From Eutreptiella sp. 'Long Island Sound 2002' (lineage: Eukaryota; Protista; Euglenida): a stretch of DNA of 64,000 bases. The DNA lies in NCBI GenBank assembly GCA_964036045.1, contig OZ038379.1, forward strand, positions 25,234,001 through 25,298,000. Reading direction: 5' to 3'. Under the pieces are notes generated by a model. That model had not been told where the DNA came from and made no database searches. It saw only the letters and a program-made list of their open reading frames with translations. Of this stretch, positions 1-64,000 are shown piece after piece (positions within the stretch are counted from its first letter, which is position 1; every line of letters starts with the position of its first letter). Position numbers and translations under genes: made by a program.

Positions 1-92
1 TGGTGTCCTCGGCTGCAGTCTCCTCCAGCCCCTGTGGGACAGGCACTGGGGGGACCCGGGCGGTGGTGTTTTTGGCCTCCTGCGTTTGGGGG

Positions 93-93
<1 letters not shown>

Positions 94-145
<52 letters not shown>
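94..145. repeat. (GT)n microsatellite
   Basis: Pure GT dinucleotide run of about 26 units. Confidence 0.95.
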
Positions 146-146
<1 letters not shown>

Positions 147-2604
147 ACCAGGTCAGGATTAGTGGCGGAGACTCCTCGCCGTTGTGGGGGGTTGAGATTC
201 GGTTGAGGCGGGGTATCAGTCAGTGCAACACATTGCAGGCCTTGAGGGAAAACGGGCCGCATTCGAAAAGCACGGTGTTACCGATCACGGCAGCGACCAC
301 CAGGCTTGTGCAGTAATCAAACCTCATGCCTTGGGGCTGTGCTGCTCCCATGGAGGGTCTGTTGCACGCACCAATTCCGGCTGCTGCCCGCGTAGGCGCA
401 GGCAACTGCAGGATAAACGTGAATTCCTGACGTGTCAGCAAACCGGCCGTCACTGTACATCAATAGTGCAACCGCCTGCGTCCCCAAACGGAAATCTTTG
501 GGGCCCAACAGCGCTCTCCCTTTTGACTTTTTCTGTCCATCTTATGTAATTATTCTTGGCCTGATCCTGCATTCCGCGGAGCGTTCCAACACCAACCGGT
601 CTTCTCCCCTTGAGCGAGGTCATGTCCGAACAACGCTGCTCGTGCAATGCCCAACGCCCAACCAAGTGGCCTCCCTCACCGCACCCGAGCCCGATGCAGC
701 ATCTGCACTCCTCCACTGCATGCGAGACGCACCCCCGGCCCGTCCCGCAGATGAAAAGGAATGCAAACAATGCAACTGCAACGCGCACCACTGAGTGCTC
801 AGTCACGGAAGATCGTCGTCATTCCTGGTTCACTGGGGGATCAACTGCTTTCAAAATGCGCTGACTTTGTGCAGTTCATTGAGCCATTTATCGACCCCCT
901 CCTGACCCCGCACTCCCGCAAACAACGGCAAAGAGCAGGCGTTCTTTGGGCAGGACCATCGGTCATGCGCAACCTGATGGCACGCAGTGTGCCGGCAACA
1001 GTACCTTCAAATGGGCCACAGGGGACTGGTGCAGCGCACCATGCACCGCACTCCCAAGGCACCCCTTTCCCCACCAGCAAACCATGCCAAACCACAGCAG
1101 ACACACTCACTTGTATTGTTACCACAAAACGGGACTGCAAAAGCCATGGTCCCTAAGTTGCGGCAACAACCCCCGTTGATGTGTTGCCATGAGGCAGCGA
1201 CGGTTGGTACCCTCGGTTTCTCTCTGTTTAACATCTCAGTGCAATCAGTAGACAAACGGGGAAGCCGCTCCACGACTGCCTCACGAATTGCCGTTGCTTT
1301 GTCACGACAGGCGCCCAAGGGCCCCTCACAAACTCTGCAGGCGGCGCTTTTGGTGTTTTATGTCACAGTGTTATGTCAGGTCAAGAATCACCAGAAAACA
1401 TCGTCCGCTAACCCGCCACAACGGCGTCCAGTGGCAGAACGTCTGATCTGGAGAAAAGGAAAAAAGGGAACAATGAAGTATGTGAACTTGCGTTGTTGCA
1501 GTGCCCTGACTGATACAGTACACCACCTTCTTCAAAAAGCAGACTTCTCGTCCAGAGAGAGTTAATGCAACCCGTGTACTACTACCACTACTACAGTCAC
1601 GCAGGACGTATGCAGTACAGCAGCTCACCGTTGGACCACATGGAAAAGCCGAGAGAGGCCCCACGGTCCAGCAAAACCGAACATCCGCAGACTCAGAATG
1701 TGTTCTCCTAAATTCAGGGAAAGGCGATGCTCTTAAAATGCCCGGTGTTGTCACCTGCGGCAGCAATCACTGTGACGAGGCCAGCCTGTACAGCAAATCA
1801 CACTCCCGTTGCGCACATGCACCCAAATGAGATTGGGCCATCCCGACGGAGGGGGACGGGTCACGCTGAAGTACCCCCAAGAACCCCCCGGTCAAGCACG
1901 ACCCCTGAAAGGGGGTGGGGCAGACCGCCTGCATCCGGTGTGCATCCGGTGTGCATAGGGGTACATCCATCCACAACATCAGGAAAGGCTGCAGGAGATG
2001 GCGAGTCGCGCAATAACGCGCAGAACGTGTACGCCCAATCCGACTGCGACGGTACCACTACCACAACAATCGGAAAACGGCTTCACAAGAAACAGAAATG
2101 CACCGGACGATCAGCAATGGCCCAGTGGGTGGAGGGCTTGCAGAACCAATGCAAGGGTGTACATGTGGACTCCAGGACGTGGGCCTCCAGGAATGGCAAC
2201 ACAGAGGCAGTGCTCGGGGCATCGGCGGCGTTTCATTGTGCACCAAAGTTGATTCCGTTTGCCCCGGATCTCAAGAAACTGCCGGGCCACCAGCGACGGT
2301 TGTCGGCGCGCCAATCGGCCAACGTCGATGAACCATCAATCGGTGTGAAATATCCGCGATTCTGTGGCACGAATGGCCCTGGCTAAAAAGGCCGCCGGTG
2401 GCCGTCCAGGTTTCACAAGGCATGCGACTGGGGCCTTTGGCGCAGGGGGGGAGGGCCAGGAGACTGGGGTGCGGCAAGTCATCCCACAGGGCACGGAGGC
2501 AGGGTCTGCGCAGGGAAATCCGTCGCAAAGGCGGGGCTTGAAACATGACTGTTGGCGAGGCCCCGTCCCGCGGTGAACAAAAGACCGCCGAGTCGCGCGC
2601 GCTC

Positions 2605-4521
2605 TCAGGTCCGCTTGCGGTCATTGAGGGGGCACGGCATGATCCCGGTGCGCAGCGCCTGGCCGGACGCCTCCGCGTGTGACGGAGACATGGGGTGCGG
2701 CAGGGCCTGGCGGGAGGGGGTGGTGCAGGGGCTCAGCGGCGATAGGCTCTTGAGAGGTTTGCCGGGGCTGTCCCTCCCGTGCCTCGGGATGTGCGCGGGC
2801 GCCCCCGGGGAATGCGGGCCCACAAGCGTCGGCCGGGCACAGGGGTGGCCTCCGGCGCTGGGCAGGGGCGCCAGCAGCTGCTCCAGCCGCGTGCCGAGCT
2901 GTGCCGGGCCCGGCGCCAGGGGACCCGCCAGGATCTCACTCACCAACGACGCGCTGGAGGTGGAGCGGTGGGGCGGGCGGACGGAGCCCACGGGGGCGCC
3001 GAGAACGCTGAAGATCGCGCCGTCCCTGGCCGTGCTCAGCTCCAGGTCGTCGCCTGCGCCCTCCTGCCCCCCGCGCTTGCACCGCGAGAGGAAATCCAGC
3101 GTGTTACTGCGCGGCAATGAACTGTGCAGGTCCAGGCCGTCGGTGCTGCTATTCGACAGGTTGACGACGGTGCGGCTCCGGTGCGGGACCGCCGGCCCCG
3201 GGAGCGGCCGGGCGCGCCTCACGTCGTCCCCGGGGGCCGCGCTGTCCCCGGGTCTCGTGGTGTCGCCGGGCGTCACGGCGGTGTCCGTCCTCTTGCGGTC
3301 CAGTCGGGGCAGGTCCCGCACACCGGCCGTTGCCGGGCCCCCGTCTGCGTGGCTGACTTGCGGCTCCTGGCGGACCCCCGGGGGCAGGTCCGTGTGTGTG
3401 GGGCTGAGCGGCCCCTCACCGCCTCCTTCGGGGAAGGGGGGCGTGGGGGCGGGACGGGGGCGGGGGCTCGGGGAGCGCTGGGCAGAGAAGGCCCGGGGCT
3501 CCCGGTGGCCGCGCGGGGAGCGCGACGCGGCCGCGCGGTGATGGCCGGGGTCGTGGAGGGGGCCGTGGGACTCAGGGCGGGCGTGCCCCCGGGGGGAGGC
3601 GGGGGGGCGGGAGCGCGTGCACGGGCTGCCCTGGGCCGGGGCAGAGGGGGCGGGGTCACAGAGGGGGTGGGCCCGGGGGCTGGTGGGCTCAGAGGGGGCG
3701 CGGAGGGAGTGCGAGGGGGAGGCTGGCGGTTTGGAGCGGCCGCGGGGGGACCGGCAAGACACGGTCTGGCGCTTGGGCTGCCTGTGGGACGGGGAGGAGA
3801 TGTAGGAAGGGGGGGGCTCCGGCGTACCGCTGGGGGACGCGGGGGCGTAGGGGTGGCTGCCGGGGGTCGCAACGGACAGCGACTGCAGAAGCCGTTTGGA
3901 GCAGCGGCGCTGCACCGCCTCGAGGGCGGGGCTGGGGCCGTGCGTGGGCGGTGGGGGATCGGCGGGGGCCGGGGTCGTGGGGTCCGGGGGGCGCCAGGAC
4001 ATCCCGGGGGCCAGGGGAGGGGGCAGAGCATAGGGGCAGTCGGGCGGGGCGGCGCCGTCCCGGGGCGACTCGAGGTCGGGTTTCGAGTTCGAGGCGTGGC
4101 AGTCGTGGCGCATGGCGGCCTCGGCGCGCTGGGCCAGCTCCTTGTAGTGGACGCTGCCGCCGAACGTGAACTCGAACTTGGGCTCCTGCACGGCCAACAG
4201 GAAGATCTCGCACGTCAACTTGGTCAGGCCGCTGATCTCCCGCGTGCCGACGCGGTGGCGTGTGTAGGCGTCCACCTTCCGGCGGAGGTCCAGCAGCTTG
4301 TCCATTTTGCGGGCGTACCGGCGGACCGCCTGGTTTGCTTGGGACCGCCGGGTCCAGTAGAGCTCCCAAACGACTGTCATCTTGACGTTTTGGGGGACGA
4401 AGGAGGAGGCGTACATCACCGCCATTGTGTGGGCCTTGTCGGGCTTTTGGGTGAACAGGCCCTGCTCGGCCATGGCCTTGCGCAGCTTGTCGTGCCGCTT
4501 GGTCTCGTAGGCCGTCCAGGC
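2605..4521 (-). CDS. Terminal exon of a host gene of unknown function (globular N-part, then a long Pro/Ser/Arg-rich tail)
   Basis: Part of the 695-aa ORF. A C-rich tract and CAG acceptor (4524-4522) precede AWTAYETKRHDKLRK...; GC3-rich codon usage in the first ~140 codons; 639 codons to the stop. Upstream exons not found. Confidence 0.7.
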   Translation of the reverse strand, partial: AWTAYETKRHDKLRKAMAEQGLFTQKPDKAHTMAVMYASSFVPQNVKMTVVWELYWTRRSQANQAVRRYARKMDKLLDLRRKVDAYTRHRVGTREISGLTKLTCEIFLLAVQEPKFEFTFGGSVHYKELAQRAEAAMRHDCHASNSKPDLESPRDGAAPPDCPYALPPPLAPGMSWRPPDPTTPAPADPPPPTHGPSPALEAVQRRCSKRLLQSLSVATPGSHPYAPASPSGTPEPPPSYISSPSHRQPKRQTVSCRSPRGRSKPPASPSHSLRAPSEPTSPRAHPLCDPAPSAPAQGSPCTRSRPPASPRGHARPESHGPLHDPGHHRAAASRSPRGHREPRAFSAQRSPSPRPRPAPTPPFPEGGGEGPLSPTHTDLPPGVRQEPQVSHADGGPATAGVRDLPRLDRKRTDTAVTPGDTTRPGDSAAPGDDVRRARPLPGPAVPHRSRTVVNLSNSSTDGLDLHSSLPRSNTLDFLSRCKRGGQEGAGDDLELSTARDGAIFSVLGAPVGSVRPPHRSTSSASLVSEILAGPLAPGPAQLGTRLEQLLAPLPSAGGHPCARPTLVGPHSPGAPAHIPRHGRDSPGKPLKSLSPLSPCTTPSRQALPHPMSPSHAEASGQALRTGIMPCPLNDRKRT

Positions 4522-5481
4522 CTGTGGCAGCGGAGGCGTCAGCGGGGCACACACATGGGACGCTGCGGTGATGCCCAAAGGGGGGGGGGGGCTGGTGAAC
4601 AGTCCACATCCCAAGCCCAAGAAGGAGCGGGGGGGGGGGGGGGCATCAAAGCCGGTGGGGGACCATGTCATACCGCCGGTGTTCAGGGCCATGTTTTGAG
4701 TGTGACTTGCTTCTGTTCAGCGAGATCAACGGAGGGGTGGGGGTGACAGTTGTGTGGGTGAGCGTGGGATGTCTGCCCCACGGCGCGCGTACTGCAGCCC
4801 TGGCACGCGACGACCCCCCCCCCCGGGGGGGGGGGGGGTACCGCCCCCGTACAGACACGAGCGTCGGGCACGCACACCAGCGATGCATGGCCAAGACAGC
4901 ATTGCAGCAATGCCCTGGATCCCATGGCCAGTGACAGCCAAATGGGTCAGCGGTTCAAGGGCTCGGTGCGGAACTGGACCACGTGCCCTTGCACTGAGCT
5001 TGGGGTCCCTGACACGGTCCCCTTTGAGGGCTGTGGGGCCACGCCCTTGCCGACTGTTGGTGGGCACAAAGGTGACGGCGCGCAGGGAGGCCCCTGCCAC
5101 CACGGCCACCAGCACCCCCCCCCTCCCCCCCGGCAAGGGCGTCCACCCACCGGGCCCCCAGCAGCCCCCCACAAGACCGTCGTCACCACGGCGGGAGTCC
5201 CCCTGGTGGTCGTGCGACCGGGGCGCCAGGGCGAAAAACAAGTCGCAAGGCTCAGCGACACCGCGGTGCCCCGTGCGGGGCAGGCCGCACTGGGGGAGCA
5301 CCGTGCGGTGACATCCAGTTGGGGGGGGAGGGAAAACAGTGCGCGACACAAGGACTTCCGGGGAGGATCAGGGCCCACCTCCTGCCTCCTGGCCATGAAG
5401 CGACATGGCCCCTTTTCGTCCCCAGGTCACGTGCGTGACCATGAGCCATTTTTTATTCACTGGGATCGTGCGATCCCCCAG

Positions 5482-5877
5482 CCTGGATACCCCCAACCGT
5501 GACGCCGTGCGGCTATGGACGGCTCTGGGCCCATGCTCTGCGGTGTGGCAGCAACCAGACACCAGGTGTGCGCCTACCCCTGCCTGGATACCCCCAACCG
5601 TGACGCCGTGCGGCTATGGACGGCTCTGGGGCCCAGGCTCTGCCGTGTGGCAGCAACCAGACACCAGGTGTGCGCCTACCCCTGCCTGGATACCCCCAAC
5701 CGTGACGCCGTGCGGCTATGGACGGCTCTGGGGCCCAGGCTCTGCCGTGTGGCAGCAACCAGACACCAGGTGTGCGCCTACCCCTGCCTGGATACCCCCA
5801 ACCATGCGCCGTGCGGCTGTGGACGGCTCTGGGGCCCAGGCACTGCCGTGTGGCAGCGGCCAGACACCAGGTGTGCG
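5482..5877. repeat. Tandem array of ~102-bp units, about 4 copies
   Basis: CCTGGATACCCCCAACC recurs at 5482, 5583, 5685 and 5787. Confidence 0.95.
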
Positions 5878-5879
5878 CC

Positions 5880-8800
5880 GTGGGCATTGGGCGTGTGCCC
5901 ATGCAGAAGTTATTGCTTTTGGCAGAAGGCGTTGGCCGTGTGCCCATGCAGAATTTATTACTTTCGACGGAACTGGGGGCATTGGGCGTGTGTCCATGCA
6001 CAATTTATTACTATTGGCAGAACTGAAGGTATTGGGCATGTACCCATGCAGAATTTATTACTTTTGGCGGAACTGAAGGTATTGGGTGTGTGCCTATGCA
6101 GAATTTTTTTATTTTTGGCAGAACTGGGAGCAATGGGTGTGTGCCCATGCAGAATTTCTTACTTTTGGCAGAACTGAAGGCATTGGGCGTGTGTCCATGC
6201 AAACTTTATTACTTTTGGCAGAACAGAAGGCATAGGGCGTGTGCCCATGCAGAATTTATTACTATTGGCAGAACTGAAGGTATTGGGCATGTGTCCATGC
6301 AGAATTTAGTACTATTGGCAAAACTGAAGGTATTGGGCATGTGTCCATGCAGAAGAGATTACTTGTGGCAGAACTGGGGGCATTGGGCGTGTGCCCATGC
6401 AGAAGTTATTACTTTTGGCTGAACTGAAGGCATAGGGCGTGTGCCCGTAGAGAATTTATTACTTTTGGCAGAGCTGAAGGTATTGGGCATTTACCCATGC
6501 AGAATTTATTACTATTGGCAGAACTGAGGGTATTGGGTGTGTGCCCATGGAGAAAAAATTACTTTTGGCAGAAGTCAAGGTGTTGGGCGTGTGCCCATGC
6601 AGAATATATTACCTTTGGCAGAACTGAAGGTATTGGGCATGTGCCCATGCAGAATTTATTACTTTTGGCGGAACTGAAGGTATTGGGTGTGTGCCCATGC
6701 AGAATTTTTTATTTTTGGCAGAACTGGGAGCATTGGGTGTGTGCCCATGCAGAGGATATTACTTTTGGCAGAACTGGGGGCATTGGGCGTGTGTCCATGC
6801 AGAATATATTACTATTGGCAGAACTGACGGCATAGGGCGTGTGCCCATGCGGAATATATTACTTTTGGCAGAACTGAAGGCATAGGGCGTGTGCCCATGC
6901 AGAATTTATTGCTATTGGCAGAACTGAAGGTATTGGGCATGTGTCCATGCAGAATATATTACATTTGGCAGAAATGGGGGCATTGGGCATGTGCCCATGC
7001 AGCATTTATTACTATTGGCAGAACTGAAGGCATAGGGCGTGTGCCCATGCAGAATTTATTACTTGTGGCAGAGCTGAAGGTATTGGGCATGTGTCCATGC
7101 AGAATTTATTACCATTGGCGGAACTGAAGGTATTGGGCATGTGTCCATGCAGAATTTATTACTATTGGCAGAACTGACGGCATAGGGCGTGTGCCCATGC
7201 GGAATATATTACTTTTGGCAAAACTGAAGGTATTGGGCATGTACCCATGCAGAATTTATTACTTTTGGCGGAACTGAAGGTATTGGGTGTGTGCCTATGC
7301 AGAATTTTTTTATTTTTGGCAGAAATGGGAGCAATGGGTGTGTGCCCATGCAGAATTTCTTACTTTTGGCAGAACTGAAGGCATTGGGCGTGTGTCCATG
7401 CAAACTTTATTACTTTTGGCAGAACAGAAGGCATAGGGCGTGTGCCCATGCAGAATTTATTACTATTGGCAGAACTGAAGGTATTGGGCATGTGTCCATG
7501 CAGAATTTAGTACTATTGGCAGAAATGAAGGTATTGGGCATGTGTCCATGCAGAAGAGATTACTTGTGGCAGAACTGGGAGCATTGGGCGTGTGCCCATG
7601 CAGAAGTTATTACTTTTGGCTGAACTGAAGGCATAGGGCGTGTGCCCGTAGAGAATTTATTACTTTTGGCAGAGCTGAAGGTATTGGGCATTTACCCATG
7701 CAGAATTTATTACTATTGGCAGAACTGAGGGTATTGGGTGTGTGCCCGTGGAGAAAAAATTACTTTTGGCAGAAGTCAAGGTGTTGGGCGTGTGCCCATG
7801 CAGCATTTATTACCTTTGGCAGAACTGAAGGTATTGGGCATGTACCCATGCAGAATTTATTACTTTTGGCGGAACTGAAGGTATTGGGTGTGTGCCCATG
7901 CAGAATTTTTTATTTTTGGCAGAACTGGGAGCATTGGGTGTGTGCCCATGCAGAGGATATTACTTTTGGCAGAACTGGGGGCATTGGGCGTGTGTCCATG
8001 CAGAATATATTACTATTGGCAGAACTGACGGCATAGGGCGTGTGCCCATGCAGAATTTATCACTATTGGCAGAACTGAAGGCATAGGGCGTGTGCCCATG
8101 CAGAATTTATTGCTATTGGCAGAACCGAAGGTATTGGGCATGTGTCCATGCAGAATTTATTACTATTGGCGGAACTGAAGGTATTGGGCATGTGTCCATG
8201 CAGAATTTATTACTATTGGCAGAGCTGAAGGTATTGGGTGTGTGCCCATGCAGAATTTATTACTATTGGCAAAACTGAAGGTATTGGGCATGTACCCATG
8301 CAGAATTTATTACTTTTGGCGGAACTGAAGGTATTGGGTGTGTGCCTATGCAGAATTTTTTTATTTTTGGCAGAACTGCGAGCATTGGGTGTGTGCCCAT
8401 GCAGAATATATTACTTTTGGCAGAACTGGGGCCATTGGGCGTGTGTCCATGCAGAATATATTACTATTGGCAGAACAGAAGGCATAGGGCGTGTGCCCAT
8501 ACAGAATTTATTACTTTTGGCAGAACTGAAGGTATTGGGCATGTGTCCATGCAGAATTTTTTATTTTTGGCAGAACTGGGGGCATTGGGTGTGTGCCCAT
8601 GCAGAATTTATTACTTTTGGCAGAACTGGGAGCATTGGTAGTGCCCATGCAGAATCTATTACTTTTGGCAAAACTGAAGGCATTGGTCGTGGGTCCATGC
8701 AGAATTTATTGCTTTTGGCAGAACTGAAGGTATTGGGCATGTGTCCATGCAGAATATATTACTATTGGCAGAACTGGGGACATTGGTAGTGTGTCCATGC

Positions 8801-9050
8801 AGACGTTATTACTATTGGCAGAACTGACGGCATAGGGCGTGTGCCCATGCAGAATATATTACTTTTGGCAGAACTGGGAGCATTGGGTGTGTGCCCACGG
8901 AGAATATATTACTTTTGGCAAAACTGAAGGCATTGGGCGTGTGTCCATGCAGAATTTATTACTTTTGGCAGAACTGGGGGCATTGGGCGTGTGTCCGTGC
9001 GGAATTTATTACTATTGGCAGAACTGAAGGCATAGGGCGTGTGCCCATGC
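5880..9050. repeat. 50-bp satellite, about 63 monomers, with higher-order repeat
   Basis: Consensus GGCAGAACTGAAGGTATTGGGCATGTGCCCATGCAGAATTTATTACTTTT; variant blocks repeat at a 1201-bp offset. Confidence 0.97.
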
Positions 9051-9560
9051 GGATTGTATCAGCGGGGACCCAGGGCAAAGGGGGGGGGGGAGCGTGGGGG
9101 AGACGAGAGCGACGCGATGGACGCTGCGCCCACCGCGGTGTGGCGACGTCCAGCCCAGCCTGGCCGGGGCGGCCGTATCCGGTGCGTCCGGTGGAATCGG
9201 CTTCAGGCACTCAGACACCAGACACCCGACACCCGACACCCGTCGTCACCACCGCCTGCTCCAACCCCAATGTCAACGTCTACACGGCCACTGGGCCAGC
9301 CAAGGGCCGTTTTTTCACCGCATGGGTCTTCTGCGGGGGGGGGGGGGGGGCAATTTGACCCATTGTTGCACACCCGCTTGTTCTCGCGTTATCCAAAGCC
9401 GATTCCGCCCAAATTTGTTCCAGATGAAAAAGGAACCATTTGTGCGCTACGCCCCGCGACGCGACGCGCATGTTACTGAAATCAGCTCTGGCCCTCACCA
9501 GGGACGAAGGCGAAGGCCCAGGATGTGCAGGGGGGGGGGATTGCACCTGGAAAACCCGTA

Positions 9561-9950
9561 CCCCCCCCCCTTGGGTAAGCTACGCCAAAGTCCCAAATTA
9601 ATACGGTCCCTACGCCTACTGTAGCTTGGACACGGGTGTAGCTTGCGCGCAACAACTACCGACACCGGGTGCCCAGGTTCAAAAAGAGAGGATTGCATGG
9701 TGAGCTGGCGCAAGCAAGGGGAGTATAATGCACAAGGATACCAAAAATCAGAGCTATGTGGGTTCAAGTGGGCAAACACTCACAACAAATGTGTCCATGA
9801 CTCTATGTGACTCGCAAATTCGTCACCAAACCCATGTGTTATGTGGCTGCACTACGTTTGGTACCGAAGTAAAATTAGGTCCCAAATTAATACGGTCCCT
9901 ACGCCTACTGTAGCTTGGACAAGGGCGTAACTTATACAAGGGGGGGGGGG
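9561..9950. mobile_element. MITE-like element with imperfect poly-C/poly-G TIRs and TA flanks
   Basis: Left C10-TTGGGTAAGCTACGCC and right GGCGTAACTTATACAA-G11 are inverted with 3 mismatches; TA on both sides; internal ~43-bp direct repeat at 9590 and 9879. Confidence 0.65.
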
Positions 9951-10579
9951 TACCTCCTTGCCCCAAGGGCCGCAAATCACAGTGGAGCTGCACCGATGTT
10001 CTTGTGTGCCTACCCCGACCATCGCAAGGGCATTATCGCCATCAGGACAGCGGCAATGTTTACAGCCTTTCAGCGGCCCGACCACCATCCCAAATGGCGG
10101 GTGCTCGAAGGGGGTGTCCCGGGGGAATGAAGCACCGGATACTCAGCTAATGTATACCCCGGGGTCACAGGGGGGGGGGGGGAGGCTATTGCTTAAGGGC
10201 CCCAGAGGGTTGTTTGGGGCCCTGGCCAGCCGGCCGAACGACCCACCCGGCCACATCAGAAAAAATTTCCCCAGGTCTAAAATGACATTTATCAAAGGGG
10301 CCGGAATTTTGAGGCCGATTTTAGGGACACACACTTTTTTTTGGCCTCTGACCCACCCACCCACCCACCTACCCCACCCCACCCCCCAGGGGAGCTTTTT
10401 CTCCCTAGCAATGGCCTGGTTCTGGCGGGGGGGGGGGGGGGGGTCTGGGACCCAAAGCTTTGTGCACCACAAGTGGCCCGAAGAAATGTGTCTTTTAGAA
10501 AGTTCCATTTGTCCCATTCCAAGAATTTTGGTGAGGCAGGTGAAGGGGGTCCAGAGGGCAGACCCTAACCCTAACCACG

Positions 10580-12700
10580 TCCGTGCCAAAACGAATATAC
10601 CAGTCCAGGCCTGCCTCCTACGTTTGCCAGATGAGGGGCCGGCAGAGAGCCTTCATCGCGACGGTGCACTACCCTCGCCTACGTACCTGCAGCAGGGCGT
10701 CCAGCAGCCGGTTCCGGAGCGCCTGCCGGGACTTGCAGAGCTCCAACAACCGCCTCTTTGCACTATGTATAGTCTTCACACGTCTGTGCAGCCGCGTCCA
10801 GAGGGACACCAACCACCGCAGGGAGGACAACACGGAGTCGGCAAAGACGACCATGTCACCTTTGACTGGGAAGCGGTGGCGGATCTTGTGCACGTCCACA
10901 AACATGTGATTGAAGTGCTGCCGCTGCAGCTCTGCCGGGGTCAACTCCCGTGGCGTCCAGTCGTCGGCCTCATAAAGCGCCTTCCATTCGTCGATGCTGC
11001 CGAATCGGTCCACGTACGAATCGGAGACGTGCCAATCGCCGGACGGACTGTGGCGTCGCCGGCGGGTGCTCCCCAGGCTGCGGTTGCAACCCTGACCCTC
11101 AGGCAAGCCCGTTTCTGGGATCAGTGACATGCTCATCCTTGGAAACTGCAGAAAGGACGAAATGAAAAGGACAGCAACCCCGAGACAGGACGTGGTGGTG
11201 TGGCGTCAAAGTACCGACCAGCATCAGTGATACCACCTGGAGCTACTCACTGCAGCTGGTTCATGCCCGGTCCAGATATGACAAGGACAGGGCTTGCTAA
11301 GTGGCACATGGTATGGGGCTCAGTCCTGCCTAAATCGTGTTCCCTGCTGGACACTAGTGGATGCCGTCACCGGTGATGCCATGGACGGTCAAGCATTCGC
11401 AATCCATCGCATCTCTTTCGGAGAGGCGATGCGAATCGCAGGAGAGGCATGGATCAAACAGAATTCGCAAGCATCCAAGCACTGAAATGTAGCCGGAGGG
11501 AGTTTCGGACCTTCCTTCACGGACGCCCGGGCGAGCTGCTCTCGTAGTTGCTGAGTTTCTCTGGCTTGCTCCGCGAGTCTCTCCTCGGCGGAAGCGTGAG
11601 ACTAATGTGATTTTGAGACTGGTACCCGTCCATACCCGTCCATGGCACTTGTTATGAAAAGAAGACAGAAAAACTGCCTAAGTATGGAAGTGCAAACAAC
11701 AATTGAGGCGAGGCTCAACTAGTGATTTCTGTGTTGCCGGCTGATGAGTAGGACGAATTAGAACTATCTGCACTTACAGTAGAGCCACTAGATATGTATT
11801 GGGCGAATCTCGAAAAAGATACCACGAACCTATAGAAAAGGATGCACAACAAAACATACCAATGCACTAGAAATGAGGGCAAAGGATGCATGCAACTCAT
11901 ATAAATGCATAGCAAGGCTCATTGTTACGGGTACTAGGCACCATTATGCAGGTTGGGCATGGTCCTGTACAAACTTTGTGCACAGCGCGGGCACAACACG
12001 CAAAACGCCCCCTAAGAGTTCGGCCCCATCCCGATCAAGGATGGGAGAGTTAACATACTTTACCATGGGCACCATAGGTGCTTCATAGCTGTCGTCTCTA
12101 TTGGTAGCAGTATGCTGATTCACACAGCATTCTGTAGGGTTAATTGTAAGGGGGCTTGTGGTAATGGGAACTTCCCAGTTCTCCTCAGGTAAAGAGGGCT
12201 ATCCCGACGGCATGGCAGAGGGGTTCATTGCAGAAGCCAGGTGATCATCCAAACACATGGGCTGCAGATCATCATCTATGGCATTCCCCGAGGTGGCCGC
12301 TAGCGACCACATAGGGTCCGTTGGTGAGGGTGAGAGGGCACTCTTCTAGCTAGAGGTGATTGCGGGCGACCAGTACGACATATCACACACACACACACAC
12401 ACACGGGTGTTGGATGTTGGTTGCGAGCGCGGCAGATTAGGACCGTTGGGCACCACAAGCGGGGCAACAGGCCAGCTCGCGCTGAGCGCTGCCTTCGACA
12501 AGTGGGGGGGCAATGGGGTAATTGGTGGTGATCGCATCCTGGTTGGTGAACCAACACCCATCGTTGTACTGAGCGTAGCTCCATGACCGTGGTTTGTATG
12601 TTGCTGCAAGTATTCTTGGCGTATTTGGAGCGAAATTTGACCCGACAACCTTTGTTGATCCATGCATTGACACATCCCAAGCCACACCAACATATAGCTA
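10580..12700 (-). pseudogene. Decayed coding-like sequence of unknown origin
   Basis: Protein-like frames broken by isolated stops or frameshifts (10669-11136 ORF, a coiled-coil-like EERLAEQARETQQLREQLAR segment, and a frame at ~11945-12345 with one internal stop). No family recognised. Confidence 0.3.
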
Positions 12701-12912
12701 CCATTTCCACTCTATAGTGTGGGGATATAAACATGGGCCCTGGAGTCAGAAGTCAGCAAAATATGAAAAAACTTGCATGCTAAACATTGCACAATATGCT
12801 AGACATGCTCATGCATGTGTCATAGCAGGGTGCACAATGCAAACTGTGCAGTTTGCGATGTGCATGGCTTATAGTGCAAGGTGCAAGGTGCGCAAGGTGC
12901 GCAAGGTGCATT

Positions 12913-12937
12913 GCTTAGTCGAACCAAGTGTCCAACC
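12913..12937 (+). repeat. Left terminal inverted repeat
   Basis: GCTTAGTCGAACCAAGTGTCCAACC, preceded by ATT. Confidence 0.9.
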
Positions 12938-13441
12938 GGAAAACCTGCCTCCGGCTATCTAAATCGTGACAGGCGAACCGTAAAAAGTCGAGCTACAGCA
13001 CCGAAATTTGAAGTAACAAAAAATTTTACCTCGATTTCCGGTCCGTGGGACACAAACTGAGGAAAAACGTAGCCGAAAAACAATAGTCAAAAGTGGGGTA
13101 TTTACTATGGGAAGGGAAGAAATGTGGTGGGAGAACCTCGAAATCGGGGGTAGGGGACATAGCTGATTTGTAGGGGGTAGGGTAGAGGGGAAAATTGAGT
13201 TGGACAATTGAAAACATTTTAAAAACCTCGTCGAAACCTGACAGTTATTGACAACGCATAAACGTCGGACGCAAAGCAGGCACGCAGAGCATAGGGCCAA
13301 AACCAATAAGGACAATTTCTGATGATCTCTTTCAAATGATGCCATCTGTGTAATCGGTGATTGTGCCGAGCAGCTCAAGGAGTGCTCACTTCAAGTAACG
13401 ATGAGCCTTTCAGCAGTGAAAGACATATTACTCCGGGCAAG

Positions 13442-13615
13442 ATGCTATCGAAATTTCGATAGCATAATATAGAAAGGAATCTGTCGTCGATGCCTATCGA
13501 AATCTCGATAGGATTAAAACATAAAAATCTGACGGGCGGGGGCCAATCGAAATTTCGATTGACGAAACCACAGCATCGGTGGGCATCGAAACACGGTTTC
13601 TATCGAAATTTCGAT
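13442..13615. promoter_or_regulatory. Left subterminal cluster of ATCGAAATTTCGAT palindromes (3 perfect, 1 with one mismatch)
   Basis: Cores at 13447, 13496 (mismatch), 13546 and 13602; the first extends to a 24-bp perfect palindrome (13442-13465). A binding-site role is inferred. Confidence 0.7.
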
Positions 13616-13682
13616 AGAGAAAGCAACAACAAATCACCAGGAGAAATAAAAAACGGAGACTAAAAACATGACATATACTCTA

Positions 13683-16600
13683 CTACTTCTTGGTGGTAGC
13701 CCGACTCGGATGAGAATCCTTGTGGGGCGAGCCCTTCTTCTTGGGCTGATCCGTAGCAGCCTTCGACAACTTGGCCTGAAAATCAGCAAAAGCAGACTTC
13801 TTCTTCTCTTTTTCCTTCTGTGCTCCTTCTTTCTTACCTTTCGCCGATTCCTTTGCCGCCTGCTTTGCTGCTTCCTTCGCCGCCTTTTCGGATTCCTTCT
13901 GCAGAGGAAAGGTAAATGAATGATAAAAGAAAGTGAAACATCAAGGTAGATATGCAAATATAAACAGACATACTTTCTCCTGAGCAGCCGCTTTTTTCTC
14001 TTCTTTCGTCAAGGCCTTGCTGACTTTTTTCTCAGCGTCCTTCGCTGCCTTCGCTTGACCCTTGACTGTGTCCTTGTCTTCCTCATCGTCCGAAGAATCT
14101 ATGGCAGAACAAATAGTGAAGGAAAGGAACAAGAAAAATTTGATGAGGTGTCTTTCAATGCATACCTTCGTCAGTGTCAGGAGCCTCAAGGGGATAACCC
14201 CGCTTCATCCGGTCCAGAACAAGATCCCATTGGATCGGTGGCAGGGCCTGTACCCTTTGAAGGCCAGCTGAAACTGTAAGAAAAAGTAGAAAAAATGAGT
14301 GAGGGAGTTGATTGTACTAGCGGAGGAAGGGAGGCCTTGAAACATACCATCATCAGCAAACTTCGTCAACTGTTCTTTGCTTGGAGCCGTGGACAAACCA
14401 AGAAGAACGGCAACGTTAACGTGAGAACGGAGACGAAGCCGGATGTTGCTCACCAGAACGGGAGATGTAGTCTGAACCGCAACCCAGTTGTACAAGCAAA
14501 ACAAAACTCATTCAAAGGCCATATGACTTCCTGGTGATGTCATGAGAGGCGATCACCTCCATAGAGACTCGTACAGCGACAGTATGGGTGGGCGGGTGGG
14601 ACCCCATCCCCCTGCACCCCCCCATGGGCGGGTGGGAGGGCCCTGTTATAGTTTATAAAATTCTGAATTGAACAGGGCATCATAATGAACAAAACAAAGT
14701 ATGGTGTACAACTACTGTTACTGGGGAAACAGCAGTTGTACAAGCAAAACAAAACTCATTCAAAGGCCATATGACTTCCTGGTGCGCGGTCTTTGTGGTT
14801 CAGTCAGCACCAAGCCATACTCCAGCGACCAAAGATAGTTTTATGGCACCCCGCGCAGTCACGACACCCCTAAGCACAGACACTGTGGGGAACGCCGCAG
14901 CGAACTCGCCACAGGCACTCCAGCCAACAGGCGTCCGGCCTGGGGCACATGGTCGCGTGGTCGTGGATAGGGACCTGTTGAAAAATGGCAAGAGGCCCCC
15001 AGCATCCCACCCTGCGAAGCGTTCCGCCAACACTAAGAGACAGCCCCCACAGGACACTGTGCAAGCTGTCTGTCCATAGCAGTGCGCCCGTTGGGCAAAT
15101 CTGCAATCCATACAGGGCAAGGGAGGGCGGGAAAAGCCTGCAGGGAACGAAACCTGTCCCAAGCTGCTAACCCCGCCGCAGCGAAGTCGCCGCCGAAATC
15201 ACCGTCAATACGGGAGAAACAGTCAGCCGGGTTGAGATCACCTGGGACCCATTCGAGAAAAACAGTCGAAGCAGACCTCTGGAGCAGGTAAAAGGCTCTG
15301 CGCAGGTTCCTGTTATGCCTCTTTAAACCAGACCGGGCGCGCATCCCCGCCAATTGGCCATGGGAGGAGGCATTGTCCCCAACCATCCTGAAGACGGGCC
15401 AGCCCACATTGACGATGAAATTAAGGCCCTGGACCAGGGAGTCCAACTCTGCCTCCTGCTGCGTCAAAACCTCGATCCCACAGCGAAAAACCCTGCCCCC
15501 CAGCGCTGGACCCCAGAGACCCACCTTGAAGCGGTCCAAATCGAAGGCCGCGTCGACAAAAACTAGGCCTCTGCCCGCAGAAGAGGGGGAATCGACACGT
15601 CTCGGGGTCCAACCACGTCGTGACATGACAAGGCAATGCAGGAGGCTATGCACCAGCTTCAAGGGGGTGGAAGGCAAAAAGGAAGAGCCCCACATAACAT
15701 GTGACCACCAGCCAGCCAAAAAGGGGCAAGCGCCCACCTGGGGTCTCAGGGCCCATGAAAAACGGCCTATAACCCGCCGAGCGAGCTTCCGGGATAAAGG
15801 CAGCAGCGCAACGCGTAACCACAGACCAAGCACGACGATCCATTGGTTGGAGACCACAAATACGCCCTGTCCCGCTCCCGACAGCACCAATTTCTTACCC
15901 AACCAGACAATGGACGGCACAGGCTCAAGGATGCTCTTGGGGCTGATGATCGCCCCTTCACGACCCAAAAGGTCACAGAGGCGCGCCGCCGCCGAACGCA
16001 CGTTGCCTGCCCTGAAACCCAAAACGAGAAAATCATCGAGGTAGTGCAAAACCAAGACCGAAACCAAGTCCAGCCCCTGTAGCAAGTAGCCTAACACGGT
16101 CTGGCAAATTACCGGAGAGTATTGCCATCCAAAGGGCAGGCAATTGAAGGCGAACGCCTGTCCGTCAATACTGACCCTGAAGGCCTGCCTGAAGTCATCT
16201 GGCAAACGCAAAGACCAGAATGCATTCTTTAAATCAACATGGCATGCCAGCAGGGGGGCCCCCTCAGGTGCCTCCAAACGCAGGTCATCGAGTGCGCGCA
16301 AAAAAGGGTCGCACAAATAGCGGCCCACGTCCTCAGAAAACGCAAGACACCCCTGGCCCGCCCGCAAGTAATGCAACTCAATGAGGAAAGCCAAATCTTC
16401 CACCACCGGGAGGGTGAAGGACGGCGGGCGGTTGGCATGCTGTTTATTGAACTGCACTAAATGCACTATCATAGATGCTTTCTCCGAATTTTTGGGAACT
16501 GGGAACAGCCAGCCATTAGGGGGAAGGTTGGAAGGGCACCGTGTCAAAACGCCATCCCGCACCAGGGCTCTAGCCATCACCAAACCCTCAAGGAATACTG

Positions 16601-19600
16601 CGGATGCCCGGTAACGTGCGCGTGGACACCGACAGGACATCATTTGGGGCCACCGCGTGCCAAATGAAATCCGGGATGCGAATGCTACCCACCTCCCCAA
16701 TCCCCCTTTCCAGAACATCCAGGGACAACCCCACCAGGATCGGCTTTGGAGACGTCGATTCACGAAAAACCACCGGCCAAAGGTCTGGCTCCAGGCGGTC
16801 AAGTGCTGCAATAGCCGCCTCCAGAAAATCAAAAACCCCCAAATCCCTCGCCACCATATTACCCCTCATCAATAATAATCGGATCCGGGACCTGACGAGA
16901 CCCCTGTCCGCGGGAGGCACCCTTAAGCCTTCGGACACGCGATCCAGCCATTGCTGTCCCCGGCGGGAGTTCAACAGGAGCTCCAAGCCCTCTTCCTCGA
17001 GACCGCAGGCGAAGAAGTCCAGACCCGCCGCCTCCTCCTCGCACAACGGGGGTGGCTCGCTGGTGGTCCCGGGCCCGACCCCTGAACTTCGCGGCGACGG
17101 ACTGGCGTTGGGGGGAACCGCTGGCCCCGACCGACGAGCCTGACTCGGGGGCTTGTGCGGTGGTGGAAGAGTCGGGGGCAACGCCCCCCCCCGTCGGACC
17201 TCTAGGAGGGGATTCTCGGGCCGGGGAGGGCGGATCTGTGCGGCGTCCTGTGGTCGATGCGGACCGCGGGGTAGCCACCGACGGACCCGAGGGGGTCGAC
17301 TGTCCTTGTTTCCGTGAAGGCTGGCGAGGCGGCGCGGGTCGTGAAGGTCGCTTGGCGGTCGGCGGCTGCATAGCGTCCCCGGAGTCGTCCCCTTCCACCA
17401 CTGCCTCGGAACCTCTGTCGCGCTTCGATCCGGTGGCCGGGAGCTTAGCGGGCCTCTCGTCCGGCAAGCAGAGACCCATGAGCGATGACGGCCAGAACTC
17501 GGCTGTGTCGGTGGTGATCCACTTGACCCCCTGACTCGTTGGCCACGGCAGGCGTGAGCTCGAGTGGAAGGTGAAGTCCTCTGGTGCCGCTGCGTAGAAG
17601 TGCGCCATGCGCACACTGGCCCAGCGTCCCCACCAGCATAGGTAGCGCCAGGGGAGGCCACGGAATCGGAGGAAGGCAGCCCCCGCGCGACGCCACGAGT
17701 GCCAGCGGTAAGCCGCGTAAGGGCTGCCTTGGAGCAGTCGGGCCATACCCTCTTCGAGGACGGCGGCTCTGTCGACCATGACGTCCCGTCCAGGAAACTG
17801 GCGCCGCAACCAGTGGGCCCATTCGCCCGCAAAACTGCCGAGGTCACGGGAAACCCAGCGCGAGTCCCGTTTGAGGCCCCAGAAAGCCACCGCCTTCCCC
17901 CGCAGGCCGGAGCGCCGGACAGACGCGATTTCCCCCACGCGGGTGAGGCTGCTGAAGGAGAGGACGGCGGTGGCGAAGACAGCCCAGTCCTCCGGAGTCT
18001 GGCAGGCCTCGGCCATGACCTGCAGAACATGGGGGCCTGCGTAAGGGCGGTCTCCCAGGGTAGCCACCGGCGCACGGGCGAGGCGCCAAAGGCGTTCCCA
18101 TCGTAACGGCGGTATCCATCCCATGACCCATACAGCGTGTAACGCCGACACGGCGCCCCGCAGCGTTGCGGGTCGATATCCCGACCGGAAGAGGAGGAGC
18201 AAAATACTCTCCGCCAGGCTCTGCGTGTCCCCCGCCGGTGCCGACCCATGGAAGAAAGCGATTCGTCGAAGGTGTGAACCATAGGAATTCCGTGTCCCCT
18301 CCTTCCAAGTGCTGATGAGGCATGTCTGGACGTCGTCCGCTGGATCCGCATACCCGAGCTCTCGCCACAAGGCCGCGATGGACCTCCAATCAATGGTTTT
18401 TCCGACCCACTCCGAAACCGGCGCCACTGCCACCGCCGGACTCGCCAGCTCCAAGATCGGTTCCAGCCCCCCCGGCGCGTCTCGTCACTCAAGAAAGGGA
18501 CACCTCCAGACCCAGTGACGGGTCACCTCACCACGAGCCTTGCAGGTCTTGCACGGGCCGACGGGATCCTCAGTCGTGCGCACCCACTCGTTTTTGTGAA
18601 TTTCGAAGAACTCCTCACCGTCGATGATCTTGAAACGCCGACGCATGGCCTTCTTCAGGCGTTTGCCCGCCTCCGACAGGCCCTCCTCCAGCCGAACATC
18701 CGACTCCTTTTGAGATCCAGAGGTTGATGAAGAACCAGACGTTCCCTCGTACCGCTCCTTGTAAGAGGCCGTCGCACAGAAAACGAGCGTCCACAGTGCC
18801 TGCACCAGGTTGTGAAACCTCTCAGAGACCTGCGCGGAGTCGGACGCGTCCATGCTGTCAGACCCATCTGGGTGTTTACGGTCGGTCCATGGCGTGTCGT
18901 CCCTCTTGTCCTCGTTAGTGAGGCCCAGCATGATCTCCTTAGCCGCGGCATCGGACATTTTGGGAACCATAGTGACTGTGGAGGCAGGGACGTTCTCGAA
19001 CTTGAGCAGTCGCACCAGGAGGAAGAGGGCACGATTAATCCACTGGGGATGGTTGGTAGCCGTGTCCGCATCGTGGATGGCCCTCAGTGACAATGCAGGA
19101 ACCTGCAACTGGTCCTTGGGTGGCGCCTCAGTGATGCTTTGGACCTTGGCGGTAAGGGACTTGATGAGCTGACCCTGGTCCTCCAGCAATTTAAGGATCG
19201 CAGGGTCAACTGGCCCAGGCGCCGGCACTGTCGGAGCTGCGGGGGAAGACTTTTTGAACGCCCCAGTGGCGAAGTCCAGCGTGACGTCCTCCAGGAGCAT
19301 GTAGCCCACCAAGCGGTCGAGGAACTCGTCCCGAGAACCCGTGAACGAGACGGTGGACGCGAAATTCTTGGCCCAGGCCTCCCCCTCGTCAGGCATACCC
19401 CGGAGTTCACGCATCAGGACCAGCTTGCGGCGCGTCCAGGACTTGGTATCCGCCCCAAGTCAAAAATCTCCATGGGCGTCCCCTTGGATGTAATCCGCGA
19501 ACGACAGTGCATCCTCCATTTTTATACTGCTGCTTGGCCACCAATTGAAAATCCACGAAGACAGAAGGAACAGCTCTCAAAGGAGTGGAAGCAGATCAGC

Positions 19601-21804
19601 TGTTCGGCCTGAGCAGCAAAAGAGACAGAACCTTCGTCTGAAGGCCCTGTTATAGTTTATAAAATTCTGAATTGAACAGGGCATCACAATGAACAAAACA
19701 AAGTATGGTGTACAACTACTGTTACTGGGGAAACAGCAGATCTCGTTGACGCTTTCTTCGATAACATCCAATTTGAGTTGATGCATGATGCAGCCGAGAA
19801 TCTCCGGAGGGAGTCGATTGTCATCTTCGGCCGGATTGTTGTACCGCTCGTCTTCGAAGGTAATGTACCTCGGGGGCTAAAAGAAAACCAATCGAAATTT
19901 CGATAGGAGGAAGTACGCAAAGCGAAGCTATCGAAATTTCGATAGAACACACCTTCCATTCTTTGATATGGCGCAATGTCAAGACAACGAGCTGGGAAGT
20001 TGCCATGGTGTAATTGCTGGTCAAAATCCCCTTATTGTACAACGCGATGTCCCTGGTATAGAACTCATCATCCGTTGACGCAGAGATGGCGTTCAGAACA
20101 ACGCAGACGTCAGGACGATCTCCAACCAAAAGCAGAACGGGCATCAACTCCTCATCAAGGACGTAAGACAACATCATTGGACACAAGGGGCGTCCCGCAG
20201 CGGTACCCTTCGGAATCTGATAGACGAGAATCCTCGGTTTCAGTCCAGAGATTGCAGCAGGGGTTGCACCGACAGCTGGCCCGATGCGGACTTCACAGAC
20301 TGCCTCACCGGGTTTGGTTTCACCAAGCGTTGCTGTCAGACATTCTGCCGACGTACTTTTGATGACAGGCTTCACCTTCGGTTGACTGAGAGATTCGCGG
20401 AGGGTCTTGAAATCCTCATCAGACCAGATCGGGGCCTTGCTGATGGTCGACCAAGGCGGCAAAGGATGCTGTTCGGTCCACTTCCAGCGCGGGATATGCA
20501 CCTTGAAATCCTGGGGTGACAGCGATGATGTTATTCTCTTCCACTCCGCAAAGTTTTTGCGAGACTCGTGCACGAAGGGGTTGTCCGGATGTTCCAAATG
20601 CCAAGAACAAGTTCGCTGTTCCCGAAGTCTCCGAACGAAGACCTTAAGCAATGGTGGCGTCAGATCACCTTCCAGCAGCCTTTCACAAAGAAGATACGTC
20701 CGATGATGACTGTGTGGTTTTAAATAACAATGACGCAAAGAAAGTAACTACCTGCGCAATCTCCGGCGGATACAATCCCTCAAGCGGCTTATAGTTGTTG
20801 AACACCGGGTTCAACTCGTCCTTCCCCTGAAGCTCGACGAGTTTCGGAATGATCGCTTTGTCCTCAGCTTGGGAAACGAAGCTTGCAAGCACCGTCCATC
20901 GCTTTGCCACTTCTTCGTCTGTGCCTTGCACGGCAGTGTATCCGGTCTTGTGCATCATTGTCAGCGTTGCGGCCTTTGGGGTAGGTACTCCTGCACATAG
21001 ATAATAAGGAAAGATTTGGTAACGGATGTAAATCCAGGTGGACTCGCTATCGAAATTTCGATAAACACCTTTGAGGTGACACTCGGTGAAGAGGCGATGA
21101 AGTCGTTGCTCAAACGTATGCTCAGATCCGCCATGGGATGCCCGGTTGTGATGCCCAGCGAGGGTTTGTCGAATCCAAAAGGGTGTGTCTGCACTCAAAA
21201 TCAACCCGTCGTACATCCTTGTCCAATGAGGCGGTGTCCACCGAGACACTTGAATGTAGCGCCTGACAAGGAAACGTACAATCGAAATTTCGATAGAAGG
21301 TACAATGTAATAGTCCGTAACGCGGAACGGTAATCAATCGAAATTTCGATAGCAAGGTATACCTGTTGGAAAGAGCAAACACTCGATGTATTTGTCCTTC
21401 GGTGGTGGAGCAACAAGGATGTCATCACCAACCAACGCTTTCTTCTTGGTAGTAACCGTTCTAGTTTGACCGAAGCTCATGTCGCGGTCCAGTTCGATCT
21501 TCGAGTAATGAACAAGTTCTCGGGACTCAACCCAATCGGCCAGATAGACCTGAGAAGTATCGTGCCATTCCTCAACCTCTGCGGATGTCGCTGGTCTGCT
21601 CTGCTCTGCAACGATCTTCTTCTTCTTCTTCGGTGGAGGGGACTGAGAGAAGAGCGCGGCCTCGGAAGTATCCGTGCGGGGGCTTGCAATGTCCGTTGAC
21701 TGCGAATACGTTTGTGATGGAGGCTCATCAGAGTCCCCTGCCGGCTGCGACCGCTTCTTCTTCTTGATCCGCTTCTTCGGTGACAAATGGGACTCACCGG
21801 ACAT
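13683..21804 (-). CDS. Transposon accessory gene B: 8 exons, 771 aa, unknown function, interrupted in exon 5 by the YR retrotransposon
   Basis: Exons 21804-21383, 21262-21069, 20990-20774, 20709-19953, 19876-19737 joined to 14484-14348, 14273-14166, 14098-13974 and 13898-13683. All seven introns are GT-AG (64-120 nt) with consistent phases; 2316 nt in total with no internal stop. Lys-rich NLS-like N-terminus and acidic plus K/A/E-rich C-terminus. The intron 1 and intron 3 donors were chosen among alternatives to keep frame. Confidence 0.8.
15033..16832 (-). CDS. Reverse transcriptase and RNase H of the YR retrotransposon; N-terminus apparently frameshifted near 16610
   Basis: Motifs HVDLKNAFW, CLPFGWQYSP, HYLDDFL and WLGK; RNase H VFVDAA, QEAELDS, GDNASS and WVPGDLNPADCFSR. 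Confidence 0.93.
   Translation of the reverse strand: MIFWRRLLQHLTAWSQTFGRWFFVNRRLQSRSWWGCPWMFWKGGLGRWVAFASRISFGTRWPQMMSCRCPRARYRASAVFLEGLVMARALVRDGVLTRCPSNLPPNGWLFPVPKNSEKASMIVHLVQFNKQHANRPPSFTLPVVEDLAFLIELHYLRAGQGCLAFSEDVGRYLCDPFLRALDDLRLEAPEGAPLLACHVDLKNAFWSLRLPDDFRQAFRVSIDGQAFAFNCLPFGWQYSPVICQTVLGYLLQGLDLVSVLVLHYLDDFLVLGFRAGNVRSAAARLCDLLGREGAIISPKSILEPVPSIVWLGKKLVLSGAGQGVFVVSNQWIVVLGLWLRVALLPLSRKLARRVIGRFSWALRPQVGACPFLAGWWSHVMWGSSFLPSTPLKLVHSLLHCLVMSRRGWTPRRVDSPSSAGRGLVFVDAAFDLDRFKVGLWGPALGGRVFRCGIEVLTQQEAELDSLVQGLNFIVNVGWPVFRMVGDNASSHGQLAGMRARSGLKRHNRNLRRAFYLLQRSASTVFLEWVPGDLNPADCFSRIDGDFGGDFAAAGLAAWDRFRSLQAFPALPCPVWIADLPNGRTAMDRQLAQCPVGAVS
16859..18484 (-). CDS. Tyrosine recombinase
   Basis: TRNSYGSHL core-binding region, SLTRVGEI (catalytic R), HSWRRAGA (HxxR), WGRWAS...FYA (W and catalytic Y). 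In frame with gag after one TGA. Confidence 0.92.
   Translation of the reverse strand, partial: RDAPGGLEPILELASPAVAVAPVSEWVGKTIDWRSIAALWRELGYADPADDVQTCLISTWKEGTRNSYGSHLRRIAFFHGSAPAGDTQSLAESILLLLFRSGYRPATLRGAVSALHAVWVMGWIPPLRWERLWRLARAPVATLGDRPYAGPHVLQVMAEACQTPEDWAVFATAVLSFSSLTRVGEIASVRRSGLRGKAVAFWGLKRDSRWVSRDLGSFAGEWAHWLRRQFPGRDVMVDRAAVLEEGMARLLQGSPYAAYRWHSWRRAGAAFLRFRGLPWRYLCWWGRWASVRMAHFYAAAPEDFTFHSSSRLPWPTSQGVKWITTDTAEFWPSSLMGLCLPDERPAKLPATGSKRDRGSEAVVEGDDSGDAMQPPTAKRPSRPAPPRQPSRKQGQSTPSGPSVATPRSASTTGRRTDPPSPARESPPRGPTGGGVAPDSSTTAQAPESGSSVGASGSPQRQSVAAKFRGRARDHQRATPVVRGGGGGSGLLRLRSRGRGLGAPVELPPGTAMAGSRVRRLKGASRGQGSRQVPDPIIIDEG
18485..19414 (-). CDS. Gag-like protein with C-terminal CCHC-type knuckle
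   Basis: 309-aa first ORF of the element ending CKTCKARGEVTRHWVWRCPFLE (C-X2-C-X8-H-X4-C). Confidence 0.8.
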   Translation of the reverse strand: MRELRGMPDEGEAWAKNFASTVSFTGSRDEFLDRLVGYMLLEDVTLDFATGAFKKSSPAAPTVPAPGPVDPAILKLLEDQGQLIKSLTAKVQSITEAPPKDQLQVPALSLRAIHDADTATNHPQWINRALFLLVRLLKFENVPASTVTMVPKMSDAAAKEIMLGLTNEDKRDDTPWTDRKHPDGSDSMDASDSAQVSERFHNLVQALWTLVFCATASYKERYEGTSGSSSTSGSQKESDVRLEEGLSEAGKRLKKAMRRRFKIIDGEEFFEIHKNEWVRTTEDPVGPCKTCKARGEVTRHWVWRCPFLE

Positions 21805-22257
21805 TGGGCAAATGTACTGAGGGTGATTAACGAGGTAAAACCTGTGCGCAAACGAGCTGAGGAACTCGCAAATGGACGATTGGGGCGACGAAAGTGCTAC
21901 TTTGCTTGTGAGACCGAATATTTCTGTCAAGGTTTTTCAGTACCTCTAAATATGAAGCGATAAGCTCATATTCATCGGTTACATTCCACTTAGAGTCCAA
22001 ATGTCGTAAATTCAATCGAAATTTCGATTGAGGTAGTAGTCTATCGAAATTTCGATAGACCGCGGACGACGTACTAAGAAACGTTGTCTGATTAGGTTTA
22101 CATAGACTTCGAAGGAGATGAAATAGATCGGATAAGCATAAAATAGATCGAAGGAGCATTGAACAAAGCAAAGAAAGGGTATTACATGATGCAACGATTC
22201 GATCAAGTACTTACGCACTGAAATTGCAACATACAAACGTGCAATCGAAATTTCGAT
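19891..22257. promoter_or_regulatory. Internal ATCGAAATTTCGAT palindromes in gene B introns and the intergenic gap (8 perfect copies)
   Basis: Intron 4: 19891 and 19930. Intron 2: 21049. Intron 1: 21281 and 21337. Intergenic: 22015, 22043 and 22244. Confidence 0.7.
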
Positions 22258-22271
22258 AAGGGACTCAAATC

Positions 22272-24365
22272 TTAATGTTCAGCGGCAAGAAGCCTCGGAC
22301 CTTCGGCCTCATCAACTATATGTTCATCGTCCTCATCAGGTTCGCTCTCGCTGGATGGCGGGTCAAAGAGGGCAGGAGGCGGGCCACGTGGCTGTCTACG
22401 AAGGCGTCCCTGGTATCTGTCCGGAGGGGGATGTGCTTCAAGCGACCGTGTTATTTGTAGTTTTTTCCAAGCTTTGACATAGGAAACACGATCAGCAAGA
22501 GGTGTTCTAGGAATGTGGGTCATATATTGATGGATTTCCTCTGTTACATCTCTGTGTTTGCACATTAACTTGAGAGCCCGAATCATGCACATATCAAGTA
22601 GGGGGGAATCAACAGTTAGGTCAAGTGGAGGAAGGTAACTGGGATCCCATACAGGATCAGGGGTAACTGTCCTGTGTTTGGACTGGAACCGTGTGAACGG
22701 CGTGTTAATATCCGTAGCCCGTTGAACAAATGAACGTATCGTGATAACAAAATGTGTAACCAGATGTGGCTGGACCGAAGATCTTAGAACCCGTTCTTTC
22801 TGCAAGGGGGGAAGGGTGCAGTAAACATCACTTGCGCGAGAAAGATCTGTGACGTGTGGCAGCAGGGTGAGAGCATGTCCCAAACGTGACAAAGAGGCTT
22901 CACAACTTTCCTCAACGAACAGACAACCAGGGACCATGTCATACCACAACTGCCATGTACCGAGTGCAGTGCATAACGTCCGAACATACTCAATCTTGGG
23001 AGCATGCTTTTGTGTAAGGGAGACCAGTAAAAGCAGACAATGTTCAAGTACAGTGCGTGCGGTCGTCCCAGAATCCAGAGCAGCCCCGGCCCAAGTACAT
23101 TCTCGAACCCCATACCCAATGGCCCAGAGTGCAGGTGTGAAAACATACAACAGACTGTACAGGCACTGAATCTTTTGATATGCCACAGTGTTTTCAAGAT
23201 TCATTGGTCGTCTGAGGGTCGACAATCTATCTCTAGCTTCGGTGATAAGACCTTTCAACACGTTGCCCGCTAACAAAATACCGGCAAAAACCTTTTCCAT
23301 GTATATGAGCTTCCGATGACAAGGAATGCTAGTCCGCACCGTGATAAACGGTTTGAGCAGCCAAGAAATAACGGGAAAGAAACGCCTGAAAGTAATGTGT
23401 ACACAGTATTTGTACGGATGCCAAATGCCATAAAGCAGCGGAATGCGTTCCAAATGAGACCGGTAGTCCAGACTTCTGAGCTTCGCACCGTACATGAAAC
23501 GCAATACCGATGCATGTATTTTCATGTCGACCAGCAAAGGCAAATCCCGGCCCGTATGAATCTGTATGCGACGCATCATCTCAATTAACTGCAGCAGCTC
23601 AGTGTTTGAGCTTGTTCGACACTCGTCCAGCAACATAGGTTTCCAAATTTGTGGATACACGATACCCCTGGCGATGTCGAGTGGCGCACGGATGAAATGT
23701 GCCTGTAACGTCCCATCTGTAACAGCTGCAATAGTGTTCAGTAGACCCCTGCTGGAGGTCCGAATGCATCTCATGACACCTGGCAGTCTGAAAACTATGC
23801 GGCGCAATGTTAGATGTCCAGGAAATCGGGGCAGCAAGATTGTAAAGAGCACGGCTACGGCAGAACAGTCAAGATGTCCGGGCGGGCCATCGGGGTTCTG
23901 TAGGAATCGTTTTCTGAAAAAATTGTCCATCCAAATGCCAACAGAAGCAATGCTCATTGCATTCCAGAGATCCATCGCTGCTGCAACACCAGATTCCTGC
24001 AGAGTCGGTATTCGAGGTGGAACTATGCCAAACCTTGCTAGTAACTTCCGTTCGCGCTGCGAAACAGTAATGTCCAGAGCCGAGCGAAAAGCCAGGGGTG
24101 CCGCACGCAGGTGCAGCACACGCCAGATGTTGAAGAGCTCCTGCTGGAGTACGCTGAGCCATCTCGGCAAAGGTGTACGGTTTCTGTTTGCGACCACCTG
24201 CTCAAATGTCTGGCGGCGGCGTTTGGTTATCCTTATTCCAAAGACAAATTCAACAAATCGCCTTGACGTACCGCCTTCGCAAGCATCTTCAATAATTTGG
24301 CGTCCATTCTCCCAAGAGTGCGAAGCGAGGAATCCTCGCACGTAGGCAATGAAATGGCCATCCAT
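22272..24365 (-). CDS. Putative DDE transposase, Academ/DUF6589-like, 697 aa
   Basis: Intact ORF inside the TIRs with WMDNF, PLLVDMKIH, LLYGIWHPYKY and a candidate E in FVEESCEA. Spacing resembles the DN...D...GxxH...E pattern I recall for Academ-group transposases; family call from memory, not from a search. Confidence 0.65.
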   Translation of the reverse strand: MDGHFIAYVRGFLASHSWENGRQIIEDACEGGTSRRFVEFVFGIRITKRRRQTFEQVVANRNRTPLPRWLSVLQQELFNIWRVLHLRAAPLAFRSALDITVSQRERKLLARFGIVPPRIPTLQESGVAAAMDLWNAMSIASVGIWMDNFFRKRFLQNPDGPPGHLDCSAVAVLFTILLPRFPGHLTLRRIVFRLPGVMRCIRTSSRGLLNTIAAVTDGTLQAHFIRAPLDIARGIVYPQIWKPMLLDECRTSSNTELLQLIEMMRRIQIHTGRDLPLLVDMKIHASVLRFMYGAKLRSLDYRSHLERIPLLYGIWHPYKYCVHITFRRFFPVISWLLKPFITVRTSIPCHRKLIYMEKVFAGILLAGNVLKGLITEARDRLSTLRRPMNLENTVAYQKIQCLYSLLYVFTPALWAIGYGVRECTWAGAALDSGTTARTVLEHCLLLLVSLTQKHAPKIEYVRTLCTALGTWQLWYDMVPGCLFVEESCEASLSRLGHALTLLPHVTDLSRASDVYCTLPPLQKERVLRSSVQPHLVTHFVITIRSFVQRATDINTPFTRFQSKHRTVTPDPVWDPSYLPPLDLTVDSPLLDMCMIRALKLMCKHRDVTEEIHQYMTHIPRTPLADRVSYVKAWKKLQITRSLEAHPPPDRYQGRLRRQPRGPPPALFDPPSSESEPDEDDEHIVDEAEGPRLLAAEH

Positions 24366-24452
24366 CTTTGGCGTACATGAAACTCGTACATGAAGTAGAA
24401 GACAACAAATAGTCTAGCATGTAAAATCTTTGAGATCCGTCAGAATGTCACT

Positions 24453-24903
24453 ATCGAAAATTCGATTGGAGTTTAAACAGCCTATGCTTTACAGGGTACT
24501 GATTCCTCTAGCGGCTATCTAAATTTCGATTGGACATTCCTATCGAAATTTCGATAGGAATTGAATTCCTTTTCTGTCGAATGCTCCTATCGAAATTTTG
24601 ATTCGAGATGCTCCTATCGAAATTTCGATTGGTTTTAGAAATAAATCCATTGTGTAGACATCTCCATCGGATAAACATTCATATGTGTTTGATTTCTTTT
24701 ACCTCTTATTTCTTTTACCTTTATTTTTCTACAAGTTGTAATTTAAAATTCATATACTACTGTAGTACAACTATGTTCCGGTAAACCTTCGTGAAAGATT
24801 TTCATGGTTTGGTCTGTGAATGTCGTTAAAGACTTCCAATCGAAATTTCGATTGATCCATGCAAGGCAAATTGTCACGTAGCTTCGACAATCGAAATTTC
24901 GAT
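24453..24903. promoter_or_regulatory. Right subterminal/upstream cluster of palindromes (4 perfect, 3 with one mismatch)
   Basis: Perfect at 24542, 24616, 24839 and 24890; one mismatch at 24453, 24517 and 24589. Lies upstream of the transposase ATG. Confidence 0.7.
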
Positions 24904-25281
24904 AGCATCATTGCTTTTTTCTTCTAATTTTCACATACACAGACTATCAGGAGTCGGGTGGACAAACAGTTTGATATAGCTAATCGTGCAACCGAAGTTT
25001 CGATACATGGGACTTCCTGCCTACATTGTGAACTTCCCTGAGTCTCATTGCTATTCGAACAACAAACAACATGCAGCAATTCAAATGAAACACACTGAAG
25101 CGCAAATATGCATGAGCGTGGTAACACGGTGGTACACAACTGCGCATGTACTTGCACAACCAGTGTCTTTTTAGGACATTTCTTCTTTCCCGGGATTGGC
25201 TTCATGTTCTTTAACCGTGTTTTTCGCACCGTGTGACACGTCCCTTTTTTGTTCCAATTTCCGGTGACAGGGGCCCATTTT

Positions 25282-25306
25282 GGGTGGACACTTGGTTCGT
25301 CTAAGC
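25282..25306 (-). repeat. Right terminal inverted repeat
   Basis: Reverse complement GCTTAGACGAACCAAGTGTCCACCC, followed by ATT on the plus strand. Confidence 0.9.
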
Positions 25307-28115
25307 ATTGTGCAAGATCCTTTTCCACCTCAGTCCCAATACCCAAATCTAGTTAGGTCACCTCCTTTGCCACCCGATCTGGCACCCTTTTGGCGACACT
25401 TTATGGCTTTATGACAACACTACGGCTGTACATAGCTGCTGCCCAAGGCACGATCGCCCACTTGTCAACAATTTCTCCTAAAGGTATCTTGTGTCACCCA
25501 AAATTGACAAATTGACACCTGGTCCATGAATTCATGGAGATGAAGGAATCACCCAACTGGATCGAGACAATTACATTGTGCCATAAACGCAGTAGGTGTC
25601 GGTTGATTCTCCATCATCAGAATCCAATATCCGCCAACAAGAAAGACTGAAGATGGGTATCAATGGGGTGAAAGGGGGTGAAAATGAAAGCCATTGCACA
25701 CACCCCATAATAAGAAACCCCGAAATAGTTGGTACTAAACAACAAAAATGCCCCTGCTACTTGTCTCTAGTGCAGTGCAGCATGCAAAGTGCACACAACA
25801 TGCTGTGCACCAGTTTCAATGGCCTGTGTCCTATGGAAATTCAGACACGAAATCCATCCTTACCTTTTGACGTAAATCCATCCTCTGCCGATGTGTCTTC
25901 TAAGGTATTGCAGCATTGCAGTCCATCACATCCCTGTCCTACAAAGTACAACAACAATCAATCTCCTCAGACTGCAATCCATCTCATCCACCATCAAAAG
26001 TGTTGACCTCCGAAAAAACCAAATATGAGTACGCCGGGTCCGGATTATGGGCCATTTTTCATGCACACCAGGAAAGCTGTCCCAGGGGAGGGGATGGGAT
26101 TCACATGGCGCCTGTCTCCACAGGGCGTTGCATGGAGAAACACGGGGATGGGTGGTTTCTACATTTGCAAGGGCTCTCTTGTTTATGAAAGGGCACCAGA
26201 GCAGAGCACCATCAGTACCATGCAGCAGCAACGCCTCAAGGCGCCGAATTGGGTACGCAATGGGTCATGGCAAAGGAGCAGGGCAGTCTTTGCACAAGGC
26301 CTCTCGATGCATCACAATACTTGGCACCGAATAAATTAATTACCAAATGAAAAACGGTCTGGACATTGAATCTACCTTGGGCAAGGGCATCTCTTGCACA
26401 AGAAGGGGGGTTACCTCCTTTCATACCATCACCATAGCACGCACACAGCGCCTCACATAAGCTCAATGTTCCATAGCACAACACTCCTAAATACATAAAT
26501 GGTGACAAACAAAAATTAGCTTTGCCATACCAGGCTGTTGCCAGGTGCATCACGGTAACGGCCCCATCCCTCAATGAGGAATTGTGGTATCACCTTGCTG
26601 CAAAAGGTAACATTTATGAATTGTATTCCACACTCGCAGCATGCGATGGAGCTTCAAATTTCTCCTGTGGCCTGTGGCATTATGTGGGTTGATGATAGGT
26701 TGATGAAACCCTTCCATTTCCGCAATAATGTACACATGACGCTTCCATGGACCAAAAGCTACACACAGCATCCATGGAAGACAGACATATCATATTGTTT
26801 GAGGGTTCGGAGAGCAACGCAACAGTGCTGATGTTCGGTGCAGCAGAATTGTTGGGTTATCCCTGCGCTTTGTTTGAGTTGAAGCTTCCAGCATACCTCA
26901 TTGTCAGAAGCACTGCAAAGTGTTACAGTGGTAATGTTGGTGGTATTGTTAGTGGGCGGGGAACACTGTCAAGGCACCTGTTCCTCCAGCCACACAGGCC
27001 AATTGACCATGTGGCGACCTAAATGTGCAAGTTTGCAAATGGTCCACAGACATATGAACTTGGCTCTGCTCTGGGACAAGCTGCCAAACCTGAAGGGACT
27101 GTTTGCCCGGCGCGCTACTTGTGTATTAACAATCCTGACAACCCCAGATTTACCCTCCTAAAGCGCATCTGCACCCACACACACCCCTGATCTCTGCAAC
27201 GAAGGTGGGGGCAAAAGTAGGGGCGTAGAAAAGTCGAGCCGGACCCTAAGCAGATCCTCAGTACTTCGGTGTACATAGACTTGGATTGCCAGAGAAAAGT
27301 GGCGGACTCGTTACGCCCGAAACTCAACACAGCGCCAGCTGCTGTCGGCTATCCAGCAACCGGAACGGACTGCTGGTCTACCACCCAAAGCCGGCAGGAT
27401 TCAGGCGGCTGATACCGCGGGGTGCGTCAGACAGGAGTGCGGGGGATGTGTTCTTTGCTGGAGACAATCGGTGTGGGTTGCCTTTCGCTTTGGTTAGACA
27501 AGTGGTGAGACGTATTGAAGTGAGTCCTTTGCAGCGCGTGATTGGACCCCCGGAGATCCGTGTCCCAAATCGAGTTCGTCACACTCCCCTGAGGAGCAGA
27601 GTGACTCGCCTTTACACAGCAACAGAGCGTAGGGTGACGGCTGCAGAACTCTGGCCTTCCACAAGGAAATGCTGTGTCGTCGGGGGCAGCACGTGGTGGC
27701 CCAAGAGCCTGGGGGTGAACCCCCCCCCCTACACACATCGCTACTGATAACAATGTCAGCCACCCCCTCCCGAACCATCTACACACACAACACCCCATGT
27801 GTACATATCACCCGCCCCTATATCCCAGAACAATGTCCCCTCAAATCCACATCCCCCCCCCTATACTTACATACATCAACCCCCATCCACCCACGCCATG
27901 TGCGCGGGGGAGATTCCTGTGGCCATCATCTGACCACAGGCATGCCACGACATGTTTGGCTGGTGAGGCAGTCCAACCCCTAAGCCACCCCCCCCCAACT
28001 TCGCTTCCGGCCCCAGAGACACCCCCTCGCAACATCGACCGAGCTAAACCCCCAGAGAAGTTTCCTCTTCAGGGGCTCCGCCTCTTGGGGGGCGCCAAAG
28101 GCAACCCTCCCTCGC

Positions 28116-29231
28116 CTACTGCCGCTTCACAAACACGTGATGATAGGCATTCGAGAGCAGGCCACGCATGTTCCAAATGCTGCTCATCTTCTCTGGCTGC
28201 GTGTTGTACGCCACGTCCACGCACTTGCAGCACAGATCGATCTGTCTGGCATCGGCGGGCACGGGGACCGCCGCGGACCACAGCACCCAGCTCCACTCCT
28301 TCTGCTGGAACGCCGCCTTGTCCTTCACGGGCACCCCTGCGCACTCGGGCCGGGGCTGGAGCGTCGCGGTCTTCCACGTCTCGCCCCCGTCGGACGAGAC
28401 CTCGACCCGCGCAATGTCCCTCCCGCCGCCGCTGTACGCATAGCCCTTGACGGTGACGTGCGTGGCGTCCTTCGGGATGGTGGACCCGGAGACGGGGCTG
28501 CAGATCGCGGACTGCACAGGCATCTCCTGAATCGCGGGGGCGTCGGAGGGGGGCGTGTCCCCGAAGTGCACGGAGGAGGACCAGACCTTGTAGTCCTTCT
28601 GCTGGAAGTGCCCCTGCGACTCCTCGTCGCTGGCGACCACGCGGCTGAGCCACTTGACGCTGCGCGCCGCGGTCACGCCGGGAACGAGGGCCCGGACCGG
28701 GTACCCGTGGTCCAGGGGGATGGGCTGCCCGTTCATCTGGTACGCCAGCAGCACGTCGCTGCCGGGCTTGGCGGCGATCTCCATGGGCACGGACACCCAG
28801 TACTGGTTCCCCTCCACGTCCGCGTCCAGGCCCTCGAAGTGCATGTGCCGCGCGCCCTTGTTCAGGTCGAAGGCGGCAGCCTGCAGCACATCCACGAGCT
28901 TGGCCCCGCACCACGTGGCGGTCCCGATCGCCCCCGCACCCCACTCCAGGCCCTTCACGTGCTTGTACGCCTCCATGTCCATGCGGCGGTTGCCCGCGCA
29001 CGAGAACGTGTTCACGATGCAGTGCTTCGGGAACTGGTCCTGCAGCTGCTGCAGCGAGAGGGTGAGAGGCTTCTCTACCCCAAGACCACTGACCTCGAGC
29101 TCATAGTCATTGATCTCAATGTCGGGCACCGGCAGATGATTGCGGATGTAGAAGACCTCGTTCGGGGTGATGTAGCGCTCGCCGAGCACAGTGACGGGGG
29201 TCTCCCCATTGAAGGGCTTCTGAGTGTGCAC
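28116..29231 (-). CDS. SUOX: Sulfite oxidase exon 2 (Moco-binding and dimerisation domains)
   Basis: PFNGETP, FYIRNHLPVP, CAGNRR (Moco Cys), LLAYQMNGQPIPLDHGYPVR, RSVKWL, GYAYSGGGRDIARVEVS and IWNMRG; TAG stop. Confidence 0.97.
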   Translation of the reverse strand: MHTQKPFNGETPVTVLGERYITPNEVFYIRNHLPVPDIEINDYELEVSGLGVEKPLTLSLQQLQDQFPKHCIVNTFSCAGNRRMDMEAYKHVKGLEWGAGAIGTATWCGAKLVDVLQAAAFDLNKGARHMHFEGLDADVEGNQYWVSVPMEIAAKPGSDVLLAYQMNGQPIPLDHGYPVRALVPGVTAARSVKWLSRVVASDEESQGHFQQKDYKVWSSSVHFGDTPPSDAPAIQEMPVQSAICSPVSGSTIPKDATHVTVKGYAYSGGGRDIARVEVSSDGGETWKTATLQPRPECAGVPVKDKAAFQQKEWSWVLWSAAVPVPADARQIDLCCKCVDVAYNTQPEKMSSIWNMRGLLSNAYHHVFVKRQ

Positions 29232-29837
29232 CTCAGAATAAGGAAAGGGTACCACGGAGGACACCGCCAGCCCTGCGTTTGCGCCATCCCAGTGACAGCC
29301 CCGACCCCAAGCACAGGCAGCGCCAGCCCTCAAGGTCGCCCCTGTGCGTAAGCATGGCCAAACTTAGGGAAGATGACAGTCAGGGCCCTGCTTTTGGACA
29401 GTGCCGTCCCAAGGGTTGGGCTACAGCATTCAACTTCCTCTCTAGCGCGTGGGAAGGTGTGAGCATAGAGCTGGGACACCCAGTACAGTCACAATACCTT
29501 GGGCCATCACATGCTTCGTTCATGCGGGTAACAGCCTAAGCCTCAGGCTGTGCCCGCGTATTGGTAAATACCCTCTGCCCCCCGTGTGGCTTAGTCTTTA
29601 CCCGCATCGAATAAGTCTCTTTCGGTCCCCTCTGTCCCCTGGAACATCGTACAACTCTTCAAAGACCTCTCAAATACAATGATCAGCCGCAGAAGCTCAG
29701 CTTCCACAAGAAAATCATCCCTGAAACCGGAATTGTGGCTGAAACACACAGAACATTTTCAACAGAATTCCACAATTCCGGTAAAAATTCCCACACCCTA
29801 CAAATGTCTGACAGGGCCAGAGTTGCACCTATGTGTG

Positions 29838-29840
<3 letters not shown>

Positions 29841-29878
<38 letters not shown>
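29841..29878. repeat. (CT)n microsatellite
   Basis: About 19 CT units. Confidence 0.95.
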
Positions 29879-29882
<4 letters not shown>

Positions 29883-30459
29883 GTTTTTCTCTCTAACGCT
29901 CGCTGCCTCAGCTCCGCGCCCCTCGTTTTTTGCCCACTCCCAACAACCCCTCACAATGATGGCGGTTAAGGAGAGCTGAGCGTGGTTGTCGAAGGTTGAG
30001 AATTGCCAGGGGTTGCGGAAGGTTGTTGGTGGTTGTAATCCACCCACCGGAACCAGACAGGCACCCAAAGGACAGAAATCCCCAATTTGGGAATCTGGTC
30101 TGCATACCCATTGTGATGCAGCCCTTTACTGCAATTACACAGGTGTTACATGGAACACACCCGTGTGTACATGCCGCTAGTAATTCAGTCCGACGCTCTT
30201 CACACGGTTACAATGTCAGTGCAAAAGACTCCCATTTTTAGGGAGACAACAAAGATCCATTGCATGGGGTCCCTCATGGGACTTCGCGTGAACCCAGTAT
30301 CGACGGAAATCCCCAATTTGAGAACTGTACAGGGTTTTATGCTGTGGGAACAAAATTGCTAGTACCACCCTCCCTCAGAAAATGCAACACTGCCTGCTTC
30401 TCAAATTGGGGATTTCCAAATCGTGGGAGAAGTACCCTTTTGCGTTCTCAATTTTGGGA

Positions 30460-31700
30460 TGGCCTCCATAAACATCAAGATTGTGCACCTCTGTTGGCGG
30501 CTGCAGCGGGGGCATACAGTAGCCGCTGGCGCCTCCAACGGCCGGACGTCCCCTTTGGCGGGGCTGGCTACAGCCACACCCATAAGGCACGCACCAACCC
30601 CAACGCCTGCGCCGCGCTCACACGGTGTCCCTTGCCCCGCTGTCTGCAGGCCAAGCACAGTGGTGCCCAATGCCAGGCTTAGAGCGCCGCGCCTAGCCAC
30701 TGCCCGGCTCCTGCATTGGCGGGCTGCACTCCCCCTCCTTGGCGGTCTCTCGCCGCCTGCATGCGCCATCACTGCTGCCCATGCTAGCGCTACCGTCTGC
30801 ATGGCAAGCGTCCCTCCATGCTACTGGTCTTCTACCGGCGACCCTGGGCGCCCCGTTAGAGCTACACGAGGCCTACTGGTTGATCGCATGTATTTGGCGG
30901 TACTCTCAGCACGTATGGAGGCAGAAGCCGCGGCACGTCAACAGGCGGGCGCGGGACTCTTGGTCTTTGCAGCATCACGTAGACGTCCATCGGATGCGCG
31001 CCGGGGCTATCCATGGTGGCAGCTCGGCGATGGGCCGTTGCCCGGGGTCCCACCGGGGCCACCACTCGTGCCTCGCATTGGGACGCTGCCAGGGTGGCCA
31101 TGGGAGCCCCCCTTCATGGAGGCCATTTTGTGCGGGGCACGGAGCCTCACGTCGTTTCCGGACTAGGGGCACATCACATACGTGGAGCTAGTGCTAGATA
31201 TTGAGGCTCATGCCGGCAAAGCGCTCCTAGCGCCGGGGGACCAACGGCTGTGTGGGGTCACGTTGCCCCTATGCATCAAGGGTCAAGTAGTGAAGCAGGC
31301 ATTGGACCGGCTGCAAGCAAGCCCACATGTAGACGGGCACTCTCCTCCAAGGAAATTAGGTGTGGAAGGTGAAGTCCCTCCTTCCCTTGGGGACCTTTTG
31401 GTGCGTGGGGCGCACGGAGCAACCGTGCTTTGCGGGTCCGGCAGTAGTGCTCTTCCGGGTGAGGAAGTTGGAGGAGCTCTGCTGATCGCCGTGGAACCGG
31501 CGCCTGGCGCGCCCACAAAGGGGCCAGCAAGGCTACTTCTCACCAACCGGCCCGGGCATGGCACCGCTGCGCCCCGACAAGCGCTTGCCCCTCCGCCAGC
31601 ACTAGCGGCTGCCATGGCGCCTGCTGCGCCGGTCGGCGCGGGTAGTCCCAGAGTAGATGCACCTCCGTTTTTGGGGCGCCTGCACAATTCGGGCAGGGAC
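30460..31700 (+). mobile_element. Degenerate 3-prime fragment of a non-LTR retrotransposon
   Basis: GC-rich broken frame (LLVDRMYLAVLSARM, GYPWWQL, WPWEPPFMEAIL, HITYVELVLDIEAHAG) inside a LINE-rich intron; recognised by resemblance only. Confidence 0.45.
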
Positions 31701-32199
31701 CCCGGGGGAATCTTTGCACTGCGCGCGCACTGCGCGCTACTTTTAGACTATGATCCCCCGGAAGAGCCCCCAAGCACACCCCTTGGAAACGCCCTTAGAA
31801 TTAGGTGACCCAAACTGCCCCAGCTCAAGAAAGTTGCAAACCACCTTCCCTGAACATAACACACATCATGCACATCTGGAAGAGCCATGAACAGCGCATT
31901 GGTCGCCACCCTCAAGAACACACAACTGTCTTTCTGGTCCATTGTCAACTAAGTGTGCACAACATGACACAGTTGCAGAATCAAAGAAATGTCACACTGT
32001 CACATGTGTGCGTGTCAATGCAATCCGTACAATATTGCAATTCACACTTGTCACACATGGACATCTTTTCAGGGTCAAACTTGGTGCAACAAAGGGCACA
32101 AACATCCCCACCATGATGCCCCTAGGGGCCCCTAGTATCACAAAGTATGGGTCTCTAGTACAGCCAGACGCCCAAATAGTTGCACTGCGCGCGCACTGC

Positions 32200-33460
32200 G
32201 CTTAAGGCTCCCCCCCCGTGCCACGATGCCATGCACTCGCGCGCGCTCGGCCGCCCACGTGGCGCCCGCCAATAGCGCCCGGAGCAATGGAGGCCACCGT
32301 GAGCCCGTAGGCGCACGCTTGCCTGCACGGCACCGCCCTCAGGCCCCCATACATGGCCGCGCACAGTACCTCCCATGCGGCCAAGGCCGAGTACCGTTGC
32401 AACTCCCATAGCCGGTGGCACAAGCGGCTCCATTCCTCCAGCACGAGGTGCAGCTCGGCGGCCTGCCTCGGCACTTGCCATAGCCACCAACTTTGTGTAG
32501 GCTACCAGCGTAGCTGCCGGACCACGTGCATGGAGCGCCCCACGGGCCTCGTCGTGGGTGGCCGGGGTGTCTCCGCTAGGACCGCTTGCACCAGCACTTG
32601 CCTGGCCAACTAGACTGCGCGAATACTTCAAGCACCACAACGGCGAGACACAGGGCCCCGGGACCAGCACCGCCCATCCCTCCTACCCCGGCTTGGGGAT
32701 GAGGGAGGTGTCAGGGCTGCTGGCTCGCCCACGCTCCTCGGCAAGCATAAGGAGTTGGGCTAGCTACTCCACGACGTGATGCGGGAGCACCCACAAATCC
32801 TACACCCTCCACCAGTCAAGGCCCATGGCTCACGGCCTCATGGCCATCAGGTGGCACCACTGGTAATCACCCGTTAGGGGCTTGGCCAACATGCGCACCC
32901 AGTGTAGCGGGTGCCCGTACTTGGCCATAAAGGCCTTCGGGCAGGGCTAGGGGGCCTCCCGAATACTTGCGGTTGATGGGCCCCACGCCTCCCGTAGGTG
33001 CCCGTCCATTAGCCGGACGTTGGCCGTGGGGGACCCATCTGGGCGTGCCGGGAACGGTACCGGCTGCGAGAAGCCTTCTTGCTTCATCCACCGGTACGCG
33101 GGTTCTGGCCGCGCCCTGCACTCCTCTTGGAGCCAGGCCCGCCACACGACGACGTAGTCGCGCTCCTCCTCTGGCGGTGCACCGCCGCCAGCTGCTTGAG
33201 TTGCGGCACACACTCATCTAGCTCCGTAGTGCCCGGGACGGCGACGTCCGCCCGCACCACACGCGCCGGCCCCAGCGGGAACCCATGCAGCCCTCGTAAC
33301 TCCAGGTCGTGCAGCCCTTGCAGCCGCCATCTCAAGGAGGCCCAAGGGCCCGTGGCGTTGCCAGATGCCCCTCGCCTGGGTTGTAGGGGCGGGTGCAACA
33401 GCAGCAGCAGTAGGGATCAGATGGCCCCCTCCACCGCGTGCACTCGGGCCAGCACGGAGA
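32200..33460 (-). mobile_element. Degenerate non-LTR retrotransposon fragment (linker and RT N-terminal region)
   Basis: Broken frames AYRWMK...RPDGSPTANV...LREAWGPINRKY and THDEARGAL resemble the pre-RT region. Confidence 0.45.
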
Positions 33461-34453
33461 TCTAGGGCCCGCCGGCAAAGTGCGGCACCGCCAGACCTAG
33501 AAAGGTTATACGTGTACCAGGCAGCGGAAAGCAAGCAACACAACACCAGCCCTCAAAATTACTCATGGCATAGCCCAAGCCACGCAACAACACACCAACG
33601 GACACAACACCCAATAGCAACAACAGCTGCGGCATACTTGGTGCCTCTAGAGATTGCCAGAATGAAGGCAATTGCATTGTCTTTCACCAGCTGTGGGCAT
33701 ATAGGCAGGGGGGGGGGGGGCAAACCACATAGCTTTAGGTAGGGGTGCCTGGTAGACTTAGTAGGCAAGTCAGGCAATTGTGCTGCCTGCGCTCTGACGT
33801 CTAAGAGAAGGGCGTCACGTGCCAACGTCCACTCAGGGCAGTGCCACAGCGCATGTTCCTCGGTTTGTGGCGCCCGCTTATAGTACGGGCAGAGTGGAGA
33901 ATCCCTCATGCCCCTCTGATGCGCGCGTAGCGCAGTCCATAGCGCTCCTGTGAGGAGAGTCCGAATCAGCAATTTTTCTTGCTCCCATGGAATTTGATCG
34001 AGGCAGTCCCTCAACAGGTGTCTGTTTGATGCGTAATCCATACCGGCGAACTGCCTTGGCCTGCGGGACACCGGCTGATTTATGCATTGCGACCTGAGTT
34101 GCTCTCGGGTAGTGTGTTTCGGATCTTGTTTGACAGGTGATGGCATGGGGGTTCCCTGGCGCTTTCCATTTCCACCACCCTACAACTGGGGTCCGGCCCA
34201 GGACTTGAGTGTACCCACCGCCCTCCCGAAGGGACAGCGCACGGAGCTAGCTGGATTGGCCTTCCATACTGCTTGCGTTGTGATGAGTGCACGGCCTAAC
34301 ATGACACAGTCGTGCAAGCCAAAGCGCCCTTTGGTATGTAATAGGAAGAGTAGGCAACACTCTGTGTCCCGGGCACAGCAAGCAGAAGATCACCTCGCGT
34401 GCATGGCCTGGCCTCGACGGGCCCCAGATTGTGTTAACATTCTTAGTTTCAAA

Positions 34454-37400
34454 TCACCTCGCAGAGGTTGTTAGATCAAAGCCAGGCAGGCGTATATATG
34501 GGGAAAACGCCACATACCCCCCCATTTTGGCCTTTTTGGGCCTATTCGCGTACCCTACCCCAAGGGGTTGAATTGTTGGTTTAACCCCTTGTAAAATCAT
34601 TATTTTGTCCAATAAACGCATCCCCCAATGAGTTTTTGGTCCGGACCCCCCTAGACCCCCCCCACTTGAAACCCACTTTTTTGAGGTTTTGAGGGAGGGG
34701 GGGGGGTCAAAAAATGACCCCCCCATTTTTTAGGTCGAAAATCATGAATCTTTTGGTTTTTTTTTGATTTTGAGCCGAAAAAGTGTTTCCGGGTCCCGAC
34801 TCCATAGGGTTTGTATGGGGCGGAGTGGGACGAGCGCTTATGCAGTTTATGCACTTTTCAGCCATTTTTGGTATGTTGGCGGTTTTGGCGACCTCGGTAA
34901 ACCCGTGGTACCCACTTTGAGGGGTGCGAGTGGGGATGTTGTGACAGTATCTGCCTCCTAGTATACGGAAGGACGTTTTTTGCAGTCTCTAGCCTTGCTT
35001 AGGGCCGTTCACAACCCGTGCCAAAAACGCAAAATGGCTCTTTCCACCAATAATGGCTTAGTGAATGGGATGGTACACAACCTGCTTATGCAGTTTTTTA
35101 CCCTGGACAGCTCAAAAATCGAAGTTTCCGAAACTTACTTTTTTGACATCGTGATCACCTAAAATGACCATCCAAGCTATGTAAAGCATGTTTTAGGCCG
35201 TATTTACGTGTTTTTCACCCAATTTGGGTATTAGGTCCGGGGGGGGGGGGGGCTTCCAAGGGATTGGTACACAACCTGCTTATGCACTTTTTCACTATGG
35301 ACAGCTCAAAAATCGAAGTTTTCGAAACTTGTTTTTTTGATGTTGTGACCACTTAAAATGACCATTCAAGCTATGTAAAGCATGTTTTAGGCCGTATTTA
35401 CGTGTTTTTCACCCAATTTGGGTATTAGGTCCGGGGGGGGGGGGGGGGCTTCCAAGGGATTGGTACACAACCTGCTTATGCACTTTTTCACTATGGACAG
35501 CTCAAAAATCGAAGTTTTCGAAACTTGTTTTTTTTGATGTTGTCATCACCTAAAATGACCATCCAATTTATGTAAAGCATGTTTTAGGCCGTATTTACGT
35601 GTTTTTCACCCTATTTGGGTATTGGGTTGGGGGGGGGGTCTCCCAAGGGATTGGTACACAACCTGCTTATGCAGTTTTTCACCTTGGACAGCTCAAAAAT
35701 CGAAGTTTTTGAAACTTGTTTTTTTGACATCGTGATCACCTAAAATGACCATCCAAGGTATGTAAAGCATGTTTTAGGCCGTATTTACATGTTTTTCACC
35801 CAATTTTGGGTATTTGGGTATTACCTCCGGGGGGGGGGGTCTCCCAAGGGATTGGTACACAACCTGCTTATGCAGTTTTTCACCTTGGACAGCTCAAAAA
35901 TCGAAGTTTTTGAAACTTGTTTTTTTGATATTGTCATCACCCAAAATGACCATTCAAGCAATGTAAAGCATGTTTTAGGCTGTATTTACGTGTTTGTAAC
36001 CTTATTTGGGTATTGGGGGGGGGGTCTCCTAGGGGATAAGTACACAACCTGCTTGTGCAGTTTTTCACCGTGGAGAGCTCAAAAATCGAAGTTTTCGAAA
36101 CTTGTTTTTTTGATACCGTGATCACCTAAAATGACCATCCAAGGTATGTAAAGCATGTTTTAGGCCGTATTTATGTAGTTTCCACCCTATTTTGGGTACG
36201 TGTTGCTCGGTGTAGATTCTCTGCGAGGTGGACTTGCCGCAGGCAATAGAATCACCTCGCAGAGGTTGTTAGATCAAAGCCAGGCAGGCGTATATATGGG
36301 GAAAACGCCACATACCCCCCCATTTTGGCCTTTTTGGGCCTATTCGCGTACCCTACCCCAAGGGGTTGAATTGTTAGTTTAACCCCTTGTAAAATCATTA
36401 TTTTGTCCAATAAACGCATCCCCCAATGAGTTTTTGGTCCGGACCCCCCCAGACCCCCCCCCACTTGAAACCCACTTTTTTCAGGTTTTGAGGGAGGGGG
36501 GGGGTGGGGGGGTGGGGGGGGGGTCAAAAAATGACCCCCCCTTTTTTTGGGTCGAAAATCATGAATCTTTTGGTTTTTTTCGATTTTGAGCCGAAGAAGT
36601 GTTTCCGGGTCCCGACTCCATAGGGTTTGTATGGGGCGGACTGGGACGAGCGCTTATGCAGTTTATGCACTTTTCAGCCATTTTTGGTATGTTGGCGGTT
36701 TTGGCGACCTCGGTGACCCCGTGGTACCCACTTTGAGGGGTGCGAGTGGGGATGTTGTGACAGTATATGCATGCTAGGATACGCAAGGACGTTTTTTGCA
36801 GTCTCTAGCCTTGCTTAGGGCCGTTCACAACCCGTGCCAAAGACGCAAAATGGCTCTTTCCACCAATAATGGCCTAGTGAATGGGCCGGTACACAACCTG
36901 CTTATGCAGTTTTTCACCCCGGACAGCTCAAAAATGGAAGTTTTCGAAACTTCTTTTTTTGATATTGTGACCACCTAAAATGACCATCCAAGCTATGTAA
37001 AGCATGTTTTAGGCCGTATTTACGTGTTTTTCACCCCATTTGGGTATTATGTCCGGGGGGGGGGGGTCTCCCAAGGGATTGGTACACAACCTGCTTATGC
37101 AGTTTTTCACCCCGGACAGCTCAAAAATGGAAGTTTTTGAAACTTGTTTTTTTTGATATTGTGACCACCCAAAATGACCATCCAAGGTATGTAAAGCATG
37201 TTTTAGGCCGTATTTACGTGTTTTTCACCCTATTTGGGTATCAGGTCGGGGGGGGGGGGGGGCTCCTAGGGGATTGGTACACAACCTGCTTATGCAGCTT
37301 TTCACCCCGGACAGCTCAAAAATCGAAGTTTTCGAAACTTGTTTTTGTGATATTGTGATCACCTAAAATGACCATCCAAGGTATGTAAAGCATGTTTTAG

Positions 37401-37879
37401 GCCGTATTTACGTGTTTTTCACCCCATTTGGGTATTAGGTCCAGGGGGGGGGGTCTCCCAAGGGATTGGTACACAACCTGCTTATGCAGTTTTTCACCCC
37501 GGACAGCTCAAAAATGGAAGTTTTTGAAACTTGTTTTTCTGATATTCTGACCACCTAAAATGATCATCCAAGGTATGTAAAGCATTTTTTAGGCCGTATG
37601 TACATCTTTTTCACCCTATTTGGGTATTAGGTCCCGGGGGTGGGGGGGGGGGTCTCCCAAGGGATTGGTACACAACTTGCTAGTGCAGTTTTTCACCCTG
37701 GGCAGCTCAAAAATCGAAGTTTTTGAAACTTGTTTTTTTGATACCGTGATCACCTAAAATGATCATCCAAGGTATGTAAAGCATGTTTTAGCCCGTATTT
37801 ATGTAGTCTCCACCCTATTTGGGGTGTGTGTTGCTCGCGGTAGATTCTCTGCGAGGTGGACTTGCCGAAGGCAATAGAA
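34454..37879 (+). mobile_element. Head-to-tail dimer (34454-36251 and 36252-37879) of a non-autonomous Helitron2/Helentron-like element
   Basis: Each copy starts TCACCTCGCAGAG and ends with the subterminal inverse CTCTGCGAGGTG, a TTGCC-NNN-GGCAA hairpin and TAGAA. Inserted at A|T with no TSD; the two copies share a ~600-bp header. Confidence 0.72.
35060..37800. repeat. ~193-bp tandem repeats inside the Helitron2-like copies (6 and 5 units)
   Basis: GGTACACAACCTGCTTATGC-like anchor at about 35072, 35266, 35462, 35653, 35854 and 36039, then 36888, 37081, 37277, 37468 and 37665. Confidence 0.95.
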
Positions 37880-39351
37880 TTTCCGCAGGTCCTTGGGATG
37901 GCAACAATCTCTGTGGCGTGCAGCCCCGTCACATTTATCATGGTAGCTACCACTTGGGACCTCTTGTCAAAGCTGCCCTCTACCGTAAAACCTCTGTCCA
38001 ACAGGGTGGAGGCTCGTGCGATGCGCTTGAGAATTAGGGGGCCACATGCGATGCCATCAGTCGTTCTGACGCCCGCTCCCAGTGAGCGAAATTCAGTTTC
38101 GTGGGGGAATGGGACTCCTTGCAAAGCTGGGGGAGCAAAGAGCGATTTGTCAGTCCGAAACCCGACAGATTTCGTGGCATTTACCCCCCTGCCCTGCCCT
38201 GTGCAGCCAGTCTTCTGTGCATTGCAGAAGGGGGTGCAGACTTGCTGTTTCCAGCAACCAGACCACAGGTGTCGTCAGCATAGCCCAGCGCCATGATAAT
38301 AAAATGCAAGGCCTCTTCGGGCGATTGATTTGGCAAGGCATTGGCCGTGATTTTAACTGGCTGCTGCCTGCTGCTGGGCATCCAGCACTCTTTTCCATAC
38401 GCTGGTAAGTAGGTTTGTGAGCATGGCACTGAGTGGACACCCTTGAAGGATGCCATTTGTAGCAGCGAAAAAGGAATACAGGTGTCCCAAAATTGTGTGC
38501 ATGTGTGTGACAGAAGGCCAACACGGCGCAGAGAGAATACCGCAGAAAGAATACCTCTGGGATAGGTACACTCAAAACACACAGAGGCACACAGGCACAC
38601 AGGGAAACACGCTTGATGAACCAAAAGGTTCCAGGAAAAAAGGTGGGTTGAACATACACACCAGCCTCCAGTCTGTGCGGTTACCCCACCCACTTGTCCA
38701 AATGACGGCCGGAGTGCAAAATCTGACGTCGACCAACATCCAGTGTTGTTTGGCAAACAGAGTTGTCTGTGCGGTACAGCACGCAATATCCACATCCAGT
38801 GCACAGTCTGGACCATAAGTGGCACATGGAGGAGGTCTGCAGGTAAAACAAAAGCCCACCCGGCAATCGTTTGGGCTCATGTATGCCCAGCGGCCCAGCC
38901 GCCAGTGCAGTCCCATTTCTTGGCACCACTGCCTGCCCCCCCCCTCCCCAGCTCAGGGCCAAAGTGGCCATGGAACAGGTTACGTCCACAGCGCCAAAAG
39001 ACGCTGCCGGAGTTCACCCCAAGGACAGTCTGCAAACGGCTGAGGTACGCAGCTTTGGCGAAACACCGAATCTTCGCTATTTTGGCATTTGGTTCCAAGG
39101 TACCACAGCACAGAAAGATCTGTCAACACATATTGATCGTTACTAAAAAAAATAAGTGTGACATTCAATCAATTGTGAGAAAATCACAGAAACAATGTGT
39201 TCTGTTCTCTAGACATGGCGCTGTCTGGCCATAAATCAGCGATGGTTGCTACCCTCCAGATTCACTCTGGCATTCATGGCGTTATCTGGACAAAGGGGAG
39301 GGGTCAAGCCCCCCGCTGCTCCTGCCACTGGACTGTTTTGGTACAAGACAC

Positions 39352-39861
39352 CTTCAGAACAGTCGAGCGTTCAGGCTCCCTCCGATAGGGATCGTGGAGG
39401 TGTTCCTCTGCGATGGTGTCCGACTGCTTCAAATTCCCAATTCGCATGGACTCCAGCATTGCCCGCGTGGAGTGCTTCCCGTGTTGCTGGTAAAACTTCC
39501 AGAAGGGCTCAATGGACCCTCCAGCAGCGAGGGAGATCTTCTCACCTCCCCCCGGGTGCTTTGCGATGAAATCCGTGATGTCATACACACCGCGGCGGTA
39601 CGTCACCCAGACCCGTTGTTCTGGGCTGTCGTGTGCACCCACTTCTGTGGCAGAGTATTCAGGCAGGCCGGCGATGAACGCCCCCACTGCGTCGCCCTCT
39701 TCGTCTTTGCCAAAGAGGAAATGCGGACGGTAGTAAGCAGCAGCGGCTATGCTCAGGACGAGGGCCGCACGAATGGCAGTCCCACGTCCACGCGTAGCAT
39801 GCTGGAAAGGACCGAATGCAACTGCCTGCTTCGAAAGCTGCCTTGCAGCGGACAACACCAT
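39352..39861 (-). CDS. SUOX: Sulfite oxidase exon 1 (basic presequence, hydrophobic segment, cytochrome b5 heme domain)
   Basis: MVLSAARQLSK...AALVLSIAAAAYY; b5 motifs WVTYRRGVYDITDFIAKHPGG and QQH; GT donor at 39351. Confidence 0.95.
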
Positions 39862-39873
39862 TCAAACGAAACG

Positions 39874-39950
39874 CTGAGAAGAGTAAGGGAGGCAGCGGAG
39901 CAGGGAAGGAGGGAGGGAGGGTGGGAGGGAGGGGAGGGAGGGGAGGGAGG
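39874..39950 (-). promoter_or_regulatory. Polypyrimidine tract and CAG acceptor 12 nt upstream of the SUOX ATG (candidate trans-splice site)
   Basis: Minus strand ...cccttactcttctcAG|cgtttcgtttgaATG. Confidence 0.55.
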
Positions 39951-40789
39951 GACAGAGAGGCCCTACCACCCCCTCCTCCCTCGCTCACACGAAACAAGAC
40001 GAACAAAACAAGAGATCACGGGACAGGTGCAGAGTATGTTACACAGGGGGGGCACCTGGCGCAGTGCGTGCGCGGCACAGAGAATAGGCGGTCTGGCCCA
40101 ACCAAGCACCCGCGTTACTACTTCAGGAACCCCTCGTTTATTTTGTTTTAGAGGTTATGTAGCCTTTTTGGATTCCTTTCCTTGTTGGGGACACCATTTG
40201 GAGGCATGTGTCTGAGTGCAATACTTTCCATCTCCATTTTTGCAGTGATTGTTTCGGATTAATTGCTGGCACAGGCAGAGTAGGTTGCCAGCTAAATTAT
40301 TGTTCCCTTTCTTTTGGGTATATAGATTAATTCATTGAGTTCCCCTTTTGCTTGTGCGATGTTTGTGGGAAGGAGGGATGGTTACAGAGGTCTTGTACCC
40401 AAGGGTTTGCTCTCCTTAGAGGGCATTTTTGGAGGGGGTAAAAGCCAACCCATTCCGGGTAAACCCGCTGTAAACGTCGCGTGTGGTGCGGCGTCTGCTT
40501 TTCATGAACACACGAGTGGGTTGTTTTGTGCTTTACTCTCATGTGTCACACCACACCACCGGTTGTGTTCTGATTTTTTAATTGGAAGAACACTGTTTTT
40601 GTTTCGCGCAACAATTTGTTACTAGACAACAACGGTCCCCAATGGTGGATCATTTGCACTTTTTTTTTTGCATGCCACACCATGTAACTGGGTGTGCTTT
40701 GGAATTTGGAATTTGTTGTGCTTTTTTTTTTGGAGGGAGAGGGCGCATGAGCGGATTGTTTTGTGCTTGACTCTATTCCAAAACTGATT

Positions 40790-41020
40790 CCTTTGATATT
40801 GTGATGATGATCAAATACCAATTGCAAAGCATGTCCCCAGGCCCTCTTTACACATTTCCCCACCTACTTGGGCATTGGGCACCCAGGGGGCGGGGGTTGG
40901 AATTCCCAAAGGGACTGATGTACAAACTGCTTGAGTAGTTTTTTGCCATCAACAGCTCAAAAGTCAAAAATTCCAAAACAGTTTTTCTGGATATTGTGAC
41001 CACTAACGATGATCAAATAT
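40790..41020 (+). repeat. Diverged solo copy (~1.2 units) of the ~193-bp repeat
   Basis: GATATTGTG...GCAAAGCATG...CCCAAAGGGACTGATGTACAAACTGCTT...ACAGCTCAAAAG aligns by eye with the unit at 35-37 kb. Confidence 0.65.
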
Positions 41021-43000
41021 CCACTGTGAGTAAGGGAGTGAGTCAGTGATGGAGGGAGGGAGTTGGAGTTGGCATTTGCAGAGCACCTTAGACAGCGTGC
41101 AAACCACCGTCTAAGCCAGGGACCGTTTGTGTGGCTGCAGATGGAACTTTGGGAGAGTACCGGTGATGTGGTGTGGCATGCCACGGCAATGAAAAAACCA
41201 ACCACACCCTGTTCTTGCCAAAAAACAAAGAGGGTTTCGAAGCACAGACCAATGAGGCCCTCCACCTTACTGGCCGAAGCATGCACAGAGACGACTAGTT
41301 CCACAGCGAAAGGAAGAGTCCAACCAGCAGCAGAGAAACCCCTTTTGCTGCCCTCGGATGCATAAGCGAATTTGTGTCGTCCATGGGGATTGCATAATCT
41401 TCAAAACGTACCATTATACAGCACTACACCAGAAGTACCAAAGTTTTTAATCAGAAAATCGGCAGTTTGTAATTAATTGCACTTGGAAATAGGAGAGCCT
41501 TGTTTCCCCAAAAAGGGATGCATGTCATTTCAGCATGGTTTTTCAGCACAATGAGTCCGCTCAGATGGATTGAGATGGGCAGCTAACCTCCAAACAATAA
41601 GTGTGCTTCAATATTGAGTCGGTGAAATAAGCCACGCAGCTGCATGGCTTGTGCAGAGAGATGTTCCATTTTTTAATTTGAGCTGGAATGAACAATGTCT
41701 ACTGTCCGAAAAGCCATCCGCATTGTGTTGGAAAACATTCAGTCAGGACCCCAACTTGTTAGTACAGGCTCTCCTCTGTTTATGGTTGTTGCAAGAGTGC
41801 AAGAGTGCACCTTTTTCATAAGGTGTGCTCGATTGTGTATGGCTTCGTGGCATTCTGTGTCTCTGGATGTGTACAAATCTTAGCGCAAAGTCACACGATG
41901 ATACCTTCTTTTGGCGTCGTACAATTCAACACCCAACCGTACGAATTTACGAAAGCATGACAAAAAGTTGCTGCTATCTTTTTCATCGCAACACTCGAAC
42001 ATTGAAATTAGACACATGTCCAGCAACCGTGGAAGGTGTTTGTATGAAGATGTCACGTAGTTTGCATGGTTCTATTTGCCCATTAGCATTTTGCTATGTT
42101 TGCAACAGCTGTATAATTTGCACGTGTTCCGGTGCGTGATATTGTAATGCTTGATGCTCAATAATTGGCCCGCATCTTGCTGAGGCATTGAGACGGTTTG
42201 GATGGTGTTTGTTGCATTGCCATGTATCGATGTTGTGGCGTCAAGGTGCAAAAGGAGGACATCATTGAACAACCACACCACAGAAGTGCAGTTGCCACCA
42301 TGGCTAATATCAAGAGAGTAGCACCGGAATTGCCAAACAATCTTGAGGCCCGAACAGAGCCATTCCGCGAGCAAATGATACTTGCCAAAAGGAAAAATTG
42401 TCGGGGATGCTAGGATCCAATCTTAGGCCGGACCAGTCACAAAGGGAAAAGGATTGCAATCCAGACTGAGTCATTGGGGAGGGGGGGAAAGTCCGATCCA
42501 TGATCCATGGACGCAAAAATCCCGTTGAGAGCATGTACGGCACGTTGCTCAATGCTTTTGCTCATGTCAAGGCATGTTGTGAGCAAGGTGGTGGATTTTT
42601 TTTTGGAAGAGCGTTGTGCCGTGTTTCCTGAATAGTTGACTTTCATGTCGAATTTTTGTTGGAAATTTTACTCACCCCAAAAAACAATAATGCTGCAATG
42701 ACAGAAGAGAATTGTCCCACAAACGAGATGAGACGGCTTTCGCAGACTATGCCCCCTATGTGCCCGTAACTATCGTGCATGGAATCATACACAGAAAAAA
42801 AATAACCACCCATGCACAAACCGCTAGCTCCTGACTTGTGTGCACAGCAATGATCCACACCGTAAACCAACAACACCTGTGTCACATTGGGCATGCACAA
42901 CATGAAGCCAAAGACAAGCGGACAACAGGCGACACGGAGAGTTTTCACATCAATGTTTATATGAACAAAACTGGAATGAAAGCGATGTTTATTCCACCGA

Positions 43001-43046
43001 CAATACAATACAATACAATACAATACAATACAATACAATACAATAC
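43001..43046. repeat. (CAATA)n pentanucleotide repeat
   Basis: Nine perfect units. Confidence 0.95.
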
Positions 43047-43229
43047 TCTATCCTTAGATTTATGACTCCCGTAATCCCGTAACAATATAACCCTGACATA
43101 GCACGCTTCACGAGTACGAAACCACTCACGTTCTGGCTCGTGCTTCCCTTCCGCTGATTAGTCAATGCAATAGGTCCTGCCCCTGCCCCCACTGCCTCGG
43201 CGGATTCTACACTTGCATTGCAAATGAAA

Positions 43230-43317
43230 CACACAAATGCACACACACGCACTCACACACGCGCGCGCACGCGCCCACAAACACACACAAACACAAACAC
43301 ACACACACACACACACA
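43230..43317. repeat. Imperfect (CA)n-rich tract
   Basis: Interrupted CA/CG dinucleotide run. Confidence 0.85.
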
Positions 43318-44094
43318 TGATGAAAGAAATGTCGAGATGTGCATGCGCAAAGCTGAATGGAAAGAGATGCAAATCGATGCAACGACGATCTCTTCACATT
43401 GCATGTCTTCCATTGCGACTTCATAAAAACTCAGGGAGGCGCCTGGAGAAATGCCAATGCTTAACACATATCCTGCACCTTATTCACTAGGCACTGCCAT
43501 TTCTCGGGATTGCCTGGATTTATGTGGAGTACACCTCACATTAATGGGTCCTCCCAACCACCAGATGGCTGAAGTGGACGTCACCCGCAGGAACTCGTGT
43601 CCGCTCCCGCAAACATGCCAAAAGGACAGGGGCGGGGCATTTGTGAAACACCCGACAGACGAGGCGACTCAACACAAGCGTAGGTTGATGAGCCATTGGG
43701 TGGTCCGACTCGACAGTCCTGGGATATATGCGGCTGTGACTTGTCGACTGGCTCGATCAATATGATTGTACCAGAGGATCCGAGCCGGGACTGCTTTTGC
43801 ATGGGGTCCTGATATGGGGCGGGAACCTGGGCGCACGGTGTGTGTGGGAGGTGCAGACTCAGGAAGGCCCGCGACATTCCAAGGCTCACGCAGATGAGGC
43901 CGTCTCAACGGACGGAGCGTGCAAAAGCCAGTCAGAAATTTTAATGTTCCAGAGCTCCGCCAGAGTCGAAGAGTTCGGGCAGAGACAGATTTGGGAAGTG
44001 CCTTTGCAACCTCGCCACTTGGACTGTAAACCTGACTTACGACTCAGATTTGGGCCTGAAAGATTCTGAGCTCAGTGAGCGAATTCTACAGTAG

Positions 44095-44118
44095 GAGAGA
44101 GAGAGAGAGAGAGAGAGA
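44095..44118. repeat. (GA)n microsatellite just 3-prime of the FKBP stop
   Basis: 12 GA units. Confidence 0.9.
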
Positions 44119-44123
44119 CCCAA

Positions 44124-44406
44124 CTAAGCCACGTTGTCCAATTTAATGATGAAGTCCACTTCGGCATTCGGCGGAATTACACACTTGGTCACACCACCGG
44201 CAACTTTGCTGGGGATATCCCGAGGAGCGGCCATTGTACACCCGGCACCGACCTTTCCATACGCCAGATCTGGGGTCACCCGGATCTGCCGGGTGCCGCC
44301 TACTTTCATACGGGGCATATTTTTGCCTCCCAGCAGAGCGATATCCCATGCCTCAATGACCTCACCGTTGCCCACCTGGAAACTAACCGACTGGCCAACA
44401 TCGAAT
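44124..44406 (-). CDS. FKBP: FKBP-type peptidyl-prolyl isomerase, last exon
   Basis: FQVGNGEVIEAWD, MKVGGTRQIRVTPDLAYG and CVIPPNAEVDFIIKL. CAG acceptor at 44409-44407; phase 2 joins TGE-R-FDVG. Confidence 0.93.
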
Positions 44407-46407
44407 CTGACGAAATGCAATGCAGGAGATGGACTTCACGTTCCAGTGTAGAGCTCGGTGCAAACTTCGGGCAGTAGGGCGGGGTGAAAGCCTAATGTGG
44501 ATGAACTAAGCGAAGTGGGAGGTGGTGCCTGGAAGCAGGGCAGGGTGGGGGGTGTTAAGAACCTTTTCTGCAACCTCACCAGGGATCAGGGCTTCAAACA
44601 CTGAGCCCTTCGTGGAGCTCGCAGGGACGCCCGCACGGCGCCGAGGTTAAAAGGCTGCGAAAACCTCGGTGACATACCCCTTCCCAACAAACATGCAGAT
44701 ACGTGGTGACCCCTTGAATACAAATTTGGAGAACAGCGGTGGAGTCCTGCAGAACGTAGACTTAACGGTGTTGACGCCAACGTGACATGCGTTCGATACA
44801 GCAGCGGATGTAAAATTTTCCAAATCGTTTTGTCTGACGTTGTGGCCATCCGAAACAAAAATGTTTCATATGTGAATCCCGCCCCCCCCCCCCACCCCCA
44901 CCCCACAAAACGGGGAAATTCACTTCCCGACAAAGGATTCCCTTTCTCAACCCCTGTACGAAACCTCGACCGTTCGTTGAACTTACGGGGCCTGAACAGT
45001 CATCTCTTTTCCTTTGGGTCCCCTCTTGCCTCTCGTGCTCTCTCCTATTGGTGCTTGTTGTTGTCTTCGATCAACAGCGCCCAGATTCCCCGGGTTTCGG
45101 AGACTCCGGGCGTGATTGGATCCGTCCTGGGCCGTGCTATCATCCGTTGTCTCAGCCAATACTACCTGAACGACATGGCTCTGAGGCCACCCCCTCCGCT
45201 CCTCCTCTGGTCCAATCTTCTCTTGGCACAGATGCGCATGGGGGCAGCTGTGAGAAGGAGCACGGAAGCAAAAGATCAGCAAATGTGCATTCAGCTTGGT
45301 TTGGGTGGGTGTTGCTGCTGTTGGGGCTGCAATTGCACTGCAGACAAATCAGGATGCGATTGCCTTCCTTCTGACAAGCAGGTTGAGATCTGATACATTG
45401 CTGGGTCATTTTCGTGGAGCTAGGGGTGTGGAGTGGAGGGGATGAGGGGGGAAAATATGGTGCAGGGGCATGAAGCTTGAGTGCAACCTACTCCCTGGAT
45501 AACCCGCTGAGGCTGAGAGCCAATTTTGTTTTTGCTGGTTGCGACCACTACATGTTGACGCTTCCCAGATCCCAGCCGACTGCCCTCATATGGACACCCC
45601 AACTAATGGTAAGGGTCCCTGTTGGTTCTATCTTGAGGCAACAGCTGTTTGGCTGTGGGCTTTGGATGTGCTTGAACCATCCTTTGGCGACAAAATGAGT
45701 ATGGTCCATGTAGCAGGTTCTCTCCTGCAGCCATTAACCGTCAAAGAGGGCCTTCTTGTGGCCAGTTAGTGCAGGGTTTGCAAACCCTGGTTCACCGTGG
45801 CTTGCAGCCACTCTCTGTTGCCTTCCGCATGGATCCCCAGTGTCCTAGCTCAAGTAAATAGACCCCTTCTTCAATGGCCTAAACCCTGGCAGGGTATCAC
45901 CAGAACATTCAACACCCACCCCTGCGTTGATTCACACCTATAGGTCTCAGCTCACAGTTTCCCCCCACAAGGGCCCCCACACAAAGGGTGTGGCGCGGTC
46001 CCAAAGGACCACAAAGACGGCTTGCAGTAGATTTTGCAGCGGACCCGTATTGCACGCTCTTGCAGCTATGAGCTATTCAAAGGATTGCTTGTTCAGATAT
46101 CGGCAACTTGAGGCCACTATGTGTTCATCCAGACCCAGGTCCCTGCCAGCTTTTTCTTCCACATGGACCTCCCAACCAATGCCCGGGGTCCCAGCACATC
46201 TGCGGATACTTCGGATTGGCATGGGACCCCCACCGGGGAGGACACAGGCGTTTTCACGGCGCCCATGCAAATCTGGAGGGCACCCACTGTCAAGACAATC
46301 CGATGGGCAGAGTTGGCAGCCTTCACGATCCTCCGATTGGGGCTGACACTGGGCTGCTTTTACATTGAGCGTCGTTCCTGTTTCGCGCCCTCAGGCCACA
46401 TGCACAC

Positions 46408-46677
46408 CTCTCGCCTGTCTGCACCACTGTACCCTCAAAGCTGCACGTCACAAGGTCTCCCTTTTGCGGCTCGGCTCCTTCACCTACCTCCAGGTCATTG
46501 TATCGCAGCTCCTCCGGACCCTCCCGATACAAATGGATGGGTATCTCTGCTCCGGAAGGCTTCAGGCCAAATTCAATCCCCAAAAAGCCAGCTGCCAGCC
46601 CAAGCGCTGTGCGGCGTGTGGTTGGCCCGGAGACTGCGTCAGTGGGTTCGTCAGTGGCCTTTGCAGAGTCAATATCC
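46408..46677 (-). CDS. FKBP: FKBP exon with twin-arginine lumen signal and start of the FKBP domain
   Basis: TTRRTALGLAAGFLG...SGA then LRYNDLEVGEGAEPQKGDLVTCSFEG; CAG acceptor at 46680-46678 and GT donor at 46407. Confidence 0.88.
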
Positions 46678-49630
46678 CTGCAAACAGGGGACAGAAACAA
46701 CCGTTGGAATTCGGGGCAGGCGGATTGGTCACGTACTCGACAAAGCAGAGGCACAACCACGCAGGAGGCCAGTATTCTGGCGAGGACTGGGGGGCGTTTG
46801 CAACCCCTATTACGGACCGGGCACATGCACAGCTCCTCCTCAGAAAACCAGTTCGGCCCCCAGCGTTCCAGGAGCGCATGACTGCTGTTCCCACCCCGCA
46901 CTTGAAGAAGACGGTAGAAGGGGGAGGGTGATATGTAAAAATAAAAACAAAACAGCAAACGCATTACCAACATCACAACGCTCGCTCTTTTGTCTTCACA
47001 CGATTGCCATGCAGCATGGATTCGTGTGACATAACATGTGCGGAGGTTTTTTCAAGCAACTGAAAACGCTATCCCATGGAAACGTGCAAATGCAGCCGCT
47101 TGGTGAAGAAGGAGGAAGGAGATAAAGGAAGAAGTTGAAGACTTTTCCAACTGAACCACTTAGCCTCTGGTTCTCACCTTTGCGTTGTCGCTCATGAGTC
47201 TGTCTTCTCACACCACCTGTCACGCTCTCATGTTTTACATGACCCCACCTTGTGCATTTTTCTTTTATTCCACGCACAGCACAGCAAACAGGGGCCAGCA
47301 GTGATAGTAACCTGACGATCAGTCACGTGACGGTCTGGGTACAGGTTTGGCCGAAACTGAATAAGTGTAAATTGGTGCATGCGCGAGCCTAAACCCATGG
47401 TCCTGTGGGCTTTGACCACTTGCCTTGGAAGGCTAGCGGCGAGGTGAGGAGGGGGCTTGAAGACATATGCACCACTTTCGGTGCATTTACCTGGAAAATG
47501 CCCCGGGACCATGTTCCAGCGAAAAAATGAAAAGACGCTGATTCCTTTGAGCGTCACAAGTGGTCAGTGCTGGTTGCGGAGAAGGACAGTCGTCAGCAGA
47601 TCCCGGCGACTGGATATGCAACCTGAACTGCCTTCAAACGACATAACCTGGCTGCTGTATGCTCCACAACCTTGTCCCCATTACCCTGGTATTGATGTTA
47701 TGGACCGCTTTTTGAAGCCCACTCCCGAAGCTAAACATGACAGCGTCATTGACACCCCTGTGGTTTTGACAGGGTCCCCCGAACCCTGTTGCAGCCTGTG
47801 ACACAGTTTTGGTGGATGCAACGAAACGTCATGCCAAACGCCGTGCCAAGGCCCTATGGCTGATGCAATCATTGCACAATGGTAACACTATGTTTCACTG
47901 GGATTGACACAACGGGCGTTTTGCATGCACTGCTGCAGTACTAGTGCGACGCAAAGAACCGTCAAATCATGACCCCCTGTGTGACATTCCGTCTGGTTGT
48001 TGTTCCTTTACGGGGCCCTGGACAGTCACCCTTTCTTCCCTTCGCATGTTGCGTCGGGTTACTGCTTTCTGTCGGTCGCTGCGGCCAGTGCTCTTGCTGG
48101 TGTTGTTTCCGCGTTCACGGAGCCCAGTAGTTGGTGTGTTGGGCTGTGCTGAATGTGGCATGGTGTGCCGTTTGCGCGTCAGCGGCGCCCAATAGTTGGC
48201 GTATTGAGGATGTGCTGGTTGTTGCCGGGGCCGTTTGATTGTTTTTGCTGTCCACGCACCTCTGTCCACAGGCTGTCCATAGCCTGCCTTGCTGTGTTTC
48301 TGTGTGCGTGAGGCCCAGGTGCCCTGTTCCTCCACGCGCTGTCCCGGCCGTCCACCATGTGTTCTTTTCCCCCTCACGGCTGGTCTGCCCCTGATGGGCT
48401 CCCGCTCCTGTTGCGCAAACAGCCCATCTGGGCTGCGGGAGACACCCCCCACCTGATGCCGGTTGAGCAGGGGTTGCCCTGGCACCCGGTAGCGACGGGG
48501 CTGGCTGGCCAGGCCATCCCCTTTGTTGTCGCTGCCTCCCATGCGCACGCTCTCCCATCCCCTCCATGCTGGTTCCCTGTTCCCGCTATTCTGGTTGCCT
48601 CTCCTGCCTTGCTGTGCCCCACCTCCTTGTCTGCTGTGCTCGCCCTTGTCCCTCCTGGTGTGGCTCCCGCGTTCTGTGTGTCTGTGTTGCACCTCCCCTT
48701 GTCTGTTGGCGCTCCTGGGTGCCCCTGTCGCGCACCCACTCCTGTCCCCCCCCCCCCCTTGCTTGGGGAGGATCCGTCACGACAAAGGGGGAGAGATTTC
48801 AAGGAGGGGGGTACCCTCTCCGGACCGTGCAAGTAGTGCCACGTCAATTCATGTAGACACTGAATTACAATTCATGTACGAAAGCGAATTGTTGGTGCAT
48901 GTTTTACTGGTTTTATCTGGAACCAGGCTTTTTGAGAATTGATGAGCTAAGCCTGCGCCTTCCCCAAACCAGCCCCTTGTCTTAAATTCGTGTGTTGTTC
49001 GGGTAAATTTCGGAATTTGTTTGCTTTTTGCATATCGGCTTTATCCTGGCTGCTACAGCTTCCCCAACAATCGGGTGCCGGGGGGCAGATGAATCGGCAG
49101 GGGTGTTTCTGGCCTCTTGTAGCATACATCAAACGAGGTCCAACTCAGGAAATATCTCAACAAAAGCTTCGAATTCTTATGGTTGATATCTCAAGATGCA
49201 AAACTCCCAAAATTCCATGGCCTAGATTTAACAATTTGTTTGGCGGGAGCTGTGTCTAAACGTTTTGCCTTCACTTGTCTACAAAGGCTTTCATTTTCCA
49301 GGCAAACACCTGAGCACGATTGTGCAAGGATTTCTTCAGGGGGTATCCATGACGTCGATGGATGCCTTTCCGCACTCGCCTCAAGCACTATAGCTCGCCC
49401 CTCATAATTGCATTGGATGTGGTTCAGACATCGCGTATAAGGAATCAATACGCGCCCTGTGAGTGTTGACTCCTCTTCACAGTTAGACACAAATGCATGC
49501 CACAGGCGCTCATGTTTGGTACAATGGTGGGGCAGCAAGGGTGGCCCACTGTTGGCAACTGTCATTCCTCACCCTCTGGACTTGAGTTCCTGCACATTCA
49601 AGGAACCCACCCAACCCCCACCCGATAGTG

Positions 49631-49857
49631 GGCACGAAGTCGCCCCCCCCCGTAGCCCCCCCCTACACACCCGTACCCGTGGCCGCAGACCGCCTTGTGT
49701 GTGCACTGCCTGGTGTGTGGACCGCCAAACCTTCCCTTCCGTAACCCCCCCCTTCCCTTCCGTAACCCCCCCCCGTACCCTCCCCCCTGTACCCCCCCCC
49801 CCCATACCCTCCCCCCCCGGACCTCCGGGGTACGGGGGGGGGGGGGGACTTCGTGCC
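49631..49857. mobile_element. Short MITE-like element
   Basis: GGCACGAAGTC...CCCCGTA at the left end and its inverse at the right end; no clean TSD. Confidence 0.5.
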
Positions 49858-50697
49858 GTATCTGCCCCAACCCCCTGAAAATATTTGAAGGGGGGTTGAG
49901 GCGCTCCCAGGGTTGAACGGCACCCCAGCCCAGGCTGCCAACAGGGTTCTCCTTCTTCATAAACAAGCTAAAAGCGTCTTTGTGGTTTGCTTACTTTTCA
50001 GCCATTTTTTTTGTCGGTCAATTTTGCAGTGCTCACGTTCAGCCTTGTCCACATTGAAATAAATATGCCACACCCAAAGCAGTATGGCCAGGTTGCACAG
50101 CAAAACAAAACCAAAGAATGAGGTCTGTAGGAAAGGGATGCCAACACAAAGGGGGGGGCACCCTAACATTAAAGGGGGGTCTAAGACTGCACACTCACCC
50201 ACCCAAGCCACAATTATCAGAGGGGGGGTTCCCAAAATCTCGACCCATCCACCCAGGCCGGGGCACCCACCAGCAGAGAAAGAACAAGACAGAACAACAC
50301 AACCACCCGTTATGAGAAGAAAAGTCAAAGTGATGGTTCCTCCCGCCCCTGGGGATTGCAAGGGGGGGATTTCAAGGGGTGGGGGGTAGCTGGACCACAG
50401 GGCTGCCACTTCCACAGGAGATGCCTTTTCCTTCACATGTGGGCAAACAGGGGGCAACCACCACCTTTGTGTAGGCAGTGGTGCAACTTCATCGGTACAG
50501 TCCTCGATCTGAGGTAGCTCCACTGTTACAACCCAGTCCCATGTTAATCCGTAACTGATGAAAGCTCAATGCTCTGCCCCGTTGTGTGCTTGGCAATTAT
50601 ATCCGTCCCCTCTTGCGTATTAGGGGCGTCATGACTGCAAGATACGTCGTTCGTGGGTGAGGCAACGATCACGACCATAGCTAGGGTTGGATGCTAC

Positions 50698-50818
50698 CTT
50701 GCGATGTCGTCTTGTACTGCCATCGCCAAGGGCCGAGGCCGCACGTGCGCCGCTGTTTGGGGCACGAAGAGGGCAGATGGGACGATGGATGCTGGGGTGA
50801 TGATGGCCCACAGAAGAC
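50698..50818 (-). CDS. Probable FKBP exon 2 (end of signal peptide and start of transit peptide)
   Basis: 121-nt exon bounded by tcctccAG and AAG|GTAGCA encoding LLWAIITPASIVPSALFVPQTAAHVRPRP; phase 1 matches the upstream exon. Exon(s) linking it to 46677 not resolved. Confidence 0.6.
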
Positions 50819-52137
50819 CTGGAGGACATGTGTTAGCGCTGGGGTTCAATTGCTGCAAATCTCTTTGGGGATGAACAACAGCTCCCCTTCCGTCCAAATG
50901 TCAAAGAATGAAGTGCTAGAATATTGCTCGTGACAATGCTCCCAACACCAAACGCTTAGTCAGTCAAACAAACAATTGATTAGGGTAGGGTCCATGACAA
51001 AATTCAGCCACGCATGCCGGTGTGCTGTGGGTTGTGGGTTTGCCACCAGGGATTGTTTTCACCTCTCCTCCCACTACTTTGCCCCACGTGGCTCCATGGC
51101 AAGGCCACACTAGACTGCAGGTGCACTGGCAAGTGGGAGAGTACAACAGAGGCCCAGGCTGCAAACACGCACCCCTGGATGTATACAATATACGTGCATG
51201 CAAAATGCATTGCAATTGAAACCATGCCACAGGCGAGAAACTTGTTGCCACGAAGTGTGAAACCACATCGCACCGATGCCCCACTTGAGGGAGCGGATGT
51301 TCACCGCTAAATCAATAGACTGAAGTGCATACCACACGAAGTAGCGATGGAAACTAGGATCTCCACACTAGTCATGAACGGGGGGACCGTCCATGCACAT
51401 GTGTTCCATTCCGCAACGGCTGCATGTATGCAACAATTACTAAACCCTCTCCCCATGTGTAGTGGCACCACCCTCATCCTCCCACCATCGGGCGGATGAC
51501 GAAGGACGAGAATGGGGGAGAGGTTTGGCCAACCGTTGATGCACACTACTACCAAACTCTAAGGATGACCCGTTCCCAATCCCAGCACGCACTCACAGTA
51601 GTGGAATCAATAAAACATCTAATTGTTCGCATGCGCGGGAGGAAAACCTCACGTGACCTAACACGCCTTCCCGCCAAACTCCACGAAAAGAAATGCCGAA
51701 ACATTCGACACATGAGGCAACCAATGTCGGCACCGGTCAATTGTTCTAATGGGCACCAAGTAGATGAGAAAGAACTTAATATACGCATGTTATGTGTGTT
51801 GCAATAAACCAAACATAAATAAAGGGAAACTTGAGGGAAAGCGGCACCAGTTGATCACAACACAAAGCCAAATGATCCATAGAGCATGTCGAGGTCTAGG
51901 ATGTGAAGTAACGCATTGGATCTTTGGCATCTTGGGCAAAACACGATATCTTGGATGTACGTGAGTAACCGAGCGGCAAGGGCGAGTGCAAGCGTAACAA
52001 AGCTCCTCACATGGACAAAATGGCCATAGTGCCCACAAGGCTGGCGGAAGACAATACATGGGGCGGAATCGTGTTCTGGTACACGCCATTGTTCTACGCG
52101 GGCACTCGTGGCATGTATGCGAGCGAACCTGTGACAC

Positions 52138-52258
52138 CAAAACTCACAAGGAAACCCATGAAGAATGGTCGTCGGGATAATAAGGTGGGAGGTGGAGCGT
52201 AGATTGGGCGAAGGAGGGCTTCTGGCGCATCATAGGAGGTCGCATGAAGTGGCAACAT
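52138..52258 (-). CDS. Probable FKBP exon 1 (N-terminal signal region)
   Basis: ATG 5 nt after a pyrimidine-rich CAG (52266-52264); MLPLHATSYDAPEALL...RRPFFMGFLVSFG; phase-1 donor at 52137 (alternative 52128). Confidence 0.55.
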
Positions 52259-53917
52259 CGTAACTGTGACCACAACACAATAGACAAAGAACAAGTATGG
52301 ACTACTACACAAATGGACCACAACACAAATGGAATTCGAGCGATACGGCTGCCTTGAGCCGCTCAATGGAATCCTTATGCATGGACAAGTAAGGCATGGA
52401 AGATTCATGGACTATTTATTTTTGCCGTGTAGAAAGCAACGGTCAACAATTGCTCTAGCGTTTGGTACGTCGAAAAGGTGTTCAATTAGACGAACCATGT
52501 TGACTCCTCATTCAGCTCACGAGCATTGCAAAGCATGGATCGAAAGCCAATAAGACTACACCACAACAGCGGTATGTGGTAGTGCACGCGTTCGATTCAC
52601 TATATTCCTGGTTCCTGTATTCCTGTCGAGGACGTGCGGGTTGCACAATGTTAAAACGTGGGTCATGGATCAATGGTAACCGAGGGCACCGGTGGCTGTG
52701 ATCACACAACCACATCGTTTACATTGTGGGAGGATTTTGGGAGAACAAGCAGGCTCAACGGGGCTACGAAGTCCCAAAAAGCGTTCAAGAATATGAAAAC
52801 TCCACAAATGGAACCACGAACCCAATGCTTCACGACTACAAAGAATCGTTGTATGACGAAAAGAGTCACGTTCATATCTAAAAACATCCAATCATGGTTT
52901 GGGAGCTTGAGCCCTACCTCCTACCTTGGATAGAGTACTAGGAGATGCTTCAAGGATGTAACCACAAAATAAAACCACCGTGAGGTTGCAGGTAGCGAGC
53001 ATCCATATAATGCGGACGCTAGTGAGTGGGAATCCTTTTTACGAAGTTTCAAGGCAAATGTGGCCTGGGCTGTCACCTCCGCCCAGTTTGATAGGGAAAG
53101 GCAATATTTCCCAATAAAGTTAAGCCAATCGAAAATTCATTGTTTTCAAGGATTCACCACGCAAATGCCGAACCCGATTCTGATTGGAAACTTCGCCTTG
53201 CATAGGTCAATTGGAGCCAAAGTGCCTCTTTAAGGTCCATTATTTGAACAACCCTTCCCCCCCTTTTCTGTCAGATTCTCTGGAAGTATGAGGAAATCTT
53301 CTCGGAAATGTTCTGTGATCACAGACCATGAGAAGTTTGCAACTCTTTCCCAATCGCGAGTGCCGCAACAGAATACAAATTGATCAAAAATGTCAAAAAT
53401 TAGCAAAGATGTACATCCACACCTTGTGTCTAAGTTTTTGATATGCCAATGCCGACGACGTTCAGCTAACGCATTGCACTCCGATGTACTGCTCACATGG
53501 ACACCCTGTGCAGCCTCCCCGTTTGATTGCTCTCTCGCCCAAGGCAGTTGTGATGCGAAAGGGAAACTGCGTGTTCAAGTTTGCTCGTGACGACGGGTTG
53601 GTGCATGTGGTTTGTGTCTATGAGCTGCTTGTGATTTGCTATGTCATGCATTCGTCCTTTTGTAGGACCTTTTGTTGGAGGAAGTCCCGACACTTCCGTG
53701 GATTTTAGTGAATTTTGCAGAGTTAAATTGTGCGGTTCTCGAAAAATCACCTTTTGCCAAATACCAATAACTACAACTACATAAGTATAAGTGGTAACTA
53801 TGCTCGCTATGCCCAATATTTTAATGATGACCATGGTCCTTGCACGCATTCCCTCTCCATCGAAAAAATAGCGAGCGATTCTAGGCCTTGCAATTAAACT
53901 TTGAGAGAATATGGGTG

Positions 53918-53943
53918 TCCTTCGGAGTGTCTATTTTTTTTCG
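53918..53943 (+). other. Euglenid spliced-leader relic
   Basis: TCCTTCGGAGTGTCTATTTTTTTTCG matches the Euglena SL as I recall it (ACTTTCTGAGTGTCTATTTTTTTTCG) at 23/26, with the 3-prime 19 nt perfect. Confidence 0.8.
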
Positions 53944-54929
53944 GTCAGCCCATGGGTTTTTGACAAGCGTTGTTGTGCTCTGCCTTTGCATTGCTAAATA
54001 TGTCCTCAGTGACGAGGAAAAAGCAAGAATGTCTCGGATGCCATTGATATTCCTTGCAGTGGCTGTACGTACACCTTGTGCAACGGATGTTCGATGTCAA
54101 CGGTCGTCGCCACATACCCTCTTAGTAGTTGGGTTGTCAAATGGATGACGTAGATTTATGCCGTGTTGCACCTTCGACCCTTGACACATGGCTTCTTGTG
54201 GAGACGTGGTACGGTGTTTTTGAGCAACATATGATATCCAATGATTTGTCTACAAAATCACACACCCCGAAAACGCACCTCAAGATTTAGCGAACTTGTG
54301 CAAAACTAATCAACGTGAAATGGATGCACGTCGGATATTTTCATGGGCGTGTGGACGAGAAAACCCTTGGTGGGTTTGTAGAATGAACCTTTTGAGAAGG
54401 CCACGCCGATTTGCTAATTGCTTCGTTTACAAAGTGGTAGTAAGGCAAGTCGGGCAAAAGTGTCCACTCTACCTAGTACATCGCGTACCGTGGCCTCAGT
54501 TCAAGGATAGGCCTACTCGGAACCTAGAGCACTGCCGTGTTCGTCGTGGTGTGCATCCATTGCATAGCATTTTTTTCCTTCCTTCTTCCCTTCCTTCTTG
54601 TTGGAAGTGTTGGGTGGGTGGGCCTCTCAATGTCTTTATGGCCCCCTGCCGACTTCACCCAATGGCCAGCTACACGAATTGGGGCTCTAGTATTCATGGG
54701 AATTGTGTGGGTGTTGGCCGTAGTGGCTTGGTTCGTGCCCCGCAAATTGTATAGCAGTTCAACAGACCCGAACAGTATCAAAGGTGTGTGTCTTGTCGGG
54801 GTGCGGATGAGTGTTGTGCAAATTGCCATGAAGGATGAAGGACGAGAAGCACCGCCTCAACAATTGTGGCGTATGATGATCCGTGGATTACATCTAGTGG
54901 GCCCTTGTGTCGACCATCTTTTCCCTTGA
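53944..54929 (+). pseudogene. Probable decayed processed retrocopy of a secreted or membrane protein mRNA
   Basis: ATG 8 nt after the SL relic; a one-base shift gives a signal-peptide-like FLTSVVVLCLCIAKYVLS; a downstream ORF (54537-54929) has hydrophobic helices. Extent uncertain. Confidence 0.4.
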
Positions 54930-57749
54930 TGTACCATTTGCACTTCTTTTGATCGCGTGCCCGAGCCCTTGTTCCGATGTGGGGCCGGTGATGCCCATTT
55001 AATTGAAGTTTCCTTCCTCCACACATGGCAATAGTCCTTTGATTGCCGCAATGTGGGTTCCATGAAATTAGCATCTCTTGCCCATCCTTCCCATTTCTTG
55101 TCAACCTACAAGCCCGGAGCATGTACGGTGTTTGCCTGAACAGCGACTTGGGTTGGTACTTCACGACAAGGAATTGGACCAGATTGTGCTGGGTGATTAA
55201 TTCATGCAACAAATGGTTGTTACTCGAGTTAGAAGGGGTTTCCAAGGGGCGTTTTGTGTCATTGTCCTACCAACGTCTTTTGACTGTGCCCCTCCGCGCC
55301 TCCCCTCTCCTTATTGCTTCTTCTCCCCAGCCGCTTTTAGCGTGCCTTGGTTACGACTTTCGTACCAATATCAAGAGTCAACACAAGGTTCGATTTTGGT
55401 TTCGAATGTTTGCATAGCGATTTGTCGTACTTGGCGCACTAAGCCACCACACCACAATAAAGTCACGCTGTGAACTATCCGCATCACTGCTCAAAACATT
55501 TGCCCACGACATGTGGCTATTTTGCATTTGCTTTTTTGCTTTGTATTGAGTTGGTGGAAACTTAAGCCTCCATTGACGCCAAAACGGACTGAAGAATCCC
55601 CGAGACGGTGTGGTGTTGTTTTTCAACTACTCCTGTCTTGGTCGTAAGCTTTCCCCGGGATCCTCTTCAGTGGCATACACGCAAGCAGAAAACGCTTTTA
55701 GCCATAGGACAAACACTGCAGTGCAACAGAATATGCTCAGTGCGCATAAAATAATGCAATGTGTCGTCAACTTTCAGAAACCAGGGAAATGTGTGGGTCA
55801 TTCCACAATTGTGGGTCAACCCTCACATGCCAACAGCAAAATCGGTTCTCTAAATGGAGCCTTTCGGAAGCTGAGAGGAAAAAACGGGATATCCATTCGC
55901 TTTTGAGAAGCTAGTTTTTAGCATGGTCTTGCATCCTGCCTGTAGCGTGTCGTCATGGATAGTCGTCTCCGCTTCCTCGTATCACGATCGTACAAAGGAG
56001 GTGCCCGCTTACATGTGGAGCATTGCATTACACTCGTTCATAGGAACTTTGTTGGGAGAAGCCTTGTTTCGCAGGTGGGGTTTTTGGATTTGCGGTAAAG
56101 ATGCCGTTTCCGCCTCACCGGAACAATTGGACGTGATCCGCAGCCGTCCGTACGTGGGGCTTTGTTGCTGTGCACCATTTTGCAGCCAAACGCACACCAT
56201 CAACATTCCAAGCCACTCGATAGTCCACATCGAGTTGAAGAAATTCCCCATCACAATTTGGAGGTGTTTCCCAAGTCCATGAATGTGTCGCACAAGCCTC
56301 ATTTATCACGTTAGACAAGGTTTAGTCCGGGAATTTCGGGAATCTCCTCTTGAATTGTTGGTTGGCCGCTTGCGCAAGTTTAGAAAGATCTATTCGAAAC
56401 TTGCTTACACGAGCACGGTACACCACAAACACCATAAATTGCAAATCACAGGCCATGCCTTCTACAAAAATGATTACTAGTGCCCCAACCCCCAACCATG
56501 AACAAAGTCATGGGACACATGGCTCATGCTCCGACTTTGGCCAAGGTCATAAATGGTCGAAGTCTTTTTTTATGACAAGTGTGTGTCTAGCACACAATAG
56601 TGGATATGCCAACCCTACTTAGGTGACGAGGATTTTTGGATTCCTCACATGAAAGGAGAACTAACCTGGTCTTCAACTATTTTTGGTGTCCCCAAGCAAT
56701 CACCCCCCTTGGTATATTGGAGGGTAGGGCAATTAATTCACCGTGGCTCATAAGGAGGGACGGATTAGACAGAGTACAGGAAGAGTGTGTGAGAAAACAA
56801 AAGTGAAGTATGTCCAAGAAAGGGATGAGGGTGTGGACACGAGAGGTAGAGATATGTTGGCACAATATGTGGTGCGCAGTGCACTCTCCATGTTTCGTAG
56901 TGTTCTAGAAATGAATTTCTGTTGTCAGCGCTCTTCTTGTGCCTTGCAGCACCACCTATCCCAAGCCTCGCAGCTTATTGCCAAGCCATGTAGCCTTGCA
57001 CCTACCACCGAGGCCTCTTCCATGACAATGGCCCCATGGACCATCCACCATGGCTGTAGACCAAGGCAAAGCTTCGCAGGCCTCAGTGTTGTGTGCAGAC
57101 GCTGCCTTCATCTCCCCATCCCTGCTCCTTCTGGATCTGCTGACGCTGTCCCCCATTTCAGTGGAGGGTGTGCAAGCCTTGGCACTTCTCATAGACCCAA
57201 CAACAGGCACTTTTGGAAGGTTTGGGAGTTTTCAAACGGGGTTTGCGAAAGAAGGGTGTTGACCCTAAGCGGCTTCTGTGGATATGAACCATTGGGAAAG
57301 GTTGTATCTAGCAATACTAGATGCATCACTTGGCATGGAGCCTGGCACAATAGCAGCCCAGGCGACCTAGCCCTGTGACCGGTGGTAACTTGGGTGTGTT
57401 CCCACCCTGGAACCGGACAAAGAGGATGGATCAGGCAATGAATCACACTTGGGGTGGTGAATTTCCAAGGCACCCGGTGGCTGTGTTTCTACTCGACATG
57501 CAACATTAGTGGCATCTTGGTTTGCTATAGTTATCGCTCTTTAGCTTTGTTGCAACAGTGGCCTCCCTTGGGACATTGCTGGAGGGTGTTGAAGGTGAGA
57601 GAGGGTGACGTTAATAAACGGTTATAGAGGATTGCCCGAGGCTCAGAAGCTCTGGTCAGGGTTGTTGAGGGCACGCAGATAGGAAACCCCCCTCCTCCAA
57701 ATCACGGATACGCGCGCAGACGTAGAGGCAGTGCGCCACCTGCACATCA

Positions 57750-58990
57750 GTTGGGACCGTGAGTGCAATGTCCAGGGGCCCCTCCGGCGTGGCCGCGCCA
57801 CCCACCCATTGGTTGCCCCTCTCCACTGTTGCCCTCCCTGACCACGAGGGTGGCGGCCTGGCCCTCCCTACTCCCTACGTGCTTGCCGCGCATGTAGTGG
57901 GGGGGGGGGGGGGCTGGAGGGGGTCCACCGGCATGTCTCGTCCCACGGTTTTCAGTAGGGCGGGGGGGTAGGAGGGGAGGACCACATGCGAGGGTCTTGG
58001 TTCTGGCGACGTCGGCCCTCCCCTTATCTCTCAGAGGGAGGACGCCACCGTTGCGCGGACCTGCAAGAAAGAGGGTGGGGAGGCGCGGGTGCACTGGGTG
58101 TGGCAGTGGTGTGTCTGCCCCTCACAGGCTGCACCTAAAAGTGAGAGGAGGGGAGAGGGCGCCGGGGGCTGGCGGCAGGGGGGGGAGGGGGGGCGCACTG
58201 GGTCCAGCAGTGGTGCGCCTGCCCCTCACTGGTTGCACCTCTAACCTGGGGGGCTTCCGGGGTGGGTGGTGGCGTCTACCGGCTTGACTGGCCCCTGGCC
58301 CGCCGCCACCTGCTCCGCTCGGTGGAGGGTCCCGCCCAGCATAGGGCACCACACACTTGTCTAAGAGAGTTCCGCCGGGCTTAGGGCACGGCCACCAGCC
58401 AGGGGCCCTGGCAGGGTGCAGGCAGGGCACCAGCGCCCAAGGGGAGGGGGGGGGGCTGCTGCCCTCTCACCACGGCAGGTACAGAGCCATGGTGCGCCCC
58501 TGTGGCTGCCAGTCGTACCCGTCAGCGTCGTCCGCCCGTTGGGTCTGTCGGTGACTGGCTCGCTGGTGAGGGAGGGCTTGTCCTGGTGGCTGAGGCAGAG
58601 GACCGGGGCACGACCACACCCCCACCTGCACCAGCGCGGCGGTCCGGTACCACCCTGACCGCCATGCCCCACTGCCTCTGACCTGTCCGCCCCCTCCGCC
58701 GCGCGCTGGCGCCTGCGCTCTGCCCCCCTGCTCCCTGTATTTCCTGCCCCCACCAGACGCTCTCCCATCGGGGGGGGGGGGGGTTGGCATGACGCCATGG
58801 TGTGATGATCTCGTCTGCAGCTGGCGGCGCCGATCGGGGGGGGGGGAGCAAAAGCCGCCCCCCTGTTTCCTGGTTCCCAAGGGGGGGCCAGCCCACGGCC
58901 TGCACCCTTGCTTTGTGGTGGCTAAATTTTGGGCCAACAGAGGGAAAGGGCAAGGGTAAGTGGCGAGAGGCCAGTAGGCGCCGCTAGAGA
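57750..58990. mobile_element. GC-rich degenerate repeat relic, possibly non-LTR derived
   Basis: Sharp GC-rich island with broken frames and G-runs resembling the LINE relics at 30-33 kb; no diagnostic motif. Confidence 0.25.
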
Positions 58991-59327
58991 TGTCATGCCA
59001 ACCCCCCACCCCTCCTCTGGTTCAACGTTGTCTGAAAATTGCCATGTAGTCAATGCACAGAATTTTTGCTCCTTCTTTGTCCTGTCCACAGGTGATGCAA
59101 ATCAAATGGTGTCTGCTTGGTGGGCTTCCAGTGTGCACATGATGTAGGGTTAAAATTGGTTTGCACCTTGTAGTCCTGAGTGTTCAGCGCAGCTTTTCAA
59201 AAAAGGGGATGTGAAATTGGCACAATGGTGATACATTCGCACCCCTCGATGGGAGCCACAATTTATCTCTGTGTTTGTTAGATGTCTCACACTCTTGACA
59301 CCAACCACCCAGAGCTTACCAAGAAAT

Positions 59328-59612
59328 AACATCAGCCATCTTGGGCCCCGTGGTATTAAGAGCAACTATTGGAGCCCACCTGGTATTACCAGCAACCATC
59401 TAGAGCCCACCCAGTATTGACAGTAACCATCTAGAGCCCAGTGGGAAATACCGGCAACCATCCAAAACCCACTAGGAAAGAACAGCAACCATTCAGAGCC
59501 CACTAGGAAATAACAGCAACCATCCAGAGCCCACACGTTATTGGCTGTAACCATTCAGAGCCCACACAGTATTGGCTGTACCCATCTAGAGCCCACCAGG
59601 CAGTAGCAGCAA
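59328..59612. repeat. ~31-bp minisatellite, about 9 degenerate units
   Basis: Core CAGCAACCATCTAGAGCCCAC followed by a variable ~10 nt. Confidence 0.85.
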
Positions 59613-60245
59613 CAATTCGATAGCAATACCCAAAGGAATTTTATCAATAGTCATCCACCTGGAAAATTTGACCGGCGCCTATGGTACCACAACACTTTGG
59701 ATGCCAGTTGGTATGGAGGAGAACCCTCAACCCCCCGCCCCACCTCAGACCCTCCCCCCCTCCAGCCAAATCCCCCAACCCCCTCCTCCTCCTGGGGGAC
59801 AGCGGGGCAACAAAGCATAGGAAGAGAGGTGCAGAACGTTACAGTGTTTGTCCAATGCTCTGGGAATGTGTGGGTCCCTAGCGGTATGTGCACCAACTGC
59901 AATGCATGCCAGGCTGTCATCCCGGCTGCCTGCTTCCCTTCCTGCAGTTTTCTTTGGGCCTTCAGCGTGGCTTGCCTTGTGGGGATGTGGGTCCATTTCA
60001 TCCCCTGTATCTGGTGGACTTGTGACTGGGGCGACAACGATGGGGAAGGCGTTCGCGGCGCCATTTGGTTTATACTCTGGGGCGTGGGGACGGTGGTCCT
60101 GCTGCTGCTGGTACGCCAGCCTGCGATCCACATTCTGCACCGCGAATCTCTGGAATCCGGTGAAAAGTCGCAGTACATCACACATAACAGTGACGGCGAT
60201 TTACTTATGGGTGCCATTCGGGCCCATGTACATGGTTCGGGATAA
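59603..60245 (+). CDS. Possible exon or relic of a membrane protein (Pro-rich, Cys-rich, two hydrophobic helices)
   Basis: Stop-to-stop frame of ~210 codons with FLWAFSVACLVGMWVHFI and AIWFILWGVGTVVLLLLV. No ATG or splice context established, and the antisense frame is also open. Confidence 0.25.
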
Positions 60246-60659
60246 GAAATGTCATGTGTTCCTTGAGCCCTGTGTATCACGAGCCCTGTGCCTGCTGCTG
60301 AACACAGTCATGACCCTCCGTCCCACGGGTGCCAGTGCTTTTCTTGATGGATTGCGCTCCTGTCCCAGGCATCATCTCACCGCCCGGGCCATTTTTCCGG
60401 AAAGACATGTGTTTGTTTGACAGGTGAATGGGGTTGGTCTTGCAGTGTGTCTTGCCCCATGCCTTCGGAGGGGATGGGTTTGGTTTTCTCGCACCACGTT
60501 CTGCTTTACCCACCCATGGGCATCACACTGCCCTCTGAACACCCCGGGAACATTGTCACTCCAGACTCACAACGCCTGCACCACCCAAGCTTTCCATTGG
60601 ACGGGGCCTCTGGAGAAGCAAAGTTTGGTGAACCATTCGACCGCTGGAGGGCAATGCGG

Positions 60660-62070
60660 CTATTTTTTTTTAACACGTGTACCTGCACTCTCGGAGACGG
60701 GAAACGTCTGACCATCGAGCCTTGATGTGTGCCATTCGTAGCAGAAATGCCATGAGCTCTCATCCTGACCATATTTCGAGATGCCACCGCATTCCTCTGC
60801 AAGGTGGCTGAAGTGGTGACAAATGGGCACGAAGCGATTTTCAAATGTTTGACAGTGGCTCACAGGATTTCGGAGAGTTCCCTGGCAGTTCACCTCTACG
60901 TATCCCGTGCGTCCTAAACCTCCTCGTTTTTCCAAATTCTTAGTCTCAACAGTATCTTCAATCATCCCCAGCTTGTCAGCGTCTGACACATCTGCAGGCC
61001 CTCAAATCGCCGTCATCATCCATCACCGTCGGGATGTTGCAAGCCTGTCATGGCAGTACACATGTCATGCCAAGAATCCAAGCACTCGTGTACCCAATGA
61101 ATTGTGGTCGAGAACAAGTGGTGATTGCTGCCCAGAGGTGGCAGCTCAGCAGGCCTGGCCATCCGGCATCTGTAAAATATCTGTAGAACTGGCCTCTGGT
61201 TCAGTTTTTGATGAGTTTTGGAAGTTTTTCTTTTGCAGTCGACCCCCATAGTCCCCAGATCACCACGGCACAGGCAAACGAAGTCGCAACTGGGGACGGC
61301 GCAAAGAAGATATTCTCGCAACTCTTCATAAAATAGTTCAAAGCGTGATGCAGCCAGCGTAAGGCGCAGGGCATAGGGAGATGATCGGCGTCCTTGGGGC
61401 TTCAACGATCAGGGCCCATGAAAAGCGCAAATCGTCCACAGCCCCCTTTTGGTGCCAAATCGGATCCTTCGTCAGGGCGTTTTGCTTGACATCTGGTCAC
61501 CGAAATGGGTCATGGGTTGCTCGCAAAGATCTAAAACAAGCACCTTTGAACCTTACTGATGGTTCCCCATCAGCAGTTCCCCAACAACGTCATTCTCTCG
61601 TCCGATGTTTAAACCCTGAAACCCGACACCCAAATGCAAATGGGCGTGGAACGGTGAAAATGGTGCAGAACAGGGCTCAGAATATTTGTCGTCATCCATC
61701 GCCGTTATCTGTTGCTTCACATCTGATGTCAAAGACCGAGGCGCTATGGTGCTCAATGAAACATTCCACCAGGTGGAAAGGTTCTCTCTGTCAGGACCAA
61801 GTGGTGATTGCTATCCAGAGGTGCCACCTCAGCAGGCCCCAGCCATTCGGCATCTGTAAAACATTTATAAAAGCGGCCTTTGGTTGGATTTCTACCATGC
61901 CTTTCTGTAATAGTGGTTCACAGGGTTCCGGAAACTGCCCTGGCAGTTTGTCTCGACGTGTATCCCAGACCTCTTTCCAAATTCTAAGTCTTGACATTTG
62001 GCTCTGTCTCAATTGCTCACCATATCCCTCAGTCCCAGCTTTTCAGCGCCAGATACATCTGCTGCACGAA
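60660..62070 (-). pseudogene. Decayed coding relic with internal paralogous segments
   Basis: ADVSGAEKLG...VETNCQGSFRNPVNH resembles ADVSDADKLG...VEVNCQGTLRNPVSH, and NQRPLL*MFYRCRMA resembles NQRPVLQIFYRCRMA; in-frame stops present. Confidence 0.5.
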
Positions 62071-64000
62071 AAAATAATGAAGCGAGCAAAACGAGAAGCC
62101 CAATGCCAAAAACTTGATCGTTTTGGACAAGCATATAGCATGTCAACATGATAGTTTGGCAGATGGCTGGAGTTTTCATATTTTCCTGAAGTGCGACATA
62201 ATGGTAGGCTTTTTGAAGGCACCGCGGTTATTAGACTGCTGCTAATGAAGCAGCACTGCTTGCAACAGGTTTCTTTTTCGGGGGACAGCACCGAAGTTGA
62301 GCCACAGAATGATCAGCAAGCAATCGTGTGGTTTCTCTGCCAAACCACACGATTGTTTTGGGCATTCGTGTGGGGGTGCTGTGCGACAACACGACTGCTT
62401 TCTTGTGAAGTCGTTGACATCCAGACACGTGTCTTGTTGCCAGTTGAACAAGTTGATGTGCCAGTTGTTTCTCAACCTTACTGACCATTGAGGATTGGCA
62501 CAGTCTGCCATTTGAGAGCAAGACCAAGTAACCCGATCTCTTCCATTAGCCCATGTGGTGAAATTGCAGGTTGACACTCCAACACTCAGCCATCCTTCAG
62601 TGTTGTTTGTTTGCTGCCTGCAGTGTGTCTCAGCATAGGGGATGCTGTGGCCACGGTGCGCGCGCAGTGTAAACTTTGGGTATGTCCAGGGGCTCAAGGG
62701 ACCAGTAGCACCTGCTTAGGAGGCGTTAAACACCTGCTTGCTGTGCCCACTATTCACCTCGTACTGGAGGCTCAAAAAATCACCATCCAGCTTTGATGGG
62801 CCCACAACAACTGCAGGAACGCTCTGCATTGTGTTTGCATGATTCTCGGTGACGTTGGAGTAGCTACACCACCTCATGTGTAAACAACATACCTAGAGCA
62901 TGACAGGACGATCACACATGATTGTGCTCCAGCATTCAGAAGCCTCCAAGAAATACCAGCAACCATACCAGAGTAATGTCTGGTACCATACCAGTCTCAT
63001 ATGGTAGCTCATATGGTACCATCCATACCAGAGTACTGTACACGGTGCACATGCGGTTTGCACGCGGTGCACGCATGGTGCATGCATTGGGATTATTCCA
63101 TAGGCCTACCCACCTAGTTTACAGGGCAGTGCATGTGTTTCCAGGCTGTAAAAGGTATGACCATTGCACATGTTGCACTGTGTGCCCTTACAGTATCAAC
63201 CACGTCCCTTTAATGGCAACCTGCGGGCATCACTGTCACTTAAACTTGATCAAATGGTAATAGAGTGCCTGCCACCGTCATCTCCCCATCCGAATGTTGG
63301 CAGTCCGTGAACATTGAGTATGACACCGAAGGTCACTGTGTGTCTCACCCCACAGTGCCTGCTCACTGAATTGAAGTTCCCGTGCATATTGCGGCCCCCT
63401 CCCCAGACGGAGACCTTGAGGAACCTGAAGACCCGGTTGGTCAAAAATTTTTCAGGAAATAAGCAGCAAGCATCTAGGAGCCTCCAAGCATTTTCAACAA
63501 GCACCCACAAACCTGTAGAAAGTAACAACATGCAGCCCAGAAGCCTCCAGGGTGCACCACTTTAGGGGTTCCGAGGATTGACCATTTCCTTCTCGATTGT
63601 TCCAACATGCTCCGCGGAGCGCGCATGGTGCACATGCGGTGCACGGTCTCCCAGCAACAGCATTGAAAACTGGCAAACGTGGCAAATTCCGTGGTTCCAA
63701 GTCTGACACAAGCTTCAGGCGCCGCTTTCAATCTTGCTGACACTGGTAGATTTTGTGATCAATTTTAGGGTCAATCTGAGAAACGAAATTTCCCGTGCAA
63801 AATGGACCCCGCACTAAATCCGGCCCATTCCGCCATACACTTGTTGTTGCTGGCAAGCATCCCCACATCCTGCCTCCCCTTTGTGCAAGTTGCCACCTCC
63901 TCTAAGCTCCATTTTTCTTTTGACTGGCCAGCCAGGCAACAATGGCGGGGCTGGCCAGATGTCTGCACCCTCCGTCCACCACCTTAGAGGCACACATTAC

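Follow-up and report, generated by a model that had tools for sequence, protein, structure and literature searches.

To our knowledge, the recognition of a transposon by its own product through a private code has been shown experimentally in essentially one system, the VANDAL elements and their VANC proteins, and for algae it has only been proposed. In the bacterial ParB-parS, Noc-NBS and KorB-OB systems, dimeric ParB proteins bind multicopy palindromes of 14-16 bp and then spread or clamp on the DNA. The motifs of En/Spm and Ac elements are non-palindromic and lie within a few hundred bp of the element ends, and En/Spm elements have CACTA termini and 3-bp target-site duplications. In Arabidopsis, VANDAL elements encode the VANC protein, which binds short motifs that accumulate in non-coding DNA of the same element (Hosaka et al. 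2017, PMC5735166). ParB-like genes have also been described in algal transposons. PAG3, a protein with ParB-like and 2OG-oxygenase parts, is encoded with inverted-repeat arrays alongside in Plavaka elements of Bostrychia (Petroll et al. 2025, bioRxiv 10.1101/2025.02.11.637652), and the Sola1-1 element of Ectocarpus carries a ParB-like and DNA-methyltransferase gene (PMC12477816). In the searched passages of these two papers, the authors suggest that the transposon is bound, and perhaps also modified, by the protein that it encodes (10.1101/2025.02.11.637652; PMC12477816). Consequently, the layout of an accessory ParB-like gene with an inverted-repeat array is, from those passages, already known from red and brown algal transposons, and the suggestion in the preliminary description of the present locus that it represents an undescribed system is superseded by these 2025 publications.

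The DNA analyzed here (the window) is a stretch of 64,000 nt from Eutreptiella sp. 'Long Island Sound 2002' (GCA_964036045.1, contig OZ038379.1:25,234,001-25,298,000). It contains a whole DNA transposon on the minus strand (12914..25305), with which other copies that are 93-97% identical align end to end without the region 14488-19739. This region is a nested retroelement (14488..19739, minus strand) with reverse transcriptase and RNase H-like ORFs, which sits inside the accessory gene of the transposon, gene B, and lies outside the palindrome system described below. The transposon is 12.4 kb long in the window and 7.14 kb long minus the nested retroelement, has two genes, both on the minus strand, and belongs to a family with approximately 55 right-end copies genome-wide. 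The left terminal inverted repeat (TIR), CTTAG(T)CGAACCAAGTGTCCA(A)CC (12914..12937, plus strand), shares 22 of 24 bases with the right TIR (25282..25305, minus strand), and the start of the element is placed at the C of CTTAG because the preceding base differs among copies. The element is flanked by the target-site duplication CATTG (12909..12913 and 25306..25310). Duplications of 5 bp are also seen in the other copies with both ends readable (AAGCA in L010 and CAATT in L005 and L019), and the duplication in L007 is 5 bp plus one extra base. An alternative 3-bp duplication (ATT) was rejected, as that reading resulted from counting one variable flanking base into the TIR. The TIRs, the fixed 5-bp duplication and the transposase core identify the element as a DDE (RNase H fold) cut-and-paste transposon.

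The transposase gene is an intact ORF of 697 aa (22272..24365, minus strand). An AlphaFold model of the protein (pLDDT 72) contains an RNase-H-fold DDE core with a helical insertion domain, and the core is preceded at the N terminus by a helical region formed by residues 1-139. The candidate residues for catalysis, D147, D280 and E485-489, occur in the conserved contexts WxDN, LLVD and EExCE, respectively. The best solved-structure matches of the model are P-element transposase (Z 9.6), Hermes (Z 8.6), Tn5 (Z 8.5) and RAG1 (Z 7.7), and the top matches are transposases or integrases throughout. Atlas matches are to clusters containing DUF6589 (TM 0.54, feature score 0.93); this likeness holds at the level of structure and features only, as PF20231 (DUF6589) was detected in none of 17 family members scanned and a Pfam search of the transposase returned no match. 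Elements of the Academ superfamily have target-site duplications of 3-4 bp in Repbase descriptions, and assignment to Academ was rejected in view of the 5-bp duplication. The enzyme is a DDE transposase that is unclassified as to superfamily. Its family has 1782 representative relatives in public data, and a search of metagenome contigs for relatives returned only one short locus (L014). A second, more abundant transposase family with 672-aa frames is present in the same genome.

The non-coding DNA of this element carries a dispersed palindrome, ATCGAAATTTCGAT, which occurs 19 times in the window at no more than one mismatch (15 exact and four one-mismatch sites, spanning 13447-24903) and 0 times in 100 dinucleotide-preserving shuffles. 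The preliminary description had listed these same 15 perfect and four single-mismatch copies, and all of them were recovered at identical positions. Its 18-bp consensus, C-W-ATCGAAATTTCGAT-W-G, holds across the flanks of 19 of 19 sites, which read ct or ca on the 5' side and ag, tg or aa on the 3' side. Every site is a perfect palindrome and could form a hairpin of 6-9 bp (-6 to -16 kcal/mol). The placement of the sites is also as originally described. Four (13447, 13496, 13546 and 13602; cluster 13447..13615) follow closely on the gene B stop codon, at 533-700 bp from the left end; five lie in three introns of gene B; three (22015, 22043 and 22244; cluster 22015..22257) are intergenic, 15-260 bp past the stop codon of the transposase and 211-453 bp before the ATG of gene B; and seven (24453, 24517, 24542, 24589, 24616, 24839 and 24890; cluster 24453..24903) lie upstream of the transposase ATG, three of these seven being ancestrally degenerate. 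The window search also found a degenerate twentieth site with two mismatches, ACCGAAGTTTCGAT (24991..25004). As claimed previously, the palindrome is absent from the transposase ORF and gene B exons of the window element, from the nested retroelement and from the other ~52 kb of the window, bar a look-alike at 53128 that has three mismatches. One aspect of the earlier placement does not stand, namely that the left cluster is subterminal and comparable to En/Spm: the terminal ~300-530 bp at both ends of the element are without good sites, the nearest good one lying ~400-530 bp from the ends. A search of the terminal 400-530 bp for other subterminal repeats was negative. Copies of the element differ in local site number near 22015-22043 and 21281-21337, where unit-sized indels (28 and 56 bp) occur.

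Genome-wide, there are 595 exact matches to ATCGAAATTTCGAT, compared with 31 for a reversed control, and on the 201-Mb contig C1 all 43 exact sites fall in four clusters adjoining four right-end copies of the element. These counts confine the palindrome to the transposon family of the window. The conservation of the sites was assessed in an alignment of 28 distinct copies, in which deviation from consensus was calculated for each class of letters. Motif letters deviate at 0.9% and other non-coding letters at 2.7% (permutation test, p = 0.003), so that the motif is indeed better conserved than the neighboring non-coding DNA; for comparison, the rates at the third and second codon positions are 2.7% and 0.85%, respectively. 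The difference extends to CpGs, which deviate at 1.05% within motifs and at 6.3% elsewhere in non-coding DNA. Furthermore, variants shared by at least two copies, and hence necessarily carried through transposition, are 2.4-fold depleted in motif letters (0.046 vs 0.109 per site; Fisher p = 0.006), while private variants show no significant depletion in the motif (0.128 vs 0.165; p = 0.20). The same pattern of shared and private variants is observed at codon positions 1 and 2. Purifying selection acts on the sites among the copies that propagate. Protection from methylation, instead of selection, could be a partial cause of the low CpG decay in the sites, and such protection would likewise imply binding.

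Gene B (13683..21804, minus strand) is an accessory gene and the candidate reader of the palindromes. In the window it is broken three times: by the nested retroelement, by a 5-bp deletion at 20689 (loss of CCTGT, which all DNA runs have) and by a 54-nt deletion near 21238. The exons that are intact in the family are P0162 and P0165, and a longer exon 2 with the signature ...FKCLGGQHAF... is found in L005, L010, L017 and L019-L021. The three introns have GT..AG borders and lie on the minus strand: intron 1 (21263..21362) is 100 nt long and contains two palindromes (21281 and 21337), intron 2 (20991..21068) is 78 nt long and contains one (21049), and intron 3 (19877..19952) is 76 nt long and contains two (19891 and 19930). 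The borders of intron 3 are AAG/GTGTGT and TTTTAG/CCC, and its removal joins the frames EWK and PPRY. No splice joints were seen in the RNA-labelled run (one estuary metatranscriptome), which yielded scattered contigs at 90-99% identity, and the other sequencing runs behave like DNA; the introns therefore rest on their GT-AG borders and on frame continuity.

The nature of the gene B product has been probed with several types of searches. Exon 1 contains the motif LD.D...GQ.R.V, and exon 2 contains YFIISGQHR in L011 and L012 and FKCLGGQHA in the window family; intron 1 interrupts this ParB/Srx-like signature region. The sequence FWIRQTLAGHHNRA was rejected as the exon-2 signature, as splicing at canonical borders and the intact copies give FKCLGGQHAF..., and the window copy lacks 54 nt. 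An exon-2 profile built from three sequences, including the mis-framed window row, had sulfiredoxin as its top solved-structure match (E = 0.098), and the ParB-like nuclease-fold protein 1vk1 appeared in the same search at E = 1.1. With the corrected exon-2 alignment, sulfiredoxin is found at E = 0.93, behind a probably spurious match to ribosomal protein S19e. An exon-1 profile matched nothing among solved structures. A language-model feature search with gene B returned ParB_N and DUF6551 clusters at 0.88. Pfam and NCBIfam searches with every gene B exon piece (window, L005, L011 and L012) gave no credible match, even at E up to 5-10, and family searches detected no oxygenase or methylase domain in the exons. 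The AlphaFold model of the middle exon (P0165:1-336, 336 aa) has a pLDDT of 33, too low to be of use, an atlas search with P0165 gave no usable match, and homologue searches with gene B pieces returned same-species copies only. Taken at motif level, these results are weakly suggestive of a ParB/sulfiredoxin-like signature in the N-terminal part of the gene B product. The signature Arg is replaced by Ala (GGQHA) in the window family, and a ParB-type nucleotide pocket may therefore be absent.

Relatives of the transposase at 25-35% identity have different palindromes of their own, 17-24 bp in length, which were found in seven relatives. These are TTTGCGTAATTACGCAAA in L011 (27 core sites in 9.9 kb), AACGCGTAATTACGCGTT in L012 (18 sites in 6.4 kb), TTGTCCGCGAA-NN-TTCGCGGACAA in L045, TTGCGCGCC-NN-GGCGCGCAA in L047, AGTGCGCGAGGCCTCGCGCACT in L051, CTGTCAGAATTCTGACAG in L013 and a GCGAAATTTCGC-like site in L050. 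The motif of the window is kept in L049 (85% identical) and in subfamily L009 (90%). Counts of 6-bp half-sites are 16 in the window element, 24 in L011, 11 in L012, 6 in L045 and 5 in L051, compared with at most 1 in shuffles, and L047 and L013 reach only 1 and 2 on this count. No array was found within 0.3-1.3 kb of flank in L046, L048 and L014. Gene B adjoins the transposase in L011, L012 and L045, in which homology has been traced, and the homologous intron 1 contains two of the element's own palindromes in L011 and one in L012, with sequences that differ from those of the window. In three relatives (L011, L012 and L047), palindromes are located inside the transposase reading frame; consequently, the rule that sites occur only in non-coding DNA holds for the window family and fails for the lineage. 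L011 and L012 each have their own flank variant at the same transposase codon position, the encoded residues being SLRNYAN and STRNYAF, respectively, and the flank changes between them are symmetric. These palindromes alter the encoded residues, indicating that the protein pays for the retention of the DNA site. In L047, several sites fall within the same variable loop of the transposase. What this transposase lineage conserves is the presence of palindrome arrays that are specific to each family. Moreover, the presence of one sequence common to all sites of an element points to a common sequence-specific reader, beyond local self-complementarity.

Comparison with the described systems reveals both similarities and distinctions. 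Like PAG3-type elements, as these appear in the searched passages of the two papers, the window element is a DNA transposon with an inverted-repeat array and an accessory gene, the ParB-like part here being seen at motif level only. According to the same passages, PAG3-type elements are giant (15-30 kb), belong to EnSpm/Plavaka, Mutator, Zisupton or Sola1 and occur in red and brown algae, their arrays are tandem and next to the gene, and their ParB-like part is joined in one protein with a 2OG oxygenase or a methyltransferase, the fused DNA methyltransferase being a feature of Ectocarpus and green-algal proteins. In contrast, the present element is a compact 7.1-kb, two-gene euglenid element with sites dispersed along its length, including introns and, in relatives, coding loops, and family searches detected neither fused domain. 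It also has CTTAG instead of CACTA termini, a 5-bp duplication and no match to the Pfam transposase families of those carriers. Evidence for selection and co-evolution of the kind given here was not found in the searched passages of the PAG3 and Ectocarpus papers.

Like VANDAL elements and their VANC proteins (PMC5735166), the present family has motifs that accumulate in non-coding DNA, are family-specific and differ between related families, with a putative reader. The analogy drawn in the preliminary description is thus apt as a functional comparison and goes no further, as neither the transposase nor gene B has a Mutator or VANC-related Pfam match; VANDALs belong with the Mutator-like elements, gene B and VANC are unrelated, and the motifs of VANC are short, often occur in tandem and lack palindromic symmetry. 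The 18-bp symmetric site fits the ParB-parS model. However, the element is not a bacterial-type ParABS system: it has two genes only and no ParA partner, it shows no HMM-level ParB_N match, it resides on a eukaryotic nuclear chromosome, and the Arg of the CTP-binding GxxR box is Ala in the intact copies of the window family. As on En/Spm (TnpA motifs) and Ac (hexamers), many copies of a short motif are present on the element; in those systems, a protein encoded by the element reads the motifs, and activity depends on them. The CTTAG termini, the 5-bp duplications and the terminal 300-530 bp without sites distinguish the present element from En/Spm.

Based on these results, the palindrome is probably the recognition site of a dimeric, element-encoded DNA-binding protein that marks its own element, the reader being most likely the product of gene B. 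The earlier proposal of sites for such a protein along the whole element gains strong indirect support from the selection on the sites, the family-specific palindromes and the placement in intron 1; we infer the binding itself, the identity of the binder and the effect of binding. In the proposed mechanism, the 18-bp palindrome would serve as a private address label of the transposon family, present as cis-acting sites every few hundred to ~2,000 bp (upstream of both genes, in the three tiny introns and 3' of gene B). The reader, bound at many sites, would mark or coat the element's own DNA, possibly as ParB loads at parS or as VANC does on non-coding VANDAL motifs. The outcome would be to promote expression or mobility of the element, for example by countering host silencing. 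A broader proposal, which we advance tentatively and consider somewhat doubtful, is that a widespread, unnamed eukaryotic DDE lineage (~1,800 representative transposases) runs a ParB-parS-like self-address system. Each family would have a fast-evolving, ParB/Srx-derived reader and a private palindrome of 17-24 bp that recurs every 1-2 kb, not sparing introns or tolerant transposase loops, and the reader would coat or clamp the element against silencing or organize transposition.

The transposase itself could bind the palindromes, as internal enhancers or subterminal end-pairing sites, with gene B doing another job. Parallels are the TnpA sites of En/Spm, the subterminal hexamers of Ac and the internal activating sequence of phage Mu. 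Selection on propagating copies is what a requirement for transposition predicts, the predicted helical region at residues 1-139 may bind DNA, other subterminal repeats are missing from the terminal 400-530 bp, and transposase and palindrome are always found together in relatives, gene B having been traced in three only. However, sites that avoid the terminal 300-530 bp and are spread over internal DNA, among it introns and, in relatives, the coding loop, would be odd for end recognition, and the published parallels, in the passages searched, tie such arrays to an accessory gene. We therefore regard this explanation as unlikely.

Binding by a host factor (a transcription, insulator or silencing protein), either exploited by the element or targeting it, is improbable. 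Several sites lie in putative promoter regions of both genes, and the element-encoded origin of the reader is itself presumed. Nevertheless, relatives, several of them in the same genome or assembly (L013, L050 and L051), use quite different palindromes, which would require many different host factors, and the motif is essentially absent outside the elements (as on C1), with no host regulon using it. It is slightly less probable still that the sites act as structures, either RNA hairpins that affect splicing or processing or DNA cruciforms. The capacity of every site to fold, the location of five of 19 sites in very short introns and of all sites in or near the probable transcribed span, and the symmetric flank changes of L011 and L012 are consistent with such a role. 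For this purpose self-complementarity would suffice, yet the ~19 sites of an element share one sequence; additionally, compensated variants are rare among copies, some sites lie as far as 540 bp before the transposase ATG, and 7-bp stems are weak. Finally, a neutral by-product, in which a palindromic unit was spread in an ancestor by slippage or duplication and then inherited, agrees with the 28- and 56-bp unit indels and with the ability of palindromes to arise from repair, but is very improbable given the depletion of shared motif variants as at non-synonymous positions, the persistence of the architecture across relatives at 25-35% protein identity with a new palindrome in each, and the retention of sites within coding sequence.

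This family offers a small, clean test case for self-recognition: a 7-kb, two-gene euglenid element with one 18-bp palindrome, ~19 sites and ~55 copies, a population-genetic signal that the sites matter for propagation, and relatives with a swapped code. Should the reader be a ParB-like gene B product, ParB-type site loading would extend to eukaryotic chromatin and matched protein-site pairs would become available for sequence-specific targeting. If the lineage-wide self-address proposal is true, a ParB-type DNA-loading system would for the first time have been shown to work in a eukaryotic nucleus, and it would also be a programmable, sequence-specific targeting module of compact size. The findings also bear on the origin and persistence of very short, repeat-filled introns and on the escape of transposons from silencing where the genome shows CpG hypermutability. 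Separately, a search for the dinoflagellate spliced leader was negative, and the sequence that we take to be the euglenid leader has a match at 53923 in the window.

The 14-bp palindrome ATCGAAATTTCGAT was located by pattern search in the window, which holds a two-gene TIR transposon at 12914-25305 (minus strand). With up to one mismatch allowed, it occurs 19 times (15 exact and 4 one-mismatch sites), recovering at the same coordinates the operator-like array claimed in the preliminary description, and it is absent from 100 dinucleotide-preserving shuffles of the window. At nearly all sites two flanking bases per side extend the palindrome to C-W-ATCGAAATTTCGAT-W-G. Allowing two to three mismatches adds one degenerate site at 24991, within the element, and one three-mismatch look-alike at 53128, outside of it; the nested retroelement contains no palindrome even at this threshold. 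Besides introns, the sites occupy the regions upstream of each of the two genes and the region downstream of the accessory gene, gene B. The terminal 300-530 bp of the element are free of sites, and no other subterminal repeats were found in the terminal region of the window element. Genome-wide (2.28 Gb), there are 595 exact sites versus 31 for a reversed control pattern, and the right end of the element is present in about 55 copies. The 43 sites on one 201-Mb contig (C1) are all grouped in four clusters, each of which stops exactly at the start of a copy of the element right end. The position of these clusters, together with the genome count relative to the control, indicates that the motif belongs solely to this transposon family, extending to the genome the confinement first noticed within the window.

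Gene B (13683-21804, minus strand) is a multi-exon gene located downstream of the transposase gene on the same strand. Three gaps in this gene carry palindromes: 21263-21362 (intron 1, 100 nt, two palindromes), 20991-21068 (intron 2, 78 nt, one palindrome), and 19877-19952 (intron 3, 76 nt, two palindromes). The canonical borders of these gaps, and the reading frames that join across them, argue that they are introns. In intact copies exon 1 ends with ...IELDRDMSFGQTRTV...ECLLFPTG and exon 2 starts with ATFKCLGGQHAFE...PPHWTRMY. Three lesions disrupt gene B in the window copy: the nested retroelement, a 5-bp deletion at 20689 (the missing CCTGT is present in all DNA runs and in P0165, the intact family protein for the middle exon), and a 54-nt deletion near 21238 that takes ...QHAFETTQDVRKKYEEEGK... 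out of exon 2. Consequently, the window copy would depend on protein supplied by other copies. The three breaks also make an 8-exon, 771-aa model of gene B probably faulty, as it likely includes a false intron spanning a frameshift.

Selection on the sites was probed using deviation from the consensus among 28 distinct copies (window 20862-25305). Motif letters deviate at 0.9% and the two flanking letters per side at 0.6%, compared to 2.7% for other non-coding letters, so that the motif is conserved relative to neighbouring non-coding DNA, as the preliminary description had anticipated for functional sites. When equal numbers of random 14-bp windows were drawn from the non-coding background, the observed value was reached in 0.3% of trials. 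Variants present in at least two copies, which must have passed through rounds of transposition, are depleted in the motif (0.046 versus 0.109 per site; odds ratio 0.39, p = 0.006), while private variants, which arose after insertion, are near background (0.128 versus 0.165 per site, p = 0.20). The same signature distinguishes codon positions 1 and 2 of the transposase from position 3 (deviation of 1.25%, 0.85%, and 2.7% at first, second, and third positions, respectively). These patterns argue that copies losing sites left fewer descendants, so that selection acts on the element itself. CpGs deviate at 6.3% in non-coding DNA and 6.1% at third codon positions, about 2.6 times as much as other positions (2.4%), and this excess variability suggests that cytosines of the transposon family are methylated in the algal germ line. 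Inside the motif, where CpG deviation is 1.05%, this hypermutability is not seen.

The comparison with distant relatives (25-35% transposase identity), found in two metagenomes of freshwater appearance and in another assembly holding the window family, provides a second, independent line of evidence, and together with the variation among copies it indicates that the sites are functional. The window motif is kept in an 85%-identical locus (L049) and in a 90% subfamily (L009), and each distant relative with enough flanking DNA has an array of its own. L011 contains TTTGCGTAATTACGCAAA (27 core sites in 9.9 kb), and L012 contains AACGCGTAATTACGCGTT (18 sites in 6.4 kb), which has the core found in L011 with different outer letters. 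The remaining palindromes are 24-bp TTGTCCGCGAA-NN-TTCGCGGACAA in L045, 20-bp TTGCGCGCC-NN-GGCGCGCAA in L047, 22-bp AGTGCGCGAGGCCTCGCGCACT in L051, CTGTCAGAATTCTGACAG in L013, and a GCGAAATTTCGC-like site in L050. Counts of 6-bp half-sites are 16 in the window element, 24 in L011, 11 in L012, 6 in L045, and 5 in L051, with at most 1 in shuffled controls; L047 and L013 reach only 1 and 2 by this count and were recognised by direct inspection. Three relatives for which the flanking DNA spans just 0.3-1.3 kb yielded no array. Gene B has homologues in the accessory genes of L011, L012, and L045, all metagenomic, which read ...VLDKELTHGQVRKV...LTVWKEQG before an intron and ...KYYIISGQHRFVAA...PDWTQRF after it. 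In this gene, intron 1 carries two palindromes in both the window family and L011 and a single one in L012, and the palindromes themselves differ.

The earlier claim that the sites occupy only non-coding parts of the transposon holds for the window's family but fails for the lineage. At one shared codon position, the transposase ORFs of L011 and L012 each contain the variant of the palindrome specific to that element, read as SLRNYAN and STRNYAF, respectively. In L047 (1252-1961), a metagenomic relative, the 20-bp palindrome occurs three or four times in the same variable loop of the transposase ORF, each translated RAQARN, and the loop is longer by about 50 residues. L045 has one palindrome in the transposase ORF, near the C-terminus. 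These elements thus retain the DNA site even where doing so alters the transposase sequence.

Four observations favour a dimeric, sequence-specific, element-encoded protein as the reader of the sites: every site within an element has the same sequence, that sequence is a perfect 17-24 bp palindrome, it changes between families as the layout persists, and the host genome outside the family lacks the motif. In the relatives, sites break up the long transposase ORF, and the even coverage of the element by sites fits marking or coating of the whole element better than end recognition. Gene B is the best candidate for the reader, because it is conserved beside the transposase and has a ParB/sulfiredoxin-like signature, and we would give this assignment about an even chance of being correct. 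The signature consists of a GQ.R box, then a hydrophobic strand and GQHR, which we take to be of the type seen in ParB/sulfiredoxin/DGQHR-type domains. Using a three-sequence profile in which the window row was mis-framed, sulfiredoxin was the top solved-structure match (E = 0.098), with a ParB-like nuclease-fold protein at E = 1.1; with the corrected alignment sulfiredoxin falls to E = 0.93, behind a probably spurious match to a ribosomal protein. A language-model search returned ParB_N and DUF6551 clusters at 0.88, and gene B has no Pfam or NCBIfam match. Computed support for a domain of this type in gene B is thus weak. The main alternative is that the N-terminal region of the transposase, which is likewise encoded by the element, reads the palindromes. 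A role of the sites purely as hairpins would be compatible with their perfect symmetry but is disfavoured, as is a host factor, which would be reading a motif confined to the transposon family. Neutral hitch-hiking of the palindromes is disfavoured given the depletion of shared variants. Binding by an element-encoded reader may result in anti-silencing, as in VANDAL/VANC; alternatively, it may lead to self-modification, which has been suggested for ParB fusions in algae, or to ParB-like bridging.

Cis sites for a homodimeric element-encoded protein, as proposed in the preliminary description, are thus largely upheld in kind by the selection on sites and the family-specific palindromes, but the description of the system as undescribed does not stand, as similar algal modules were published in 2025. 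Petroll et al. 2025 (bioRxiv 10.1101/2025.02.11.637652; Current Biology 2025 according to PMC12477816) report giant Plavaka elements in red algae, in which PAG3 combines a ParB-like DNA-binding part (HHpred E = 0.29) with a putative 2OG oxygenase. An Ectocarpus transposon survey (PMC12477816) describes, in a Sola1 element of 21.5 kb, a gene that joins ParB-like and DNA-methyltransferase parts and regards such proteins as a possible new class of self-binding accessory proteins, while VANC/VANDAL (PMC5735166) is the analogue shown experimentally. The window element would share the idea of self-binding with these systems and differs from the published cases in its euglenid host, its transposase group, its compact two-gene size, its dispersed rather than tandem sites, and its lack of a detectable modifying domain. 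The consulted parts of the algal and VANC accounts contain no evidence for site selection, palindrome turnover among relatives, or sites in coding loops, and no account of these euglenid elements turned up in a limited literature search. The system falls within a kind noted only recently, and the evolutionary case that its palindromes matter is unusually clear.

The limits of the element are defined by other copies (93-97% identity), which align over 12914-25305 without 14488-19739. The latter segment is the nested retroelement, which contains RT and RNase H-like domains and is missing from other copies; without it the element measures 7.14 kb. The 24-bp terminal inverted repeats read CTTAG(W)CGAACCAAGTGTCCACCC, and because the base before CTTAG differs among copies it is flanking DNA rather than repeat. 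The window copy is flanked by a 5-bp target-site duplication, CATTG (12909-12913 and 25306-25310), and 5-bp duplications are also found at other same-family copies (AAGCA at L010, CAATT at L005/L019), with one copy showing 5 bp plus an extra base. A 3-bp ATT duplication was rejected, having arisen by taking the variable flanking base as repeat. Flanking sequence at some 30 copies hints at a weak preference for CAAT/ATTG-like targets.

The transposase ORF (22272-24365, minus strand) is intact in the window copy and encodes 697 aa with no Pfam match. Its family is large and unannotated, with 1782 representatives at E up to 0.001. In an AlphaFold model (pLDDT 72) an RNase H-like core carries a helical insertion, and every one of the model's best solved-structure matches is a transposase or integrase (P element Z 9.6, Hermes Z 8.6, Tn5 Z 8.5, RAG1 Z 7.7). 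The best predicted-structure and language-model matches are clusters partly carrying DUF6589, and conserved WxDN, LLVD, and EExCE motifs provide a candidate triad, D147/D280/E485-489. This protein is a bona fide DDE transposase belonging to an unnamed group; an Academ label for the element is not supported. A first look at the genome gave 9469 candidates for the transposase family. A second family there has 672-aa open frames in many near-identical copies, all at about 677 bits (e.g., C1:9500820-9502751 and C3:14240355-14242289 on two genome contigs). An estuary metatranscriptome run contains short contigs 90-99% similar to the element (window 19740-25305), non-coding parts included, which shows that this habitat holds the family or a close relative and is not proof of transcription.

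Elsewhere in the window, a tandem satellite occupies 35067-36198 and 36888-37823 (units of about 194-201 bp, 5.9 and 4.8 copies), and each unit has a 15-bp palindrome, AAGTTTTCGAAACTT, between A and T runs. The units are arrayed in tandem and are not dispersed, and the satellite seems to have no connection with the transposon. Finally, genomic DNA at 53923-53943 matches with one mismatch CGGAGTGTCTATTTTTTTTCG, which we take to be a euglenid spliced-leader sequence, in agreement both with a euglenid origin of the window and with the spliced-leader relic noted earlier.
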